DNA of 60,207 bases, filler included, from Dirinaria sp. TL-2023a (lineage: Eukaryota): the NCBI GenBank assembly GCA_051941275.1. It is 3 parts of 3 records of this genome, joined end to end, with 100 filler letters (N's around TTAATTAATTAA, not from the genome) between each part and the next. Parts side by side here need not be neighbours in the genome. Positions count along the whole stretch, not along the records: positions 40,218 to 60,207 come from JAVEBF010000305.1; 2 more parts are not named here. The stretch is one strand, 5' to 3'. The position numbers were made by a program, and so were the translations under genes. Below the pieces are notes generated by a model. The model worked only from the letters and a program-made list of their open reading frames with translations. It was not told where the DNA came from and made no database searches. Positions within the stretch are counted from its first letter, which is position 1. Each line of letters starts with the position of its first letter. Below are positions 1-60,207 of this stretch, piece by piece.

Positions 1-786
1 CCTCCTCGGCATCCAGAACCAAAGCAGCCCACCAAAGAGAAAAAAAAAAAAAAAAAAAAAAAAAAACTTTAGATCGCATCCTAGTTCCCCTCCTACACTC
101 TTCACCACCAGCACACAGAAGTCCCTTACCCAGCTGATGCCCCCCTATCTTCCCATATTATCTCCGTCCCCATCAGCAATGGAGTAAAAAATAGTTCGCA
201 TCCCAAGCCTCAATCATGAAAAGCTCCAACCAAAAGAGAGAAAAAAACCCACAAAGGTCAGAGAATGCCTTTTCACGGACCGCCAGTAAGTCTACATTGT
301 ATTAAGATAGAAATTCCAAAATCCGTACAAGAAAACCCACAGGTAAAATAAATATATAGGAGACGTGCATTCTTATCTACAGTATGCCTGTGTATTGTGG
401 GCGTGATAGTCATCTCATACTCTCTCTCTCTCTTTTCATGCTCAAAGCTCGGAGATAGATGGATAGCATCGAGGCCCCCCTCGCCCGCCCGAATACCAAT
501 TTTAGAAAGCATTCCCAAGTGGCGGTGAATCGAAGCGGATAGCCCATATCGTGAATGCAAGCTAACTGTGCGGTCGAAGTGCCCTCTATCTAGCTAAACT
601 ATAGATGATTATGCCTAAAATTTGGAGCATAATGTAATCTATCATGCATAAATGCCAGAGATCAAATGCTGCCTAAGCTTTCAAAAGCCAAAATGCTAGG
701 AGCAGCGCCATAAAGTCTTCTCGGTAGATAATTCATTTGATTCCTGAGCAAAAGCAACCAAGCAAACACTTTCGTCGACCAAACGC

Positions 787-2713
787 TTAATTCTTCTCCG
801 CAGCGCCAAAATTGAAATCATCACCATCCATCTGCAATTCGTCGATATCCATTGTGGCCCCGTCAGTCGTGTCGCGTAGGCGAAAATGTGCCCTGGATTC
901 CCTGCTGAACATGATACTGTTGGGTCGCGGGATCAGGGTGCGCTTCGCAGCAGTCGCACGCGCTCGGGACCGTTTGGCTACCCCAGCAATGCTAGTCAGA
1001 GGTTGATGGTTGCTTGTGTCTCTCTGTTGGCGGTTTGCAGTATTAGGTAGGCTTCGCTTTGTAGCCTTGATTTCGTCCAGGAGCACGCCCTTGTCGTTGG
1101 TGTCAAGCTGGCGGAACTCGTCTTCTAAGGTTAGCTCGTCACGAGAAGTGTCCTGACTCCGTCTAAGTCGTTTTGATGCGGGTGGACTTAATTGAGACCT
1201 GAGATCATTTTTCGCGCTTTTCCGCTTGACGTTCATGCTGTGGTCTGTAGCATCGCTGACCTCGTGATCTCCGCTGATTTCATCGGATTCGCTTTCCTCA
1301 AAGCTGAACTCGAGTATCGACGGGCTGTTTTTGAGGGCGCCATTAGCCTTGTTGTCTTTGTTGGGATCTGGTGGAGGTTCCAAGCGTATACGTGGCGTAG
1401 AAAAGCCAATGGGTGGGCTCGAAAAGGCCATGGTGTTGGGGTGTTCAGACAGACCACTAATCTTCCGAGGGAACTTCAGTGGTCGTGGGACATCGGTAGA
1501 TGTGGTAGTGTTATTGTCGGCCGGCGTCTCCTCTGTAGACAATGTGTCCTGGTCCATTTGTGCGCCTTTTGCTTTGCCTTTACGCTTATTAAAGTTGAAG
1601 TCGAACCCAGCTTGCATTTCAGGCGAGATTATGCTTTCCGTCCGGTTGCCATCCGAGAAAGGGTCATCCAAAGAACCTGTCAAGCGTCGCAGCGACTTCA
1701 TGCTCTCGTAGACAGGAAGGGGCTTGCGTGGAATACTACCACCACCTGTGATCCCCTGGATTTTAGGATTGCTCAAGTTTCCCCCCTCAGCTATGCGGCG
1801 CTCAACAGTTGCAGAGCGGCTTCTAGGCTCAGGCGTGTATTCGAGGGCTTTGAAACTACTTGGACTAGATTCGATAGGTCCTGGCTTCCGGACATTAGGC
1901 GTTGTTGGCCTGCGACTGCTATTGAAACGACCCGTGATGGCTCGTGTAGCTTTGGAGAAAGCATTCCGGCTCTTTTGTAAAGGAGAAGGTTTGACGATCC
2001 AGTCGGCTTTGGACAATTCCTTCGTCTTCGGAGTCTGTTGCGCTTCACGAGCGGAAGCCTGCTGCATGATGCTAGTGATCTTTTTGTTCAGCAGCTCAGC
2101 GTCTTCCGTAGTTGTTGTTGGAGCTTTACTGGTACTGGGTTCATTAGAACCGTTGACTTGCCTTAGAGCACTATTGTTGTCATTGTCCTCTGAGTCCTGA
2201 AGCACTGGGTACGAGATCTTGGGTCTCAAGGGAGGTTTCTCGGGTTTCTCGGATTTCTTGAGAATCTTGAAGTTAGTGGTCTTAATTGTCAAAGCAGGCT
2301 TGCTCTTCTGCTGATATCCTTCCTCATTTAGAGGTATCGGGGGCAATGGCTTATCCAGGTCTTTCTCTGCGGTCCTATGAGACGTCGGCCTGGCGAATTC
2401 TGATGTTGCTGCATCGCTCTGGAAGGAAGCTCGCATTGGTTCTCGGGCACGGTTCCTCAGCAGTGAGTCACCGGCCAATTCATCCATACTGTCGTCTTCC
2501 GGTCTTTGGCGAGCTCTGGACCTCTGCATTACCGTCCTGGCTCGCTCAATACGAGCAGGAACTAGTGAAACGGTCAGCGATAATAAACCATATCAATTTG
2601 AACGCTGCCTTACCTGAGAGCTTCGAACTTGTTTTGGGACGTAGTTGATCATCTTGGAATACCGCGAACGACGATGGAACCAAATTCCGCTTCTTCTTGC
2701 CGTATGTTGCCAT
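787..2713 (-). CDS. Hypothetical S/P/K-rich protein, probably disordered; 2 exons (intron 2562-2613)
   Basis: The 580-aa ORF extends upstream through a GTAAG..GCTGAC..CTAG phase-1 intron to an ATG at 2713 (MATYGKKKRNLVPSSFAVFQDD). No recognisable domain. Confidence 0.7.
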
Positions 2714-4176
2714 GCGTAAGTGCAGATGTCTCTCACCTCAAGCGGAGCATCACATAGGCGACGAAGGACATTGTGATTGCATGGCAGTGCATGGTCAAGT
2801 TTGAAAGCCCTCAGAGTAGGTGCCTAGGAGATTTTAATCATGACTTGCCAAAAGGGGAAAGCGCACTTGTGAGGTCAATCTACTCGTCATGGCAGGTGCT
2901 CAAACTTGAGAAAGCCTCCATAGCTTACGCTTTCCAAAGTGTCTGCTTGTAGCCATTGGAACCTTCCTGGGGTGTTCAAATGGAAGATCATGAGGAAAAC
3001 ATATCAACGAGACATCGATGGTTCGGTTCACCAACCAAGAGCCACCGTTACTGGGATAAATCATTAAAGCTATATTAATCGTACTGAGTTCATCGTCGGA
3101 AAAACCGACCATGAATATGAATCGAGACGCCGATGGAGCAGTCAAGAGCTATCAGCACTCGTTCTTGCTAGGACCTGAGATATACTTAACGTTCTGATCT
3201 TAGTCTACATTACATGGTGTTCACTTTGAATAGTTGTAAGGCCTCCGACGGACAAGGTTATGATCCAGGACTTCGAGTCAGGCGTGCATATATCCGAAGA
3301 TACGCTCTGGCAGAGTACGAAGCTCAAGCATATCAGTACCTCATAACAGCAACGTTTCAACGAGACGGCGGTGGCCAAATCCACCAAGGACGAGCCATCA
3401 TCAAACTCAATAAACCGTTAAAGCTGTTTGCGATACATTTAGAGCATCGAGGGAGATGATCCAATACGCGGATAGGCAAGTCAGGGTATTTTGCACTCAT
3501 TCTTGCCGGGCAGGGAATACGTTGCCAGTATGGGCGTCATCCGGTTGATCAGCAGCTAGAGTTAGCATAATGCATTCCAGGACCAACAAATTCCTTCGAT
3601 TCTCGTCACGGCTGGATCCCATCAAAGTAAAAAAGTTGTGGCAGGGAATTCTCAATTCTGATAGAGGCTTGTCCTTCAAGTGATGACAGGGACAAATTGG
3701 GACGAAGGGCAAGCTCGAGTCGAGGAGAAACGTCCCTCGGGTAGTGATGAATAAGCATCCCTCGGAGAACTACCACCAATCAGAAGGCAGGTAATCGTAT
3801 TTAGTCAGCCAAGGCCCCCACCCCGAGGGCCCGAAAGCACGAGTGGGGTGGAATACGCTGAAACATTTGAGCATTTTGAACCAATTCGAAAATCTTGCGT
3901 GTGCCTAAAGTACATAGTACTAGTGTGCCTGAGTACAGCCTTTCAATTCCTCTGTAGTACCCGAGCCAGTCCTCAGCCAAGACGTTCCCGCTTCACACAG
4001 CCTTCGCTTTGGTCGATCTTTTGTTCCATCACACTTGGAGGAACGAGTATCGAGAAGACAAAAGTCCTCTGCTCTTTCGTTTCGGAACTCTCACTGGCCG
4101 TCACCTCCTCTTCCTGTTTTGAAGGAAGATTTTGTCGCCTCCAATCACCTCTTCCATCGACCATTCGACTCCTACC

Positions 4177-5364
<1,188 letters not shown>

Positions 5365-7008
5365 CGAAACATGTTCATATGAGTTGTGTAAAAGTCGGGG
5401 GCTCAGATGTCTTTAGATCCGAGAAAAGTCTAGTATTTGCCATGTACTTAGGTTGGAGCATCATAAAAAATATAGATGTTACAGTGGACAGGCGGACTTG
5501 TTGGGCGAGAACCTTGGTAGCTGCTGATATACATAAAAAAGAGTATTCACTGCATGTCAACCCTCATGCTTATTTTGACTGTGTGTCTTCCTCTACCTCT
5601 TCATCTTCCAGCCGGGCTATGACCTCATCCACCTCCTTAAAAGGATACCTTAGCATATATCAGCAATAGGCCACGGCTCCTAAAGCTTCTCAGAGGAAAC
5701 TCCACATCGCCTCAACACTTCCACCTCCCAAAAACGACCCCTCTGAATAGGATATTTCGCACTATCCCTCCATCCCCTTCCCCTCCTCTTCCTCCTCCTC
5801 CTCCTCTTCCTCTTCCTCCTCCACACTGCCTCTCAACCTACTACAATCATCTACACGCCTTTTTGGGTGAACGAGCTACTTCAAGATAGTCTGTCGTATA
5901 TAGCTCGATTAAAGTAGGGTTCTGTTAAATATTGTGTCTGTTGAACTTGACGAGATAATCGGCGTTGTTAGTCAAGGGATGCTGGCTCGAGGTTTTGCGG
6001 GCAAGTGTCTGGGTTTTTATGTAAACCGCGAAATTGCATTTGGAGCTCTTTCTTTTTGGTAGAAGAGTGGGATTCTAGGTGGAAGTAGGGGAGTAAGGTA
6101 AGGTAGGTTAAGGTGAGGTGAGGTGCTGTACAGTTGGTAAGGTAGAAGAGCATATTATTATCGTTTACAGGTAGAAGATGAAGGGGGGGTTTTTTTCTTC
6201 TTTTTTTTTTTCTCTTTTTTATTTAATACTTTTTTCACTCTCAAAAGCATGTGAGTTCGTTTGGGGCAACGGAACTCAAACTAATAACTCTAGTAAATGT
6301 ACCTTAGGGTTATTATTATTGTTCCGGGAACGCCAAATTCCTGTCACTCGAACTGGAGAAATCCGACGCAGACCCGAGAAGCTAAAAAGCGACGCCATCC
6401 ATTGCTCCATTATTATCAATATCGGCAGCACTTTTCGACAATGTAGATGCAGAGGTTTGGTTAGACGCAGGAGGTGTCGAATTAAATAACGCCTCTACGG
6501 AAAATGAATACCGCAGGCGTGAACGACATCGACGATCTGATGCAAAAAGCAAGATCTTGGAAGAAATCGCTTTAATTGATTTCCGGGGCGCAAATTTAGA
6601 ACGTCGGGGGGGCTAGAGGGCCTCTTCGGCCTCGTGGCTTCCTCCGCGACCCCAATAGCTCCACTATTTCCCAACTGGGATCTTGGCTGCTCTGGTCTGG
6701 GCCGAAGGTCGAAATTAGTCCCATCGCTAAAGCACCGAATCCAGTCTACATCAATCACGTTGGCTTCGACATGCTTTGCAGTTGCCCCTGCTGCATGCTG
6801 CATCGAGACAGCTAGCACATATCGAGCACAGCGGACAACTCCAAAACATGGTACGTGGGCGACGGGATCTCGTGCGCCTTCCGCTGGCTCAATCCCCACT
6901 TGGGACAGCTGGCGCAGATTGATACAATAATACCTTAATAATAATGTCTCAGTTGAGTGGGTAGTTAAAACGGGCATCCTCCTGGATCTTTGCTGAATAT
7001 CTTCCCAT

Positions 7009-8057
7009 ATGGCAATACACCGAGCGCTCAGTTTCCCCCTTTCCCGGGTCGAGGAGGTTGCGCGAGAGTCGCCTTTCAAAGTCCAAGAGGCTGATGCTGC
7101 CAGACTCAGTTCCTGCGATGCATTCCATATCATTCGCAAGCTGCTGGCGAAGCAGCAAGACTCAGAGTGAGTGACCCGCTGGCTCCTCAACATGAGCAAG
7201 CAACTAATTGTCTCTGCAGTTTTTGCCAGTACCACCTGCCCATGAGCCGCGAGGACAAGGAAGCCTGGTTACTGCAGCGAGACATTACACATGCATTGGT
7301 TCTTCCCATACTGGAGATCTTTCGACATGCCTCAGATGTCGCCAAGTCAATGCTCGGGAACCGGAACATCTATGACCTAGAGCTTGTTTTCCGAGGCGAA
7401 GCCCGCGGCGCTTTCTCCTGGCTTCAATGCTTCATCGCGGAAGAGGAAGACTGGTGTCGCACAAAGGGTTGCCCAGGTATGCCGTGTGATTCCCGTTGTT
7501 CGCCTACAAAATCTGACCCATAGACAGCTTGTGTTGTGAGCAAAGTCCTCGAAGCTGAGCCCACAATTCGCATTGTCCTTGTCGCCTGCAGGCTCTCGGA
7601 GTCGCTGCGTCAACCGCACAACAACGCCAACCTTCCGGTTCTGCATTTCTGGCTGGCATCCCTACGTAACGCTCTGAATGAAGACCCATTTTGGGGACCA
7701 GACTTCCGAAGTCACCTAGAGAGCCGAGCCGAGATCCTTGAAACGGGCATCCAGAACTTGGCCAAACAATGTCTGGAACTTGAGGAGCTGCTGAAGAGGG
7801 AGTCAAACACCTCAAATGCAGCTGCTGTGGCTCTTGTGAAAGCCCAACGCTATGCGCCCACAAAGCCGACAAAGCTGCGAATCTCGAGGCTCGCCGAGCG
7901 GCAAATTGCGCTTGCCAAAGAAGAGAATTCCTGGATGCAGAAGATCATTGTCGGGTGCTGGACGACGCTGCTTGCTGATGCAGCTGAGGCGCGACGCAAA
8001 AGTTCACTCTCACAGGATCACTTGCGGCCTTCGAAAGCTCGACACTTAACTTCTTGA
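7009..8057 (+). CDS. Hypothetical fungal protein, 3 exons (introns 7167-7219, 7477-7527)
   Basis: Canonical GTGAGT..CTAAT..CAG and GTATGC..CTGAC..CAG introns join three frames into one product (MAIHRALSF..DFCQYHL..WCRTKGCPACVVSKV..). Contains a CPAC motif. Confidence 0.75.
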
Positions 8058-8723
8058 CACCTTGCTTCACTTTAATGAGGTTCCAGAGTAGCACTGCCGA
8101 TAACTTAGCGGCACTGATTATAGCGAAGGCGTTAGGAATAGGAGTACGAAGGATCCTGGTTACAAACAGTACAGGGTAAATATGACGATTGGCATTTCAC
8201 GGATGGCGTGCTAAGAGGAGTATATCTTTCCGCACTTGGCCCTTTTCTTCCCCGTATATTTTGGATAGTATTGATAAATATATCTAAATCAATGTTCCTA
8301 CATATTGCCCGGCTTGATCATTTTGGCTTTTCAGAATCAGAGCTCTTGTGATTTCGAAGGCTTGATTCAATTCTCTGTAACCATCGGCCATTTATGATTA
8401 ATCAACACAATTTTTGCTGATGATGCTCTCTGAGTATAGTGAATCTCAGGTTGGATGAACGAGTCTATTGTGCTCTCCTCTCGTACTTTGCAACTTAACC
8501 AAGTCGCGCCCCATGCGTCAGGTAGGTAGGTACCTTATTCATACTTCTGATGTTGACGTAATTGACGCGGGTAACGATAAGATACATAATGGAACGTACC
8601 TTAGATGTTGGCGCTTCACAGACGTACCCAATCCCCATCCGACCTTATAATTCATGGTGCCAGCTTCCCAAATTGAGCAACTTCTTTGGATTAGACAACG
8701 TCTGCCGCGCGCTGATTGCCGTT

Positions 8724-10505
8724 ATGGCCAAAATGTCGAGAAGAGGGTTAGCGAATACAGTCCCAAGCGACATCAAATCCATCATGTCCGCAGGTTCAAG
8801 CAACAGCTACGATGCAGAAACCAACCCAGGTGGTATAGTCTCCTTAGGCGTTGCCGAGAACCGCTTGCTGTGGGTCTACACGCGTTTCTAATGCTAAGCG
8901 CTTTTGGGACACTTCTCAAGTTTTTAACAACTCCTATGGCAGGCACTCCGAGATTGCCCAATACATCTCGAACCACCTGGAGGTCACTCGGCGAAGTAAC
9001 ACGTCCAAGGATTTGCTACTGCTTTTATCGATGGTTTGCATTGGCTGACAGACTACCTAGTGCTCACATACGGGGATGGCTCTGTAGGTTCTAACATCCT
9101 GCGTACTAGCGTGGCCAATTTTCTCAACGCTCATTTTCATCCGACCACACCCCTGAAAATGGAATCAGTCTCGATTCTCAACGGGGTGTCCTCTGTCATT
9201 GACAGCTTAGCGTGGTGCATCTGCGATGAGGGTGACGGCGTGCTTATTGGACGACCACTCTATGTCGGCTTTGTAACTGACCTTGAGAACCGTGCCAAAG
9301 TGACGCCAGTATATGTCGATTTCGGCCAAGAGGACGTTCTCGGAATCGCTGCCGTAGCTCGCTACGAGCAGGCGTTTCGACAAGCAGCTCATAGAGGCAT
9401 TACGGTCAAAGCTCTCTTGCTGTGCAGCCCACATAACCCGCTAGGCCAATGTTACGCTCCAGATGTACTTGAGGAATATCTGGCTTTCTGTTCGAGCCAC
9501 AAGATCCATTTGATCAGTGACGAGGTGTATGCAATGTCTGTATTTCCACACAAGGGTAATTCAAACCCCACACCGTTCCGGTCAGTGCTATCTTTGGACT
9601 ATGAGAAGCTCATCGATCCCTCGCTCTTACACGTCCTTTACGGGATGAGCAAAGACTTCTGCTCGAATGGGATCCGGATTGGTGCTTTCGTTTCGCCGCG
9701 GAATCCTGAATTACACAGAGCGATAAGAGCAGTATCGAAATTTGCTTGGTCCTCATCGCTCGCTGATACGGCATGGTCACGGCTCCTATCCGATAAGAGC
9801 TTCCTCGACAACTATCTCCCTCTCCTGACGGAGAGACTCACAAACGCTTTTGAGGTATGCACTGGTCTGCTTCGGGAACTGGGTATACCTTACAAGGACT
9901 CGTGAGTATCCTTTTACGTTTCTTTGCTGTTGCTGTGGTCAAACTTCAAGCCTACTTTTATTTTCGGGATCAAAATGCCTGAAAGGCGTGCAAGGATTCT
10001 CTTCAGTGCGGCATGCTAGTGGCTATTGAATCCGAAGCACGCTTTCATGGCTTTCGAACACCGAACGTCGGTTTGCTACGCTAAACCCGTTATCTTTTCA
10101 TAGTAACTGCGGACCCTTCCTGTGGGCCGATTTTTCCTCATTCTTGCAAGAGAAAACCATACAAGCAGAGCGTCAGCTGGCTTGGTCTATGATCAACGCA
10201 GGTGTATGGCTGGCCACGGGAGAAGCGTATCGATCGGAAGCCCCAGGCTGGTTCCGCATCACGTTTGCTGTCCCGGAGGAACAATTGCGGCTCGGGATGA
10301 AGAGGTACATGCTCACCAGGAAAACTCTCTTCTACCCAATCACCTCCGAGTAATCGGTAAAACTTGAGCGTGAAGTTCGTGTTGACCTAGATGTAGACTA
10401 GTGTCTGCTTTACCGAAGAACGGGGAAGAAGCGGATCCTCCACATGGCTCAGTGCATGGACCATCTGATGCTCGAGCAGGCGCTCCGGCCGAGCCAGAGA
10501 TCTGA
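8724..10505 (+). CDS. PLP-dependent class I/II aminotransferase, ACC-synthase-like; about 5 exons
   Basis: YDAETNPGGIVSLGVAEN, LTYGDG, LLCSPHNPLG, LISDEVYA, PLP-lysine motif YGMSKDFCSNGIRIG and PGWFRITFA. Introns near 8869-8942, 8996-9060, 9902-10103 and about 10304-10396. The last exon and the start codon are less certain. Confidence 0.9.
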
Positions 10506-12423
10506 CGATACTGTCATGATAGAAAAGCTTCCGAGCATATTTCCGGGAAATTTCCTCCTTCAGCACGGTTCTTGACATCTTGACAGGAGAGTTCCCTGTG
10601 TATACTGTAGGAAACAAATATGTACCTCATACGTACAGCGTCTTCGCGCCTTTCCTCTCGGAGCATGATTTGGTACGATCAATCACGGGCACCCAGGCTG
10701 CGTTTCGGTGTTAAATACAACAGCTTACCGGTGACCTAAAGAACTAAATGATAGCATATCCTTCAACTGAATCCTTCCCCAGGTACCTTGCATGTCGCCT
10801 CATAACTTCCTCGCTTGGTTGGCAACGGGAAGGATTTGAAAGCTATCGAAAGGATTTCGAAAATGTTACCCTATAGTCACCCCCTGCGGATGGAGTCTCC
10901 AGAGTACCTTTGCTGAGCGATTGAGCATCCCAATTTGCTTACTTACAGAGCTCCTTCCTCTACGCCATACATGCAGTATCACCTACTTAAAAAGAACCAT
11001 TGGCTTCCATTATAGGCAGTTGAGGCGGAGTGCATGTAGGCAAGCGCAACGACAAAAATGCTTTCAAGGACCCGACACTACTTAGGCGTTACCGAACACT
11101 ACCAATTGACACTACGAATCTGGAGCTGGTAGCGTCTGCCTCAATGTCCATAGCTTTGGCGCTAAGAGGCTGAAGGATCACATCCGATCGGTACCTTTTT
11201 TTATTCTTTCCCATGCGTGATCGATATCAAAAAGCAAGCACGTTGGGGACCTTTATCGAAGGATGGGGTTCCCTGCCAAACCATGTGAGTTCGGCCAGTG
11301 ACAGGCCTAATGGCGAGCTAGTGAGTCCGCGCAGCCGCTACCAAATGGCTTTGGGGGGATGGCGGGGGGGCAAAGCAAGCCTATCTGACACTCTTATCTT
11401 GACTTCGTGCAGTGCTGTCTCTCCCACCCACGACTCCACGAGAGCGTCTGATCCAGTCAATCTTGCGCGTTTCTATCCCATCTACCCTGACACTTTGTCG
11501 CGCTTCGGCTCCAACTCCACCCAACGTGCCTTAAACGGCCGATCCTTAAGCCACATGGCCTTGGCGGATGAGCCAGCAACCCATCTGTGCTTGACCTCTC
11601 TCGCCTGCATGCCCCTTCAGGGCCAACGGTTTACAAAAGCCACCTGCGTCTGCATGTCGGAAGTAATCATACCGTCGGCAGGCACTGCTACTGGAGCCTG
11701 GAAGAGCCTGCAGGTTCTTCTCAGTGAGGCAATTCCTCATGTATGTAGAAGGCGTGAAGCGAGCAGATCACAAAAACGCTGACTGAGGCGGACACGAGAG
11801 CTACCGTCTGGCAACACCACTAGCTGGAAGGGCGTGATTGGAAAGTTCAGAAATGATAGGCTCGGCTTGCTGGCAAATAGCGAGAAAAGTATAAGGGCAT
11901 GAACGCGCTGCACAGTCCCGAGGCCATTTTCTCCTTATAGATTGCCGCCACTGCATTCGGCGACTTAGACCGTAATGTAGTTATCACCATCCCGAGCGAT
12001 TGTCACGCAAAATCCTGACGGCTCAAGTATCCAACCTATCTTTCCACCCCCAGTCCGCGGTCATGCCCGTTGCCAGCCGTTGTCAGCCATTGCCGTTGCA
12101 ATCACACCCACCTGCCCTTTACTCAACCGCATAACGTACGTTTCATAGGCGGCTGATCTGCAGCAGGCGCATGCTTCTTACATGGAGCTATCTGCCTACT
12201 TTAGATATGCTCACTCCGCGCACATTGTCCCCATATCCCCATATAATAATTCACGAACGTAGTCCCGCATGGCGGCTCTCAGGGTCTCGCGTTCCGAACG
12301 GCTGGTTTCATCGACACAGAGCCCACGCCTCGCGCCACTTAGAATTCTCCATCTTTCCTTGGCAGCTCGTACACAGTCTCGCGCGCTTTGGTGACAGCGG
12401 AGTATGCCCTCGAACATGTGACT

Positions 12424-14421
12424 ATGCCGGCGTGGTGGTGCGACGAAAGGATTAGAGCTACTGTCAATAGTGAATACGTCTGCCGGGAGATCGGTTCCTC
12501 GAAACGGCTTCTAGAACAGCTCCATCGGCCTCTGTCCTTTGGCCAAGGATTGACGGACGACTCTTATCTCGATTGGATCGTCCAGAAGGGCAGACGCTTG
12601 TTCCTGACGCTGAACGACATTGGTGTTCCGGAATCGATCTTTCAGGTTCTGGACAAATCCCTTGACGATGAAGACCTCCCCCTTTCCGAGGATGCTCTCT
12701 GGGAGCTCAATCTTTTCGGCGGCAAGTCGGAGACCATCGACAAGAAATTCTTCAAGCAGCAATTCAAGTTTCTGGTAAGGGAAATTGAGGCTGGTGACCA
12801 TGTCGATTATGAAGACGGAGAGGTTGTACCCATAGAGCCAGTCTCCAGGCGGCCCAGCGTATCTGGTATCTCTTGGATTGACAAAGTGCATGTTGGGGAC
12901 CGATTGTACACCAGAAAGAAAATCTCAACGTCTGGAGATACAGGAATAGACCGCGTGCATTTTGTTATGCACGCTAAGGCCCTTCACGAGATTCGACACC
13001 CTCATTTGGTCTGTCTATGGGCTTCCTACACGCAAAGCGATTATAGCTTTCTGCTTCTCACTCCTTCGGTGGAAATCAACCTCAAGGCCTTCCTTGAAGA
13101 GCAGCCTAAAAGCTTCAAGCAGCTTGAAAAGTCGGAACGCCACAAGATCCTACTCAAGTGGACACTCTGCCTTGCCTCCGCTCTGGCCTACCTCCATAAC
13201 AGGGAACTTACTCACCAAAGCATCCGTCCCTCTAGCATCTCCGTCTCGCACGATAACACCATCTATCTTTCAGATTTTGCCGCTCTGAGGGCCCTGGACC
13301 AAGAAGAAATTTCGAGTCCATATAAAGCTGAGATATATGATCACGCTGCTCCGGAAAATTGGCAGCGCAAGGCCTGTTTGCACGAGACCAGCCCTCTCAA
13401 GACAATTCCACCTAGTGGCGGTCGTACCATGCGCCGTGTACCAACTGTACCGGACGGGACGCCTCGTTCAGGCTCAATCTCGTCCAACCCTTCTCACAGG
13501 CGGACTCTATCACAGACCGAGTCGTCATCCTCTTCCAGTACTTCGCATCGCCGTAACGCCCTCATTACCACATTCGCTCCTCCATCGCTTACTGGTAGTC
13601 CTTCGTTCCCAGCCGACGTGTTCTCACTCTCCACAATCCTCTTGCATCTTCTGTCGCTGCTTCTCGGCCATTCGCCCAAGTCTTCCGCAGCGTATCGCGG
13701 TAAGCACAATCGGCTTGCCGGTCGTGGGGGAGCTCCGCCGGACGCAAGTTTCCACAAGAACCTTCAACGAGTGGGAAGCTGGATAGATGATCTTCAACAC
13801 CAAGCGAAAGAGAAAGAACGAATATTCAGAAAGGCGAAGGTCAAGGGAAAAGCAGAAAGTATATTTTGGGCATCAGTGAGTGGTACGTTGGGCATCTGTA
13901 GAGAGGGACTCAGGAAGGAAGCCAAGGATAGAATCGATGCAAATCGATTGGAAAAAGAGGTCAGACTATGGCTTGATAGAGGACTGGGAATGGGACGACG
14001 ATGGTGCTGCGGCGGTGAAGACGAAGAAGTCATCCCAGGCATCAGCTTCTCTTCTGTTACCGGAGTTGAGAGGGTTCCCGAAGTGCAAAATAAGGATGAC
14101 AACAAATCACTAGGCAGTGTGAGCATCGCTTCTTCCGAGGATCTATTGCCCATCGAGCGGCCGTTGTCTGTGGCGGATACCCTATCTGTGGAAGGGACCA
14201 GTGTAATCCACCGCAAGGGGGAAGACATGGATAGCGGCAGCGTCCTTCTACCAGAGGAGGACGACCAAAATTGGCCTATCCGACAGAGTTTGGCTCCACT
14301 GCCCTACAGACAAAAGGCTCCCTATGCAGATATTGGTCCTCTCGAATTCCACCTATCAAGGGAGGAGGTCAAACGAAAGGACTATTTCCTAGCGAGAAGG
14401 AATTACTATGAACTGGAATAG
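12424..14421 (+). CDS. Protein-kinase-fold protein, probable pseudokinase
   Basis: Begins MPAWWCDERI. Kinase-fold elements HPHLVCLWASY, LASALAYLH, HQSIRPSSI (catalytic loop), IYLSDFA, YDHAAPE and ADVFSL. Single long exon. Confidence 0.8.
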   Translation: MPAWWCDERIRATVNSEYVCREIGSSKRLLEQLHRPLSFGQGLTDDSYLDWIVQKGRRLFLTLNDIGVPESIFQVLDKSLDDEDLPLSEDALWELNLFGGKSETIDKKFFKQQFKFLVREIEAGDHVDYEDGEVVPIEPVSRRPSVSGISWIDKVHVGDRLYTRKKISTSGDTGIDRVHFVMHAKALHEIRHPHLVCLWASYTQSDYSFLLLTPSVEINLKAFLEEQPKSFKQLEKSERHKILLKWTLCLASALAYLHNRELTHQSIRPSSISVSHDNTIYLSDFAALRALDQEEISSPYKAEIYDHAAPENWQRKACLHETSPLKTIPPSGGRTMRRVPTVPDGTPRSGSISSNPSHRRTLSQTESSSSSSTSHRRNALITTFAPPSLTGSPSFPADVFSLSTILLHLLSLLLGHSPKSSAAYRGKHNRLAGRGGAPPDASFHKNLQRVGSWIDDLQHQAKEKERIFRKAKVKGKAESIFWASVSGTLGICREGLRKEAKDRIDANRLEKEVRLWLDRGLGMGRRWCCGGEDEEVIPGISFSSVTGVERVPEVQNKDDNKSLGSVSIASSEDLLPIERPLSVADTLSVEGTSVIHRKGEDMDSGSVLLPEEDDQNWPIRQSLAPLPYRQKAPYADIGPLEFHLSREEVKRKDYFLARRNYYELE

Positions 14422-15117
14422 GAGGCGCACTCGCTGCTTGCTGCTTGCTTTTAACTCAAACTTAGACGGATATTTGGCAGAAGACAGTATGAAGATACCA
14501 AAGGAAGCATTATGTTTGGCCGACTGGTGTAGAGTTAGATTTATTCTGTAATTGCTATACCTACCATGAATAGAAAGACACTTGATGAGATTATGTACCT
14601 AAGTAGAGCAAATTCCAATGCATCAATACCTTACTCTTGAGCTCCTCACCCAGCTGCAGTGACCATGCAATACCTACATGTAGTTGCAGCATACCTGTAG
14701 GTAGATACTGTAAGGTAAGATTACTTTACTATAGAGCTGTCTTGATCACGTGATCAACTGGAGGCTTGGCAAGGGGAGCTGTTTGGGCCCAAGCTTTCTC
14801 TCAGGTATATTTGGCGCCAGCTTCAAGTTTTCGGGACAACAACAGTCAAAGCGGTCAACCCGACGATTATCAGGCTGCGACAGCCCTGTGGGCTTTCAAG
14901 CTAAGCTCACCTGCTTCTCTTTCTTCTTCTTTCTCTTCTCTCTTCACCATGAACCCAAATACAAAACTTCGAGACCTCAGGATCGTGTCACTCAATTTCG
15001 AGCGCGTTCGATTATCCCACCGGCTTGTTCAGACTCTCCAGTAATTTCGAGGTAGGCTTTCTACTGCTCCCTACCAGTACGGGCATCTTTGACGATCAAG
15101 TAAGTGAACCAGTCAAA

Positions 15118-15672
15118 ATGCCCGTCTATCTCGTCCATGGTTTCCGCTGGGGCCGCGTCAGCATCCGTCACCACGTTATCCTCAACAACGTCGACGGGGG
15201 CGCCCCCGAATACATCCAGAATCCCGACAGCGCCAAAGCGATCCTGGACTCTCTCAAAGTCAAGTACCCGGAGATCATGCGCGATACCCCCCCCCTCACG
15301 TTCATCGAGCAGTACGACCCCAATGATACAAGCTCCAAGGCGCAGAGCCAGCCGCACGCCTATGTTTGCGACATCGTATTCAAGGATGATCTCTCTATTT
15401 ATGTCAACGATGCGCAGGCTAAAGGCATGTCCGTCGGCGCGTGGCACGCCATGGCCGACCTGCGCGACAAGCTTGCTGATGGCTCGCCGATTGGCTGGTT
15501 CGTCGTGTACAATGGGGACGAGCATCGTGCTCAAGTTGAAGCATCGGTACGCCCGGGTGTAAGTGACGCCATCATGGCTCGATTTTAAGCATCCTTGTTC
15601 TCTCCGCCGCTGACAGCTCCGCAGTCGAAGAACGGGAAAAAGGGTCTGAGGAAGTTCTTCAGCAGATCCTAA
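15118..15672 (+). CDS. flbE: FlbE-like developmental regulator; short second exon
   Basis: MPVYLVHGFRW, APEYIQ, FIEQYDPND, SQPHAYV and IGWFVVYNGD match my recollection of Aspergillus FlbE (MPVYMLYGFRWPR..FIEQYDPED..IGWWIVYNGD). The intron from about 15547 to 15624 leads to SKNGKKGLRKFFSRS*. Confidence 0.85.
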
Positions 15673-16565
15673 GCATAAAGATGCACGAGGCCTGCGGACC
15701 AGCCATTTTGCTCTGGATTTTAAGATCGTGTAGTACAAAAACAGCAATTCGGTAGATGCTCCGAAGCTGCGATACGAAAAAGCCCACAATCAAAGCGTCT
15801 TTGAGATCCAAGACCGTTCCTCACTCCCCAAACGTGAGAATAGTTTGGCCAGCGCTAGGATGCGGCTTGACTGAAACACGGCCATGATATTCGTGCGTTT
15901 CCTCGTTTCTTCCTACTTTACTTTATATTTTGACTGCCCTACTTCGCCTATGTGCCATCGCTCCTCGCTTTTCGTGTTTGAACGCGACCCAAAGATTGCT
16001 CCCCCCACTTATCGACCTCGCTTTACACGAAGCCAATTTCCTACATTATTAACTCTAGATTGCCATGATCCAGCTTGAACCTTGTGACAAGCGAAGTGGC
16101 ATGTCACCCGTTCCACACGAAGATGCTGCTTTTACTACATGTCGCCTTTTTCAGTCCAGCCAGGTACTGTATAGCCGGTACCCACAGCCACGATCATATT
16201 CCCGTGCGACATGGGTGGATTTGCACAGTCTGAATCGGCTTCGATGGAAGGTGAGTGGTTTGCTTGAGGCATCTACATAACATACATGCAGACCTACCTT
16301 ACTTACAGTATTGTACCTACCTACAGTACATCCCTAAGGCCGGGCTTGGCTTTTACCTTGGCACCATGCACGGGCTCGCTCGGAAGTCTGGCGGCAACGC
16401 TACAGTACCTTACGTAAAGTACCTTATGGCCTCTTCAGCAAGTCTAGGGAGTCTAGGTGACTCTAAAGTCTGATCTCATCTGGGAATAATACTAAGGTAC
16501 CTTGCCTTACCTGACTTTAAACTCTGTGCCTGGCATCGCCACTGCCGGAAGGTACCTTAGTTGGT

Positions 16566-16599
16566 GCTTTGGGTCCGCTTTGGGTCCGCTTTGGGTCCG
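16566..16599. repeat. Three tandem copies of an 11-bp unit, GCTTTGGGTCC, upstream of gtaA
   Basis: Read directly: gctttgggtcc-gctttgggtcc-gctttgggtcc-g. Confidence 0.85.
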
Positions 16600-16927
16600 G
16601 ATTTCCCCTCTCAGGTTCCCTTTAGCTCATTGTCCAAATCGTCATGGTTGACCCCGCAAATAATGCAAACTGAATGCAATACTCCTCTCCTTCTATGCCT
16701 CTTTCGCCACATCTCTCCCGACTGGATCAACTTCCCGCCTCATCCCCGCAATTTGTTTGGTTGAGGCTCGGCTGGATTGCGTGGAGCTCTGTGCGAATCC
16801 TTTCGAGCTACTAGGAAACAAGTAATCATGGCAGCATTGAAAAAGATGGAGCCCGCTCTTCACACTCTCCCAGACTGGAGCTCATCCGTCCGAGCTTCTT
16901 GTTACTGCGCGCTCATACTAAACAACA

Positions 16928-19562
16928 ATGTGGACAACGTCTCTGCTTGCGCTCGCTTTGGCGACCCTTGCCTTTTGTCAAGACCCATATACCAGTGTAA
17001 AGGATGCTAATGGGTGCGAAAAGTTCCTATGCACCCTGACCTCTGCCATATGCTCATGCCTTCGACAGGAATCCATTGCCGGCCTATTCGCCAGCGCGTC
17101 CACCAGCGATCCCGCTCGCAGTGAGGAGCCCTTACACCAATGCTTGGAGCTCGACTTCTATGAACGGAACTCTCAATACCAATGGCGTGATCTATTGGTG
17201 TGTCAAAAATCGCTTTCCTGCTTGCGCGTCTTGATTAACCGTTTCCCGCAGGCCTGGAACCCCTCTTGGCTGGGAAGGCGTATGTGTATCCGAACGCGAT
17301 GGCTGTGCGCTGAGTGTAACATGATCCTAGATTGTCACTGTTGATGGGACGTCCTATGAGTATCTCGGCACTGGATCGCAGAATTTGCCCTCTCTGCCGT
17401 CACTGAAGCCTGCCAAACCGTTGACCGTCTCTTATGATTCGCAATACTCAAATTTTACCTTTGCGGCTGGACCGGTTGAAGTAACAGCGAGCTTTCTGTC
17501 GTCCGTGTTGCCAAAAGACTTGTGCCGCACCAGCATTCCCTTGAGCTATTTAACAACAAGCGTGAGAGCTCTCGACAACAGGACCCATAGCGTACAGTTC
17601 TACAGCGACGTCAACGCAGCCTGGGTCGCGTCTGAATCGAATGTGACTACACAATGGTCGTTGTACGAAGGTGCCAACTCAATCAATGGCACAGGTAATT
17701 CCACCACCGGTAACAGCTCTTCGGTCTACAGTTGGTAAGCTATGATACAATGCGTCCTGAGAATATGGCTGACGCTCACTTTGAGGTTTGTATATTTACA
17801 AAAACCCTACGAGTTCGCAGAAGAGGCAGACGTTCCGTTGTGGGGCAATTTTACCTATTCCTCTACGCAGTTGAGCGCGCAGAATTTTACATATCAGAGC
17901 GGTTTCTCAACCAATCTTCGATTTCAGTATGTGATGGACCAATCATTACAAGATGTCGTTGATTCAGACTACCGACCATTCGCGACCCGCGAACCCGTTT
18001 TTGCATACGCGCACAATTTCGGTAAGGTTTCATCTGCCTCGGTGAGATACTCGATTGGTTCTGTTCAGCAACCTTCCATTCGCTACTTGACCTCCGCCGG
18101 CGTGGTACCCTTGCAGCCATGGTGGATGAAATGCTACGGGGACATATTTCAAATGATCAACTTTCATTACAACGACTTTAACCAGACTCAGGTACCAGCA
18201 TCTCAATTTGAGGCTCAGCTCAAAGCCGATGTAAACTCATACTACGGTGCCAACATGGCGACAATTTTCAGTAATAGCACGCCAGCAACCCCTCCTGTTT
18301 GGTCCAATGGTTCTATGGGTTACAATGGGACGGACCAATTTTCGGATCAGTATATCTTTGATCCTAACAACGGTTACGGCTTCCTTGAGCCAACGAACTT
18401 CAGCGGTATCGCGATTCCAGATGTTCAGGAAGCTGAGGCCTACTACTCAATCGTTGCGCTTTCCGCACGCCAGGTAATGGGTGCTTACGTCTTCACAATC
18501 CCACCCTCCCGCGGTTGTTCGAACACGAGCTCCAACATGTCTGAGCCGTTGATGTTCCAGAAGGAAATTTCCTCGGACGGGAATGTGAACACTGTTGATG
18601 TCATGTTTCCGGGGATGCCCTTTTTCCTCTACGCGAATCCAGATCTTCTCAGATACAACTTGGAGCCGCTCTACCAAAACCAGGAGGGCGGCTTCTATCC
18701 CAATGAATACAGCATGCATGACCTCGGCACACACTATCCAAACGCTACCGGGCACGTTGAAGGCGATGATGAGTATATGCCGGTCGAGGAAAGCGGCAAT
18801 ATGATTATCATGACCTATGCTTACTTCAAATTCTCCGGCGACTCGGCTTTCATTCGCCAGCACTATGCCAAATTAAAACAATTTGCGACATACCTGATCA
18901 ACTTTTCACTGACTCCCGGTCTCCAACTGAGCACTGACGATTTCGCTGGCGAATTGGTCAATCAGACGAACCTGGCAATCAAGGGGATTGTTGGCTTGCA
19001 AGCAATGTCGAACATGGCAACCATTGCCGGCGACACAGCATCTGCTCAGAACTACAGCTCCACAGCGTCAAGCTTCTACAAGCAATGGGAAGAGTTCGCC
19101 ATCGATCCCTCCGGGCGCCACACAGTCCTGTCCTACCAATGGCGGTCATCGTACGGCCTCCTCTATAACACCTTTCCGAACCTGCTCCTCGACCTGAACC
19201 TGATCCCGCAGTCGCTGTACGACATGCAGTCCGACTGGTACCCGACCGTGAGCCAGATCTTCGGCGTGCCCCTCGACAACCGCCACACCTACACGAAATC
19301 GGACTGGGAGATGTGGACCGCCGCCACCTGCGCGCCCGAGACGCGCCGCCTGTTCGTCACCGCCCTCGGTTACTGGCTGAACCAGACGAGCACCGATCGC
19401 CCGCTCACAGACCTGTACGAGACCATCGATTCAGGCTCCTACCCGGCTTCTCCCGCGCCGATCTATTTCATCGCCAGGCCTACCGTGGGGGGCCATTACT
19501 CGCTGCTGTCGCTTCTGAGGCGGGATCAGATCGGTGGAGGATATAATGCTACCTCGTCATGA
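16928..19562 (+). CDS. gtaA: Secreted glutaminase A (GtaA family), multi-exon
   Basis: Signal peptide MWTTSLLALALATLAFC; PARPPAIPLAVRSPYTNAWS, FQKEISSDGNVNTVDV, HDLGTHYPNATGH, MPVEESGNM, QLSTDDFAG, YTKSDWEMW and FIARPTVGGHY. Confidence 0.92.
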
Positions 19563-19836
19563 AAAAAAAGTTTTTTTTAGGCGATGATTTTTTTGATATC
19601 ATAGCATCAGCATATAGGATATAATCATGAAAAACGACTCTAGACACTCGCCACTTATCATCCATACCAGGAGAGAGATCGCAATTTTTTCCTTTTTCTT
19701 GGTGACATCGTTTGTATCGAATAATGGCAAACATATCAGATGTCGGACCAAAGCGGCTACCTCTCAAAATTGAATCCCCGACCTTCACACCCACCCACCC
19801 ATAACTCCTCCCTCATCACTTTCCATTTGAATCGCG

Positions 19837-19986
19837 TTACGTTAGTTTCTGCTTGATGAAAAACGCCCGCAGGTGGGACAGCTGCCACGCGCACGTGATG
19901 CCCAGCACCACGAGCTGCAGCAGCGTCCAGCGCACGACGCGCGCGTTCGTCGACTCGGACTGGTCCCGGAACTCGGCTTCGCGCTC
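19837..19986 (-). CDS. Last exon of an emp24/gp25L/p24 family cargo receptor; the rest is cut off by the contig end
   Basis: Not in the ORF track. After a GCTAAT..ACAG acceptor it reads [49 protein letters not shown]: p24 coiled coil, transmembrane helix and FFxKxKxx tail. Confidence 0.9.
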
Positions 19987-20019
19987 CTGTTGTATACACA
20001 TACCATTAGCCCCCAAAAC

Positions 20020-20119
20020 NNNNNNNNNNNNNNNNNNNNNNNNNNNNNNNNNNNNNNNNNNNNTTAATTAATTAANNNNNNNNNNNNNNNNNNNNNNNNN
20101 NNNNNNNNNNNNNNNNNNN
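20020..20119. other. Artificial contig-joining linker (N44-TTAATTAATTAA-N44)
   Basis: Exactly 100 nt with a core giving stops in all six frames; identical to the linker at 40118-40217. Confidence 0.98.
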
Positions 20120-20510
20120 GAATTCATGCAGTATGTGAACACAACCAGGGCAGGTGTGGCGCGATGAGTTGTTCCAATGCAAGTTCTACCCAAGAGCTCT
20201 CTGCGCTCCTATATTATGATGGCGGCTCTTTTCTTGCTGACGTACCCCTTTCAGGGCAGAGACGTCTCTAGAAGTCGAGCCTCGCATCCTCGATCCTCGA
20301 TCCCCAACTCTCGGACACCGCAACCGTTATCAATGCCCTTGTCCTTTCCATAAAAAACGAATTCAGCGCTTCGGCTATTACACTCGCATCGCCTGTTCGA
20401 ATACTTTGCTGGAAATATGCCAGGTAATACACGAAGCTGATGCAAGGCTGATCATGGACCGACTGAGGAGTGCCTGGTGTACATACACCCGGGGAGGGAT
20501 AGTTCGATGA
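20120..20510 (+). CDS. Possible 3' end of an unidentified spliced gene truncated by the contig start
   Basis: EFMQYVNTTRGR is followed by a GT..GCTGAC..TTTCAG intron (about 20155-20253) that restores frame into AETSLEVEPRILDP..CPCPFH..GGIVR*. No family recognised. Confidence 0.3.
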
Positions 20511-20926
20511 CTCATGGGTTTGCTTGAAGAGAAACAAAAAACTCGGATTTGAAGTGGAGGAGTAGCAAGAGAGAGAGAATGTGTGTGCGATTTTCCCACG
20601 CAAAAAAAAAGAAGAGGGGCCAATAGGTTGTGCAATTGGCTATCTAGGCAGCTTGGGGTTTGGAAAACCTCCACAAGCCAACCGCCATACAGTCACGATT
20701 TTAAATCGTGGGTATATATCTAAGTAGAAGACAAAACCAATCAAGTGTATCAAACCGCCCGCTATGCATTGTGTTGAAAGTGCAAGAATCTAAATCAGAA
20801 TATTCGCTTGCCCCCACTCGATCCTTTAACGCAAACCATGGTCTATGTGTGGAACATAACCCATTTATCATCATCCGTTCGTTACCCCCATTAGCGGTCG
20901 CTTTTTTTCTCTCTCTTTTTTTTTTT

Positions 20927-22510
20927 TTACACAGGCAAGGGGAATGTTGACGCCCAACCAGCGATCTCCCGTTTCAGATTGTTGATCTTTTCGACCTGGC
21001 CGCTGGCGACGACCTTCTTGAAGTCCTTCAATTTATTATCCGGCTTCGGTAGGCTGGCCTGGACTTCTTTGCAGAGGTTGACGCAGGCATCAATATACCC
21101 TGCTATCCTTTCGAAATCTTGCTCGCCCATGCCCCGCGTTGACATTGCAGGTGCACCGATCCGGATGCCGCAGGGCGTCAACGCCGACTTGTCGCCTGGG
21201 ATCGAGTTCTTGTTGCAGGCGATGTTCACCTGCTCCAACACCGCCTCGACTCGGGCGCCATCGAGGGAGTGAGGTCTCAGATCCAGGAGCACCATGTGCG
21301 AATCGGTGCCGTCGGCAACAAGCTTGTATCCTCGGCGCTTGAACTCATGTTCCAGGGCCTTGGCATTCTTGATTACCTGTTCCTGATACAGCCTGAACTC
21401 GGGAGTGGTGGCTTGCTTCAAAGCGACCGCCAGGGCGGTAATGGTGTGGTTGTGGGGCCCACCCTGGTGACCTGGGAAGACGGAGAAATTGATAGGGCCT
21501 TCGAGATCGTATAGCACTTCTTTACCGGTCTTGGGGTCACTCCGGCGAACTCCCTTCCTGTAGAAGATCATGGCGCCTCGCGGGCCCCGCAAGCTCTTGT
21601 GCGTCGTTGTGGTGACTATGTCAGCATGCTCAAACGGACTGGGGATGACGCCAGCGGAGATCAAGCCGGATATGTGCGCCATGTCAACCACCAGGTAAGC
21701 GCCGCAGAGGTCAGCAATTTCCCGCATACGAGCGTAATCGATGAGACGGCAGTATGCAGAGGTGCCGGCTACAATGGTCTTTGGCCGGTACATCAGGGCA
21801 TTGTGCTCTAGTGCTTCATAGTCGATAAGCCCAGTCTCAAGAGACACGCGATAGGGAAAGGTTTCGAAGTATGTAGAAACAGCGGAGATTCTGGATGGCG
21901 TCAATGAGGATTGTGGGAGCGGTAGTTTTAACATTTCCTAGAGCTTACTTTCTCTGCGGCGTTTGGTAGCCGTGACTCAGATGCCCTCCGTGTGGCAGAT
22001 CCAGGCCCATCAGACGATCATGCGGTCTCATGATAGCCTGGTAGACCTGCAGATTCGCTGGGCTTCCACTCAGCGTCTGCACGTTAACACCCCACTTCTC
22101 TGGATCAAGTTTGAATGCCGCTAGAGCCCTAGCTTGGCAAGTTAATTCAATAGCGTCAATGAATTGATTGCCACCGTAGTATCGAGCACCGGGATATCCT
22201 TCGGAGTATTTGTTGGACATAGGCGAGCCCAGAGCGTCGAAGACAGGACGTGATGTGAAGTTTTCGGAAGCGATGAGAACAATTGATTCTCGCTGACGCT
22301 GGATTTCTTGTTCCTGGAACGACGATTATTACGGAAATGAACGTGGAAATGAGGGGAGCAAACCATGATTGCCGCTATCTCGGGATCTGTCTCTACTAGA
22401 GATTTGTGGAGCATCTATCGAGATGTTAGCCAAGCTGTTCTTAGAAAGTTGGATCTGTCGAATTCAAGACTCACGTCCTTGTGGGACTCGGGGAGAGCGT
22501 AGGATGCCAT
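20927..22510 (-). CDS. SHM2: Serine hydroxymethyltransferase, cytosolic type; 4 exons
   Basis: [46 protein letters not shown] site [13 protein letters not shown] and [11 protein letters not shown]. The N-terminus ([12 protein letters not shown]) has no mitochondrial presequence. Confidence 0.97.
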
Positions 22511-23044
22511 CTTGAATGATAGAATAGTGGAGAGTCTGTGATTGAGGCGATGAGAGGTTTGAAAGAGAGATGTTTTCCTTGGGATGGAGGAAAATGGAAG
22601 GGTAAGTGGCGAAAAGACCTGAGTTCGATTATGTCTTTCATGCACAAGATAAACGCTAAACCCTTTTGAGTTGCCTGTATCGATTAGGAGACGCTAGTCC
22701 GACTACCTTACTGTTTGTCCCTTCATCCTGCATGTTGACTCGTAAGTGCTGTGCAGGGTAGAACTTTATGGAACGTTACCCGGTGCCTCTTGCTAGCATT
22801 CTATCAATTGGCATTGCGTTGCATTCTTAGCAACCGATGCTGTCTCCAGAATACCGTAAAACGTCACGTATAATTTCTCCCACCAACCAACTTGTCCTAC
22901 GGAGAAACGCGTGACATAATCCGCCCAAGGAATTCTTTTCACTTGTTGAAGGTCCACTCGATATGCGAGAGCATGGTGTTACTCGGAGACACGTCCTGAG
23001 TATGCTAATATCTGCGACTGTGACCTTGGACCTCTGATTTCGCC

Positions 23045-26000
23045 ATGGAGACGCCTTCGCGTCCCCAAAATCCCCATCAGTCAACTCGTGTACCCGGAGG
23101 ATTCGAGACGGACGAAGAGCTTTCCCCAATTAAGACAGCCTTCAGCGATGATGATCATCAACAAAAGCATCACGAAAGTCAGCAAGCAGGATCCGCCGCC
23201 AGTGCCGGCGTGGTGGAGGACAACAGCATGATTACTAGCTCAAGTGAAGATGGAGGAATACATCTACAAGAGGACGAAAGCACACTTGAGGAAAGAGAAA
23301 TACGGAAAAAGTTGTTGGAAGAAGATTCCACATTTTTGCCGCCGCTTTCGCCTTTCGCAGGCTCTGGACGATATGATACATTGACGTCCGGTGCCGCCTT
23401 ACATAGCTTCGTTACTCCGAACAGGTCATACGCGGATGATGACATCTCACAGGAATCAATAGAGAGTGCGTCGGGGGTGTACCAAACACCAGCGCCAGGT
23501 CGGCAACCTTCGCCACAAAAACAGGTATCTGGTGGAGACGAAGCTGCCGCATCATCTCCGGACCTAGCGTCCTCTTCGCCCACAGTCAAGGCTGCTGCAA
23601 GGAAGCCATCTCGGCCGACATCTGCTGCATCTACAGAGGGCTACAAGACTGCATACGATGAGCAGCAAGGATCGGAAGTTGCCAATGATTTCGCAGAAGA
23701 GGATCCTACACCCCGGAAAGTTACACCACCACCAGTATCCTCCGCTTCGCAACCCGCTGGGTCCCCAACACCGACGAAGCGAGAGAGTTTCCATAGCGCA
23801 GACGCAAGCTCCAGCACCAATGTCACTGATACGGACGCCAGCCCGTTACGACGCAAACGACCAAACTTTCTACACTCTCGGGTATCTACTCAGAAGTCCT
23901 CGTTCTCTACATACACAATAGTTTCCACAGAGGCCGGCAGCGATGCAACGCTCGGTGCAGACTATGCACTGCAAACAGGTGGTGCTGCACCTTTTGGGAG
24001 TTCGACAAGCAGCAGACCACGCATTGATTATTCAAGGACGACAAGCCTTGGGAGCATGGTCTCTGGAATCTCTGGTATTAGTGACGAAGATTCCATCAAA
24101 CCGCGTTCTGGACCCCTAGAGGAGATGCGAACTGTAAGCGAAGAGGATCCCTCCATCACGCGGACGGAAGACTTTGCAGAGCCTGAGACTCCTAGAGTGG
24201 CTAGCACGTCGACAGAGATACCGACTGACACTGTACTTGCCCGGCGGGTCAATGACGTTGAGGTACCTGCAACAGCAGCTCGCGAGTACCGTAGTCTTCA
24301 TGGGCCTTCGTCTCCTGACAAGCGTGGAGCACCCACTCCTTCAATCACTCGTAACGGGCGAAATCTCACACTCAAGGAGCAAAGTGGTACAATCGATCGT
24401 CTGACCAAAGAAAACTTCGATCTGAAAATGAAAATAACATTTCTGAATGACTCACTTAACAAGAGATCGCCTGAAGGCGTTGCAAGTCTCGTGAATGAAA
24501 ACGCCGATTTGAAGGCCAGCAAAGTCACTTCTGCCAAGGAAATCCGTGATCTGAAGCGATCCATTAGAGACCTTGAGCGATCACTGAGAAGCAAAGAGCA
24601 GGAATTTGCCGCAGAGGTGCGAAAAGCAAAGGAAGAGACGGAACAAGCGGCTTCCGACGCTCATGTTAATCAGGAGATGGAGGAAGAGCTCCTTTTCCTG
24701 CGAGATCGAGTCATCTCGTACGACGTGGAGATCGAGAGGATGCGGCATGAGAGCCTCGTGCGAGAAGGGGAGAAGAAGAGAATGGCTGATATACTTCAAA
24801 GTAGACGCAGCGGCGCTAGTGACGCCGGACTACGCGAGGAAGTAGTAAGTACAGTTCCGACCGATGCACTTTGCTTTCGCTCAAAGGATACATCTAGGAC
24901 ATGTGGAAAGACCAACTTGAGACCGAGACCGCACTTCGCGAACAAGCGGACGAGGAGAACAAGAAGCTGCGAGAAGAGATTTGGCGATTGGAGAACGAGA
25001 ATCCCTCGGAGCAGCAGCATCTCAGCAATGGCTATCATCCTTCCGAAACCTCTAGCCATAGGTTTGAACAAGTAGATATCTCGATTGCTTCGAGCAAGAC
25101 TCTGATTGATCTCGTCGGGAAGTTGAGACATGACAATGCAGCGCTCCACCGAGAGGTTGCTGCACAATTGAACATGCTGACCTCGCGCAATCGCGAAAAG
25201 CAAACCCTTGATCAAGAAATCGAAGAGCTGAAGCTAGCTGCACGCCGAGAAGGTACTCGATCGATGGCGGGCGACAGCATCTTTGAACGATCGGTTTCAC
25301 GTGCTCATGGGCGCTCTATCTCGCGGCACAGCAATGCAACGCGGATAACCCAATTGAGCGACAGCGAACGTGATAGTTATGAAAACAGAATAGGGCAATT
25401 ACGGGACAAGAATGCCCAACTCGAAATAGAGGTTCAAGACGTTACGCGAGGTCTAAACACTTGCCTGAATGAGCTTGAACAACTGGATACGATGAGGAAT
25501 GATCATCAAAATCTACAGCAACTTTACGAAACCGACATTGAGCAAGCTACCCAGGATCTCCAGACAATGCAGGCTGAACGAGACGAAGCTTTGAGAGTAC
25601 AAGAAGATCTCGAGGCTGATCTTCAAAACCTTCAAAATGAGGCGGAGGGAAAGATCGCTTCCTTGGCAGAAGAGCTGGAGAGCAAAGACCTGGAAACTCG
25701 GCGTCTCGATGGCGAGCTCGGCGGCAGAGGTGAGGACTTAGAAGCCTTACGATTTGAGTTTACCAAAACAAGTGAGGTGGTGATTCGTTTAGAAGATGAC
25801 ATGAATATTAAAGCCGCGAGGATGGCTGAGATGGAGCAAGAAATTGAATGTATGAATGAGGAGATGGATACTGCTCGAGATGAATACAACAGTCTTCAAA
25901 GCAAGAATGATCGCGTCACCGTCCAGCATGAGTCCCTACAGAAAGAGATCGCTTTCCTTCGCGAAGAGCAAGACAGCGATAAGATACGGATCGGAGATCT

Positions 26001-27471
26001 CCAAGCCGAGTTGACCAGCGAAAGAGATCGAGCTAAGGAGCTTGACAGCAGGCTTGCTCAAGAAAAGCACCAACGAGAAGTCATCGACAGCAAAGAAAAA
26101 CGTGAGCTGCAGCGTATCATGGACGAGCTAAACCACGAAGTCTCGGATGGCAAGGCGGAGACCCGGGAACTCCGACAAAGCCTGCAGTCGCGCGAAGTCG
26201 AAGTCACGACTTTCAAAGAACGGCTCTCAGAATGGGAAAGCAACCTCCGCGAGATATTGGGCGAACCAGATGGAACACGCTCAAGCCTGCTCACCTCCAT
26301 CACCCGGCTCCAGAAAGAACTCGACAGTACTGCGTCGGAGCTCGACTCCACCAAAACCACGCTCTCCCAGAAAGAACACCTGCTGCGCGCCCGTGACTCC
26401 CTCCTTGAATCCCACGGACTCGAATCCAAGAAACTGTCGGAGCTCCTCGACCGTGAGCGCCAGGCGCGCCGCAGTGACAAAGCCCAACATGAGCAATGGC
26501 AGAAAACCCATCAACATACATCCCGCACCGTCACCCAGAAAGACCAACGTATCACCGAGCTTGAGCATAGCCGGCAGTCAGACCGTAAGAAGATCGCCTC
26601 TCTCGAGACAACCTTCCGAGAGAAGATCGACGAGCGGAACCAACTGCTGCTGACGCTGTGGAACAAAATGGCCCCCATGTGCGGCTCGGACTGGCAGCAC
26701 CACAACGCGCTGGTCAACAACCACCTGCCCACTCTCGAAGTCGTATCCTCGCAATTGCCGGCCTTCACCAAGAGCCTGCTCAACGCCGTCCGCACCGTCG
26801 AGGGTCTGCTGCTCGGCTTCAGCGGCAAAATCAACACCATCGAGCGCGATCTCTGGAAAGAGTACCAAAGCCTAGAAACCGCACACGACACACAAATCAA
26901 GAAACTGGACAAGCTTGAAGCCAGCGTGCAAGCGAACCGCGTCAGCGGCACCTTCAGCGCCGCGCCCGAGATCGCCAAACTCCGCGGCGAAAACCGCCTG
27001 CTGAAGAGCGAGATCGCAGTCCTCCAGAAACAGGACCTGCACGCGCGCACGTCACGAGCCGTGTCTTCTTCCTCCCCATCATCCTCGTCCCCGTCGAAGC
27101 AAAACCCTTCCTCAACAGCGGCACCGGCCCCGACGCTAGCAAGGCATTTCTCCTCGTCGGCAGTCGAATCGCTGAATCCGCCCCCCTTGCACCGTTCCGT
27201 CACGCTCGGCAATGTCTCCTCGAATAACGATCATAATCAGCACCCACATCATCATCCGCTATCGCAGATCCCGCCGCAGAGTCAGCCCTTGGAACCGAGT
27301 CAGCAGCGGTTGATCCTCAGACTGAGGGAGCTGGAGCGCAGGTTGAAGGCGGAGCGGGAAGCGAGGTTGCTGGACCGCACGGCGGCACGGAAGAGGTTGG
27401 AGGAAGGGATGGAGGTCAACGAGCAATTGAGGGGCGAGCTGGAGAGGGAGAGGGGTCGTAAGGGACGGTAA
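23045..27471 (+). CDS. apsB: MTOC/spindle-pole-body gamma-tubulin complex receptor, ApsB/Mto1 family; one intron at about 24845-24897
   Basis: CM1 (Cnn_1N) motif LTLKEQSGTIDRLTKENFDLKMKITFL, long coiled coils and the C-terminal motif RLRELERRLKAEREARLLDR. Confidence 0.9.
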
Positions 27472-28216
27472 GGTAGGTAAGGTAGATTTGCGGCGTATAA
27501 AGGTGGGAAAGGGTTTGGTGTTGGGAGTTTTTGATCGGGATGGTGTCGGTGGGCAAGCAATGCATGCATGCGTAGGATGACTGTATAAGCTGGTCAAATT
27601 TCATGATTGGGCGCTGGCTGGCAGGCTCATCGATTCGATGTAATTTGATCATGATTCGTGCACTCGTACACAATATTCTTAACAACTACCTACTTTACAC
27701 CACCGATACTCTGCTTCAGCCCCTCCTTCCCGCCTCTCTCCGCCAAACCAGGTAGGTAGGTAGTACATCCTCTTTTCTCCTTCCCAGCCTGCCTGGCCTC
27801 CCGAAAATAGAAAGAGTAAGTACCTAAACCCCTCCTCGGAGAGGGGGGAAGAGAAGATTCTTTGGTATTTATGCTGTTCAAACTGCTAACGTTTTAAAAA
27901 AACGTATATAGTTGGATTGGAAGAAATTTTGGAACGGGGGGTTCAAATAGGTAGGTAAGTGGAGCGCAAACTCTTGCACTTTTACCGGATTTTTTCTATG
28001 GTATTTGTGTGTGTTGCGACGAAATTGTGTGAGAACTGAGGCTAAGCGAGCAAGGGCATGCTTTCTTGCTGAGATCATTATATCGTATTGATGATCGAGA
28101 TTGTCGCTGGAGAAAGCGGCCTGGGAAAAGCATAATATACATGTGTAGATACACAGAACCCTTTATGATGGGGGGGGGGGGCGCAACGCTCCTTGACTCG
28201 GCTACCACCTCAGCGA

Positions 28217-29648
28217 TCAATTTCTCTCGAGATCTACTTCCGAAGTGGGTTGACAAGGTCGTCTCCCAACTGCTTTCGGCAGCCGATCAGTCAACATGTC
28301 GTAATCTGGATTCGGGTCGTGGTGAAGGGGTTGATTCGCTATCAATGATAGGTTCTCGCCTCCCTCAGCATTCGCATCCGTGAATGAGCTTGGGTCTGGT
28401 TCGTAGCCGGCGGCGAAGACATGGCAACCGAATCCTGCGTCGTAGTGGATTGTTTCGCCAGAGGGATCTCCTTCAGCCGAAGGCGCTGGGGTCAAATCCT
28501 GTAAGCGAGTATTGTTATGTACTAAAAGGGGAGAGAAGGGTGATAGGAGCTGAGCGTGGAGTGTTTTCGCCAAGCACCGGGTCAGGGGTGGCATAGTTGG
28601 TGTTGCCACAGTGTACTGCTTTCCTTTCCCCAACCGCCCAGATTGCTCCGATAGAAAGCGGTCCATTGCCCTCATCCGATTTCTATAGCCAGCAATGGAC
28701 ATAATACCATAGACAGCCTCCAGGCCGCCGAACACGGCAATGTCTTGGCAGTCCTCGGGTTTAGCTGGGTCGCGTGTCCACCCTCTCAGACCTCGCTCGG
28801 CTGAATTGGCGTACGATGGAGGACGCAACTTACGTGCTAGTTTGCTCATTAAATCGCGATATGCTAAGCACACACGTAGTGAAGCGTAAGGAGTGTAATG
28901 CCTCAAGACCCAGCCTGAGAGTAGAGCAGCGATGTCATGTTGGTAGAATCCCACGGACAGAAGGTAGACGAAATTTGCTCTAAACGCCTCCAAGAAATGA
29001 CCTAGAAGCAGAAAGTACGGTTTGATATCTTGAATAGCATCTTGGTAAGTGTTCCACCGTGCTGGCTGCTTTGCCCACAAGGATATATTCTGCGCATACG
29101 CCTCATTGAGAATGTCGATAATGAGGAGCCGCGCCAATTTGTCCACAAGATTGACACGGTGCGTCAGTGCTACAAGATGTTTGAGAGTAGGGAATACTCT
29201 GGGCAAAGCCGTGCAGCCATAGATTTCTAAAGCCAGACGTATGATCCAAGACTTCCTAAGTAACATGGAAACCAGAGCTTCCTCCTGAGAGGAGACGATA
29301 TGATTGAGCGTTTTGCATGAGAGCTGAAGATTGGCAATCTCCCTCGGAGACAAGAGATGAGAAATTTCAAGAAAGAGCTCGACTGGGAGGGACAGTAACG
29401 GAGAGTCTACCAGGCTGTAAGGCCGTCAACTCGGTAATCAAGATGGATAGAACCCAAACTGTAGATGCATACTTAGCGTCGCTTCTTTCAATTGAATCGT
29501 TTCTGGGTTTAGTATGCGATGCGACTCTACTTGGCCCTTCATCAATCCTTACTTCAGATGATAGCCCTTGAGCACGCGTCATACTACCCTTCCTTATTCT
29601 TAATGGCATAGCTAGTGCCTTTGCTATAGAAGCGCGTCTACCGCCCAT
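28217..29648 (-). CDS. F-box domain protein, 2 exons
   Basis: A GTATGC..TACAG intron (about 29415-29472) joins the MGGRRAS.. exon to SPLLSLPVELFLEISHLLSPREIANLQLSCKTL, which fits the F-box consensus, and on into the 378-aa ORF. Confidence 0.75.
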
Positions 29649-30062
29649 GCTGAGAGCGCCAATTGCGAGCGCAGTATGTGCTATCAAAGCACAGTCGGGC
29701 TCTCTAGTTCTATTAGAGAAACAAGGTCTGCGAATGGAAATGGAGATATAAGAGAGAAGTAATTGGATACGATCGGAACACACTGAAAAGAGGATCACCT
29801 ACCTCAATTACCATATACGGATCTTAGGTAAGCAGAGTAAATACTAAGGTGCTATTCTTCCAATAGTATGGCTGCGCTCAGTAGCTGCAATATCTATTCT
29901 AAGGGTGGTGAGAAAGAAACGCGCAAGGAGGCGTCTGGACGAATCCAACCAATGACGTAGCCACTAGTACTCGTACAGTACTTTACCTCGGCTTAGGGTT
30001 TCAAGCTCGCACCACTGAAACCAAGACAGCGGCAGAGATAGGTACTCACCTACCGATGTAGA

Positions 30063-31375
30063 ATGGCCTCATATAGCAGCGGCTCCTCGGACGAGGATAT
30101 CGACGACTACACCACAACCAACACTCTCCTCGGCTACGCCTCAAAAGCACTCCCAGACGATCCATTCAACCAGCTCGGGGGCCAGCCGGTAAGCACAGCG
30201 TTCAAATATCAATCCATCCTCATATAAATACCCCATCCAAACTAACAGAACCGGGCTAGACATGGCCAGATCCTGGAAATCCTCCTTCGGCAGCGCTTGC
30301 GAAATGCAAAGTCTGCAACCGCATGATGACGCTGCTGTTGCAACTCAACGGCGATCTCCCCGAGCGGTTCCCGGGTCATGAGCGGACGCTCTATATCTTC
30401 GCTTGCCGCTCCAAGACATGCAAGAAGAAAACCGGCAGTATCAGGGCCTTCCGAGGATCCAGAATCTCCCAGTCGGTACCTAGCCAGGGAAGAAGACCTA
30501 GCGATAGCCCACCTCGCAAAGCCACAGCGCCCATGCTTGGAGACAGCATCTTCGGCACCACCACCTCCTCGAACAACAATGCAAACCCATTCGCAACAAC
30601 CAGCACTGCCGCTGTATCTAACCCGAATCCCTTCTCCACCACCACCACCGCAGCAGCGGCAGCAGCAAATGCACTCCAAGACCTCGCTTCGAAACCACCT
30701 CAACCACCCTCTTCTACCGACCTGCCCACCACATTCGCTCAAAAAGCGCGTATCTCCTCTCCTGCACCATATTCACCACCACCTCCTCCAGAACCATGGC
30801 CACCAGAATCCGCTCTGCCCCCACCATACCCAAGCTACTACCTCGAAGCCGACTACGAAACCCTCGACAAATCGCCTTCCCCGACTCCTCCACCATCTAC
30901 AAAGACCCTTAACAATATCGACGAGGAACCATCCTCCAGTGCTGGCGGCGGCAGCGGCGGCAAAGAAGATGCCACGGCGTACGAATCGTCCTTAGACAAG
31001 ACCTTCCAGAAATTCGCTTCCTGCCTCTCTCACAACCCTTTACAGGTGCTGCGGTACGAGATGTGTGGATCACCACTCCTGTACAGCACAAGCGATAGCG
31101 TGGGAAGGATGTTTTCGGGGACAACGCCGCGGGTCCCGCGGTGTGAAGGTTGTGCGGGAGGGAGGGTGTTTGAGTTGCAGTTGGTGCCGCAGGCGATTGC
31201 GGAGTTGGAGGTTGAGGAGGTTGGGTTGGAGGGCATGGAGTGGGGTACTGTGGTGCTGGCGGTTTGTGAGCGGGATTGTGGCGGGCAGGGGTGGTGTTGG
31301 AGGGAGGAGTGGGTCGGCGTGCAGTGGGAGGAGAGTGCTGGTGGGGGAACCGCTGGGGGGAGGGCGAAGCGGTGA
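30063..31375 (+). CDS. TSR4: Tsr4/PDCD2-family uS5 chaperone for 20S rRNA accumulation; one intron
   Basis: TNTLLGYA..NQLGGQP|TWPD..AKCKVCNRMMTLLLQLNGD, HERTLYIFAC, DKTFQKF..NPLQVLRY, RVFELQLVP and GMEWGTVVLAVC..EEWVGVQWEE. Confidence 0.92.
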
Positions 31376-31541
31376 GGTAGGGAAAGCATTCGGTGGATCG
31401 GACACAGTATAGAGACTTTTAATAATTAATGTATGTTCAAACCTGAGGTATCAGCAAGTTATGGAAGGAAGGGGAAAGCTTCGTTCCTGCCAAGCTGAAG
31501 CACGTCGAATGTTGATGCCCTAAACTTGTGCCATTATGCTC

Positions 31542-33605
31542 TCACCCATCCATGAGCTTTCTCGCTTTCATCTCTTTCCTCCGCCGCTTTTCAGCCTTCC
31601 GTTTCGCCCTTTCCTCTGGAGTCTCATCCCTATGCTTCGATTTCCTTTGAGGTGAAGGGTCTTTACCATCGAGCCGATCTCCATTCACCTCCTCTAGAGC
31701 GTGTTGTGCACCTACGTTTCGGTCGGTTGGAGCAGTCGGTGGAGAAGAATCCTCCTTAGGACTCCTATCAACTAAGTTGTAGGCTGATTGGCCGTCGTCC
31801 CGTTTCCTCCTGGATTTGCTTCCATGCTTTAGAGACACGGCTTCTGAGATTCCGCCAGTGGGAGAGGCCGCTTTCCCGTTGGCTTGAGGTTTTGGCTCTT
31901 TTCGCTGCTTCGACGATTCACTTCGCGATTTTAGGTCGCTTGCTTCGGTTGAAACTGGATCTCTATCATGATCTGAACGAGGTTTGTGTGCGATCGAACT
32001 TGAGTGATGTTCGTTCCTCCTAGCGTCTTTGTCTCTGCGTGATGATTTATGCTTCTTAGGTTTATCCTTTACTGAAGATGATTCCGTGCCATTGACGGTC
32101 GACGTCGTAGGTAAAGCACCCTTTCGCGCCTTTTTGGAACTTTGGTCTCTGTTGCGGGTGCTGTCGGCATCTGGCTCATCACGCTTTCGCTTTTTTACAG
32201 GAGACCCCAGCCCAAGTCCCTGAGGTACACGAAATTGTGGCACTTGATTCGTGCCATCTGGCCGGCTTTCAGATTGGGAATCTTCGCTCTCAGAAGCACC
32301 GAAGGGCTTATACCGCATTTTCAAGCCCTCAGGTTGCTTCCGTATAGGCTTTCTGTAAGGCGTTCTCTCAGCATCTGCCGTGTTAGGTAAAGACCCTTTG
32401 GATCCAAGATGAATGATTTGCTGCAAGCGCAACTTCCTTGTAACGTCAACATTCGAAGGCTTGTAAAAATTGGCTTCGGCGGAGGGCAGCAGAAGCGATT
32501 CATGAGGATCTCCATTTTCTTCTATCAAGCCGTATTCGGCACCCTTATAGGACATGATCGCCGAGCCATCTACAACGCTTTGCTTTCTAACCTCCGTGAT
32601 CGAGCTAATAGGTACTGAAGCCGGAGCCGTGATATGCCATATCTGTTTGCTTTGAAGAAAAGAAGTTGACAAAAGCTCTGCTAGATTGTCATCATCACCG
32701 ACTGAGATTGTTGCGGTTTCAAACCCAGGCGGCGGGGCATAAGGTAGCAGTGGCGGCTCATTTGTCGCCTGAGACGGCGTCTTGGACCTGATCTGTGATG
32801 TATCGTGGTCGCTCTCTTCGCTCCGGGACTCTTCTTCTCCATCGCTTTCGCTCGATGCTTCGCTCCCAGAATCTTGCGCTGTCTCGAAGCCGCTGGAGTC
32901 CTCTTCAGACGTCTCTGGACCCTTCGCGTGAACTGACTTTATTGCTGATTTCGCAGGCTTCAACGACACTTCTACTGAGCTCCGAGACTCGGACTGTGAT
33001 TTTTTCTTAGCATGTTTTGAAGACAGTTCTCCAAAGGTCTGAGACTGAGGCTGTGATCTTGTCCGAGCGGGCTTTTGCTTCAATCTGCTGGATCCTTCGC
33101 TCTCACTGCTCTCGGAATTCATTGCCATAGAAGTGTGGCCATCACTGTCCGCCTTTCTCGGATATGCAGCTGATACCTTGGTCTCAGGTCTGACGACGGC
33201 ACCATTTAAGGACGAGTTAGATAGTGCAATTTTCTTCGTTCGTTTTCGATCATGAACTTGCTCTTCAGTATCATTTCCCGCATCACTTGACTTGTTCTCA
33301 CTAACATTTGGACTTGAGTTTCTACTTTTTGATTTTTTTGATTTTTTCCCAGCCTTTGCAGGGACTAAGGTCTGCTTCTCTGTATCATTCAAAGAATTGG
33401 CTCGCCGTAAAGCTTTCAGCGGCTTTTGACGGCTAGCTTTGTTTGCTTCAATGGTGGAGACTTCTGTTACCTCGTCCTGGTCGTCGGAGTCCTCAACGAG
33501 CTCCGCGCTCTTGAAAGGCTTCTGAGGCCCTTTAGGTGCTGGTGCTGGCTTCGAAACCTTTTTCTTGGGCGGCCTGGCCGTTAAAGGCTTCGATATAGAC
33601 ATCAT
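31542..33605 (-). CDS. RPA34: RNA polymerase I subunit RPA34.5-like protein with K/S-rich tails
   Basis: YAPPPGF, KQIWHITAPASVPISSI and RKQPEGLKMRYKPFG, with highly basic C-terminal repeats. The first in-frame ATG is at 33605; the ORF-track start is a GTG. Confidence 0.75.
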   Translation of the reverse strand: MMSISKPLTARPPKKKVSKPAPAPKGPQKPFKSAELVEDSDDQDEVTEVSTIEANKASRQKPLKALRRANSLNDTEKQTLVPAKAGKKSKKSKSRNSSPNVSENKSSDAGNDTEEQVHDRKRTKKIALSNSSLNGAVVRPETKVSAAYPRKADSDGHTSMAMNSESSESEGSSRLKQKPARTRSQPQSQTFGELSSKHAKKKSQSESRSSVEVSLKPAKSAIKSVHAKGPETSEEDSSGFETAQDSGSEASSESDGEEESRSEESDHDTSQIRSKTPSQATNEPPLLPYAPPPGFETATISVGDDDNLAELLSTSFLQSKQIWHITAPASVPISSITEVRKQSVVDGSAIMSYKGAEYGLIEENGDPHESLLLPSAEANFYKPSNVDVTRKLRLQQIIHLGSKGSLPNTADAERTPYRKPIRKQPEGLKMRYKPFGASESEDSQSESRPDGTNQVPQFRVPQGLGLGSPVKKRKRDEPDADSTRNRDQSSKKARKGALPTTSTVNGTESSSVKDKPKKHKSSRRDKDARRNEHHSSSIAHKPRSDHDRDPVSTEASDLKSRSESSKQRKEPKPQANGKAASPTGGISEAVSLKHGSKSRRKRDDGQSAYNLVDRSPKEDSSPPTAPTDRNVGAQHALEEVNGDRLDGKDPSPQRKSKHRDETPEERAKRKAEKRRRKEMKARKLMDG

Positions 33606-33692
33606 TGGTGCCACTGTGCCCTACATGTTGCCGAGCTGCGACATCTGGAATGGTTGTGTGCAAAATTAGAGGGGTCGAGCCTGGCGTGGTAG

Positions 33693-33730
33693 CTAACCCT
33701 AAAATTTTTGATATGCATGTGCGAGCCCTA
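33693..33730. promoter_or_regulatory. Candidate ribosome-biogenesis promoter elements in the RPA34/GRC3 bidirectional promoter
   Basis: CTAACCCTA (telobox-like) directly abuts AAAATTTTT (RRPE-like), with GAGCCCTAA about 20 nt later, within a 340-bp divergent intergenic region. Confidence 0.45.
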
Positions 33731-33944
33731 AAGTACAGTACCTATGTAACTTCATCATATCCCACTTCTGACTTTATCCAAAACATTGGCATGCAGTGCA
33801 TGCTTGAATACGTGATCAATCGGTTTCAGGAAAATTGAAACTGCCTCAATAATATCAATCGATGACAGATATCGAAAGCGAATACCCTGGTCGAATAGTC
33901 CATTGACTTGACCCAGTTTGGCAAAGAAATGACTTGAAATTAGG

Positions 33945-36557
33945 ATGTCCAGGCCACTCAGCGCATTTGCTGCCCGCAAAGCCACCACAAATCCATCCGA
34001 AGAGGTTGGCAAGGAGCAGAGCACTTTGGAGCAAACGCCGCAAGTTTCTGTGCCGCATTACAGCGCTCAAACTCCACCGGCAAAAAAACAGAAGACAAGG
34101 GTTGAGCAGGAGGTATTAACAACTTCTTCAAGTCCATCAGCAAATAATGTTGCACCTCAAACTTTACAGGAGGACCAAGTACCCAATCTTGGATCCCCAT
34201 CCGAGCGCAACTCTATAGATATTCCCGAGTCAGAAAATTCGGCCGATGATATCCAAGACGAGGCGCATTCTGATCAAGAGAACGGGCGGGTCAGACCGGT
34301 CTATGATTCCGATTTCGAGCGCGACGAGTAAGTTCTACGGTTTTCGTGATGCAGGTTTCTTACATCCTTGGCCCAGCTCTGCTTCTGAGATCTCCCACCC
34401 CGATGAATCATCCATACAACAACTATCCAGTTTGAATCCAACCAAAAACAAAATGTTGTCTGAATCGGTTCACGAGTGGAGTATTAGTCTGGGAGAACGA
34501 GATGTTTGTATTTGCGCAACTTGAAGTATTCCCTGACTAATTGGCTTTATAAGCTTTTGACACTCGTAGGCCAGTATGATGTTTGGGTACGCCGAGGAGC
34601 TGTCACGATTTTAGGAGCCGTACTCCGTCCGAGCTCTCGACTTCACCGTGTGTATGCGCCCTCGACACACTCTCTTCCATCGGTGCGGCAATTGAAAGAC
34701 CCTTTTGGTCCGCCAAATCAATCAGCAGAGATCACCATCCTGGGATGCAGTACTGGGATCAGATTGCTCAAGCACGCTTCCCCGACATTCCGTAGGATCT
34801 GGAATCATAAGCATGATTCAGGCAACGGAAACAATCCTTCCATTGGGCTACTTGGCCGAACTTTTGCTCACGTTAGTCTCAGTCTCTGGATCTTATAGGA
34901 GGGTCTGCTCACAGATAGGCTTTAGCTCAAAAGCTCGGCAGATGACCGACATAAACGGCCATTGCGCATTATAGAGCCGTTGGCAGACAGGCAATCTTTG
35001 ACTACGAAACTGCTAACGGAAAAGCGCCAGCGGCCACCAACGATCATGATCAGCGGGCCTAAAGGATCAGGAAAGTCGACCTTTGCGCGCATGCTGGTGA
35101 ATGCCATGCTTACTAGATCTGGTCCCGCCTCGCAGACTAACAAGCCTGTGCCGACGGATGGAGTAGCTTTCTTGGATGTGGATCCTGGCCAGCCAGAATT
35201 CTCGCCTCCTGGGGAACTTTCACTCGTACACTTGAGGTCTTGCTACTTCGGACCTCCATTTACACATCCGTTGATTGCAGCCGGTAGTGGAAATCACCTA
35301 GTACGAGCCCATCATGTTGGAGTACTGTCACCAAAAGAGGACCCGAAGTATTACATGTCTTGCGCTGTAAACCTCCTAAAAACTTATCAGCAACTGCTTG
35401 TGCGATACCCATCGTGTCCTCTGATCGTCAACTGTGCCGGGTGGGTACAAGGCACTGGTTTAGAGTTACTGCTCGATCTCATCAAAACTCAATACTTTAG
35501 TGACGTTGTGTATACCAGCACGCGTGGGCCACAGGAGGTTGTCGAAAGTTTAACGAAAGCGGCCAACGGAGTCAGCGGCTCCATTCATTTGCTGACTTCC
35601 CAAGATTCGAGTGTTACGACAAGAACCTCTGCAGATCTCCGAGCTATGCAGACGATTTCGTATTTTCACCTCGATGAACCAGAGGTAGGAAACCTGCGGT
35701 GGGCTTCAACTCCTGTAACGCACCAAGTACCACTCGTTGTGCATTGGTCAGGTGACAAGCAAGCTCTGTTTGCGGTCATGGCTCTTGACGATTTTGACCC
35801 AGACACGTTGTTCACCATTTTAAATGGGTGCGTTGTGGGTCTAGTCGCCATTGAAGACGACCAAGCTCTACTGGACTGCAGGGCTTCGGGAAAGGAGAGA
35901 CAGCGTCTACAGCAGGATGACGACGAACATTTGGAGGCTTTGGTGCAAGATTCTGAGACCGTCCCACCGCAGCCGAACCCCTTCGTAGTGGCAAGAGTGG
36001 ACTGCACGAGCGACAGTGATTCGGACAATCGTTCATCTGGCGATTATCATAGAGTGCCGGGTCGGACCGAGTCATCAACCAGACATTTGATGCACCCTTG
36101 CATCTCCCGCAATTCCGAGGACATGCCGTACATCAAGTCTAAAGGCGGCAGGAAGCGCCTGGATCCAGCCCTATCGCATTGCCTAGGCCAGGCCCTGGTC
36201 AGGGGCATCGATCTCCGAGCTCGGTGCTTCCATCTTCTCACGCCGGTTCCTTCTGCAACTCTTCAGCGGCTTCACCAGCGGAGAACGAAGATTGTCTTGG
36301 TGCGCGGCAAGCTGGACACGCCCAAGTGGGCTTTCCAGGAAGAGTATGAGAATGGTGCCGCCTTTCGGCGGAAGCTCAGAAAGGAAAACCCCGACGCCGC
36401 AGACCACGTCGATGCCGAAGACCTGCGTCAATGGGCTGATAGAACGCCCTACATTAGCGGAGTCAATGAACCACGGATCCAAAGTGCATCAGCCAAGGTG
36501 TGGAAGGTGAGAAGGGATCTGAAGCCACGTGTATCAGGAGATGATAGCGATGGGTAA
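33945..36557 (+). CDS. GRC3: Polynucleotide 5'-hydroxyl kinase Grc3/Nol9 (Clp1 family), about 4 exons
   Basis: Walker A GPKGSGKSTFAR, FLDVDPGQPEFSPPG, PLIVNCAGWVQGTG, LGQALVRGID..FHLLTP and VLVRGKLDTP. Confidence 0.93.
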
Positions 36558-37000
36558 AGTGCACGTACCTTGGTACATCAAAGTATATCTGATTCTGGGT
36601 CACGGGGGTAGGAGGCTTGAGCATTGCATGGCTTTCTACAAACATCCAGGAGGTGTCGATGACGTAGGATGCTTGTGGTGGATGTATGTATGTATGTATG
36701 AGTCGAGATACCCCTTTTCCAGTTCTACCATTCAAGTAGACACAGCTACGGAGTAGTACCAGTGATACAACTTGACAACTGTCCCAAATCCCAATCGAGC
36801 GCTGCTACCTGGATGATTATGCCAGATTAATGCCCGGGACCAGCGACGGGATAATCTGATTTGACATGTGGATGATGTGGTTCGGGACGGTGCCTCGGGG
36901 ATAATGGGCCCGGGACTGGTTACAGTGGTTAAAGGGTACCGGCATGCATGTGGATAAGGCTAATGCACCGATCTCGATCCTTGTGCCAAGCGATCTGTGC

Positions 37001-37042
37001 ACTGTGCAGTGACTGTGTAGTGACTGTGCAGTGACTGTGCAG
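37001..37042. repeat. About four tandem copies of an 11-bp unit, ACTGTGCAGTG
   Basis: Read directly: actgtgcagtg-actgtgtagtg-actgtgcagtg-actgtgcag. Confidence 0.8.
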
Positions 37043-37717
37043 GTCTGGCAGGCCGGAATAAGCAACAGAGTTCTACACCGCCAGATTGGGACAGCACATA
37101 CACACACACTACTTTTTGTGCTTGATTAAATCAGTATCTGTGAGCAGAATGACGAGATATATATGACCACCCTTCAACACCACAAATTATGTCCATGTTG
37201 TTGTCTTGTGAATCTGTTGGGTTCTACTGTACTACAACTGGCACTCTGGCTGTGGTTAGGGTCAAAGCGATGGCCGACTTGCGACGGCTTTCCTCACCGT
37301 CATAGCCAAAGCCTAAAACTTCCCGCTTGATTGGAGCGCATTGCACAACTCTGTCGCCGCCGCTCGGAAGTAGAAGGAAGGAGAGCACACGACTCCTCTT
37401 CTGAGCGCCTGCAACGCTTTCACCAGCTGCTCAGCTCCTGAAATTCTCCATCGCAGTTCCGTCGTGGCCGTGGGTTTTTTTTTCCCGGTCGGTCTTACAA
37501 CACGACAACCCGGATCCGGCCAACGTGGCACCCCGTTCAGGGTCCATTATTCATCATCCCTAACACAAGGCACCCAAGTAGTGAATGCGAGCGAAGGACG
37601 ACACCGCTATTCCCCTATTCTGACATCATTATCTCGGGCCTTGGAGCGAAAAAGACATGTGGCGTCTTAGGCACCAGCGACGGTGAGAGAGAGAGAGATA
37701 GAGAGAGTGGGGTGACG

Positions 37718-39203
37718 ATGGATTTTATTGTGAGTGGCGTCTGTTCAGCGTCAAGCCCCGGGAGATCAATAGGTCATCTGCACAATCGTATAGAACAAGT
37801 CTACTTTGGGTGGCAAATCTTCCCTGAACCAAGCGCGCGCGTTTCTGGCAAACGGCGGCGACGGCGACTCTTCCCGCATCGCACCCAAACAGGCAGTTTG
37901 GCAGTGGCTAACGCTCCGCGCGTCTTTCCAGATTTCTCTAGCACATTTCTGCGAGAATGACGGCCCGACGTCCATCGTATGCACCCAGGTCCTGCCCGTC
38001 TCATGCCCATGCAGTTCTCTGGCCTCGGTTTCATCCAGCATCGGCGATCTGGGTGCGCCAGCCCTACCACACCCTGTCACGTTCCAGCGCTCAGGGAATA
38101 AGCGGTCCTCTTCCACGGGGCCAGACAGTCGAGATCTAGATGAGGCGCTTGCAGAGCATGCACACGCCGCCCTGCACCTGCAACATCACCCCGTCTCGCA
38201 AGATGACCGGCCGCGGAGCCAGTCTTCGGATTCCCAGAGGAGAAGAGCCTACAAGGTCCTCGGCGACGACGGGGGATGCGCAAGCTGCACCATGAGTATA
38301 CCGGAAAAGATCCGCTCAAAACTACCCTCCGGCGCACCAGGAAGCCCAGGACCGAATGGCAAGAGCAAGGATAGCAGTCCGGTACTGCGGTCTAGAGAAG
38401 CTGTTCATGCGTGTGGCAGCGACCATTCCGACTCCGGTACCGATGAGGACCTGAGCCCCCACCAGTCGTCCCCGGACACGTGGGCTTCGGACACTTCCAT
38501 GTCGTCATGCCATACTCACACTCTTGAATTCGTAACAACTTCGAAGCCCATGAGGCCAAACACATATTCGATTCTGAGGCGAGCGAGCATTAGAACCTTG
38601 TCATGCGAGCAGTTACCTCGGGGTCTAACTGCGGGTCGCTTGTTCTTCGGAGATCCTGTGGCCGGATATGTGATCGCGTACAAGTTCCGGCTTACGGATG
38701 CCTATGCTCGCGGCCGCCAGAGACACTACGCATTACTGGCTCTGGCAGGCTATGACCCGGGACGAGCTTTCAAAGCCACTTCAACCATATGGCGATCATT
38801 TGAACGTATTGCTACCCGCATAATACATAATAGCGAAAAGACCCAAAGGAATAGCCAATCCCCCACCAACGAGAAACAGAAAGCGGTGCCCATCTCGTCG
38901 TTCCTGACACAGCGTACCATGGACCCTGACGGCTTTCCGCGCCGGGGAGGAGCCGTCATGCGCCCGAGAGGCCTTGCGGAGATTGTTGGCAATGACCTGT
39001 TCTTCGCTGAATTGCACAGGAGTTTTGTGGGCCTGTTGCAGTGCTTGGGCCGGCAGCTGGGCGGACTGGCTGTCGAGCCTCCTACTGACGAAGAAGACAT
39101 GGAGAGTAGCCGTGGCTCTTACGACGGCCGGGAGAGTCACCGATATGAAGAGATGGGGCAGCTGAAACGAGAGTCTCTCCGGACTACGCGAGTCACTGCA
39201 TGA
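37718..39203 (+). CDS. LST7: Folliculin/Lst7 family protein; 12-nt first coding exon and intron 37730-37931
   Basis: MDFI|ISLAHFCENDGPTSIVCTQ, CASC, IRTLSCE and LFFGDPVAGYVIAYKFRLTDAYARGRQRHYALL match folliculin N-terminal (longin) motifs. Confidence 0.88.
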
Positions 39204-39726
39204 GGTACTTGCGGGCATAGAACAGACCATCGGGCATGGGTTGGCGTGCAGGCTCGGATGATGATCGTCGATGCAGCGAGCTTTTTATTTTCGATTTTTG
39301 CTGCGATTAGCGATTTCGCTTCTTTCCCACTATGATACCCCCTTTTCTGCTATTAGAAGTTTTTGGTAGACGGTAGAACAATGCTACGATAGTGATAGTA
39401 CGGTAGAATTGGCAATACCAACGTGTTCAAGACTAAAATATGATTGCTGAGACGCTGAAGCTTGTACTACCTTAAGTAAAAATCAGTAATCGGATTTCCA
39501 TCCCTCTCCTTTGTCTCTGCAACATGTTTCATATCACTAAAAGTACCTGAGTGCATGTACTTGTACTTTGTCTAACCGGTTCCAACGCGGCAGCCGGCCC
39601 GCCTGACCGCACCGCACAAAACCCTCGAAGATAATGTGTTCTTCAACAACCCATCCATCCCCACTACATACTCCTCAAACCACCACAAAAAAACCTTTTC
39701 CCACACCCCACACCTAAGGTGCACAA

Positions 39727-39896
39727 ATGGGAATCGCATTCGACTACGCGCCAGACCGGCCCGAACACATCGACGCGATCCTCAACGGTCTCGACAGATA
39801 TAACCCGGAGACGACGGCCGTGTTCCAGGATTACGTGGCGCAGCAATGCGAAGACCGGACATATGACTGCTATGCCAACCTCGCGCTGCTGAAGCT
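39727..39896 (+). CDS. eIF3k: Translation initiation factor eIF3 subunit K, exon 1 only (truncated by the contig end)
   Basis: Not in the ORF track. [57 protein letters not shown] followed by a GTGAGT donor. Confidence 0.92.
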
Positions 39897-40117
39897 GTGA
39901 GTTTTTTTTTTTTTTTGCTGATTTTTCTTTCCTTGCGGTGAAGGAAAAGGGTAAAAAGAAGAAGAAGAAAAAAGGGAGAAAAAAGGGAGAAATGAATGAT
40001 GATCGAACAAAAACCACAAAACGTTTCCTATTACCTGAGTGGGATATGGTCCCAACTTTGAAGCAAGAAACAGTTATTAGCTCTATCTGAAGCTCTCCCT
40101 CCCCATCTCCCCCTTCC

Positions 40118-40217
40118 NNNNNNNNNNNNNNNNNNNNNNNNNNNNNNNNNNNNNNNNNNNNTTAATTAATTAANNNNNNNNNNNNNNNNNNNNNNNNNNN
40201 NNNNNNNNNNNNNNNNN
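40118..40217. other. Artificial contig-joining linker (N44-TTAATTAATTAA-N44)
   Basis: Identical 100-nt structure to the first linker. Confidence 0.98.
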
Positions 40218-40440
40218 ATTATGGCCATGTGCACAAGAAGAAAGTCCAACGCCAGTGGGTTGAAGTCTCTTCGAAATACTGTCGAGCGACTCAAATCTGA
40301 TATTGGCAGACTTGACGGATGCTTATCTGATGTTCAAGGTGAGTTCTTGACATTTACTTGAGAAATTAGCTTGACTGCTAACTTTCGTAGAAGAAATGGT
40401 GGACCGAATTTTCAAATTCGATAACAATGTGGATCATTGA
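40218..40440 (+). CDS. Short or 5'-truncated spliced coding fragment, coiled-coil-like
   Basis: ..LKSLRNTVERLKSDIGRLDGCLSDVQ, a canonical GTGAGT..GCTAAC..TAG intron (40339-40390), then in-frame EEMVDRIFKFDNNVDH*. Confidence 0.35.
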
Positions 40441-40498
40441 AAACGATAAAGAGACTCGATGTAGGACACGGGAGACGATTTCTCAGGAGGCCCAGACT

Positions 40499-41559
40499 TT
40501 ACCTCGAGGGTGCCAAATTTTTCAACGTCGATGCATCCACGAGGTAACCTTCGCCAATTTTGATTCCTTGAAACTGAACTTCAAAAAACCACTCTCGAAA
40601 AGCATTCTTCACGATCGCCTGATGCCAAACGCCTCCCAGTACAAGTGTCAGACGTTCCCAGGTAAGTCTCGATTTAGGGTGTCCAGTCCCATGCATGTGC
40701 AGATGAATGCTTCCTGAGTAATCAACAGCATTCACTATCGCTCCGGTTTGAGAACTGTCATGTGGCGCTGCTGCTGCTAGAGCTTCCAAAAAACTGCAAA
40801 ACATCTTGGTAATGGCGATCTCTTGGTCGTATATTTCATAATTGATTATCCACCTTTCGTCATCGGGATCGTGCATGTGCCCTGTTATTTTGTGTGAAAG
40901 GGGCTGCTCGTTGGTATCGTTGTTGCCATAGGTCAGCCAGCTGGTGGAACTTGTCATATTGGTGGTGTTGTCCGTAGATGTTGCGTCAGATCGGCCTCCT
41001 TGCTGCCACTTCATGAAGCCCAGTTGTCGATTGTTCAGAAACAGTCCAGCATAAAGCCTCGGAACTTTGTTGGGTAGTATGACCGGTTTTTGGGCGAGAG
41101 AAAAGCCCGCTACATATAAGGCGGCTATACAGTGTCGCAGCCGAAGTCCCCTTCTGGTCTCGGGCCATGGACTTATGACTATCTCTGCTGACAGTTGATG
41201 ACTGGCGAGTACAAGGCGCTTTTCCACGAGCGTTTCGTAGGGCGAATGTGCCAACGGTACCATCATCTCAAGTGCGTTGGTGAAAACTTGTTGAATATCC
41301 AGGGTTGGAGTCTGGTCGATCACAAGACGAGTTTCAAACCCGGGTATGATCGGCAAAGTTGAGACCTTATTGTGACTGAAGGGAACTTCTCAGTACAAAA
41401 AACAAACTTGATACCAGGGACTTGAGTGTTTTTTCACCTGGGCAGTAGAAGAATCGTGTTCTTTTTCATAATGTCATGCCGACGAACTGGGGTTGACGAA
41501 GAAAAGGTTTGTAACAAGTGATATATCAGAACTATAAAGACGCAGCTGAGTAATTTCAT
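40499..41559 (-). CDS. Secreted protein of unknown function (about 330 aa), 2 exons
   Basis: Signal-peptide-like MKLLSCVFIVLIYHLLQTFSSS. An intron at about 41377-41437 joins it in frame to the 285-aa ORF. The two halves both end in similar beta-strand motifs (LFLNNRQLGFM and VQFQGIKIGEGYL). Confidence 0.75.
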
Positions 41560-42149
41560 TGTGAAAGAAGAATATTCAATAGTTTGAGAAGATTTGCTAA
41601 TCCATATTGCAGAATCAGACGGGCGACGTGTCTTTACTATAAGCTCAGCGCATATCGCGAGCGCGAAGAACTCGAAATTTTGCAGTCCAAAAGCGGGAAG
41701 CACTCTTTGAACTAAGAATGAAACGAAGTACGTGCCGCTGATCTACAATCTTTGGTCTCGACAGACCCCTCTTGGTTCTCTGGCCACTATCTATCATGCC
41801 TTAGAACCAGTGTATTCACTGGTCTGGGTCTAAAACAGTGCGACATTCAAGCAGATACGTTGAAAGAAATGACGATCAACTGAATCACTTTGTAAGCGCC
41901 ATCATAAAATGGATAAACTGTTAAGTAGAAAAAACAGTGTAGTGGTCCAAGAAGTAGATGAAAGTAAAGCTGAGTTGGTAAGGTGACATGGCACACCCTT
42001 GTATGGGAACTAAGATAGTCTCGAGGTATCAGAACCCTGAATAGTCTGCCAACCTAGTCACTAAAATGCCATACCGCAACAAAAAGTGTCCAAATAACTG
42101 AAAATTCCCTGGCCCTGACATACACCTTGACCTCCGATACAGTACCCAC

Positions 42150-44350
42150 ACTTATTGTACCTTTTGTCTACGACACAGCTCCGCGATCTCGAAAACTCGA
42201 ATTATAAGCGATATTTCCAACACGCTTTCATTCCGTGAAAAAATATGAGACTTGGTAAGCTCCTCTGAGTGTTCCCAAGCTGTCACAACCCATCGGGTCA
42301 GTCGAAAAATCAATTGACTAACATGCTTGTCAACTATGATGTCTGCAAAGTGCTAAGATTATTATCAAGTCTATAAAAAGCTTTCGACATGAGGAAGGCC
42401 ATCAGAAATTCGAAATAGTTGTGCTGCGATAGACTTTATCAACCCTCGGCATGATTGTTATCGAATCTAATCTGTTTGCGAAAAGCAGCACTCTGGCAGT
42501 GATTAGCAATGATATAGGAAAGTGATCTAGCAAGTGACTTGAAGTCTTTCTCGCTCATTGAAGGCGTAGCAAAGAGTAATTATCTCACATCAAGCATTCC
42601 GCCAAGCATCTTGTTCAGTTCAATTCTATGCATCGTCAATCTGCACAGGGCATCTCATCACTGTCATAAAAGATTCCTATACGCCGTTGTGTAATGCGTT
42701 CTATAATACTCTTTGTACCGAGAAAATGCCATACGGCTAAGGAAGATATCCGTCTAAGGGGCTCCCTTCACCTTCGTCCGTGTTCAGCATGTCAGTGTTT
42801 CGATTCTCCGACTTGACTATCTTGGAGGCCGCCTTTCGCACTAAAACAACATTCGCGTCAGTACGGATGCATACCAGAATATCAAAAGATGGAGCAAGGT
42901 GTTGGAGAGATGAAGACTGAAGCTTAACGAGATGAGCTGTCAGTTGACTTAACCTCAAGCGCCTTCTGACTTTGTCGGTTTTCTCCCTCCTGCGCTGAGA
43001 ATTCGATGCGCGCCTGAAGCTTGGTTTTAATGGTATTCATATCTTCCTTGGGCCATTTTCTCCCCAAAGTATTTACGCCCCTTCCAGGTACTCGAGAGCA
43101 GGTATTCTGCTTGATCCGATCAGGTTGTTTCGAAACACTTGTGCTGCATAATCTAAGTTGGATTGATGCGTGGCCTCATTGATATGTATTCCGTCTTCTT
43201 CAGGTTCGATAGAATCGAAATATTGATTTTTCAAAGCGTCGATCACATACTTGATTGCATCGCGCTCAAACTCTGTGAGGGTCTCAGCCACTGATGTTTT
43301 CAGCAAAATAATGTCTGCTTCTAGAATGCTGTCTGGATCGTTTCAATTGCCATCTGCAATGAGCAGTCGAACATCATTATGCACTAGCTTGTTCGGTTCA
43401 CATAAAGTCGAACAAAGTGTCTAAGATGCGCATTGGATAAATGGAAGACACTGGCAGTCGAGCTTAGTGATCTCATGTCAATAGACTCGCGATCTTCATC
43501 TTTCTCTAACTTGAGGGATACGTTCATATCAGTTCATTAGACTAATTATGCGAGAACTACTTCTGGGTAAATGACACTCTTCAAACACTCGTTATCTGAT
43601 TCCTTCGCTTTTCGTTTGATGCCTGCCAGAAACCTGACTATGTAGTTGCGATAGATGGGGAGGAAGCGGAGTCGCTACGATTCTTGCGATTTCGTTCGAA
43701 GATCCAGAATCAAACTCCGATATATTTCGGTACTAGACGGTGGCGACTTGCGGAGAAGAATTTCGCTATGATATAGCTGCAGTGAGGTGCTGACGGCGAA
43801 AAATTTTGGCGTCGGTGGGATGAGTGATTGCACCAGCGAATTTTTCTCGGATGTTATTCAACATCGCTAATTGGACAACAGAATCAGTATCGCACAATCA
43901 AGCAGATAAAGGTATTTGAATGCTGTTGGGAATGAGCTGTTTTCAGAAAAAGGCTAGTGACACTGACATGTCGTTGGAACACTGAGATTACCCGCTTGGA
44001 AGTGCAATACAAGTAAATGTGGAGCATTCTTACAAGCAAACTCTCTCTCCATCTGCTGGTCTTGGCGTTATTTCCGACTTATTCAGATCTTTAAGTTCGC
44101 TAGTAAACTTATCCTCCAGCTACTAATCAGAGAAGGTACCTAGTTCTCGGAATTGCCCTCTTCCAGGTCAGTCTATACATCGGCTATGGTTGTCGCGTGC
44201 TCTTATTGATGATATTTCGCTTCCTCAATGATTCGAAACATCTGCTTTTGTGCTTCATGGAAGTCGGCGGATTGCGGATCACGTGGTGATTCATGCTGAA
44301 TAATGTAACCACTTTTTAGATGGTCTCAAGGATAGCAAGACTTCAAGATT
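42150..44350 (-). pseudogene. Degraded protein-coding relic of unknown family
   Basis: Protein-like minus-strand frames broken by many TAA/TAG stops, e.g. ADFHEAQKQMFRIIEEAKYHQ*EHATTIADV*TDLEEGNSEN* and LTEFERDAIKYVIDALKNQYF..LEYLEGA*. Boundaries are approximate. Confidence 0.5.
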
Positions 44351-45945
44351 GATTGAATTCGTCGGAAGGTATTGAATTTTGGCATGTACGATGGAGGAAT
44401 AGGAATTTGTGGCGCTTCAATCTCTCAAACGAAAGGTCATCGGCAGAAAACTCTCACAGAGATTCTGGGACAAAGAGAAATGGTTGACCTTTTGACCAGA
44501 TCGCTGTGTTGAAAAATGCGAGATACAGTTGTCGGAAGCAAGTCTACCTCACACTTAGTAGTAAGCTAGAGGAAAAAATGGGAAGGGGCAGTGCTTGTAG
44601 CCGAGGCAATTAAAGGATGACGTCATTCTTGCCTAATTATAGCGGGAACCCCTCGACCGCAGCTGAAAGCCTGAACAATCCACCCATACAGACATCTGAA
44701 TAGAGAATGCCTGCTTCAGCTCAAACTCTTTCGCGCGCCGATCTGACATTGCTCTAGTATGACCCGCCAAATTTGCTGCGGAGCTAATCTTGGAGCTCGG
44801 TATTCTGAGGAGCTTCTTGAGAAATTCGCTATGAGTCTTACAGGGAAAGACGGGAAACGTGAACGGGATGCTTCCTCGTCTTGCTGTCGATGTTGCAACA
44901 CAGTTAGGATCTTTGTGAGTGACAACGCGTGAGACATATCTTTCCGGACCTTAGAGCTACACGTGATTTAGGCTCGTCGTGAAACATGCACAGTAATCGT
45001 TCCTCAGGGTATGGACTTAAATCAAAGATGGCGATAAATGTCAATAGTGGAGCAGCGCAGAACCCTCGGCGGTAGGAGCCATGGTGTGGTTACGAAGCTT
45101 TGTGGGTGTGAGACGAAATGCTTTCAAACACAGCTTTTCGCTGCATTGGAGGTGGCAATTCAAGATGCGCGTAATCGCTCATACGGAAAAATCTCAAATG
45201 TCGAATGACGACTTCTGCTGGCGGATGGAAAGGCGGAAGTGTAGCCTCTAGAGAAAGAGATAGCTTGTGAAGTCTTGGATCGCGCAGACCTTCGAGTGAG
45301 AGGGCCTAAATCAAGGCGGCGGCAATGTGAGACTCGAAGGACAAGACTAGGCGAATCAGCCAACGAACGACTACTGTGTGGATGTTGCAATGGATATGGA
45401 AATAAACACAGAATTGGCTCTGTTTCCCGACCAGCTACCGATATTTTCCCATTGATCCTGTCGATTAATGGCGCTGTTAGGTTTTAGGATTTGACCACGG
45501 GCTGACTCATCTTCAGAGGTCTGGTATGATTTATGGTGCTCGTACTAGGCGTTTTAACATTCTCAGCGATTGGGCTCGACCGTATTTGTGTCTAGGCGAT
45601 CCTTCAATATGGTATTCGATCATCGGATCAACTCAACCGTCATCAAATTTGTTGAGGAGAGTATGCTGGATCGGGGTTACCGTCGGTCATAGAACTTTAC
45701 CTTGACCCGTGAGTCTTTTCTTCTTTCGTAGCCCAAGCCATCATGTAGTTAGCATTCATCATTCCTACAATTACCGCACATGATAAGCTTCTATCCGTGC
45801 ATTTCCTAACATCAACACTCATCATGTGATCCCCGCGCATGTCCGGTTGAAAATCAAATAAAGGCCCATTCGATAATATTCTCGGATTTTCTCCAGTAAT
45901 TTTCGTCCGCACAGATTTGATCTACGAAGACTCACTGATCACACA

Positions 45946-47136
45946 ATGGCCCGACGCCACGTCGGCAAAAAGTGTTATGATAATGCCAACCCGGCGAGTA
46001 GCGGAAAGTTCTCAGCGAAAAAGAAATGGACATTTGAAAAGAGTGCAGAACAAGACTTTTCACTCCGCCTAGGGAATCGTTTGAACAACTCGAACATGAA
46101 AACTGCCAGAAACAATGTCGGACAAATACCTTCTCGCCAGGTTTTTGAAGCGGCCGCGCCAATCTGCTCTCCGCCTGCATCGACAGGATTGGGATTCCTT
46201 GACCTGCCTGCAGAGATCCGCAATATGATCTATCGTAGCGTACTTCTGTTTAATGGTATTCAGCCTCTTATTCAGAACATCAGAACTCGCCCGAGAGAAT
46301 CTCATCGAGACTTCCATAGCTGCATGAAAATTTGCATGCTTTCACCTAGCGCGCTTGAAACCAAGTACAATGAATTCAATGCCACAGCTCACGGAGACTG
46401 TTTAGCAGTCCAGAAAGCATTTGCCTTAACATTCACTTGCAAACAAATCCGCAAGGAGGCACGCGAGATATTCTGGTCGGAGAATACATTCATCTTCGAT
46501 TCTTTGTCTCAGCGCAACGAATTTCTGCGCCATCTTGATCAGAAACGGAAAGATCTAATCATGAAGATTGGTGTGCGTCTTACGTCATGGGAGTATGCTT
46601 ATCACAACTTTCCTATAAGCTGTGAAGAGCTGCTCCATGAAGTGCTCCTTCCTGACTGTGCCTTGGGTCGCTTTGGTGATTATCCTGTATTATCACCCAA
46701 GGCTTATATATTGCGGGATTTGAAGGAGAAGTCCGCTATCGAGGCTGGTGGTACGGAGGAAATGTTTACCAGCAGCTCCGTACAAGTGAATCGCTGGCCT
46801 CGTACTCCTTATAGAAGAGACATATCATTACAACATAGGAATACTCACTCTCCAACCCGCGGGCCTGTTGGAAGTATCAAGCAGGGCAGTATCTTTGACA
46901 TGAGCGCTACGGGACCTTTGGCCGACTACAAAACCGACAGGAGAACCATGCTCGACGTTCTTGGCGACTGCATTCGATACGATAGAAAAGCAGACACCAG
47001 CGGGTGGAAATTCGCGATCGAGCGCCGCAAAAGAGATAGAGAAGACGTTCCCTGGCCGGGGTCTAACTGTCTGTACGATGTCAGCAAGCCGTACATGCTG
47101 TTATATCTTTGGACCGAAAGAGATCCGACAGTCTAA
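45946..47136 (+). CDS. Fungal F-box-like domain protein (LPxEIRxxIY family)
   Basis: GFLDLPAEIRNMIYRSVL followed by LTFTCKQIRKEAREIFWSENTFIF. Intact single exon of 396 aa. Confidence 0.75.
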   Translation: MARRHVGKKCYDNANPASSGKFSAKKKWTFEKSAEQDFSLRLGNRLNNSNMKTARNNVGQIPSRQVFEAAAPICSPPASTGLGFLDLPAEIRNMIYRSVLLFNGIQPLIQNIRTRPRESHRDFHSCMKICMLSPSALETKYNEFNATAHGDCLAVQKAFALTFTCKQIRKEAREIFWSENTFIFDSLSQRNEFLRHLDQKRKDLIMKIGVRLTSWEYAYHNFPISCEELLHEVLLPDCALGRFGDYPVLSPKAYILRDLKEKSAIEAGGTEEMFTSSSVQVNRWPRTPYRRDISLQHRNTHSPTRGPVGSIKQGSIFDMSATGPLADYKTDRRTMLDVLGDCIRYDRKADTSGWKFAIERRKRDREDVPWPGSNCLYDVSKPYMLLYLWTERDPTV

Positions 47137-47433
47137 TCAATAGCTGAGAATCCTTCCATGCGTATGATCGAATCATGTAGGGTTTTGGTGCAACGAAAAT
47201 ATATCTTTGTAGGTCGTTTGTTGTGCTTATTTAGCTTACTTGATAAGGGATCGATGAGTGAGAGAGTCTGAGTACCGCTCTTTCCATCGAACAAGGTAAG
47301 TAATCTTGATCAAGTTTACAAGATGCTCGACTTTCAGATTTTGACCACACACAGTATTTCTAAGTACCAACAGTCGATTGAACCTCTGTCTCTTGTATTC
47401 AGCTTTGATCTGGGCCTCTGCCGCTCAACAGCT

Positions 47434-48265
47434 TCAGATTTTTCTGAGAAGATGGCAACCGACGCTGAATGCACCAGGTAACGCCGAAAAGCCTCCGCCG
47501 AAGATCATGCTGAACCCGCCAAACATCTGAGCGTATAAGTAGCGACCTTCATCCCTTTCTATTAAAGTACTGGTCTCAGAGTGCCACAAAGACAACCAAG
47601 GCTCATTATTCTGGAAATCATTCCCATTTGTACGCCTAACCTCGGTGTATCCTTCTGAGCATTTGCCAATGCGGGAGGAAACATGCTTTGAATGCCAGCC
47701 CCAAAGAAGCCATAGACAACAGCAAAAGCCCGTCTACCTTTTAAGTATATCACGGAGGCCCAAGCATAATGAAGTATGCCGGAGGCAGCGACAGTAAGAA
47801 TAAAGGTGTTAAGAGGACCAAGAAAATGATCTGCGATCCATGTTGGTGCCACTCGTCCTGGCACTTTCATCGCGTTGATCACGAGTAACATATCAAACGA
47901 TGTTGAAGATCAAACGTGGATTGCATTTTGCGCGAACGAAGTGATCCCACTCTTGATGAGGGCCAAGGGACACTTGAATGATTGAGAGGCTCACATAAAG
48001 TTACTAAAGTACAGACTTACTAAAGCTAGTAGCACTCCTAACTCAGAAAAGCTGTACTAAGGATCTCTAAAGACTGCTAATTCAATCAAGAGACCAGTTC
48101 TCCGTAGAGAATTACAACTCTTCGCCAAGACCAAGACCATTGCAGTATTTGCCAGGACGATAAACCCCATCACTCTGAGTGTCCAGGCAAAGCCTGCAGG
48201 AGGAAAGAGCTGCCGTGCAGTTATTGTAAATACAACTCCGCCGGTTGCAGTGTCAGCCACGGCTG
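47434..48265 (-). pseudogene. MFS monocarboxylate-transporter-type (MCT/MCH-like) pseudogene, C-terminal portion only
   Basis: ATGGVVF..QLFPPAGFAWTLRVMGFI, GRVAPTWIADHFLGPLNT, YGFFGAGIQSMFP and RYLYAQMFGG. In-frame stops (FRDP*, IHV*), frameshifts and a lost intron acceptor; the N-terminal helices are missing. Confidence 0.85.
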
Positions 48266-49683
48266 TATGGTAATAGATAATGCTGCTGCTTGAACGTCAT
48301 GTGCAAGCGTCAAGTACACTTTTGAACCATGATAGAACTGGTTGGGTCAGGAAGTGTTTACCTGTGTGGAAGGACGGGACATACCTAGAGACCACCTGAG
48401 TTGCTGTCTCCAACGTTTATTACCACGGTCTTGAGCTTGAATGGCGTGGGCTCATCTTCTCGATTGGCGCCTGCGGACTTGTGGAACAACGATGCCGAAG
48501 AAGTACCGATAAGCGCGAGGATTAGAGGAAAGTAACAAGTGAGCTGCATAGCTCCGAATCATAGCAACGATGGGAATTGTAGATGTAGCTATTTATGGGG
48601 CTAGTTCAAGGGTTCGGGCTGCAGATGAGGTGCTGGAGTTCTAAGGGGGCATATTCAATTTTTGACTGCTGAGAATTGATGATGGGATTGGATGGACGGT
48701 AAGTAGTATTGGGAAAGAAGAAGGGGAAAAAAAGAGGAGCGGGAAAGAAGTACTCCATGTGAGGTGGGATTGCTCCTTCTGCAGGCGTCCAAGGGACCTG
48801 GGCAAAGTCGGGATACCGTCTGATAGTTGGCAAGAAGGCTCGCTCCATGGTGGGCATGTTGCCGTTTGAGGGAAAGAACAAAGCTACATCTTCAGCATCC
48901 GCAATGCTTGCTAGAATTCAATCAAAGTCAAGTACTTTACAACCTAACCCTCGGTTCGATGCGGCTCTATCGGCGTTCGCACATGAAATACAAACCATGT
49001 CAACATACCTCTTCCTACAAAAGAACTAAGCTTTATGAACATCCTTGCTCTATTGCTACCCGCGCCTGATAATGTTTGGGACACTTCCCAAAATGAGCGA
49101 TGCTTCAAAGGCAAGTGGTCGGCTCTTCCTTTGATGAGGGCATTGCTCTTGCACTATAACACTACAACTCAACCAGACCTCTGGCATCTGCATGATGAGC
49201 GGCTCCAAAATCCTCCTCGCATCATGTTCGCGATGAGACGACATGACTGCTTGATGCTGACGACGCCAAGACGGACTCAACATCTCGACGGGTTCTGGCG
49301 CAGGGTCCACAAGTACAAGGAGAACTTGAACTAGGGTTTCTAGCGTGCATTGATTTAAAGTAACTAAATTCTACGCGATCCCGATCTCGTCGTCTAATTA
49401 AACATAGAAATACAAAGCGTTTTGTTGGCCCCGACTCTGCGCTTGTCGGCCTTCTCCCTCACCAGACGAGATCGCCGACATAGTTCTGCAGTGTCTCGGG
49501 TCGATGGTCCCTTTCATCTTCTCGTCAGTATTGTGCATGTTCAGGTGCATGAGCCCTCAGTGTTGACGGAAACAACATGAAAAATCTCCCCCCTATGATC
49601 CGTCACGGACGATTCGAAATGAACATATATTGTGCATACCGACTGGCTAAGGAAATATTAGAAATTCTTCATCAAAGACGGAC

Positions 49684-51589
49684 TTACTTTCGAGATCGCT
49701 TCTTGGACCCGACCGTAGCAATCTTCTCCTTTCTAGCCCGTCCCTCCTTGCTGCCAACGGCTACAGCAGCTCTTCTACCCCAACCCTCGTCAATCCACTT
49801 AATTGGCCCTTTAGGCAAATCTTTATGAGGGGACTGCCAGTTCAGCATGCCCGATATCACTGGGTCAAGCATCGGCTGCATCCCATGGTAGGACTCAAAT
49901 TCACCACCGAACCTCTGCGGTATGTCGGCCATCTCGACATGCTGTTGCAACGTTGGCAACACTTCTTCTGGAGACAGGATGAAGAGTTTTTCAAAGGTGC
50001 CCGGGTCGACCCATTTCTTTATCCAGCCCCAGATGGTAGGGAAGTATGAGGGTGCACCTATGATCTGCGAGATTCCATGTCAGCGCTTACGAGGGATGTT
50101 AGGATGTGCAGGATCCTTACAAAAACACGGGACAGGATCTCCGGATAATTGGTCGCAAACATTTTGGCTAGGTCTTGTATCCAGCCTCGAAGACTCCAAA
50201 CTTGTTTGAGCGAAATACCAGAAATATCGACAATACATAAGGTTTTAGTAACCGCGCGCTCCTGGTTAGGTCGTCCCGGGACACTGGTACATAAGGGCAT
50301 GATGAACCTAGTCAGAAACTCGTAATAGGCAAAGGCCCGAACAGATGCCATTGGAACTGAATCTGGTATTTTCAGCTCAGACTTCAAAGCTTTCATGTCG
50401 CCGGAAGTTTTTGTGTGAGCCGCCACTATTTTCGAGTCAAGCTTTCCAAATTCGAACAAGCAAATAGGCTGGCCAGATTTGTCTCGTCGTCCACTCCAAA
50501 TAGGATACTACAAAGACGGCCAGTAAGCATCGAGCCTAGGAAGGGAGCTCTGTGGCCAGAAGCATTACCAAGTCCTTTGTCTCTTGGAACTCCGCGATCC
50601 CAAATTGCTCATAGAAGGTACCCAGATTCCTAGCCTCACGCGCATCCCAAGCTTCTTTGAACTGCTTATGAGCAGCAGAGACGTCGTGTTTCCGAGCATC
50701 AAAGAATCTTCTGTGCGGGCGTCAGACTTGAGACGGACGAGATACTTGTCATGTTAACAACCATGGAATCTTACCGAAGGGTGGCGTCATCATTGATACC
50801 GTCGGACACATCGTGCTCACCAATACCAGCAGGCCGCCGAAGAAGCCCTTCTCTCGAACAAATACTTTTCAACAAGCCAAAGTCCGCATCTTCTGCCTCA
50901 GATTGCGGATGAGAAAGTTTATTCTCTTCCTCGGTTGTTCTGCTCAAGGAAGTCGACGGAGTGGGAGCCGAGTCCTCCGTGTCTGTAGAAGTTGAAGTCT
51001 TAGCACGGGATACATTGCCGGCCGGCTTCGAAGCTGTTGGCGTGAGGTGACCGTGATTGGCCATGGAAGTTGAAGAACCGGGCACCATGGCTTCTCTGTC
51101 ACCCAAATTTGATTCTGGCCATGGATGTGGATATTGCTGATGAGGGGTTGGGGACATATGTGACCACTCTTCCCCAATCTTGGCCAAAGCAACGAGTAAA
51201 GGTACCAGCTCCTCTCCCAGCCGATATAGTTTTATTAGAATTGGGATGAGTTCGTCTGCCTTCTCTGCTGAAGATGTCTGTGTGGGTTGTCTCTGCTCTC
51301 CCATTAGCGTACTCTTGCTTTGGTGAGCTGATGAATCTCTTGCTGATGATTCTTTAGGCTCAGTCGAAGGAGCAGATGCTTCTGATCGTCTATGTTTGGA
51401 CTCTTTCAGCGTCGACTTCGATCCTGATGTTTCGCCCAGCTTCTCTTCAGAATGGAAAGGGGTCGTTGCTGCATCGAACCATTCCTCCTTCTTTGTGCCA
51501 AAATAATCCTTCCCAATCATGACTTTCTCGAACCGTTGTTCATCATTTGTGCGAGAAAAACGTTTCAGGTAGCGGCCTAGAAAGTCCAT
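49684..51589 (-). CDS. Sec14/CRAL-TRIO lipid-binding protein with a long N-terminal extension; 4 exons
   Basis: DDATLR|RFFDARKHDVSAAHKQF (CRAL_TRIO_N), YPIWSGRRDKSGQPICLF, CIVDISGISLKQ, ATNYPEILSRVF|IIGAPSYFPTIWGWIKKWVDPGT and IPQRFGGE. All three introns are canonical and keep frame; no stops. Confidence 0.92.
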
Positions 51590-52966
51590 TTGTTGGCTAC
51601 CATAAGAGATGGCAAGCCGTACAATTGGAAAGCAATGTCAATGTTTGGAAGTCTTTGCAAGGCAACGCAGGATTTACCAAACCACCGCGAAAGAAACAGA
51701 TCACAAGAAAGAATCGGATCACGGCACGGAGGACAGACGCTCTTCGAAAGGCTTACAACAGTTTTCACATGATTTACACATGTGATGTGGCCTTAACAAT
51801 CAGAATTTCGACCGTCATTTCAAGCCGGAGACCCCGCGTCCGTTCTCGCCGGCTGACAAAATGCATTGTGAGGCATTCCATGTGACTGGATAAGTCGATA
51901 ATGCAGGATGTTCACTCACCACCTGAAGCTGTCCTGCTCTATGAAGCTTTAATCGACGTCGATCGTTATGCGCCTCTTGCTGATCTCGGCTTTTCCGAAA
52001 GCATCTCGAAAGTGTCATAGTCGCAGAGGCTCCGCTTTGGACGAAGATCGAGATAGTCACGATGCACCAGAACCAAAAGAAGAGGTCTGCGAGGTGATTG
52101 GGGTGAGGCATCGGCTAAGCACTTGGCGGCGGCCAGTCGAAGTAATCCGCGCATGGATTAGAAGCATTGAATGTAACGTTGCCGACAATACTGGAGAAAC
52201 AGGGATTGCATCTTTTTGCACTTCGTCGAGCATACGGTTCAGGATGAGGGGGCTCTCAGTGATGTTCGCCGCATTCATAACATGGGGTTGCTCGCATTGG
52301 TCAATGGCAGACATGGCTCACCTTTGTCGGTGTTCCCGGGGAACCGGGCTGGCCGAGGCCGGCATACTCTGAGAGATATTCTGGCCCGTCCTACGGTGGT
52401 ACTCGAATCCCTGTCACCCCCACTCAACCCTGTGGTAAATCGACTCTAGTGTAGTGGAAAGTACCAAGCATCACGGGTGATCTGGGTTTTCCATTCGTTG
52501 ATGGTTCTACGGCGAACTTGGAAGGGGGCGACCCGGACATCCCGGCTCAAGCTTTGCGAGGAGAATTAGATGTATCGAGAAAAAATCCATGCGTCTGAGA
52601 TGTCACACTGCTTTACACCTTGGGCGATATTGCTTCTGCTCCGGCAGAGGTAAGTGTCTTACCCAACGACAAGCGAACCATATGCGGTGTTACGGCCCAA
52701 AAAGCATTACGCTTAGCTATTATCTAGCGCTACAGGTCACTGCTCGATCAGATTTACGATCACAATGTGGAGATTCTGTGCCAGCTTGGTTGAATGGAGA
52801 AGCCACGGAATGCAATTTCGTCACTGTGCAAAATCGTATATATTTTCTTCTGCTGGTTGCCCATCATCCAAATTGGAGAAGTCCTTCACCTGAGCTATTT
52901 GCCTGATTGAAAGTTATTTTGGGAACAGTGCCTCATCCTTGATTTTGCTTAAGTCATTGTCGAAGT

Positions 52967-54370
52967 ATGTCTGATCTGATCATGCTTGGTGTCGATTCAG
53001 AGACGTCCGCTCAGGGCGTTCTGTCCCAAAGGGCTCACGAAGTAGCCGGGGCGGACTTGCCTGCGGCTGTTGAAAAGCCTTTACCGGAATCGCCTCAGCA
53101 GAGTCCTCCGGTCACTCCAGAAGCTCTGACCCATGCAGACTCCAACGATGATATTCAGCCGAGCTCGCAAACATCTGTTACGGACCTCAATAACGAAGAG
53201 TTAGAAAGCAGCCAAAAGGCCTCGAAAACACCAGACGACCATGTTCAGGGATCCGAACCGCCCGCATCTGGAAACCAAGCCAGCAGTGAAAGGCACAAAG
53301 AGATCACGGAGAAATATTCTAGCCTTTGGACGGACAAAGAGGAACAAGTGCATTTTTCTCCAAGCATCGAGAATTGTTGTACTGAATAACGCATTAGATT
53401 ATCACTAAGCCATTCGACTACGTCAAAGCCCTTCCGGGCAAGCATTTCCGTGCTCAAATTCTTCTGGCATTTAATGTCTGGCTTCAGGTAGATAAGGAAT
53501 CGCTCGGCGTCATCGATAAAGCAATCGAAATGCTTCACAATGCGTCCCTTCTGTATTTTCACCCAGCTCTCAGGATTTTAAAAGACATTGAAGGCTGATG
53601 CTCGCAGTATCGACGATATCCAGGATAGTTCTGACCTCCGGCGCGGATCACCAGCAGCCCATCGCATTTTTGGAACCGCGCAGAGCATCAACGCGGCCAA
53701 CTATATGTGTTTTATGGCTCAGCAGGAGCTGCTCAAACTGCAAAAACCAGAGGTGTTGCAGATATATCTTGAAGAAATCCTCAATGCCCACCGCGGCCAA
53801 GGTATAGAACTCTTCTGGCGGGATACTTTGACTGTCCCTACCGAAGAGGAATACCTTCTCATGGTCTCTAATAAGACCGGCGGATTGTTCCGGCTTGCAG
53901 CGAGGTTGATGCAAGCTGTCAGCCCTACGACGTACAACATATTGCCCGTAGCTGAGTTGGTAGGCCTGATGTTCCAGGTCCGTGATGACCATCGGAGCTT
54001 GAGCTGTGAGAAGGTACGTGACTTGTTGCAAAACGTTCAATTGTAAAGCTTACAATTGACGAATCAGATGAGCTCCGCCAAAGGCTTTTGCGAGGATCTG
54101 ACGGAGGGAAAGTTCTCATTCCCCATCATCCACTCCATTCGCACCAGCACCTCGAGCAACAATGAGGTTCTCAATATACTCAAGCTTCGTACAACCAACA
54201 GCGATCTCAAAGCTCATGCGGTGCAACATATGCATGCCGAGACCAAGAGCTTTGAGTATACCAATAACCGGCTGGGGGATTTTCATAAAGCGGCTCGGGA
54301 CCTGTTGACAGGCTTTGAGCTACGCAACGAGCAGCTGGGAGCTTTAGTCAAAATGTTGAGCTTGGCATAA
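52967..54370 (+). CDS. Geranylgeranyl diphosphate synthase (fungal type III-like trans-IDS); 4 exons
   Basis: KPFDYVKALPGKHFR, LHNASLL|IDDIQDSSDLRRGSPAAH (FARM), HRGQGIELFWRD, NKTGGLFRL, FQVRDDHRSL (variant SARM) and FCEDLTEGKFSFPIIH. Confidence 0.93.
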
Positions 54371-55218
54371 GCTCGGTTCCCATTTTATCTGTTGATAGTC
54401 AAATGGCATATTCAGTGCATCATTGGATCATAGACACAAATTCTCCACAGATTGCGATCCTTGAACCATCAGCGGGGTTGAAATGTCCGTACGATCTCGA
54501 TGGTGACCACGGACCTCTGAGAAAAGAAAAATTGAAAAAAACAGACAGGGAGGAGTTACAGTGCATGATGTGCCTCAGTAGCTAGGATTATAGGCGATCT
54601 CGCAGGATGCGGCACATGTCGACTTTGGGATAGCATGTGCGCCTTAATGTGCAAATCGCCAAGACAATGGCTGCATATGAAAGAATCTCCCGCACATTCC
54701 CTGTCTTGTAAATCATCAGATTTGGAAACACGAGCATATCGAATTCATCGAACATAGCCGGAGATGGCCGAAGGCAGATCCTTGGGAATGGAGACTAGAA
54801 GAAAGCGTATTCAACGGAGGCTGGGGATCGGATAGAATTACCTCGTACGGTGAGGTGCTGATCTGATTTTGACTCGCCCTTCGTTGGACGATTAGAGGCC
54901 TTTCAGCAGAGTCTCCACTTGACCAGCTGCGCTGCAGGCTGCAGTCCTGTTACACCTCATCCTGGCGATGCAGAAGTCTAGGCTTTTAGGCTCTTGTTCA
55001 TATAGTGGAAAGCGCTTGCAAGGTTCGACGCCACCTGTGGAACCTGTGGATGTTGCGAAAGTCCGAGCTACTCCCTTCAGTCGGCCCTTCTGTCTACCCC
55101 AATATGGACTTGGCCCACAGTAGCACGGGAGTTTGTCTCAGAGTTGCAAATGATTAAGTTTCTATCCTCTGCAAGGTGAGCCATCCCGTGCATAGAGCAT
55201 TGAGCTAGTGCTGCTATC

Positions 55219-55825
55219 CTAAGCTGATCGCTGCTTGTTCCGAGTCAAGGTAGAGCTGACCAAAGCCAGACCATCACCAGTCACACTCATCTGGGTAGTA
55301 ACAATCGCCATGCTCCCGGCAACAATTCCCTTGCCACCACATCTGTCGTGCTCTTTGAAATAGGTGCTGGATACGTAATTATACAGCTGCAAGACTTTCG
55401 CGAATGGCAGGAACGCCAAGTTGGATGCCGTGTCTTTCATGGTACTCGTGATCTTGCCCACGTCCTCCGTGATGATGGGAAAGCTTCCTTCGGCCTTGTT
55501 AAGTCCGCCTTCTGCCAAGGAATCGAGTCTGATAGCGTAGGGTTGGACATATTCGTATGGTCCCGATGCGTACGGCACAGCTGGGGCGACGATGGACTCA
55601 TAACCTTGGTTGGCTAGTGAGACGAGCCTGCCTCCTAAGGGATTGGATTTGAATGTATCGATTCCGGTGGAGATAGCCGGTAGGGAGGTCAAATGCTGGA
55701 AGTTGCATCAATGACTTCTCTATCCGAGAAATGTTGCGAAGGGGACATACGTTCAGGGATTTGGAGGAGGTAACGTCTCGATCGTCGGTTGGGCCAGTCA
55801 TGGTCGATTTGCTTGCTTGAGGCAT
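55219..55825 (-). CDS. Perilipin-like lipid-droplet protein (CAP20/MPL1 family); intron 55696-55750
   Basis: SKSLN|HLTSLPAISTGIDTFKSNPLG, PYEYVQPYAIRLDSLAEGGLNKAEGSFPII and YVSSTYFKEHDRCGGKGIVA resemble the fungal CAP20/MPL1 pattern as I recall it (HLxSYPxVxDxIxxFKSNPYG..PYxYVxPYxxKADSLxxxxLxKxDxxFP). About 183 aa. Confidence 0.85.
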
Positions 55826-56797
55826 ATGCAATGGATGAATCGGTCTATGCCTGCGAGGGACAAGGATAGGTCTCGGGGTTCTCGTGTCTTGATAGAACGT
55901 CTGCTGGTCGCAACAATGGATGCGCTGTTAGAGCGAGGAGTGGTCTGGCGATTTAGTGCTAAAAGCAAAAGGGGAGCACCCTTTATCAGCCATTTTCCTT
56001 GATTCCCATCCGAAGACAGTCTTCACGGGCCGGTGGACGTAATTAGGCGCCCAAGCGAGAACCATCAAGCCCGTCCACGTAGATCACACAGCATACATCA
56101 TGTACGATATAGTGTAAAGAGGCTTATGCGGAGTGATCCTACGCTATGACGCTGTATGATCATGTCTACAGTTTATGATCGGCAAAGCCGAAGCGAGCGT
56201 GGAGCGCCCAACTTGCATATCCCAACTTTAACTGGACGACGTAGCATCAAGCTACGCCGTTACAAGCGTACTCCACAATTGGAGAAACATCCGTGATCTA
56301 GATCTCCATAATTGTGCGCTGTGAGGTCATGTGTGGTCCTCTGCACTAGTGCTGACCTGCGTAAAAACGTCCTTAGGCCAACTTCCTTCCTGTTCTGGCC
56401 TTTTTCACGGGGATTCCGTCTCATCTCGCAGCAAATGGCCATATTCTCTTGCGTATACTTTGTCTAAAGGCGGCACATCGATGATGGGTTCGAGTGACTC
56501 TCGAGCCGTCCCGATGAGTTACAGCTGTCTCCACAAGCCCGGAAATCTATGCCATTTGTAGTGTGTGGTAATAGCATCACGAAAATGATCAATCCCACAC
56601 GGCGGCATGGTGTGCTCTGCGGATACAGATTCCAGAAACGGTCGTCCTTCTCAGGATTCTAAAAGCTACAAGAGTCAATACTGTTCCGCCAAGGTCAATC
56701 TCAGTCATGCTCTTCTTCTCAGATCTCATTCGAATCCTTTCACTCCTGTTCTGGGTCGCCATTCTCTGTCAAAAGCTATCTGAAGTCATAAGCAAAA

Positions 56798-58230
56798 ATG
56801 GCTCCCAGCTTCAATCAAACCATCGTTGATGAGTCGACCTTCGACGGCGTTCACACGATTATCATTCATCTGAGTCTTCCCCGACCACAAGGCATCGCGG
56901 CATCTCAGACATCCATCCATGAATCCAATGATGTCCTTAAACCACATCAAGGGGTATCCGTTGCTGGAACCTGCAGGGACGAACCAGTGACGGAGTTTGG
57001 CAACGAGGATCCAACCATCGAGGTTGATGGGGAGAAACTAGTCACCAATCGACACACAAATGGCTATCCCCAGAAGGCCCTCTACACTCCTGATGATCAG
57101 CCCCCTCCCTCGCGCTTCCAGCCTCAATGTCACCCTCGAGCTGATGAAGTCTGCGCCGAGCTTGACGCCTTCTTTGCCACTTACTGGCCTTGGGAGAATG
57201 AGAAGGCTCGACAGAAATTTGTTGCCGCAGACACCAATCGATGGGCCTGCTGGTCATTTCCCTTGGTGAGAGATGACCGTATAGTCAACGCGGTTAAGGT
57301 GGATACATTGTTGTTCCTCCTTGACGGTAAGCTGTCATGAATCCCAGCCTCTTTCCTTGAATCGAGTTGTGATTAACCTGTAATTTCAGACATTGCCGAG
57401 AGTATGTCGTTCGAGGAGGGGAAACTTTTCTACCAGCGCCTCATCCTACTTGCCCAAGGCAAATTCCTACCCGACCGAGAGAATCCTTATGAGTGGATTA
57501 CTTACGACACGTTTGCGAGTATGCGCGCCGATGACGAGGCTTTGACCGCGATCGTGCTGCGAGAAGCAATGTTGTGTGTCAACGCGCAGGTAGATGAAGC
57601 CCGCAACCACGTTGTCGGCATGGGCTCTCTGCTCAAGCAAAGGTACAAGGAGGGTGGTATAAAGTACTTGTTCCCTTTCAATCAACACATACCTCTCCTT
57701 TTCTTCGTTTCATGGCGGAAGAACTATTCAGAGATTCTCAGATCGTCAAGCACCATCAAATAAAATACTGACACACTATTCACAGATTTGTTGCAGCCGT
57801 TTTGCGCTATGGTATGAACCTCCACATCAGTGAAGCCAACCTCGAGAGCCTCAAGGACATTGAGGAATCCTACTCTCGTCTTGGGATCGTTGTCAACGAT
57901 ATTCACTCCTTCGAGAAGGAAGTACGTGCATACGCAAAGCACAAGTCGGAAGGTGCGAAAGTCTTGAACATGGTCCAGATGCAGGCTCTCGAAACCGGAG
58001 TAAGTTACGCATGCGCTAAACGAGTCCTTTGGGTGCTGTGCCGCGAATGGGAGTTGCAGCATATCGATTTGATCGGGCAAAGGGAGACGCAGTTGAATTT
58101 GGAGGGGCAAGAGGGGAAAGGTGAGAAGAACGAGGATTTGAGAATCTATATGAAGGCTCTGGAGTATACTATCAGTGGGAACGAGAAGTGGAGCGAGTAT
58201 ACAAAAAGGTATTACGAAGACCTTGATTAG
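56798..58230 (+). CDS. Class I terpene cyclase, aristolochene-synthase family; 3 exons (introns about 57327-57389 and 57664-57785)
   Basis: PPPSRFQPQCHP, W..EKARQKFVAA, LFLLD|DIAE (DDxxE), MSFEEG, NDIHSFEKE (NSE/DTE), AKRVLWVLCREWE and LEYTISGNEKWSEYTKRY (WxxxxxRY); colinear with A. terreus aristolochene synthase as recalled. Confidence 0.95.
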
Positions 58231-58775
58231 TGACACGATGACCGGATGGTGTCTTTTTTGTGTAGGCTGCAGACTTGATAGATGCTAGAACGAGCTTATA
58301 GTCTTTACCGTCAACCCATGTGGACAAATGGAAGAAAAGTTCTCTCTGTTTTCGAACCTATTCCAAGTCTTTGTAACGTGGTTGTCGAGTGTTATCAAGG
58401 AGGATCAACTCAGCGACTATGTATCGCTATTTTTAGCGCGGGTATTATGGATCTTCCATGTCTTAGCAGAATGTGTTGCGAAGAACATTCTCGATTCAAT
58501 GTAGCGTCGATCATAGAAATCAATCTCGATCCACAATGGATATTTTTACAGTGCTCTATCACTGCGGATAAAAAACACCCGCTGCAGATAAAACTTAAAA
58601 CAGGAATTATTTTGCGATAAGATTTCGCGTATATCATATCACGCTACGCGGGAAATCTTCATGCGCTGCGAGTTTCTATTATAGACGCTCGCTAAGCACA
58701 TATTTCTTTTTGATTTTCGCTACGCTCACACACCCTCTTTCTGATGTCACACATTCTTCCCCCCATCCTTTCTAT

Positions 58776-59238
58776 TGTCACACTCTGTATAATCGACTAG
58801 TCAAGGGTTATAATGCTTACTAGTTTACCTGGGTCAAAAGATCACAGTAATTATTGCAACTGCATTTTCATTGGAATAATATTACTATTATCACCTAACA
58901 TACTATAATTTGACACACGTGCGAAGGATCTCTCTCTCTCAGACATCGTATGACAATTATCTCTTTTTTAGAAATCACGTTCACGAGACTAGTGGAAAGT
59001 TTTGTCTCAGAGTCATTGACGATTTTTCTAACTAATAATGTATAAAACAAATTCTTAAAAATACATCTTGTGAGCTGTAATGACTCAAACATCTCGAGAT
59101 GTCGAACTCTGTCAAATATTTAATTTTAATCAGATAGATTTCTTATGATAGAAATCTCGACAGCGTCAAAAGATTAACTAAATCAAATCAGCGATTTGAC
59201 TTTTATCTTACTACTTAGTGATTTTTAAAGTCGTAACA
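58776..59238. mobile_element. AT-rich, RIP-like degraded repeat; probable LTR relic
   Basis: Starts TGTCACA and ends CGTAACA (imperfect terminal inverted repeat); about 460 bp, AT/TpA-rich, no credible ORF. Confidence 0.45.
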
Positions 59239-59717
59239 TGTCGCGACCCTAAGCTGTGACATACCTTTATGCGGTAGCCTGAGGAACAGGGACGCACCAT
59301 GATCAAGGAGGCGCATCTTCTTGACGCTTGGACTTGATGATCACGTGATCAGTTCAAGTAGTCCAAGAGGACCTGATGCTTAGACATCTTGATCAGTCCA
59401 AGTAGTCCAAGGGGACCTGATGCTTGAACATCTTGATCAGTCCAAGTAGTTCAAGGGGACCTGGTGCTTGGACATCTTGAACACTTAGCGCAGGAGGACT
59501 ACTATATAGATCTCCAACACGACGCCCTTCTGGCATCGTGTTCAATCTCAGTTAACTTGTCTACTACTGTTACAAGTACTAAGTACCTACCTTGTGTGAT
59601 ACTTGCCCTATCACGTTGACACCCGTTGCTCCTGGACTGGACCTCTCCAACAGACCAAACCCTAGCATCTCTTATTAGATACCTGGAAACCTAGGTTGAT
59701 AGTAGAAGACGCAACAG
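59239..59717 (+). mobile_element. Retrotransposon LTR, probably solo
   Basis: TGTCGCG...CGCAACA termini (6/7 inverted match), 479 bp, with an internal tandem array followed by a TATA-like CTATATAGA at about 59502. No matching TSD seen. Confidence 0.65.
59346..59477. repeat. Three tandem copies of a 44-bp unit inside the LTR
   Basis: Units start at 59346, 59390 and 59434; consensus TGATCAGTCCAAGTAGTCCAAGGGGACCTGATGCTTGGACATCT. Confidence 0.92.
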
Positions 59718-60207
59718 TTATCTAAAGGGGTAAAAAATAAAATCTACATTCGCTGCACACGAGAACACAAGTCGGACTTCAATGTTCATGCATTTTGTTA
59801 GGACCGGTGCAGAGCAAGTCAATGCAGGTATAGTTAACTAAGATATTATCACTAGGGAAAGAAGAAGGAAAGCTAGATACAATAGGAGGCCCCAGGTTTA
59901 TATGTGCGGGTGTCGGGTAAACACCCCGATCGGGTTAGCGCATAACCCCTGAGAACCATGGGAGGTGTTGCCCCAGGTAGTATACCAGGTGCATGCTCGT
60001 AACACGTCTCTCATCTTTTTCATTTTTCTTCACTCTTTTACACAGCGCAATGCTGCATCGCGTTTCACTCGATACTTCTTTATAAGATAGAAAACAGCAT
60101 CGTCGTCGTTGAGAACTCAATGTTTCAATTGATCGACATTGTTTATGATTTCGAGAGTGAGAATCTGATCTGCTCTCGAAGAAGTCTCTATCGAATCATC
60201 TGACAAC

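Follow-up and report, generated by a model that had tools for sequence, protein, structure and literature searches.

A GGPP synthase, a terpene cyclase, a Sec14-like gene and a Cap20/perilipin-like gene form a conserved cassette in lichen fungi that may make and handle an oily terpene

Dedicated GGPP synthase (GGPPS) genes beside class I terpene cyclases are a known pattern in fungi, as in di- and sesterterpene clusters such as those of sordarin (SdnA/SdnC) and the indole diterpenes (atmG type). In aristolochene synthase the residues Y61, F81, F147 and W302 (Aspergillus terreus numbering) presumably form the aromatic contour of the pocket. For the PrAS enzyme, passages of a review give pocket roles to Y92, F112, F178 and W334 and have Y92 and F178 steering the folding of FPP (PMC10992375). 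Passages of two further papers report that a bacterial C10 synthase went on to C15 and C20 once pocket aromatics were removed (PMC12958101) and that a diterpene is among the products of a fungal synthase of the sesquiterpene type (PMC11495317). Cap20 and BbPlin1 are described, in the relevant parts of two papers, as lipid-droplet proteins (PMC9502314, PMC9225014).

The window analyzed here (the whole stretch of 60,207 nucleotides, filler included) consists of three contigs of Dirinaria sp. TL-2023a joined by N44-TTAATTAATTAA-N44 linkers. On the contig at 40218-60207, which ends 2 kb past the cyclase, positions 49684-58230 hold four intact spliced genes, coding for a Sec14/CRAL-TRIO protein, a GGPPS, a Cap20/Perilipin_2-like protein and a class I terpene cyclase. 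Open spliced models were obtained for all four and show two divergent pairs, Sec14-like (-)/GGPPS (+) and perilipin-like (-)/cyclase (+), in agreement with the preliminary description on both gene content and arrangement. Pfam matches were found in 7 of 13 ORF pieces (two CRAL_TRIO, three polyprenyl_synt, one Terpene_syn_C_2 and one Perilipin, the last below cut-off). A literature search found no published description of such a cassette, which upholds the earlier supposition that no cluster of this composition had been described.

Two metagenome contigs (L001 and L002) have all four genes ordered and oriented as in the window: Sec14 (-), GGPPS (+), perilipin-like (-) and cyclase (+). Amino-acid identity to the window was 45-69% for GGPPS, 62-65% for the perilipin-like protein and 47-56% for the cyclase (43-71% overall), with no stop opposite aligned residues apart from one GGPPS alignment running into an intron. 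Between the window contig and L001/L002, tblastx homology was confined to 49685-58221, i.e. to the borders of the cassette. The perilipin-like gene and cyclase were also found on L003 (4.3 kb), and a single contig of 11,775 nt from run X1 runs collinear with window positions 48249-58330 at about 90% identity. In Gallowayella weberi a single contig (15,742 bp) bears the consecutive NCBI locus tags Q9223_005076 (cyclase), 005077 (perilipin-like, P0142) and 005078 (GGPPS). Haloplaca has the perilipin-like gene (002687) next to the GGPPS (002688), and its gene model joins the GGPPS to a Dcp2/NUDIX gene downstream, so that the layout varies. Four-gene co-localization is conserved across deep lichen-fungal lineages, a recurrence that chance grouping would not explain. 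The genes are thus neighbors well beyond this genome (L001/L002, X1 and G. weberi), and the locus combines a core synthase with co-localized pathway genes conserved across species, as terpene clusters do. The non-homologous flanks are a weak control for background synteny, since they hold few genes and not even the 90%-identical relative (run X1) shares them. In the comparison of L001 with L002 all dN/dS values were below 1 (GGPPS 0.16, cyclase 0.29, perilipin-like 0.40, Sec14 exons 0.24-0.72), values that rest on 2-37 differences per gene piece with dS = 0 in one Sec14 exon, and the cassette genes show signs of purifying selection.

The surroundings of the cassette only partly resemble those first described. 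No match to reverse transcriptase or integrase was found in 71 flank and spacer ORFs, and long repeats were absent except for one 3 x 44-nt tandem; the proposed LTR relics were therefore not confirmed. Of the proposed flanking pseudogenes, a weak MFS_1 fragment (47565-47909, E 0.014) was the one trace found. The claim that tailoring enzymes, regulators and exporters are missing holds for the conserved block, where no oxidase, transcription factor or exporter was found, but as a contig-wide statement it is weakly founded because the window is three joined contigs and the cassette contig stops so close to the cyclase. As for the unoxidized product that had been suggested, an epoxide hydrolase directly follows the cyclase in L001/L002, and only there, so that in some lineages the terpene may be modified further.

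The cyclase gene (56798..58230, + strand; 415 aa; introns 57327-57389 and 57664-57785) encodes a protein of the aristolochene-synthase lineage that aligns without gaps, at 90.8% identity, with an independent 415-aa gene prediction (P0001). Its C-terminal exon matched Terpene_syn_C_2 with 33.8 bits against a cut-off of 23.7, and PF19086 is carried by P0001-P0006. The spliced model contains the metal-binding motifs DDIAE and NDIHSFEKE, which its homologues conserve, and has an N-terminal extension of about 100 aa with a conserved start. All three exons best matched aristolochene synthases in the PDB (E 1e-14 to 2e-24; next best 2e-5), and 41 of 78 aligned residues, by match-line count, were identical in the N-terminal part. 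At the positions of A. terreus Y61, F145 and F147 the cyclase has S, M and C. Nine cassette-clade cyclases were compared (window, P0001-P0005 and L001-L003), the cassette neighbors having been checked for five (window, P0005 and L001-L003), and in all nine Y61 is replaced by S, A or T, F145 by M, I, L or A and F147 by C, while F81 and W302 are retained. By contrast, both non-cassette relatives examined (L004 and P0006) retain Y, F and F, and the L004 cyclase has P450, ABC-transporter and 2OG-oxygenase genes as neighbors and none of the three partner genes. These replacements fit a pocket that would be widened, possibly for GGPP. The changes of Y61 to S and F147 to C (with F145 to M) argue against filing the enzyme as an aristolochene synthase; since the aromatic contour at Y61 and F147 is missing, it should be filed only as a member of that lineage. 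The earlier proposal that the GGPPS feeds the cyclase gains from the conserved linkage and from the loss of three pocket aromatics, but because the closest characterized relatives are aristolochene synthases, which take FPP, this flow is one that we infer.

The type-III GGPPS gene (52967..54370, + strand; 414 aa; introns 53348-53397, 53553-53607 and 54014-54067) gave a model equal to database protein P0015 apart from a start position differing by 5 codons. PF00348 (polyprenyl_synt) was found on three exons (128.8 bits on the core exon), and the best PDB matches were fungal prenyltransferase domains and the human and yeast GGPPS. DDIQD, the form seen in most fungal relatives, is the first aspartate-rich motif. 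The second is DDHRSL in the window and DDHQNL in L002, with both aspartates retained, against DDY (DDYxNL) in all other labelled rows in which the motif pattern matched.

The Sec14/CRAL-TRIO-like gene (49684..51589, - strand) has four exons (51589-50775, 50710-50569, 50507-50121 and 50064-49684) separated by three GT..AG introns of 64, 61 and 56 nt, and its spliced model of 574 aa contains no internal stop. The CRAL-TRIO domain is preceded by about 270 aa of N-terminal extension, in which two blocks are conserved, and followed by a C-terminal tail of about 70 aa. Two exons matched CRAL_TRIO with 38.9 and 33.8 bits (cut-off 22.6), and the Atlas neighbors are CRAL_TRIO clusters; the best PDB matches, Sec14 and YKL091C, were weak (E 1e-3 to 1e-2 per exon). 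Compared with L001/L002, the domain exons (e2-e4) are 62-71% identical and the N-terminus 43%.

The Cap20/Perilipin_2-like gene (55219..55801, - strand; 175 aa, one 55-nt intron at 55696-55750) gave a model identical to P0007, which falls below the Pfam cut-offs of both Perilipin_2 (17.4 against 30.1 bits) and Perilipin (16.2 against 33 bits); sub-threshold matches to these families were found in 4 and 9 of 11 alignment members, respectively. A profile search reached 156 representatives at E<=1e-3, and among the best 150 of these 86 match Perilipin_2 and 17 match Perilipin. Two matches lay in clusters named Cap20, the nearest named Atlas cluster is also Cap20, and BLASTP aligned P0007 with the Cap20-named Cenococcum protein P0301 at 36% identity over 173 aa (E 1e-35). 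A hydrophobic-moment scan of the protein gave no signal above shuffles.

The divergent spacers at 51590..52966 (Sec14-like/GGPPS) and 55802..56797 (perilipin-like/cyclase) are presumed, from the gene models, to be bidirectional promoters. The Sec14-like/GGPPS spacer shared no k-mers with the L002 spacer beyond shuffle expectation. The GGPPS/perilipin-like spacer (54371..55218), between convergent 3' ends, holds a 22-nt element (54749-54770) that recurs in the perilipin/cyclase spacer of L001-L003. An upstream ORF of 40 codons (56707..56829, + strand) spans the cyclase start codon out of frame and is conserved at the peptide level: the region 56695-56787 matched L001-L003 by tblastx, and the differences in the DNA comparison are mostly synonymous.

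We tentatively propose that the four genes are a cassette inherited as a unit in Lecanoromycetes and that they act jointly in making a terpene and handling it in the lipid phase. The GGPPS would supply the C20 prenyl diphosphate, and the neighboring class I cyclase, having lost three bulky pocket aromatics, would cyclize this substrate or possibly FPP. The product would be a non-oxygenated, water-insoluble terpene that partitions into the lipid phase, presumably in droplets, where it could be handled by two proteins, the Cap20/perilipin-like one as droplet coat and the Sec14/CRAL-TRIO one as lipid-transfer protein with the terpene as its putative ligand. The two divergent promoters would permit paired expression. 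Two lipid-phase families are represented, CRAL_TRIO above cut-off and the small protein through its profile matches to Cap20-named proteins; the carrier and storage roles of these two proteins we infer, and the self-protection first suggested would be a putative further role.

A rather unlikely alternative, though one of some weight, is an inherited neighborhood with no joint pathway, in which an FPP-using sesquiterpene synthase lies among housekeeping GGPPS, Cap20-like and Sec14-like genes that have not become separated. The nearest solved enzymes of the cyclase agree with it, as do the absence of a tailoring gene, regulator or transporter from the block and of a motif common to both cassette promoters beyond shuffle expectation. 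A tree of 91 rows, almost all of them fungal GGPPS, places the cassette GGPPS with support of 100 within clade A, one of two paralogous lichen clades. Clade A is widespread in lichens and includes Cladonia, Usnea and Alectoria, for which the cyclase homologue search (6 matches from 283 candidates, dependent on shared words) listed none, so that the cassette GGPPS could be a general-purpose enzyme. The tree of the perilipin-like gene is roughly the one expected from lichen relationships and is compatible with plain orthology; the gene may therefore be an ordinary Cap20 orthologue and not a dedicated extra copy. The dedicated paralogues of the preliminary description thus find support in the GGPPS, whose duplication in lichens leaves one copy free to specialize, but not in the perilipin-like tree. 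Against a neighborhood without joint function stand, besides this duplication, the order and orientation of four genes kept at 43-71% protein identity amid unrelated adjacent sequence, the three consecutive genes of Gallowayella, and pocket changes common to the cyclases of the clade and absent from the relative in a P450/ABC cluster.

That only the GGPPS and the cyclase cooperate, as a minimal diterpene cluster with the Sec14-like and Cap20-like genes as bystanders, is improbable. Such a pair would follow the established fungal pattern, the GGPPS search also gave proteins with the cluster-GGPPS names atmG, spyE, esdpD and SonG (59-65% identity over the core exon), the pocket changes of the cyclase agree with it, and in Haloplaca another gene, Dcp2, adjoins the GGPPS. 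However, the Cap20-like gene lies between GGPPS and cyclase wherever all three were seen and has a promoter region in common with the cyclase, and the Sec14-like gene and the GGPPS have one in common in two deep lineages. A module storing GGPP-derived prenyl lipids or carotenoids in droplets through the GGPPS, Cap20-like and Sec14-like proteins, with the cyclase added later, is very improbable: of all pairs, GGPPS-Cap20-like was seen most widely (window, L001/L002, Gallowayella and Haloplaca), and part of one paper describes in lichen fungi a conserved, GGPP-requiring gene cluster of phytoene desaturase, opsin and carotenoid oxygenase (PMC11457338), but the cassettes of the window, L001 and L002 neither contain a carotenoid gene nor adjoin one, and three of the four lineages with readable neighbors have the cyclase.

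The joint cassette that we favor can be set against four known systems. Like yeast Sec14, Sfh1/YKL091C and human SEC14L2, its Sec14-like protein has a CRAL_TRIO domain above cut-off, with Sec14/YKL091C as best solved matches, but it is very divergent, bears a long N-terminal extension and a C-terminal tail, and is transcribed divergently from a GGPPS. The perilipin-like protein shares with Cap20, MPL1 and BbPlin1 (Pfam Perilipin_2) a small size of about 175 aa and is linked to Cap20-named proteins by profile search; unlike them it falls below both Pfam cut-offs and is encoded inside a terpene cassette. With the aristolochene synthases of A. terreus (4kux/2e4o) and Penicillium roqueforti (1dgp) the cyclase shares the class I fold family and the DDxxE and NDxxSxxxE motifs, but it differs at Y61, F145 and F147 and in its N-terminal extension of about 100 aa, and its neighbors are GGPPS, Cap20-like and Sec14-like genes instead of the P450s and transporters of aristolochene-synthase clusters, the classical neighbors that the L004 relative has. 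The cassette also resembles those fungal di- and sesterterpene clusters that have a GGPPS of their own, in that a class I cyclase is accompanied by a stand-alone GGPPS gene; in contrast to them, the conserved block has no P450, transferase, regulator or exporter, its cyclase derives from a sesquiterpene-synthase lineage, and two lipid-handling genes are interleaved. That distantly related lichen fungi share this four-gene order suggests that an oily terpene is made and handled in a manner not described before.

The four genes of the cassette were modelled between positions 49684 and 58230 of the window. The Sec14-like gene lies on the minus strand in four exons (51589-50775, 50710-50569, 50507-50121 and 50064-49684) and encodes 574 amino acids with no internal stop; its introns (64, 61 and 56 nt) start with GTAAGA, GTAATG and GTAAGG, respectively, and all end in AG. 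The GGPPS gene (52967-54370, plus strand; introns 53348-53397, 53553-53607 and 54014-54067) encodes 414 amino acids, and its model equals the database protein P0015 except for a start five codons earlier. The perilipin-like gene (55801-55751 and 55695-55219, minus strand) encodes 175 amino acids and agrees with P0007 at every residue; P0007 and P0015 are both hypothetical proteins in NCBI. The cyclase gene (56798-58230, plus strand; introns 57327-57389 and 57664-57785) encodes 415 amino acids, which aligned end to end without gaps with the 415-residue homologue P0001 of another assembly (90.8% identity). The 1,450-nt contig carrying P0001 was considered as a transcript and rejected as such, since the gene occupies 1,433 nt of genomic sequence and the contig can be genomic; P0001 is thus an independent gene prediction and gives no transcript evidence. 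Pfam was run on 13 ORF pieces and gave matches in seven: two Sec14 exons matched CRAL_TRIO, three GGPPS exons polyprenyl_synt and the last cyclase exon Terpene_syn_C_2, and the small protein matched Perilipin with a score under the cut-off.

The three pieces of about 20 kb that make up the window are separated by linkers (N44-TTAATTAATTAA-N44, at 20020-20119 and 40118-40217), and the cassette lies in the third (40218-60207, 19,990 bases), whose contig ends 2 kb past it. The preliminary description stated that the contig carries no P450, other tailoring enzyme, transcription factor or intact exporter; this is true of the third piece and covers little DNA, because the cassette stops 2 kb short of the contig end. 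Upstream of the cassette there are a DUF7730/F-box-like ORF (45877-47133) and a weak MFS_1 fragment detected by Pfam in the flanks, and nothing more. The LTR relics reported to flank the genes were not recovered, as Pfam found no transposon domain in the cassette flanks. Rfam gave no match anywhere on the cassette contig. Near the contig end, positions 59346-59477 hold three copies of a 44-nt unit (89-100% identical), and in X1, a sequencing run containing a relative about 90% identical to the window, summed contig depth was very high over 59703-60207, in the same stretch as this tandem; the stretch is probably repeat DNA. The first and second pieces carry genes of the housekeeping class (ALAD, aminotransferase, kinase, glutaminase A, SHMT, centrosomin-like, F-box, PDCD2, RPA34, CLP1/NOL9 and folliculin-like), which lie on other contigs and are no neighbours of the cassette.

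Metagenome contigs were scanned with an alignment of five lichen cyclases, yielding 135 pattern stretches, five of which encoded a relative, at four loci (L001-L004). Contigs L001 and L002 are 96% identical across the block and were therefore counted as one lineage; both have the gene order and orientation of the window. In L001 the Sec14-like gene (2915-4874, minus strand) showed 62-71% identity to the window in the domain exons (exons 2-4) and 43% in the N-terminus, GGPPS (6364-7490, plus strand) 45-69%, the perilipin-like gene (8429-8893, minus strand) 62-65% and the cyclase (10001-11312, plus strand) 47-56%. No stop codon opposed an aligned residue in L001 or L002, except in one GGPPS alignment that enters an intron. 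When the window contig was compared with L001 and L002 by tblastx, homology was found at 49685-58221 only, save for a 25-codon match at 49459-49533 in L002. The 4.3-kb contig L003 carries a perilipin-like gene and a cyclase. The cyclases of L001-L003 are at most 60% identical to any named cyclase over long segments (up to 64% on the short C-terminal piece of L003) and so form an independent lineage. In X1, an 11,775-nt contig has the same layout and matches window positions 48249-58330 with about 90% identity, diverging past both ends; the contigs of this run are DNA-like and contain the cassette introns.

NCBI locus tags placed the cyclase (Q9223_005076), the perilipin-like protein P0142 (Q9223_005077) and GGPPS (Q9223_005078) of Gallowayella weberi next to one another; a single 15,742-bp contig carries them all. 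Haloplaca sp. has the perilipin-like protein P0297 (Q9183_002687) beside a GGPPS (Q9183_002688) whose model continues into a downstream Dcp2/NUDIX gene, indicating that the layout differs there. Overall, two deep lineages keep all four genes together, a third keeps three of them, and another member of that third keeps two. The possibility that the genes are never neighbours in other genomes can be set aside, since they are linked in L001/L002 and X1 and partly in Gallowayella and Haloplaca.

Contig L004 provided a natural contrast. Its cyclase (locus 10001-16374), a more distant one of aristolochene-synthase type, is 37-39% identical to the cassette cyclase; GGPPS, perilipin-like and Sec14-like genes were all absent within 10 kb upstream and 5 kb downstream of the cyclase. 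Behind it lie ORFs for a P450, an ABC transporter and a 2OG-Fe(II) oxygenase, and together these form a classical sesquiterpene cluster. Ahead of the Sec14-like gene, L002 has a MARVEL-domain ORF; an epoxide-hydrolase ORF (EHN plus alpha/beta hydrolase; 11414-12334, plus strand), present also in L001, comes after the cyclase, no more than about 100 bases from its stop, with a DUF6593 ORF further on. No homologue of this hydrolase was found in the last 2 kb of the window, and it is possibly a tailoring step specific to the L001/L002 lineage.

The ratio dN/dS was computed between L001 and L002, with small counts of 2-37 differences per piece, and was 0.16 for GGPPS, 0.29 for the cyclase, 0.40 for the perilipin-like gene, and 0.24, 0.67 and 0.72 for exon 3, exon 4 and the N-terminus of the Sec14-like gene, respectively; in one short Sec14 exon dS was 0. 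A stronger sign of constraint than dN/dS is that the frames stayed open over the far larger distance between the window and L002.

Conservation was also found outside the four coding regions. An upstream ORF of 40 codons (MLFFSDLIRILSLLFWVAILCQKL...; window 56707-56829, L002 about 9913-10003, plus strand) spans the start codon of the cyclase in a different reading frame; its peptide is conserved in L001-L003 and the DNA differences are mostly synonymous, suggesting that it controls cyclase translation or encodes a small hydrophobic peptide. A 22-nt element (21/22 identical; window 54749-54770, L002 9287-9308) lies in the GGPPS/perilipin 3' spacer of the window and in the perilipin/cyclase spacer of L001-L003; it occurs once in the window, with none expected from shuffles. 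K-mers common to both divergent promoters, or to the window and L002 promoters, showed no excess over shuffles.

By lineage the cyclase differs from what the preliminary description assumed. Among solved proteins, all three exons were by far closest to aristolochene synthases, which are sesquiterpene synthases with FPP as substrate. The best PDB match of the N-terminal exon had an E-value of 1.4e-20, and all seven matches at E<=1 were aristolochene synthases; the middle exon reached 1e-14, with the same family in seven of seven matches at E<=0.01; the C-terminal exon matched aristolochene synthase at 2e-24, the next family being variediene synthase at 2e-5. From the descent of the cyclase alone, a GGPPS neighbour would make no sense.

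Both metal-binding motifs, DDIAE and NDIHSFEKE, are preserved. In the PDB-search alignments the window cyclase has Ser, Met and Cys in place of Tyr61, Phe145 and Phe147 of the Aspergillus terreus enzyme, and it keeps Phe81 and Trp302 in the same numbering. The three positions hold S/A/T, M/I/L/A and C in all nine readable cassette-clade cyclases (window, P0001-P0005 and L001-L003), and Tyr, Phe and Phe are kept in both relatives outside the clade, L004 and P0006, an aristolochene synthase by NCBI name. By a constant offset of 31, Y61 and F147 would correspond to Y92 and F178 of the P. roqueforti aristolochene synthase; no paper came up when the literature was searched for the A. terreus numbering. 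According to a review, Y92 of the P. roqueforti enzyme controls the folding of FPP and F178 promotes cyclisation (PMC10992375). Two other papers describe a bacterial monoterpene synthase that accepts C15 and C20 substrates when small residues replace pocket aromatics (PMC12958101) and a fungal sesquiterpene-type synthase that also produces a diterpene (PMC11495317). The pocket changes are compatible with a larger substrate such as GGPP, and to the same degree with a product that is formed from FPP and is not aristolochene. Because three pocket aromatics are missing throughout the clade, it offers a natural experiment on how a sesquiterpene synthase scaffold might open to longer substrates.

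In the PDB, the GGPPS core exon was closest to fungal bifunctional synthases, in their prenyltransferase domains (E 1e-46), and then to human GGPPS (2e-38) and yeast Bts1 (9e-37). A quick maximum-likelihood tree (LG+G4, SH-aLRT support) was built from 91 rows, namely 89 of the 120 listed homologues, our own model standing in for P0015, and one L002 row assembled from separate alignment segments; 30 rows, mostly Xylariaceae near-duplicates and unnamed proteins, were left out. All lichen GGPPS formed one clade (support 100), divided into clade A (26 rows, support 98), with the window, L002, the cyclase-adjoining Gallowayella gene, 15 Teloschistaceae, Cladonia, Usnea and Alectoria, and clade B (nine rows, support 92), which includes the second GGPPS genes of Gallowayella and Calogaya. 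Judged from these two clades, GGPPS is duplicated in lichens. Clade B has an R-to-Q change ahead of the second aspartate motif, where clade A keeps the common form. The only listed GGPPS of Heterodermia (Q9195_005760, clade B) lies far from its perilipin-like gene (Q9195_005343), and no clade-A gene of this genus was among the 120 matches listed. The second aspartate-rich motif reads DDHRSL in the window (53986-54003) and DDHQNL in L002; this Tyr-to-His change is common to the two, and all other labelled GGPPS matching the motif pattern have DDY. The window and L002 genes are on long branches and their pairing in the tree may be long-branch attraction.

The Sec14-like exons gave weak matches to solved Sec14 and YKL091C structures (E 1e-3 to 1e-2), and the protein is best described as a divergent CRAL-TRIO protein. 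Two blocks of its N-terminal extension of about 270 residues are conserved in L002 (51589-51450, FLGRYL...EKV.IGKDY.GT..EEWFD; 51255-51160, E.IP.L..L..LGEELVPLLV.LAK.GEEWS), and the otherwise poorly conserved N-terminal extension of the cyclase (56798-56880) contains a conserved block, ...GVHTIIIHL.... The conserved N-terminal blocks of both proteins may be docking or targeting motifs. Hydrophobic-moment scans of three N-terminal extensions and of the perilipin-like protein gave nothing above shuffles.

The perilipin-like exon had no match in the PDB. Its relatives matched Pfam Perilipin in 9 of 11 cases and Perilipin_2 in 4 of 11, every score being under the cut-off, so that Pfam itself does not place the protein in the family. 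The nearest named Atlas cluster was 'Pathogenesis associated protein Cap20' (score 0.93). The 11 relatives were combined into a profile, which reached 156 proteins at E<=1e-3 among 1.84 billion representatives; among the best 150, Perilipin_2 was present in 86 and Perilipin in 17 at E<=1e-3, and two matches belong to clusters source-named Cap20 (Cenococcum and Tothia). P0007 is 36% identical to the Cenococcum protein over 173 residues. On these profile and pairwise matches we accept the protein as a homologue of the fungal Cap20/perilipin family; Cap20 (PMC9502314) and BbPlin1 (PMC9225014) are described as lipid-droplet proteins. A quick 83-row tree grouped the cassette copies in one clade (11 rows, support 99), followed outward by an unnamed representative, the Gallowayella/Haloplaca pair, and Ramalina and Brigantiaea proteins, a branching order compatible with plain orthology across Lecanoromycetidae. 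As to extra paralogues, a duplication in lichens was seen for GGPPS, and the perilipin-like gene may be the ordinary Cap20 orthologue.

A functional link between GGPPS and cyclase is on balance likely, because the unit is conserved, GGPPS is duplicated in lichens and the pocket remodelling is specific to the clade. The most economical reading of the whole is that proposed in the preliminary description, with the chemistry left open: the module would make a non-oxygenated terpene and handle it in the lipid phase. We favour this four-gene function tentatively, since the three genes other than the cyclase come from families indispensable to any fungus and at least the GGPPS clade reaches beyond the cyclase: clade A occurs also in genera without a cyclase homologue among the matches listed (the search gave six matches from 283 candidates and depends on shared words). 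That the genes merely share a neighbourhood, with no joint pathway, is rather unlikely given linkage across deep lineages; on the other side, the window flanks are gene-poor and differ even from those of the 90% relative, so that unrelatedness of flanks says little about background synteny. A working pair of GGPPS and cyclase alone is doubtful: it leaves aside the Cap20-like gene, which lies between them wherever all three were seen and has an upstream region in common with the cyclase, and the Sec14-like gene, which has one in common with GGPPS in two deep lineages. A module for storing prenyl lipids, to which the cyclase would be an addition, is improbable.

A fuller version of the favoured four-gene reading, which we consider unlikely in its entirety, is a self-contained lichen module in which a diterpene synthase of recent origin in the aristolochene-synthase lineage is served by a GGPPS of its own, by a dedicated CRAL-TRIO protein as carrier of the hydrocarbon and by a Cap20-type perilipin as coat of the droplets storing it, with translation of the cyclase tuned by the conserved overlapping uORF. 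If true, this would be the first case of a biosynthetic cluster that brings its own lipid-droplet sequestration instead of tailoring and efflux. A functional cassette would represent a different logic for hydrophobic metabolites, with lipid-transfer and droplet-coat genes instead of oxidases and pumps, and would be of practical interest for terpene storage in engineered yeasts. Lichen terpene chemistry and genetics are nearly unexplored, and the persistence of an intact cassette across deep lichen lineages suggests that its product plays a conserved part in the symbiosis.

No description of this four-gene combination was found in a full-text literature search. The main text of a 2024 survey of 724 lichen terpene clusters (PMC11457338) does not mention geranylgeranyl, aristolochene, perilipin, CRAL or Sec14, and its supplements could list such a cluster family; the two clusters it reports as widely shared are both based on squalene/phytoene synthases. 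By its core the cassette is a terpene cluster. It is unusual in its interleaved lipid-handling genes, in having no tailoring genes inside the conserved block and, as far as the alignments indicate, in a sesquiterpene-synthase scaffold that is tied to a GGPPS and whose pocket is apparently opened.

Follow-up and report, generated by a model that had tools for sequence, protein, structure and literature searches.

The terpene cyclase reported here shares its fold and its DDxxE and NSE motifs with the aristolochene synthases (AS) of A. terreus (PDB 2OA6 and 4KUX) and P. roqueforti (1DI1). ATR13, encoded in the Stachybotrys atranone cluster, is putatively AS-like too. In the available text of two reports it is likewise a stand-alone protein with a DDXXE motif and a proposed GGPP cyclase (PMC4117958, PMC12612007). 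Separate fungal GGPP cyclases have also been described in the vinigrol (VigB) and phomactin (PhmA) pathways and as TriDTC; the available text calls their motifs non-canonical, and it is by these descriptions that we set them apart from our cyclase (PMC12703729, PMC12370890). The word "aristolochene" is absent from the main texts of both papers. In fusicoccadiene and variediene synthases, GGPP supply and cyclase are coupled as well, but within a single polypeptide. For lichen fungi, the available text of a genome survey states that, of the 724 terpene clusters it covered, none fell in a group with a characterised one, and suggests triterpenes as products (PMC11457338); aristolochene, GGPP and CRAL do not occur in its main text, and its supplements may list the cluster. 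Our literature search, which covered main texts only and was mostly without subscription journals, returned nothing on the clade described below or on any terpene cluster that includes Sec14 and perilipin-like genes.

Gene content of the locus

The window, that is, the whole stretch of DNA analysed here, comprises 60,207 nucleotides, filler included, from Dirinaria sp. TL-2023a, a member of a lichen-forming Lecanoromycete genus. Stretches of artificial N filler containing a brief AT motif were found at 20020-20119 and 40118-40217, showing that the window consists of contigs joined by spacers; genes to the left of 40218 therefore need not neighbour the cyclase. The contig of interest (JAVEBF010000305.1, C305) covers 40218-60207. 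Contig C306 was considered as its downstream neighbour and dropped, since nothing places C306 after C305. The contig carries the following genes in this order:

49684..51589, minus strand: CRAL-TRIO/Sec14 lipid-transfer protein, 574 aa, 4 exons; PF00650
52982..54370, plus strand: type III GGPP-synthase-like prenyltransferase (GGPPS), 409 aa, 4 exons; Pfam PF00348
55219..55801, minus strand: perilipin/CAP20-like small protein, 175 aa, 2 exons; weak PF03036 match
56798..58230, plus strand: AS-like class I terpene cyclase, 415 aa, 3 exons; from sequence, profile and structure comparison

An initial annotation of this DNA had noted a GGPPS co-located with the cyclase, and this gene indeed lies on the cyclase contig, 2.4 kb upstream; the CRAL-TRIO/Sec14 and perilipin/CAP20-like genes are two cluster genes beyond that annotation. 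A tblastn search with one P450 query found no P450 on the window contig or in the related metagenome loci L008, L009, L011 and L014 (described below), and a haem-motif pattern gave a single match in L011/L014, without tblastn support. Close to the contig end, three tandem 44-nt repeats (88-92% identical) lie in AT-rich DNA at 59346-59483 and are possibly a transposon remnant.

The cyclase exons (56798-57326, 57390-57663 and 57786-58230, plus strand) contain no internal stop and are separated by GT-AG introns of 63 and 122 nt. This splice model was backed by the relative P0001 (415 aa), which is 93% identical; the database's own call, P0144, has 417 aa and differs at the second splice donor. 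Between window and P0001, 301 of 321 catalytic-domain residues and 47 of 64 linker residues were shared, the better preservation of the catalytic domain being expected under selection.

The Sec14 gene (minus strand; exons 51589-50775, 50710-50569, 50507-50121 and 50064-49684) gave two PF00650 matches (E 4e-8 and 9e-10; 33.6 and 38.9 bits), both above the cut-off of 22.6, and has a paralog elsewhere in the genome with 53% identity. Its long N-terminal extension includes an amphipathic stretch at residues ~111-138 (window ~51170-51260, minus strand; moment ~0.5), which is conserved in L009 within unconserved sequence and could possibly serve as a membrane or droplet anchor.

The perilipin-like gene (minus strand; exons 55801-55751 and 55695-55219) is divergent from the cyclase. 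It is conserved as a gene, with a weak family match: PF03036 scored E 0.0056 and 16.2 bits, under the cut-off of 33, and the Atlas neighbours, Cap20 (score 0.93, low recognition value), REF and perilipin clusters, were weak. No second match to the gene was found in the genome; a PF17316 search of the genome gave no match, and the control sequences were likewise unmatched. In Polycauliona, a perilipin-like N-terminus is joined to the cyclase in one predicted protein (P0012; 33% to the window gene, E 3e-26), most likely a merged call of neighbouring genes. The long N-termini of the sister proteins P0242, P0266, P0282 and P0285 were considered as perilipin fusions and rejected, having no Pfam match.

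Active site of the cyclase

P0001 aligned with A. terreus AS (PDB 2e4o) at E 5.5e-73, and its predicted structure (mean pLDDT 80) superimposed on AS structures with a TM score of 0.95 on the target, an rmsd of ~2 Å and ~40% identity, the next-best folds following at E 1e-10 or weaker. The PF19086 domain, Asp-rich and NSE/DTE motifs, sensor Arg and RY pair of class I terpene cyclases were all found, P0144 matching PF19086 at E 5e-14; an NCBIfam search gave no family information beyond Pfam. These results demonstrated that the cyclase is AS-like by descent, with AS as its closest relatives in both sequence and structure. The N-terminal extension of ~95 aa is predicted to form a beta-hairpin followed by a disordered linker. 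The hairpin segment (residues 6-26, within a conserved segment at window 56798-56890) was also present in P0002, P0003, P0007 and L009.

As the initial annotation had reported, the metal-binding motifs were intact: DDIAE lies at residues 176-180, its codons straddling intron 1, NDIHSFEKE at 305-313 and RY at 409-410 of the 415-aa model. All diphosphate- and metal-binding residues were retained (D176/D177/E180, N305/S309/E313, R261, K312 and R409/Y410).

The same annotation had claimed, from A. terreus segments, that the pocket differs from that of AS, and had called for a proper alignment. The alignment of P0001 with 2e4o, which has no gaps across these segments, showed that these segments were right and that the pocket residues in question are not conserved. 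The differing segments lie at residues 145-155, 236-243 and 261-266; the claimed change of Tyr to Ser corresponds to Y67 and S153, the change of Phe to Met/Cys to F151 and M237 and to F153 and C239, and in the effector region RERDVG aligns to RYKEGG. Further pocket changes were L83D, V179G and L215G, and the window agreed with P0001 at 32 of 32 tabulated positions.

In P. roqueforti AS, the available text of PMC10992375 gives Y92, L108, L111, F112, F178, G205 and W334 as pocket or templating residues, with Y92, L108 and F178 templating FPP folding. These were transferred to A. terreus numbering with an offset of 25-26, in agreement with the review's Arg/Lys/Tyr pairs. Three of the seven were changed, and they were the three templating residues: Y92 (Y67 in A. 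terreus) is S153, L108 (L83) is D169 and F178 (F153) is C239. L111, F112, G205 and W334 were kept as L172, F173, G266 and W403. Judged by its templating residues, the cyclase does not qualify as an aristolochene synthase. An ordinary aristolochene or eremophilane synthase would fit the 40% identity, the shared fold and the label of P0008, but with the folding Tyr and the cation-stabilising Phe among the changed residues, and with two canonical AS paralogs elsewhere in the genome, this reading is barely credible.

Five more positions, which we take to be pocket-lining, are V63, V179, L183, L184 and L215, replaced by W149, G265, F269, V270 and G301, respectively. Summed side-chain volume, calculated from residue values as a proxy and not as a cavity measurement, fell by 242 Å^3 over the seven literature positions and by 344 Å^3 over 12 positions including these five. 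In random draws of hydrophobic aligned positions, run against three canonical stand-ins, a loss of 242 Å^3 was reached in 0.7-1.8%, and the two losses, 242 and 344 Å^3, spanned 0.3-1.8% of 20,000 trials, a reduction beyond chance expectation. Five canonical AS-like controls showed a net volume change of zero. Equal losses were seen in unrelated, uncharacterised AS-like proteins: P0191 (-305 Å^3), P0178 (-312 Å^3), P0283 (-340 Å^3), P0255 (-359 Å^3) and P0312 (-472 Å^3). The substitutions also introduced two Trp residues, of which W149 is conserved in 21 of 23 members of the clade described below and W152 is variable.

The cyclase could still be an FPP enzyme that makes an acyclic or simple sesquiterpene of the farnesene, nerolidol or germacrene type, the GGPPS being linked for another reason. 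Every close solved relative is an FPP enzyme, W149 and F269 add bulk to the pocket, and the replaced residues are those that template FPP folding in P. roqueforti AS, where mutants of Y92, L108 and F178 give linear farnesenes. We consider this reading unlikely, as it leaves the linkage reported in the next section unexplained.

The pocket also bears on whether GGPP would be cyclised at all. With two cation-guiding aromatics gone and a polar residue now in the pocket, and with neighbours that handle lipids and no tailoring genes, the enzyme might release an acyclic C20 alcohol or olefin of the geranyllinalool or geranylgeraniol type, which would serve as a lipid for storage or membranes. However, the equivalents of F87, W308 and N305 are kept and 21 of 23 sequences share the new Trp, which suggests a selected template, and a polar pocket need not mean polar products, according to the available text of PMC10563020. 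We regard an uncyclised product as clearly improbable.

Conservation and linkage to a GGPPS clade

The relative search returned 21 proteins, including 14 from named lichen fungi and 3 from Xylariaceae. A profile run against representatives at 50% identity gave the two from the clade E 1e-165 and 1e-144; canonical AS-labelled proteins followed from E 1e-86. A quick tree of 67 rows, with representatives under 285 aa left out, placed 23 rows in one clade (SH-aLRT 94) among AS-like proteins; its sister group was not resolved. The named members are all lichen fungi and span Caliciales, Lecanorales, Teloschistales and Baeomycetales (one name checked for each), and one database relative, P0008, is labelled aristolochene synthase. 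The pocket changes proved to be clade-wide: the Y67 position was non-aromatic in 23/23, F153 was Cys in 22/23, D178 was Glu in 22/23, V63 was Trp in 21/23, L215 was Gly in 17/23 and L83 was Asn or Asp in 15/23. At the L83 position, this lineage has Asp and most of the clade Asn. A derived Teloschistales subclade (P0004, P0010, P0015, P0016, P0017, P0161 and P0162) has lost the pocket Asn and partly refilled the pocket, and a second change of substrate or product is possible there.

The two canonical AS paralogs of the genome (on contigs C830 and C173) have kept the aromatic segments, and no GGPPS was found within the 10 kb examined around them. One lies between SDR and FAD-oxidase genes and the other beside a P450 gene and a transposase-like frame; the 3' end of the latter paralog appears frameshifted or spliced.

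Linkage of cyclase and GGPPS was scored from locus tags and same-sized contigs, comparing the cyclase matches with the best 120 of 419 GGPPS matches; 21 named relatives were counted, and the second entries P0148 and P0160 and the partial P0173 were left out. Among these best 120 of 419 matches, a GGPPS was found alongside the cyclase in at least 7 of 21 relatives, being 1-2 locus tags off on a same-sized contig in Ikaeria, two cf. Caloplaca, Gallowayella and Blastenia, and on a same-sized contig in Usnea florida and Alectoria sarmentosa. The remaining 14 of 21 had no GGPPS neighbour among the best 120 of 419, and the three genomes of P0016, P0018 and P0162 carry a clade-type GGPPS on a different contig. 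Within the same 120 matches, the derived Teloschistales subclade had a GGPPS neighbour in 0 of 7, as would suit the FPP reading.

A metagenome scan reduced 76 pattern matches to 7 loci representing only two lineages, with GGPPS in 6 of 7, Sec14 in 6 of 7 and the perilipin-like gene in 3 of 7. Of these contigs, the seventh stops 2.4 kb upstream. Loci L008-L010 keep the gene order of the window. In L011-L014 the GGPPS is inverted and the perilipin-like gene was absent, also in a profile search. In the L008-L010 lineage, the cyclase is directly followed by an epoxide hydrolase gene (L009:11414-12877), which was not beside the cyclase in the window or L011.

The window GGPPS (plus strand; exons 52982-53347, 53398-53552, 53608-54013 and 54068-54370) is identical to P0024. 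Small residues, S172 and A171, precede the first DDxxD at -4/-5, as in type III GGPP synthases, and the protein matched GGPPSs at E 1e-94 to 2e-75 and sesterterpene-synthase domains at E 2e-61 or weaker. The first motif and the closest structural relatives mark the enzyme as a type III GGPPS, with GGPP as its presumed product. A FastTree analysis of 48 GGPPSs (45 chosen from the best 120 of 419 matches, and three others) placed 8 of 8 cluster-linked GGPPSs in a single lichen clade of 26 rows (support 93), with the genome's other GGPPS outside it. A third GGPPS-like gene, on contig C116, has a degenerate RRG motif and is possibly broken. The linkage counts and the tree showed that linkage of the cyclase to a dedicated GGPPS clade is conserved across three fungal orders and two metagenome lineages.

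The window copy itself sits on a long branch (0.78 in the tree) and carries three rare changes: C208 at the yeast Tyr107 position (1 of 117 scored), A234 before His235 (1 of 119 scored) and, in the second motif (DDHRS), Ser in place of Asn (1 of 120). The chain-length floor (C208/F209/H235) was mapped by spacing rather than from an alignment, and Phe209 and His235 are kept. In yeast GGPPS, Tyr107, Phe108 and His139 limit chain length and Ala mutants elongate, according to the available text of PMC9729869. With its three rare changes the enzyme may be altered or decaying, or may make longer chains in this lineage; taken with the cyclase Asp, a co-change of chain length, or decay, is possible. 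Should the prenyltransferase produce GFPP, if only in this lineage, the cyclase would be a stand-alone sesterterpene synthase, as the Cys at the Tyr107 position and the Ala before His235 would allow, and sesterterpenoids have been obtained from lichens, as stated in the available text of PMC6151673. Against such a C25 route, the 7 other cluster-linked GGPPSs retain Tyr, so that the clade norm is GGPP, Phe209 and His235 persist, and the best structural relatives of the prenyltransferase are GGPPSs. We judge the C25 route improbable.

Proposed pathway and comparison with known systems

The initial annotation had proposed a switch to GGPP on an AS scaffold. The clade-wide pocket changes and the conserved GGPPS linkage speak for this proposal; its argument from pocket size is weakened by the equal volume losses of unrelated AS-like proteins. 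Taking the apparently roomier pocket together with the adjoining GGPPS and lipid-handling genes, the product is probably a diterpene, and since no P450 lies nearby it probably stays hydrophobic. From the gene families and residues at hand, we consider it reasonably probable that the cyclase uses GGPP to form a cyclic diterpene and that the lipid proteins handle this product in its unoxidised form.

In such a pathway, the GGPPS, whose family is clear, would supply GGPP, and the cyclase, with its catalytic residues in place, would ionise it by the standard three-Mg2+ machinery. The AS pocket would have been emptied by Y67S, L83D/N, F153C, V179G and L215G, with W149 and F269 as new walls, and could admit a fourth isoprene unit, the chain then closing to a cyclic diterpene hydrocarbon or alcohol. 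More speculatively, Asp or Asn at the L83 position might place a water or act as a base and so favour an alcohol. Going by their gene families, Sec14 would carry the product and the perilipin-like protein would coat the droplets on which it is stored. A wider reading, which we put forward tentatively and with some doubt, is that the cluster is old among Lecanoromycetes, that its AS scaffold was rebuilt for C20 (possibly C25 here) and that a dedicated Sec14 carrier and perilipin-like coat replaced tailoring oxidases, sending an undescribed terpene into lipid droplets.

The locus is a compact conserved cluster pointing to a C20 product, and it can be tested heterologously. If our reading is true, it would offer a natural C15-to-C20 substrate switch on a well-studied cyclase scaffold with few responsible residues, and a fungal cluster that encodes lipid-transfer and droplet proteins for its own product.

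Compared with AS, the cyclase has in common R175/K226/R314/Y315, F87, G180 and W308 (A. terreus numbering), and it differs in Y67S, L83D, F153C, D178E, V179G, L183F, L215G, V63W and the N-terminal extension of ~95 aa. Its neighbours are GGPPS, Sec14 and perilipin-like genes, whereas the canonical AS paralogs of the same genome lie beside P450 or SDR genes. No ATR13-labelled protein was among the named cyclase matches; ATR13 differs, in the available text, in that its dolabellane cyclase role is predicted only and its gene lies beside P450s and a PKS (PMC4117958, PMC12612007). To the chimeric prenyltransferase-cyclases, such as fusicoccadiene and variediene synthases, the cyclase showed remote similarity (E ~1e-6). 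Stand-alone fungal diterpene cyclases are already known.
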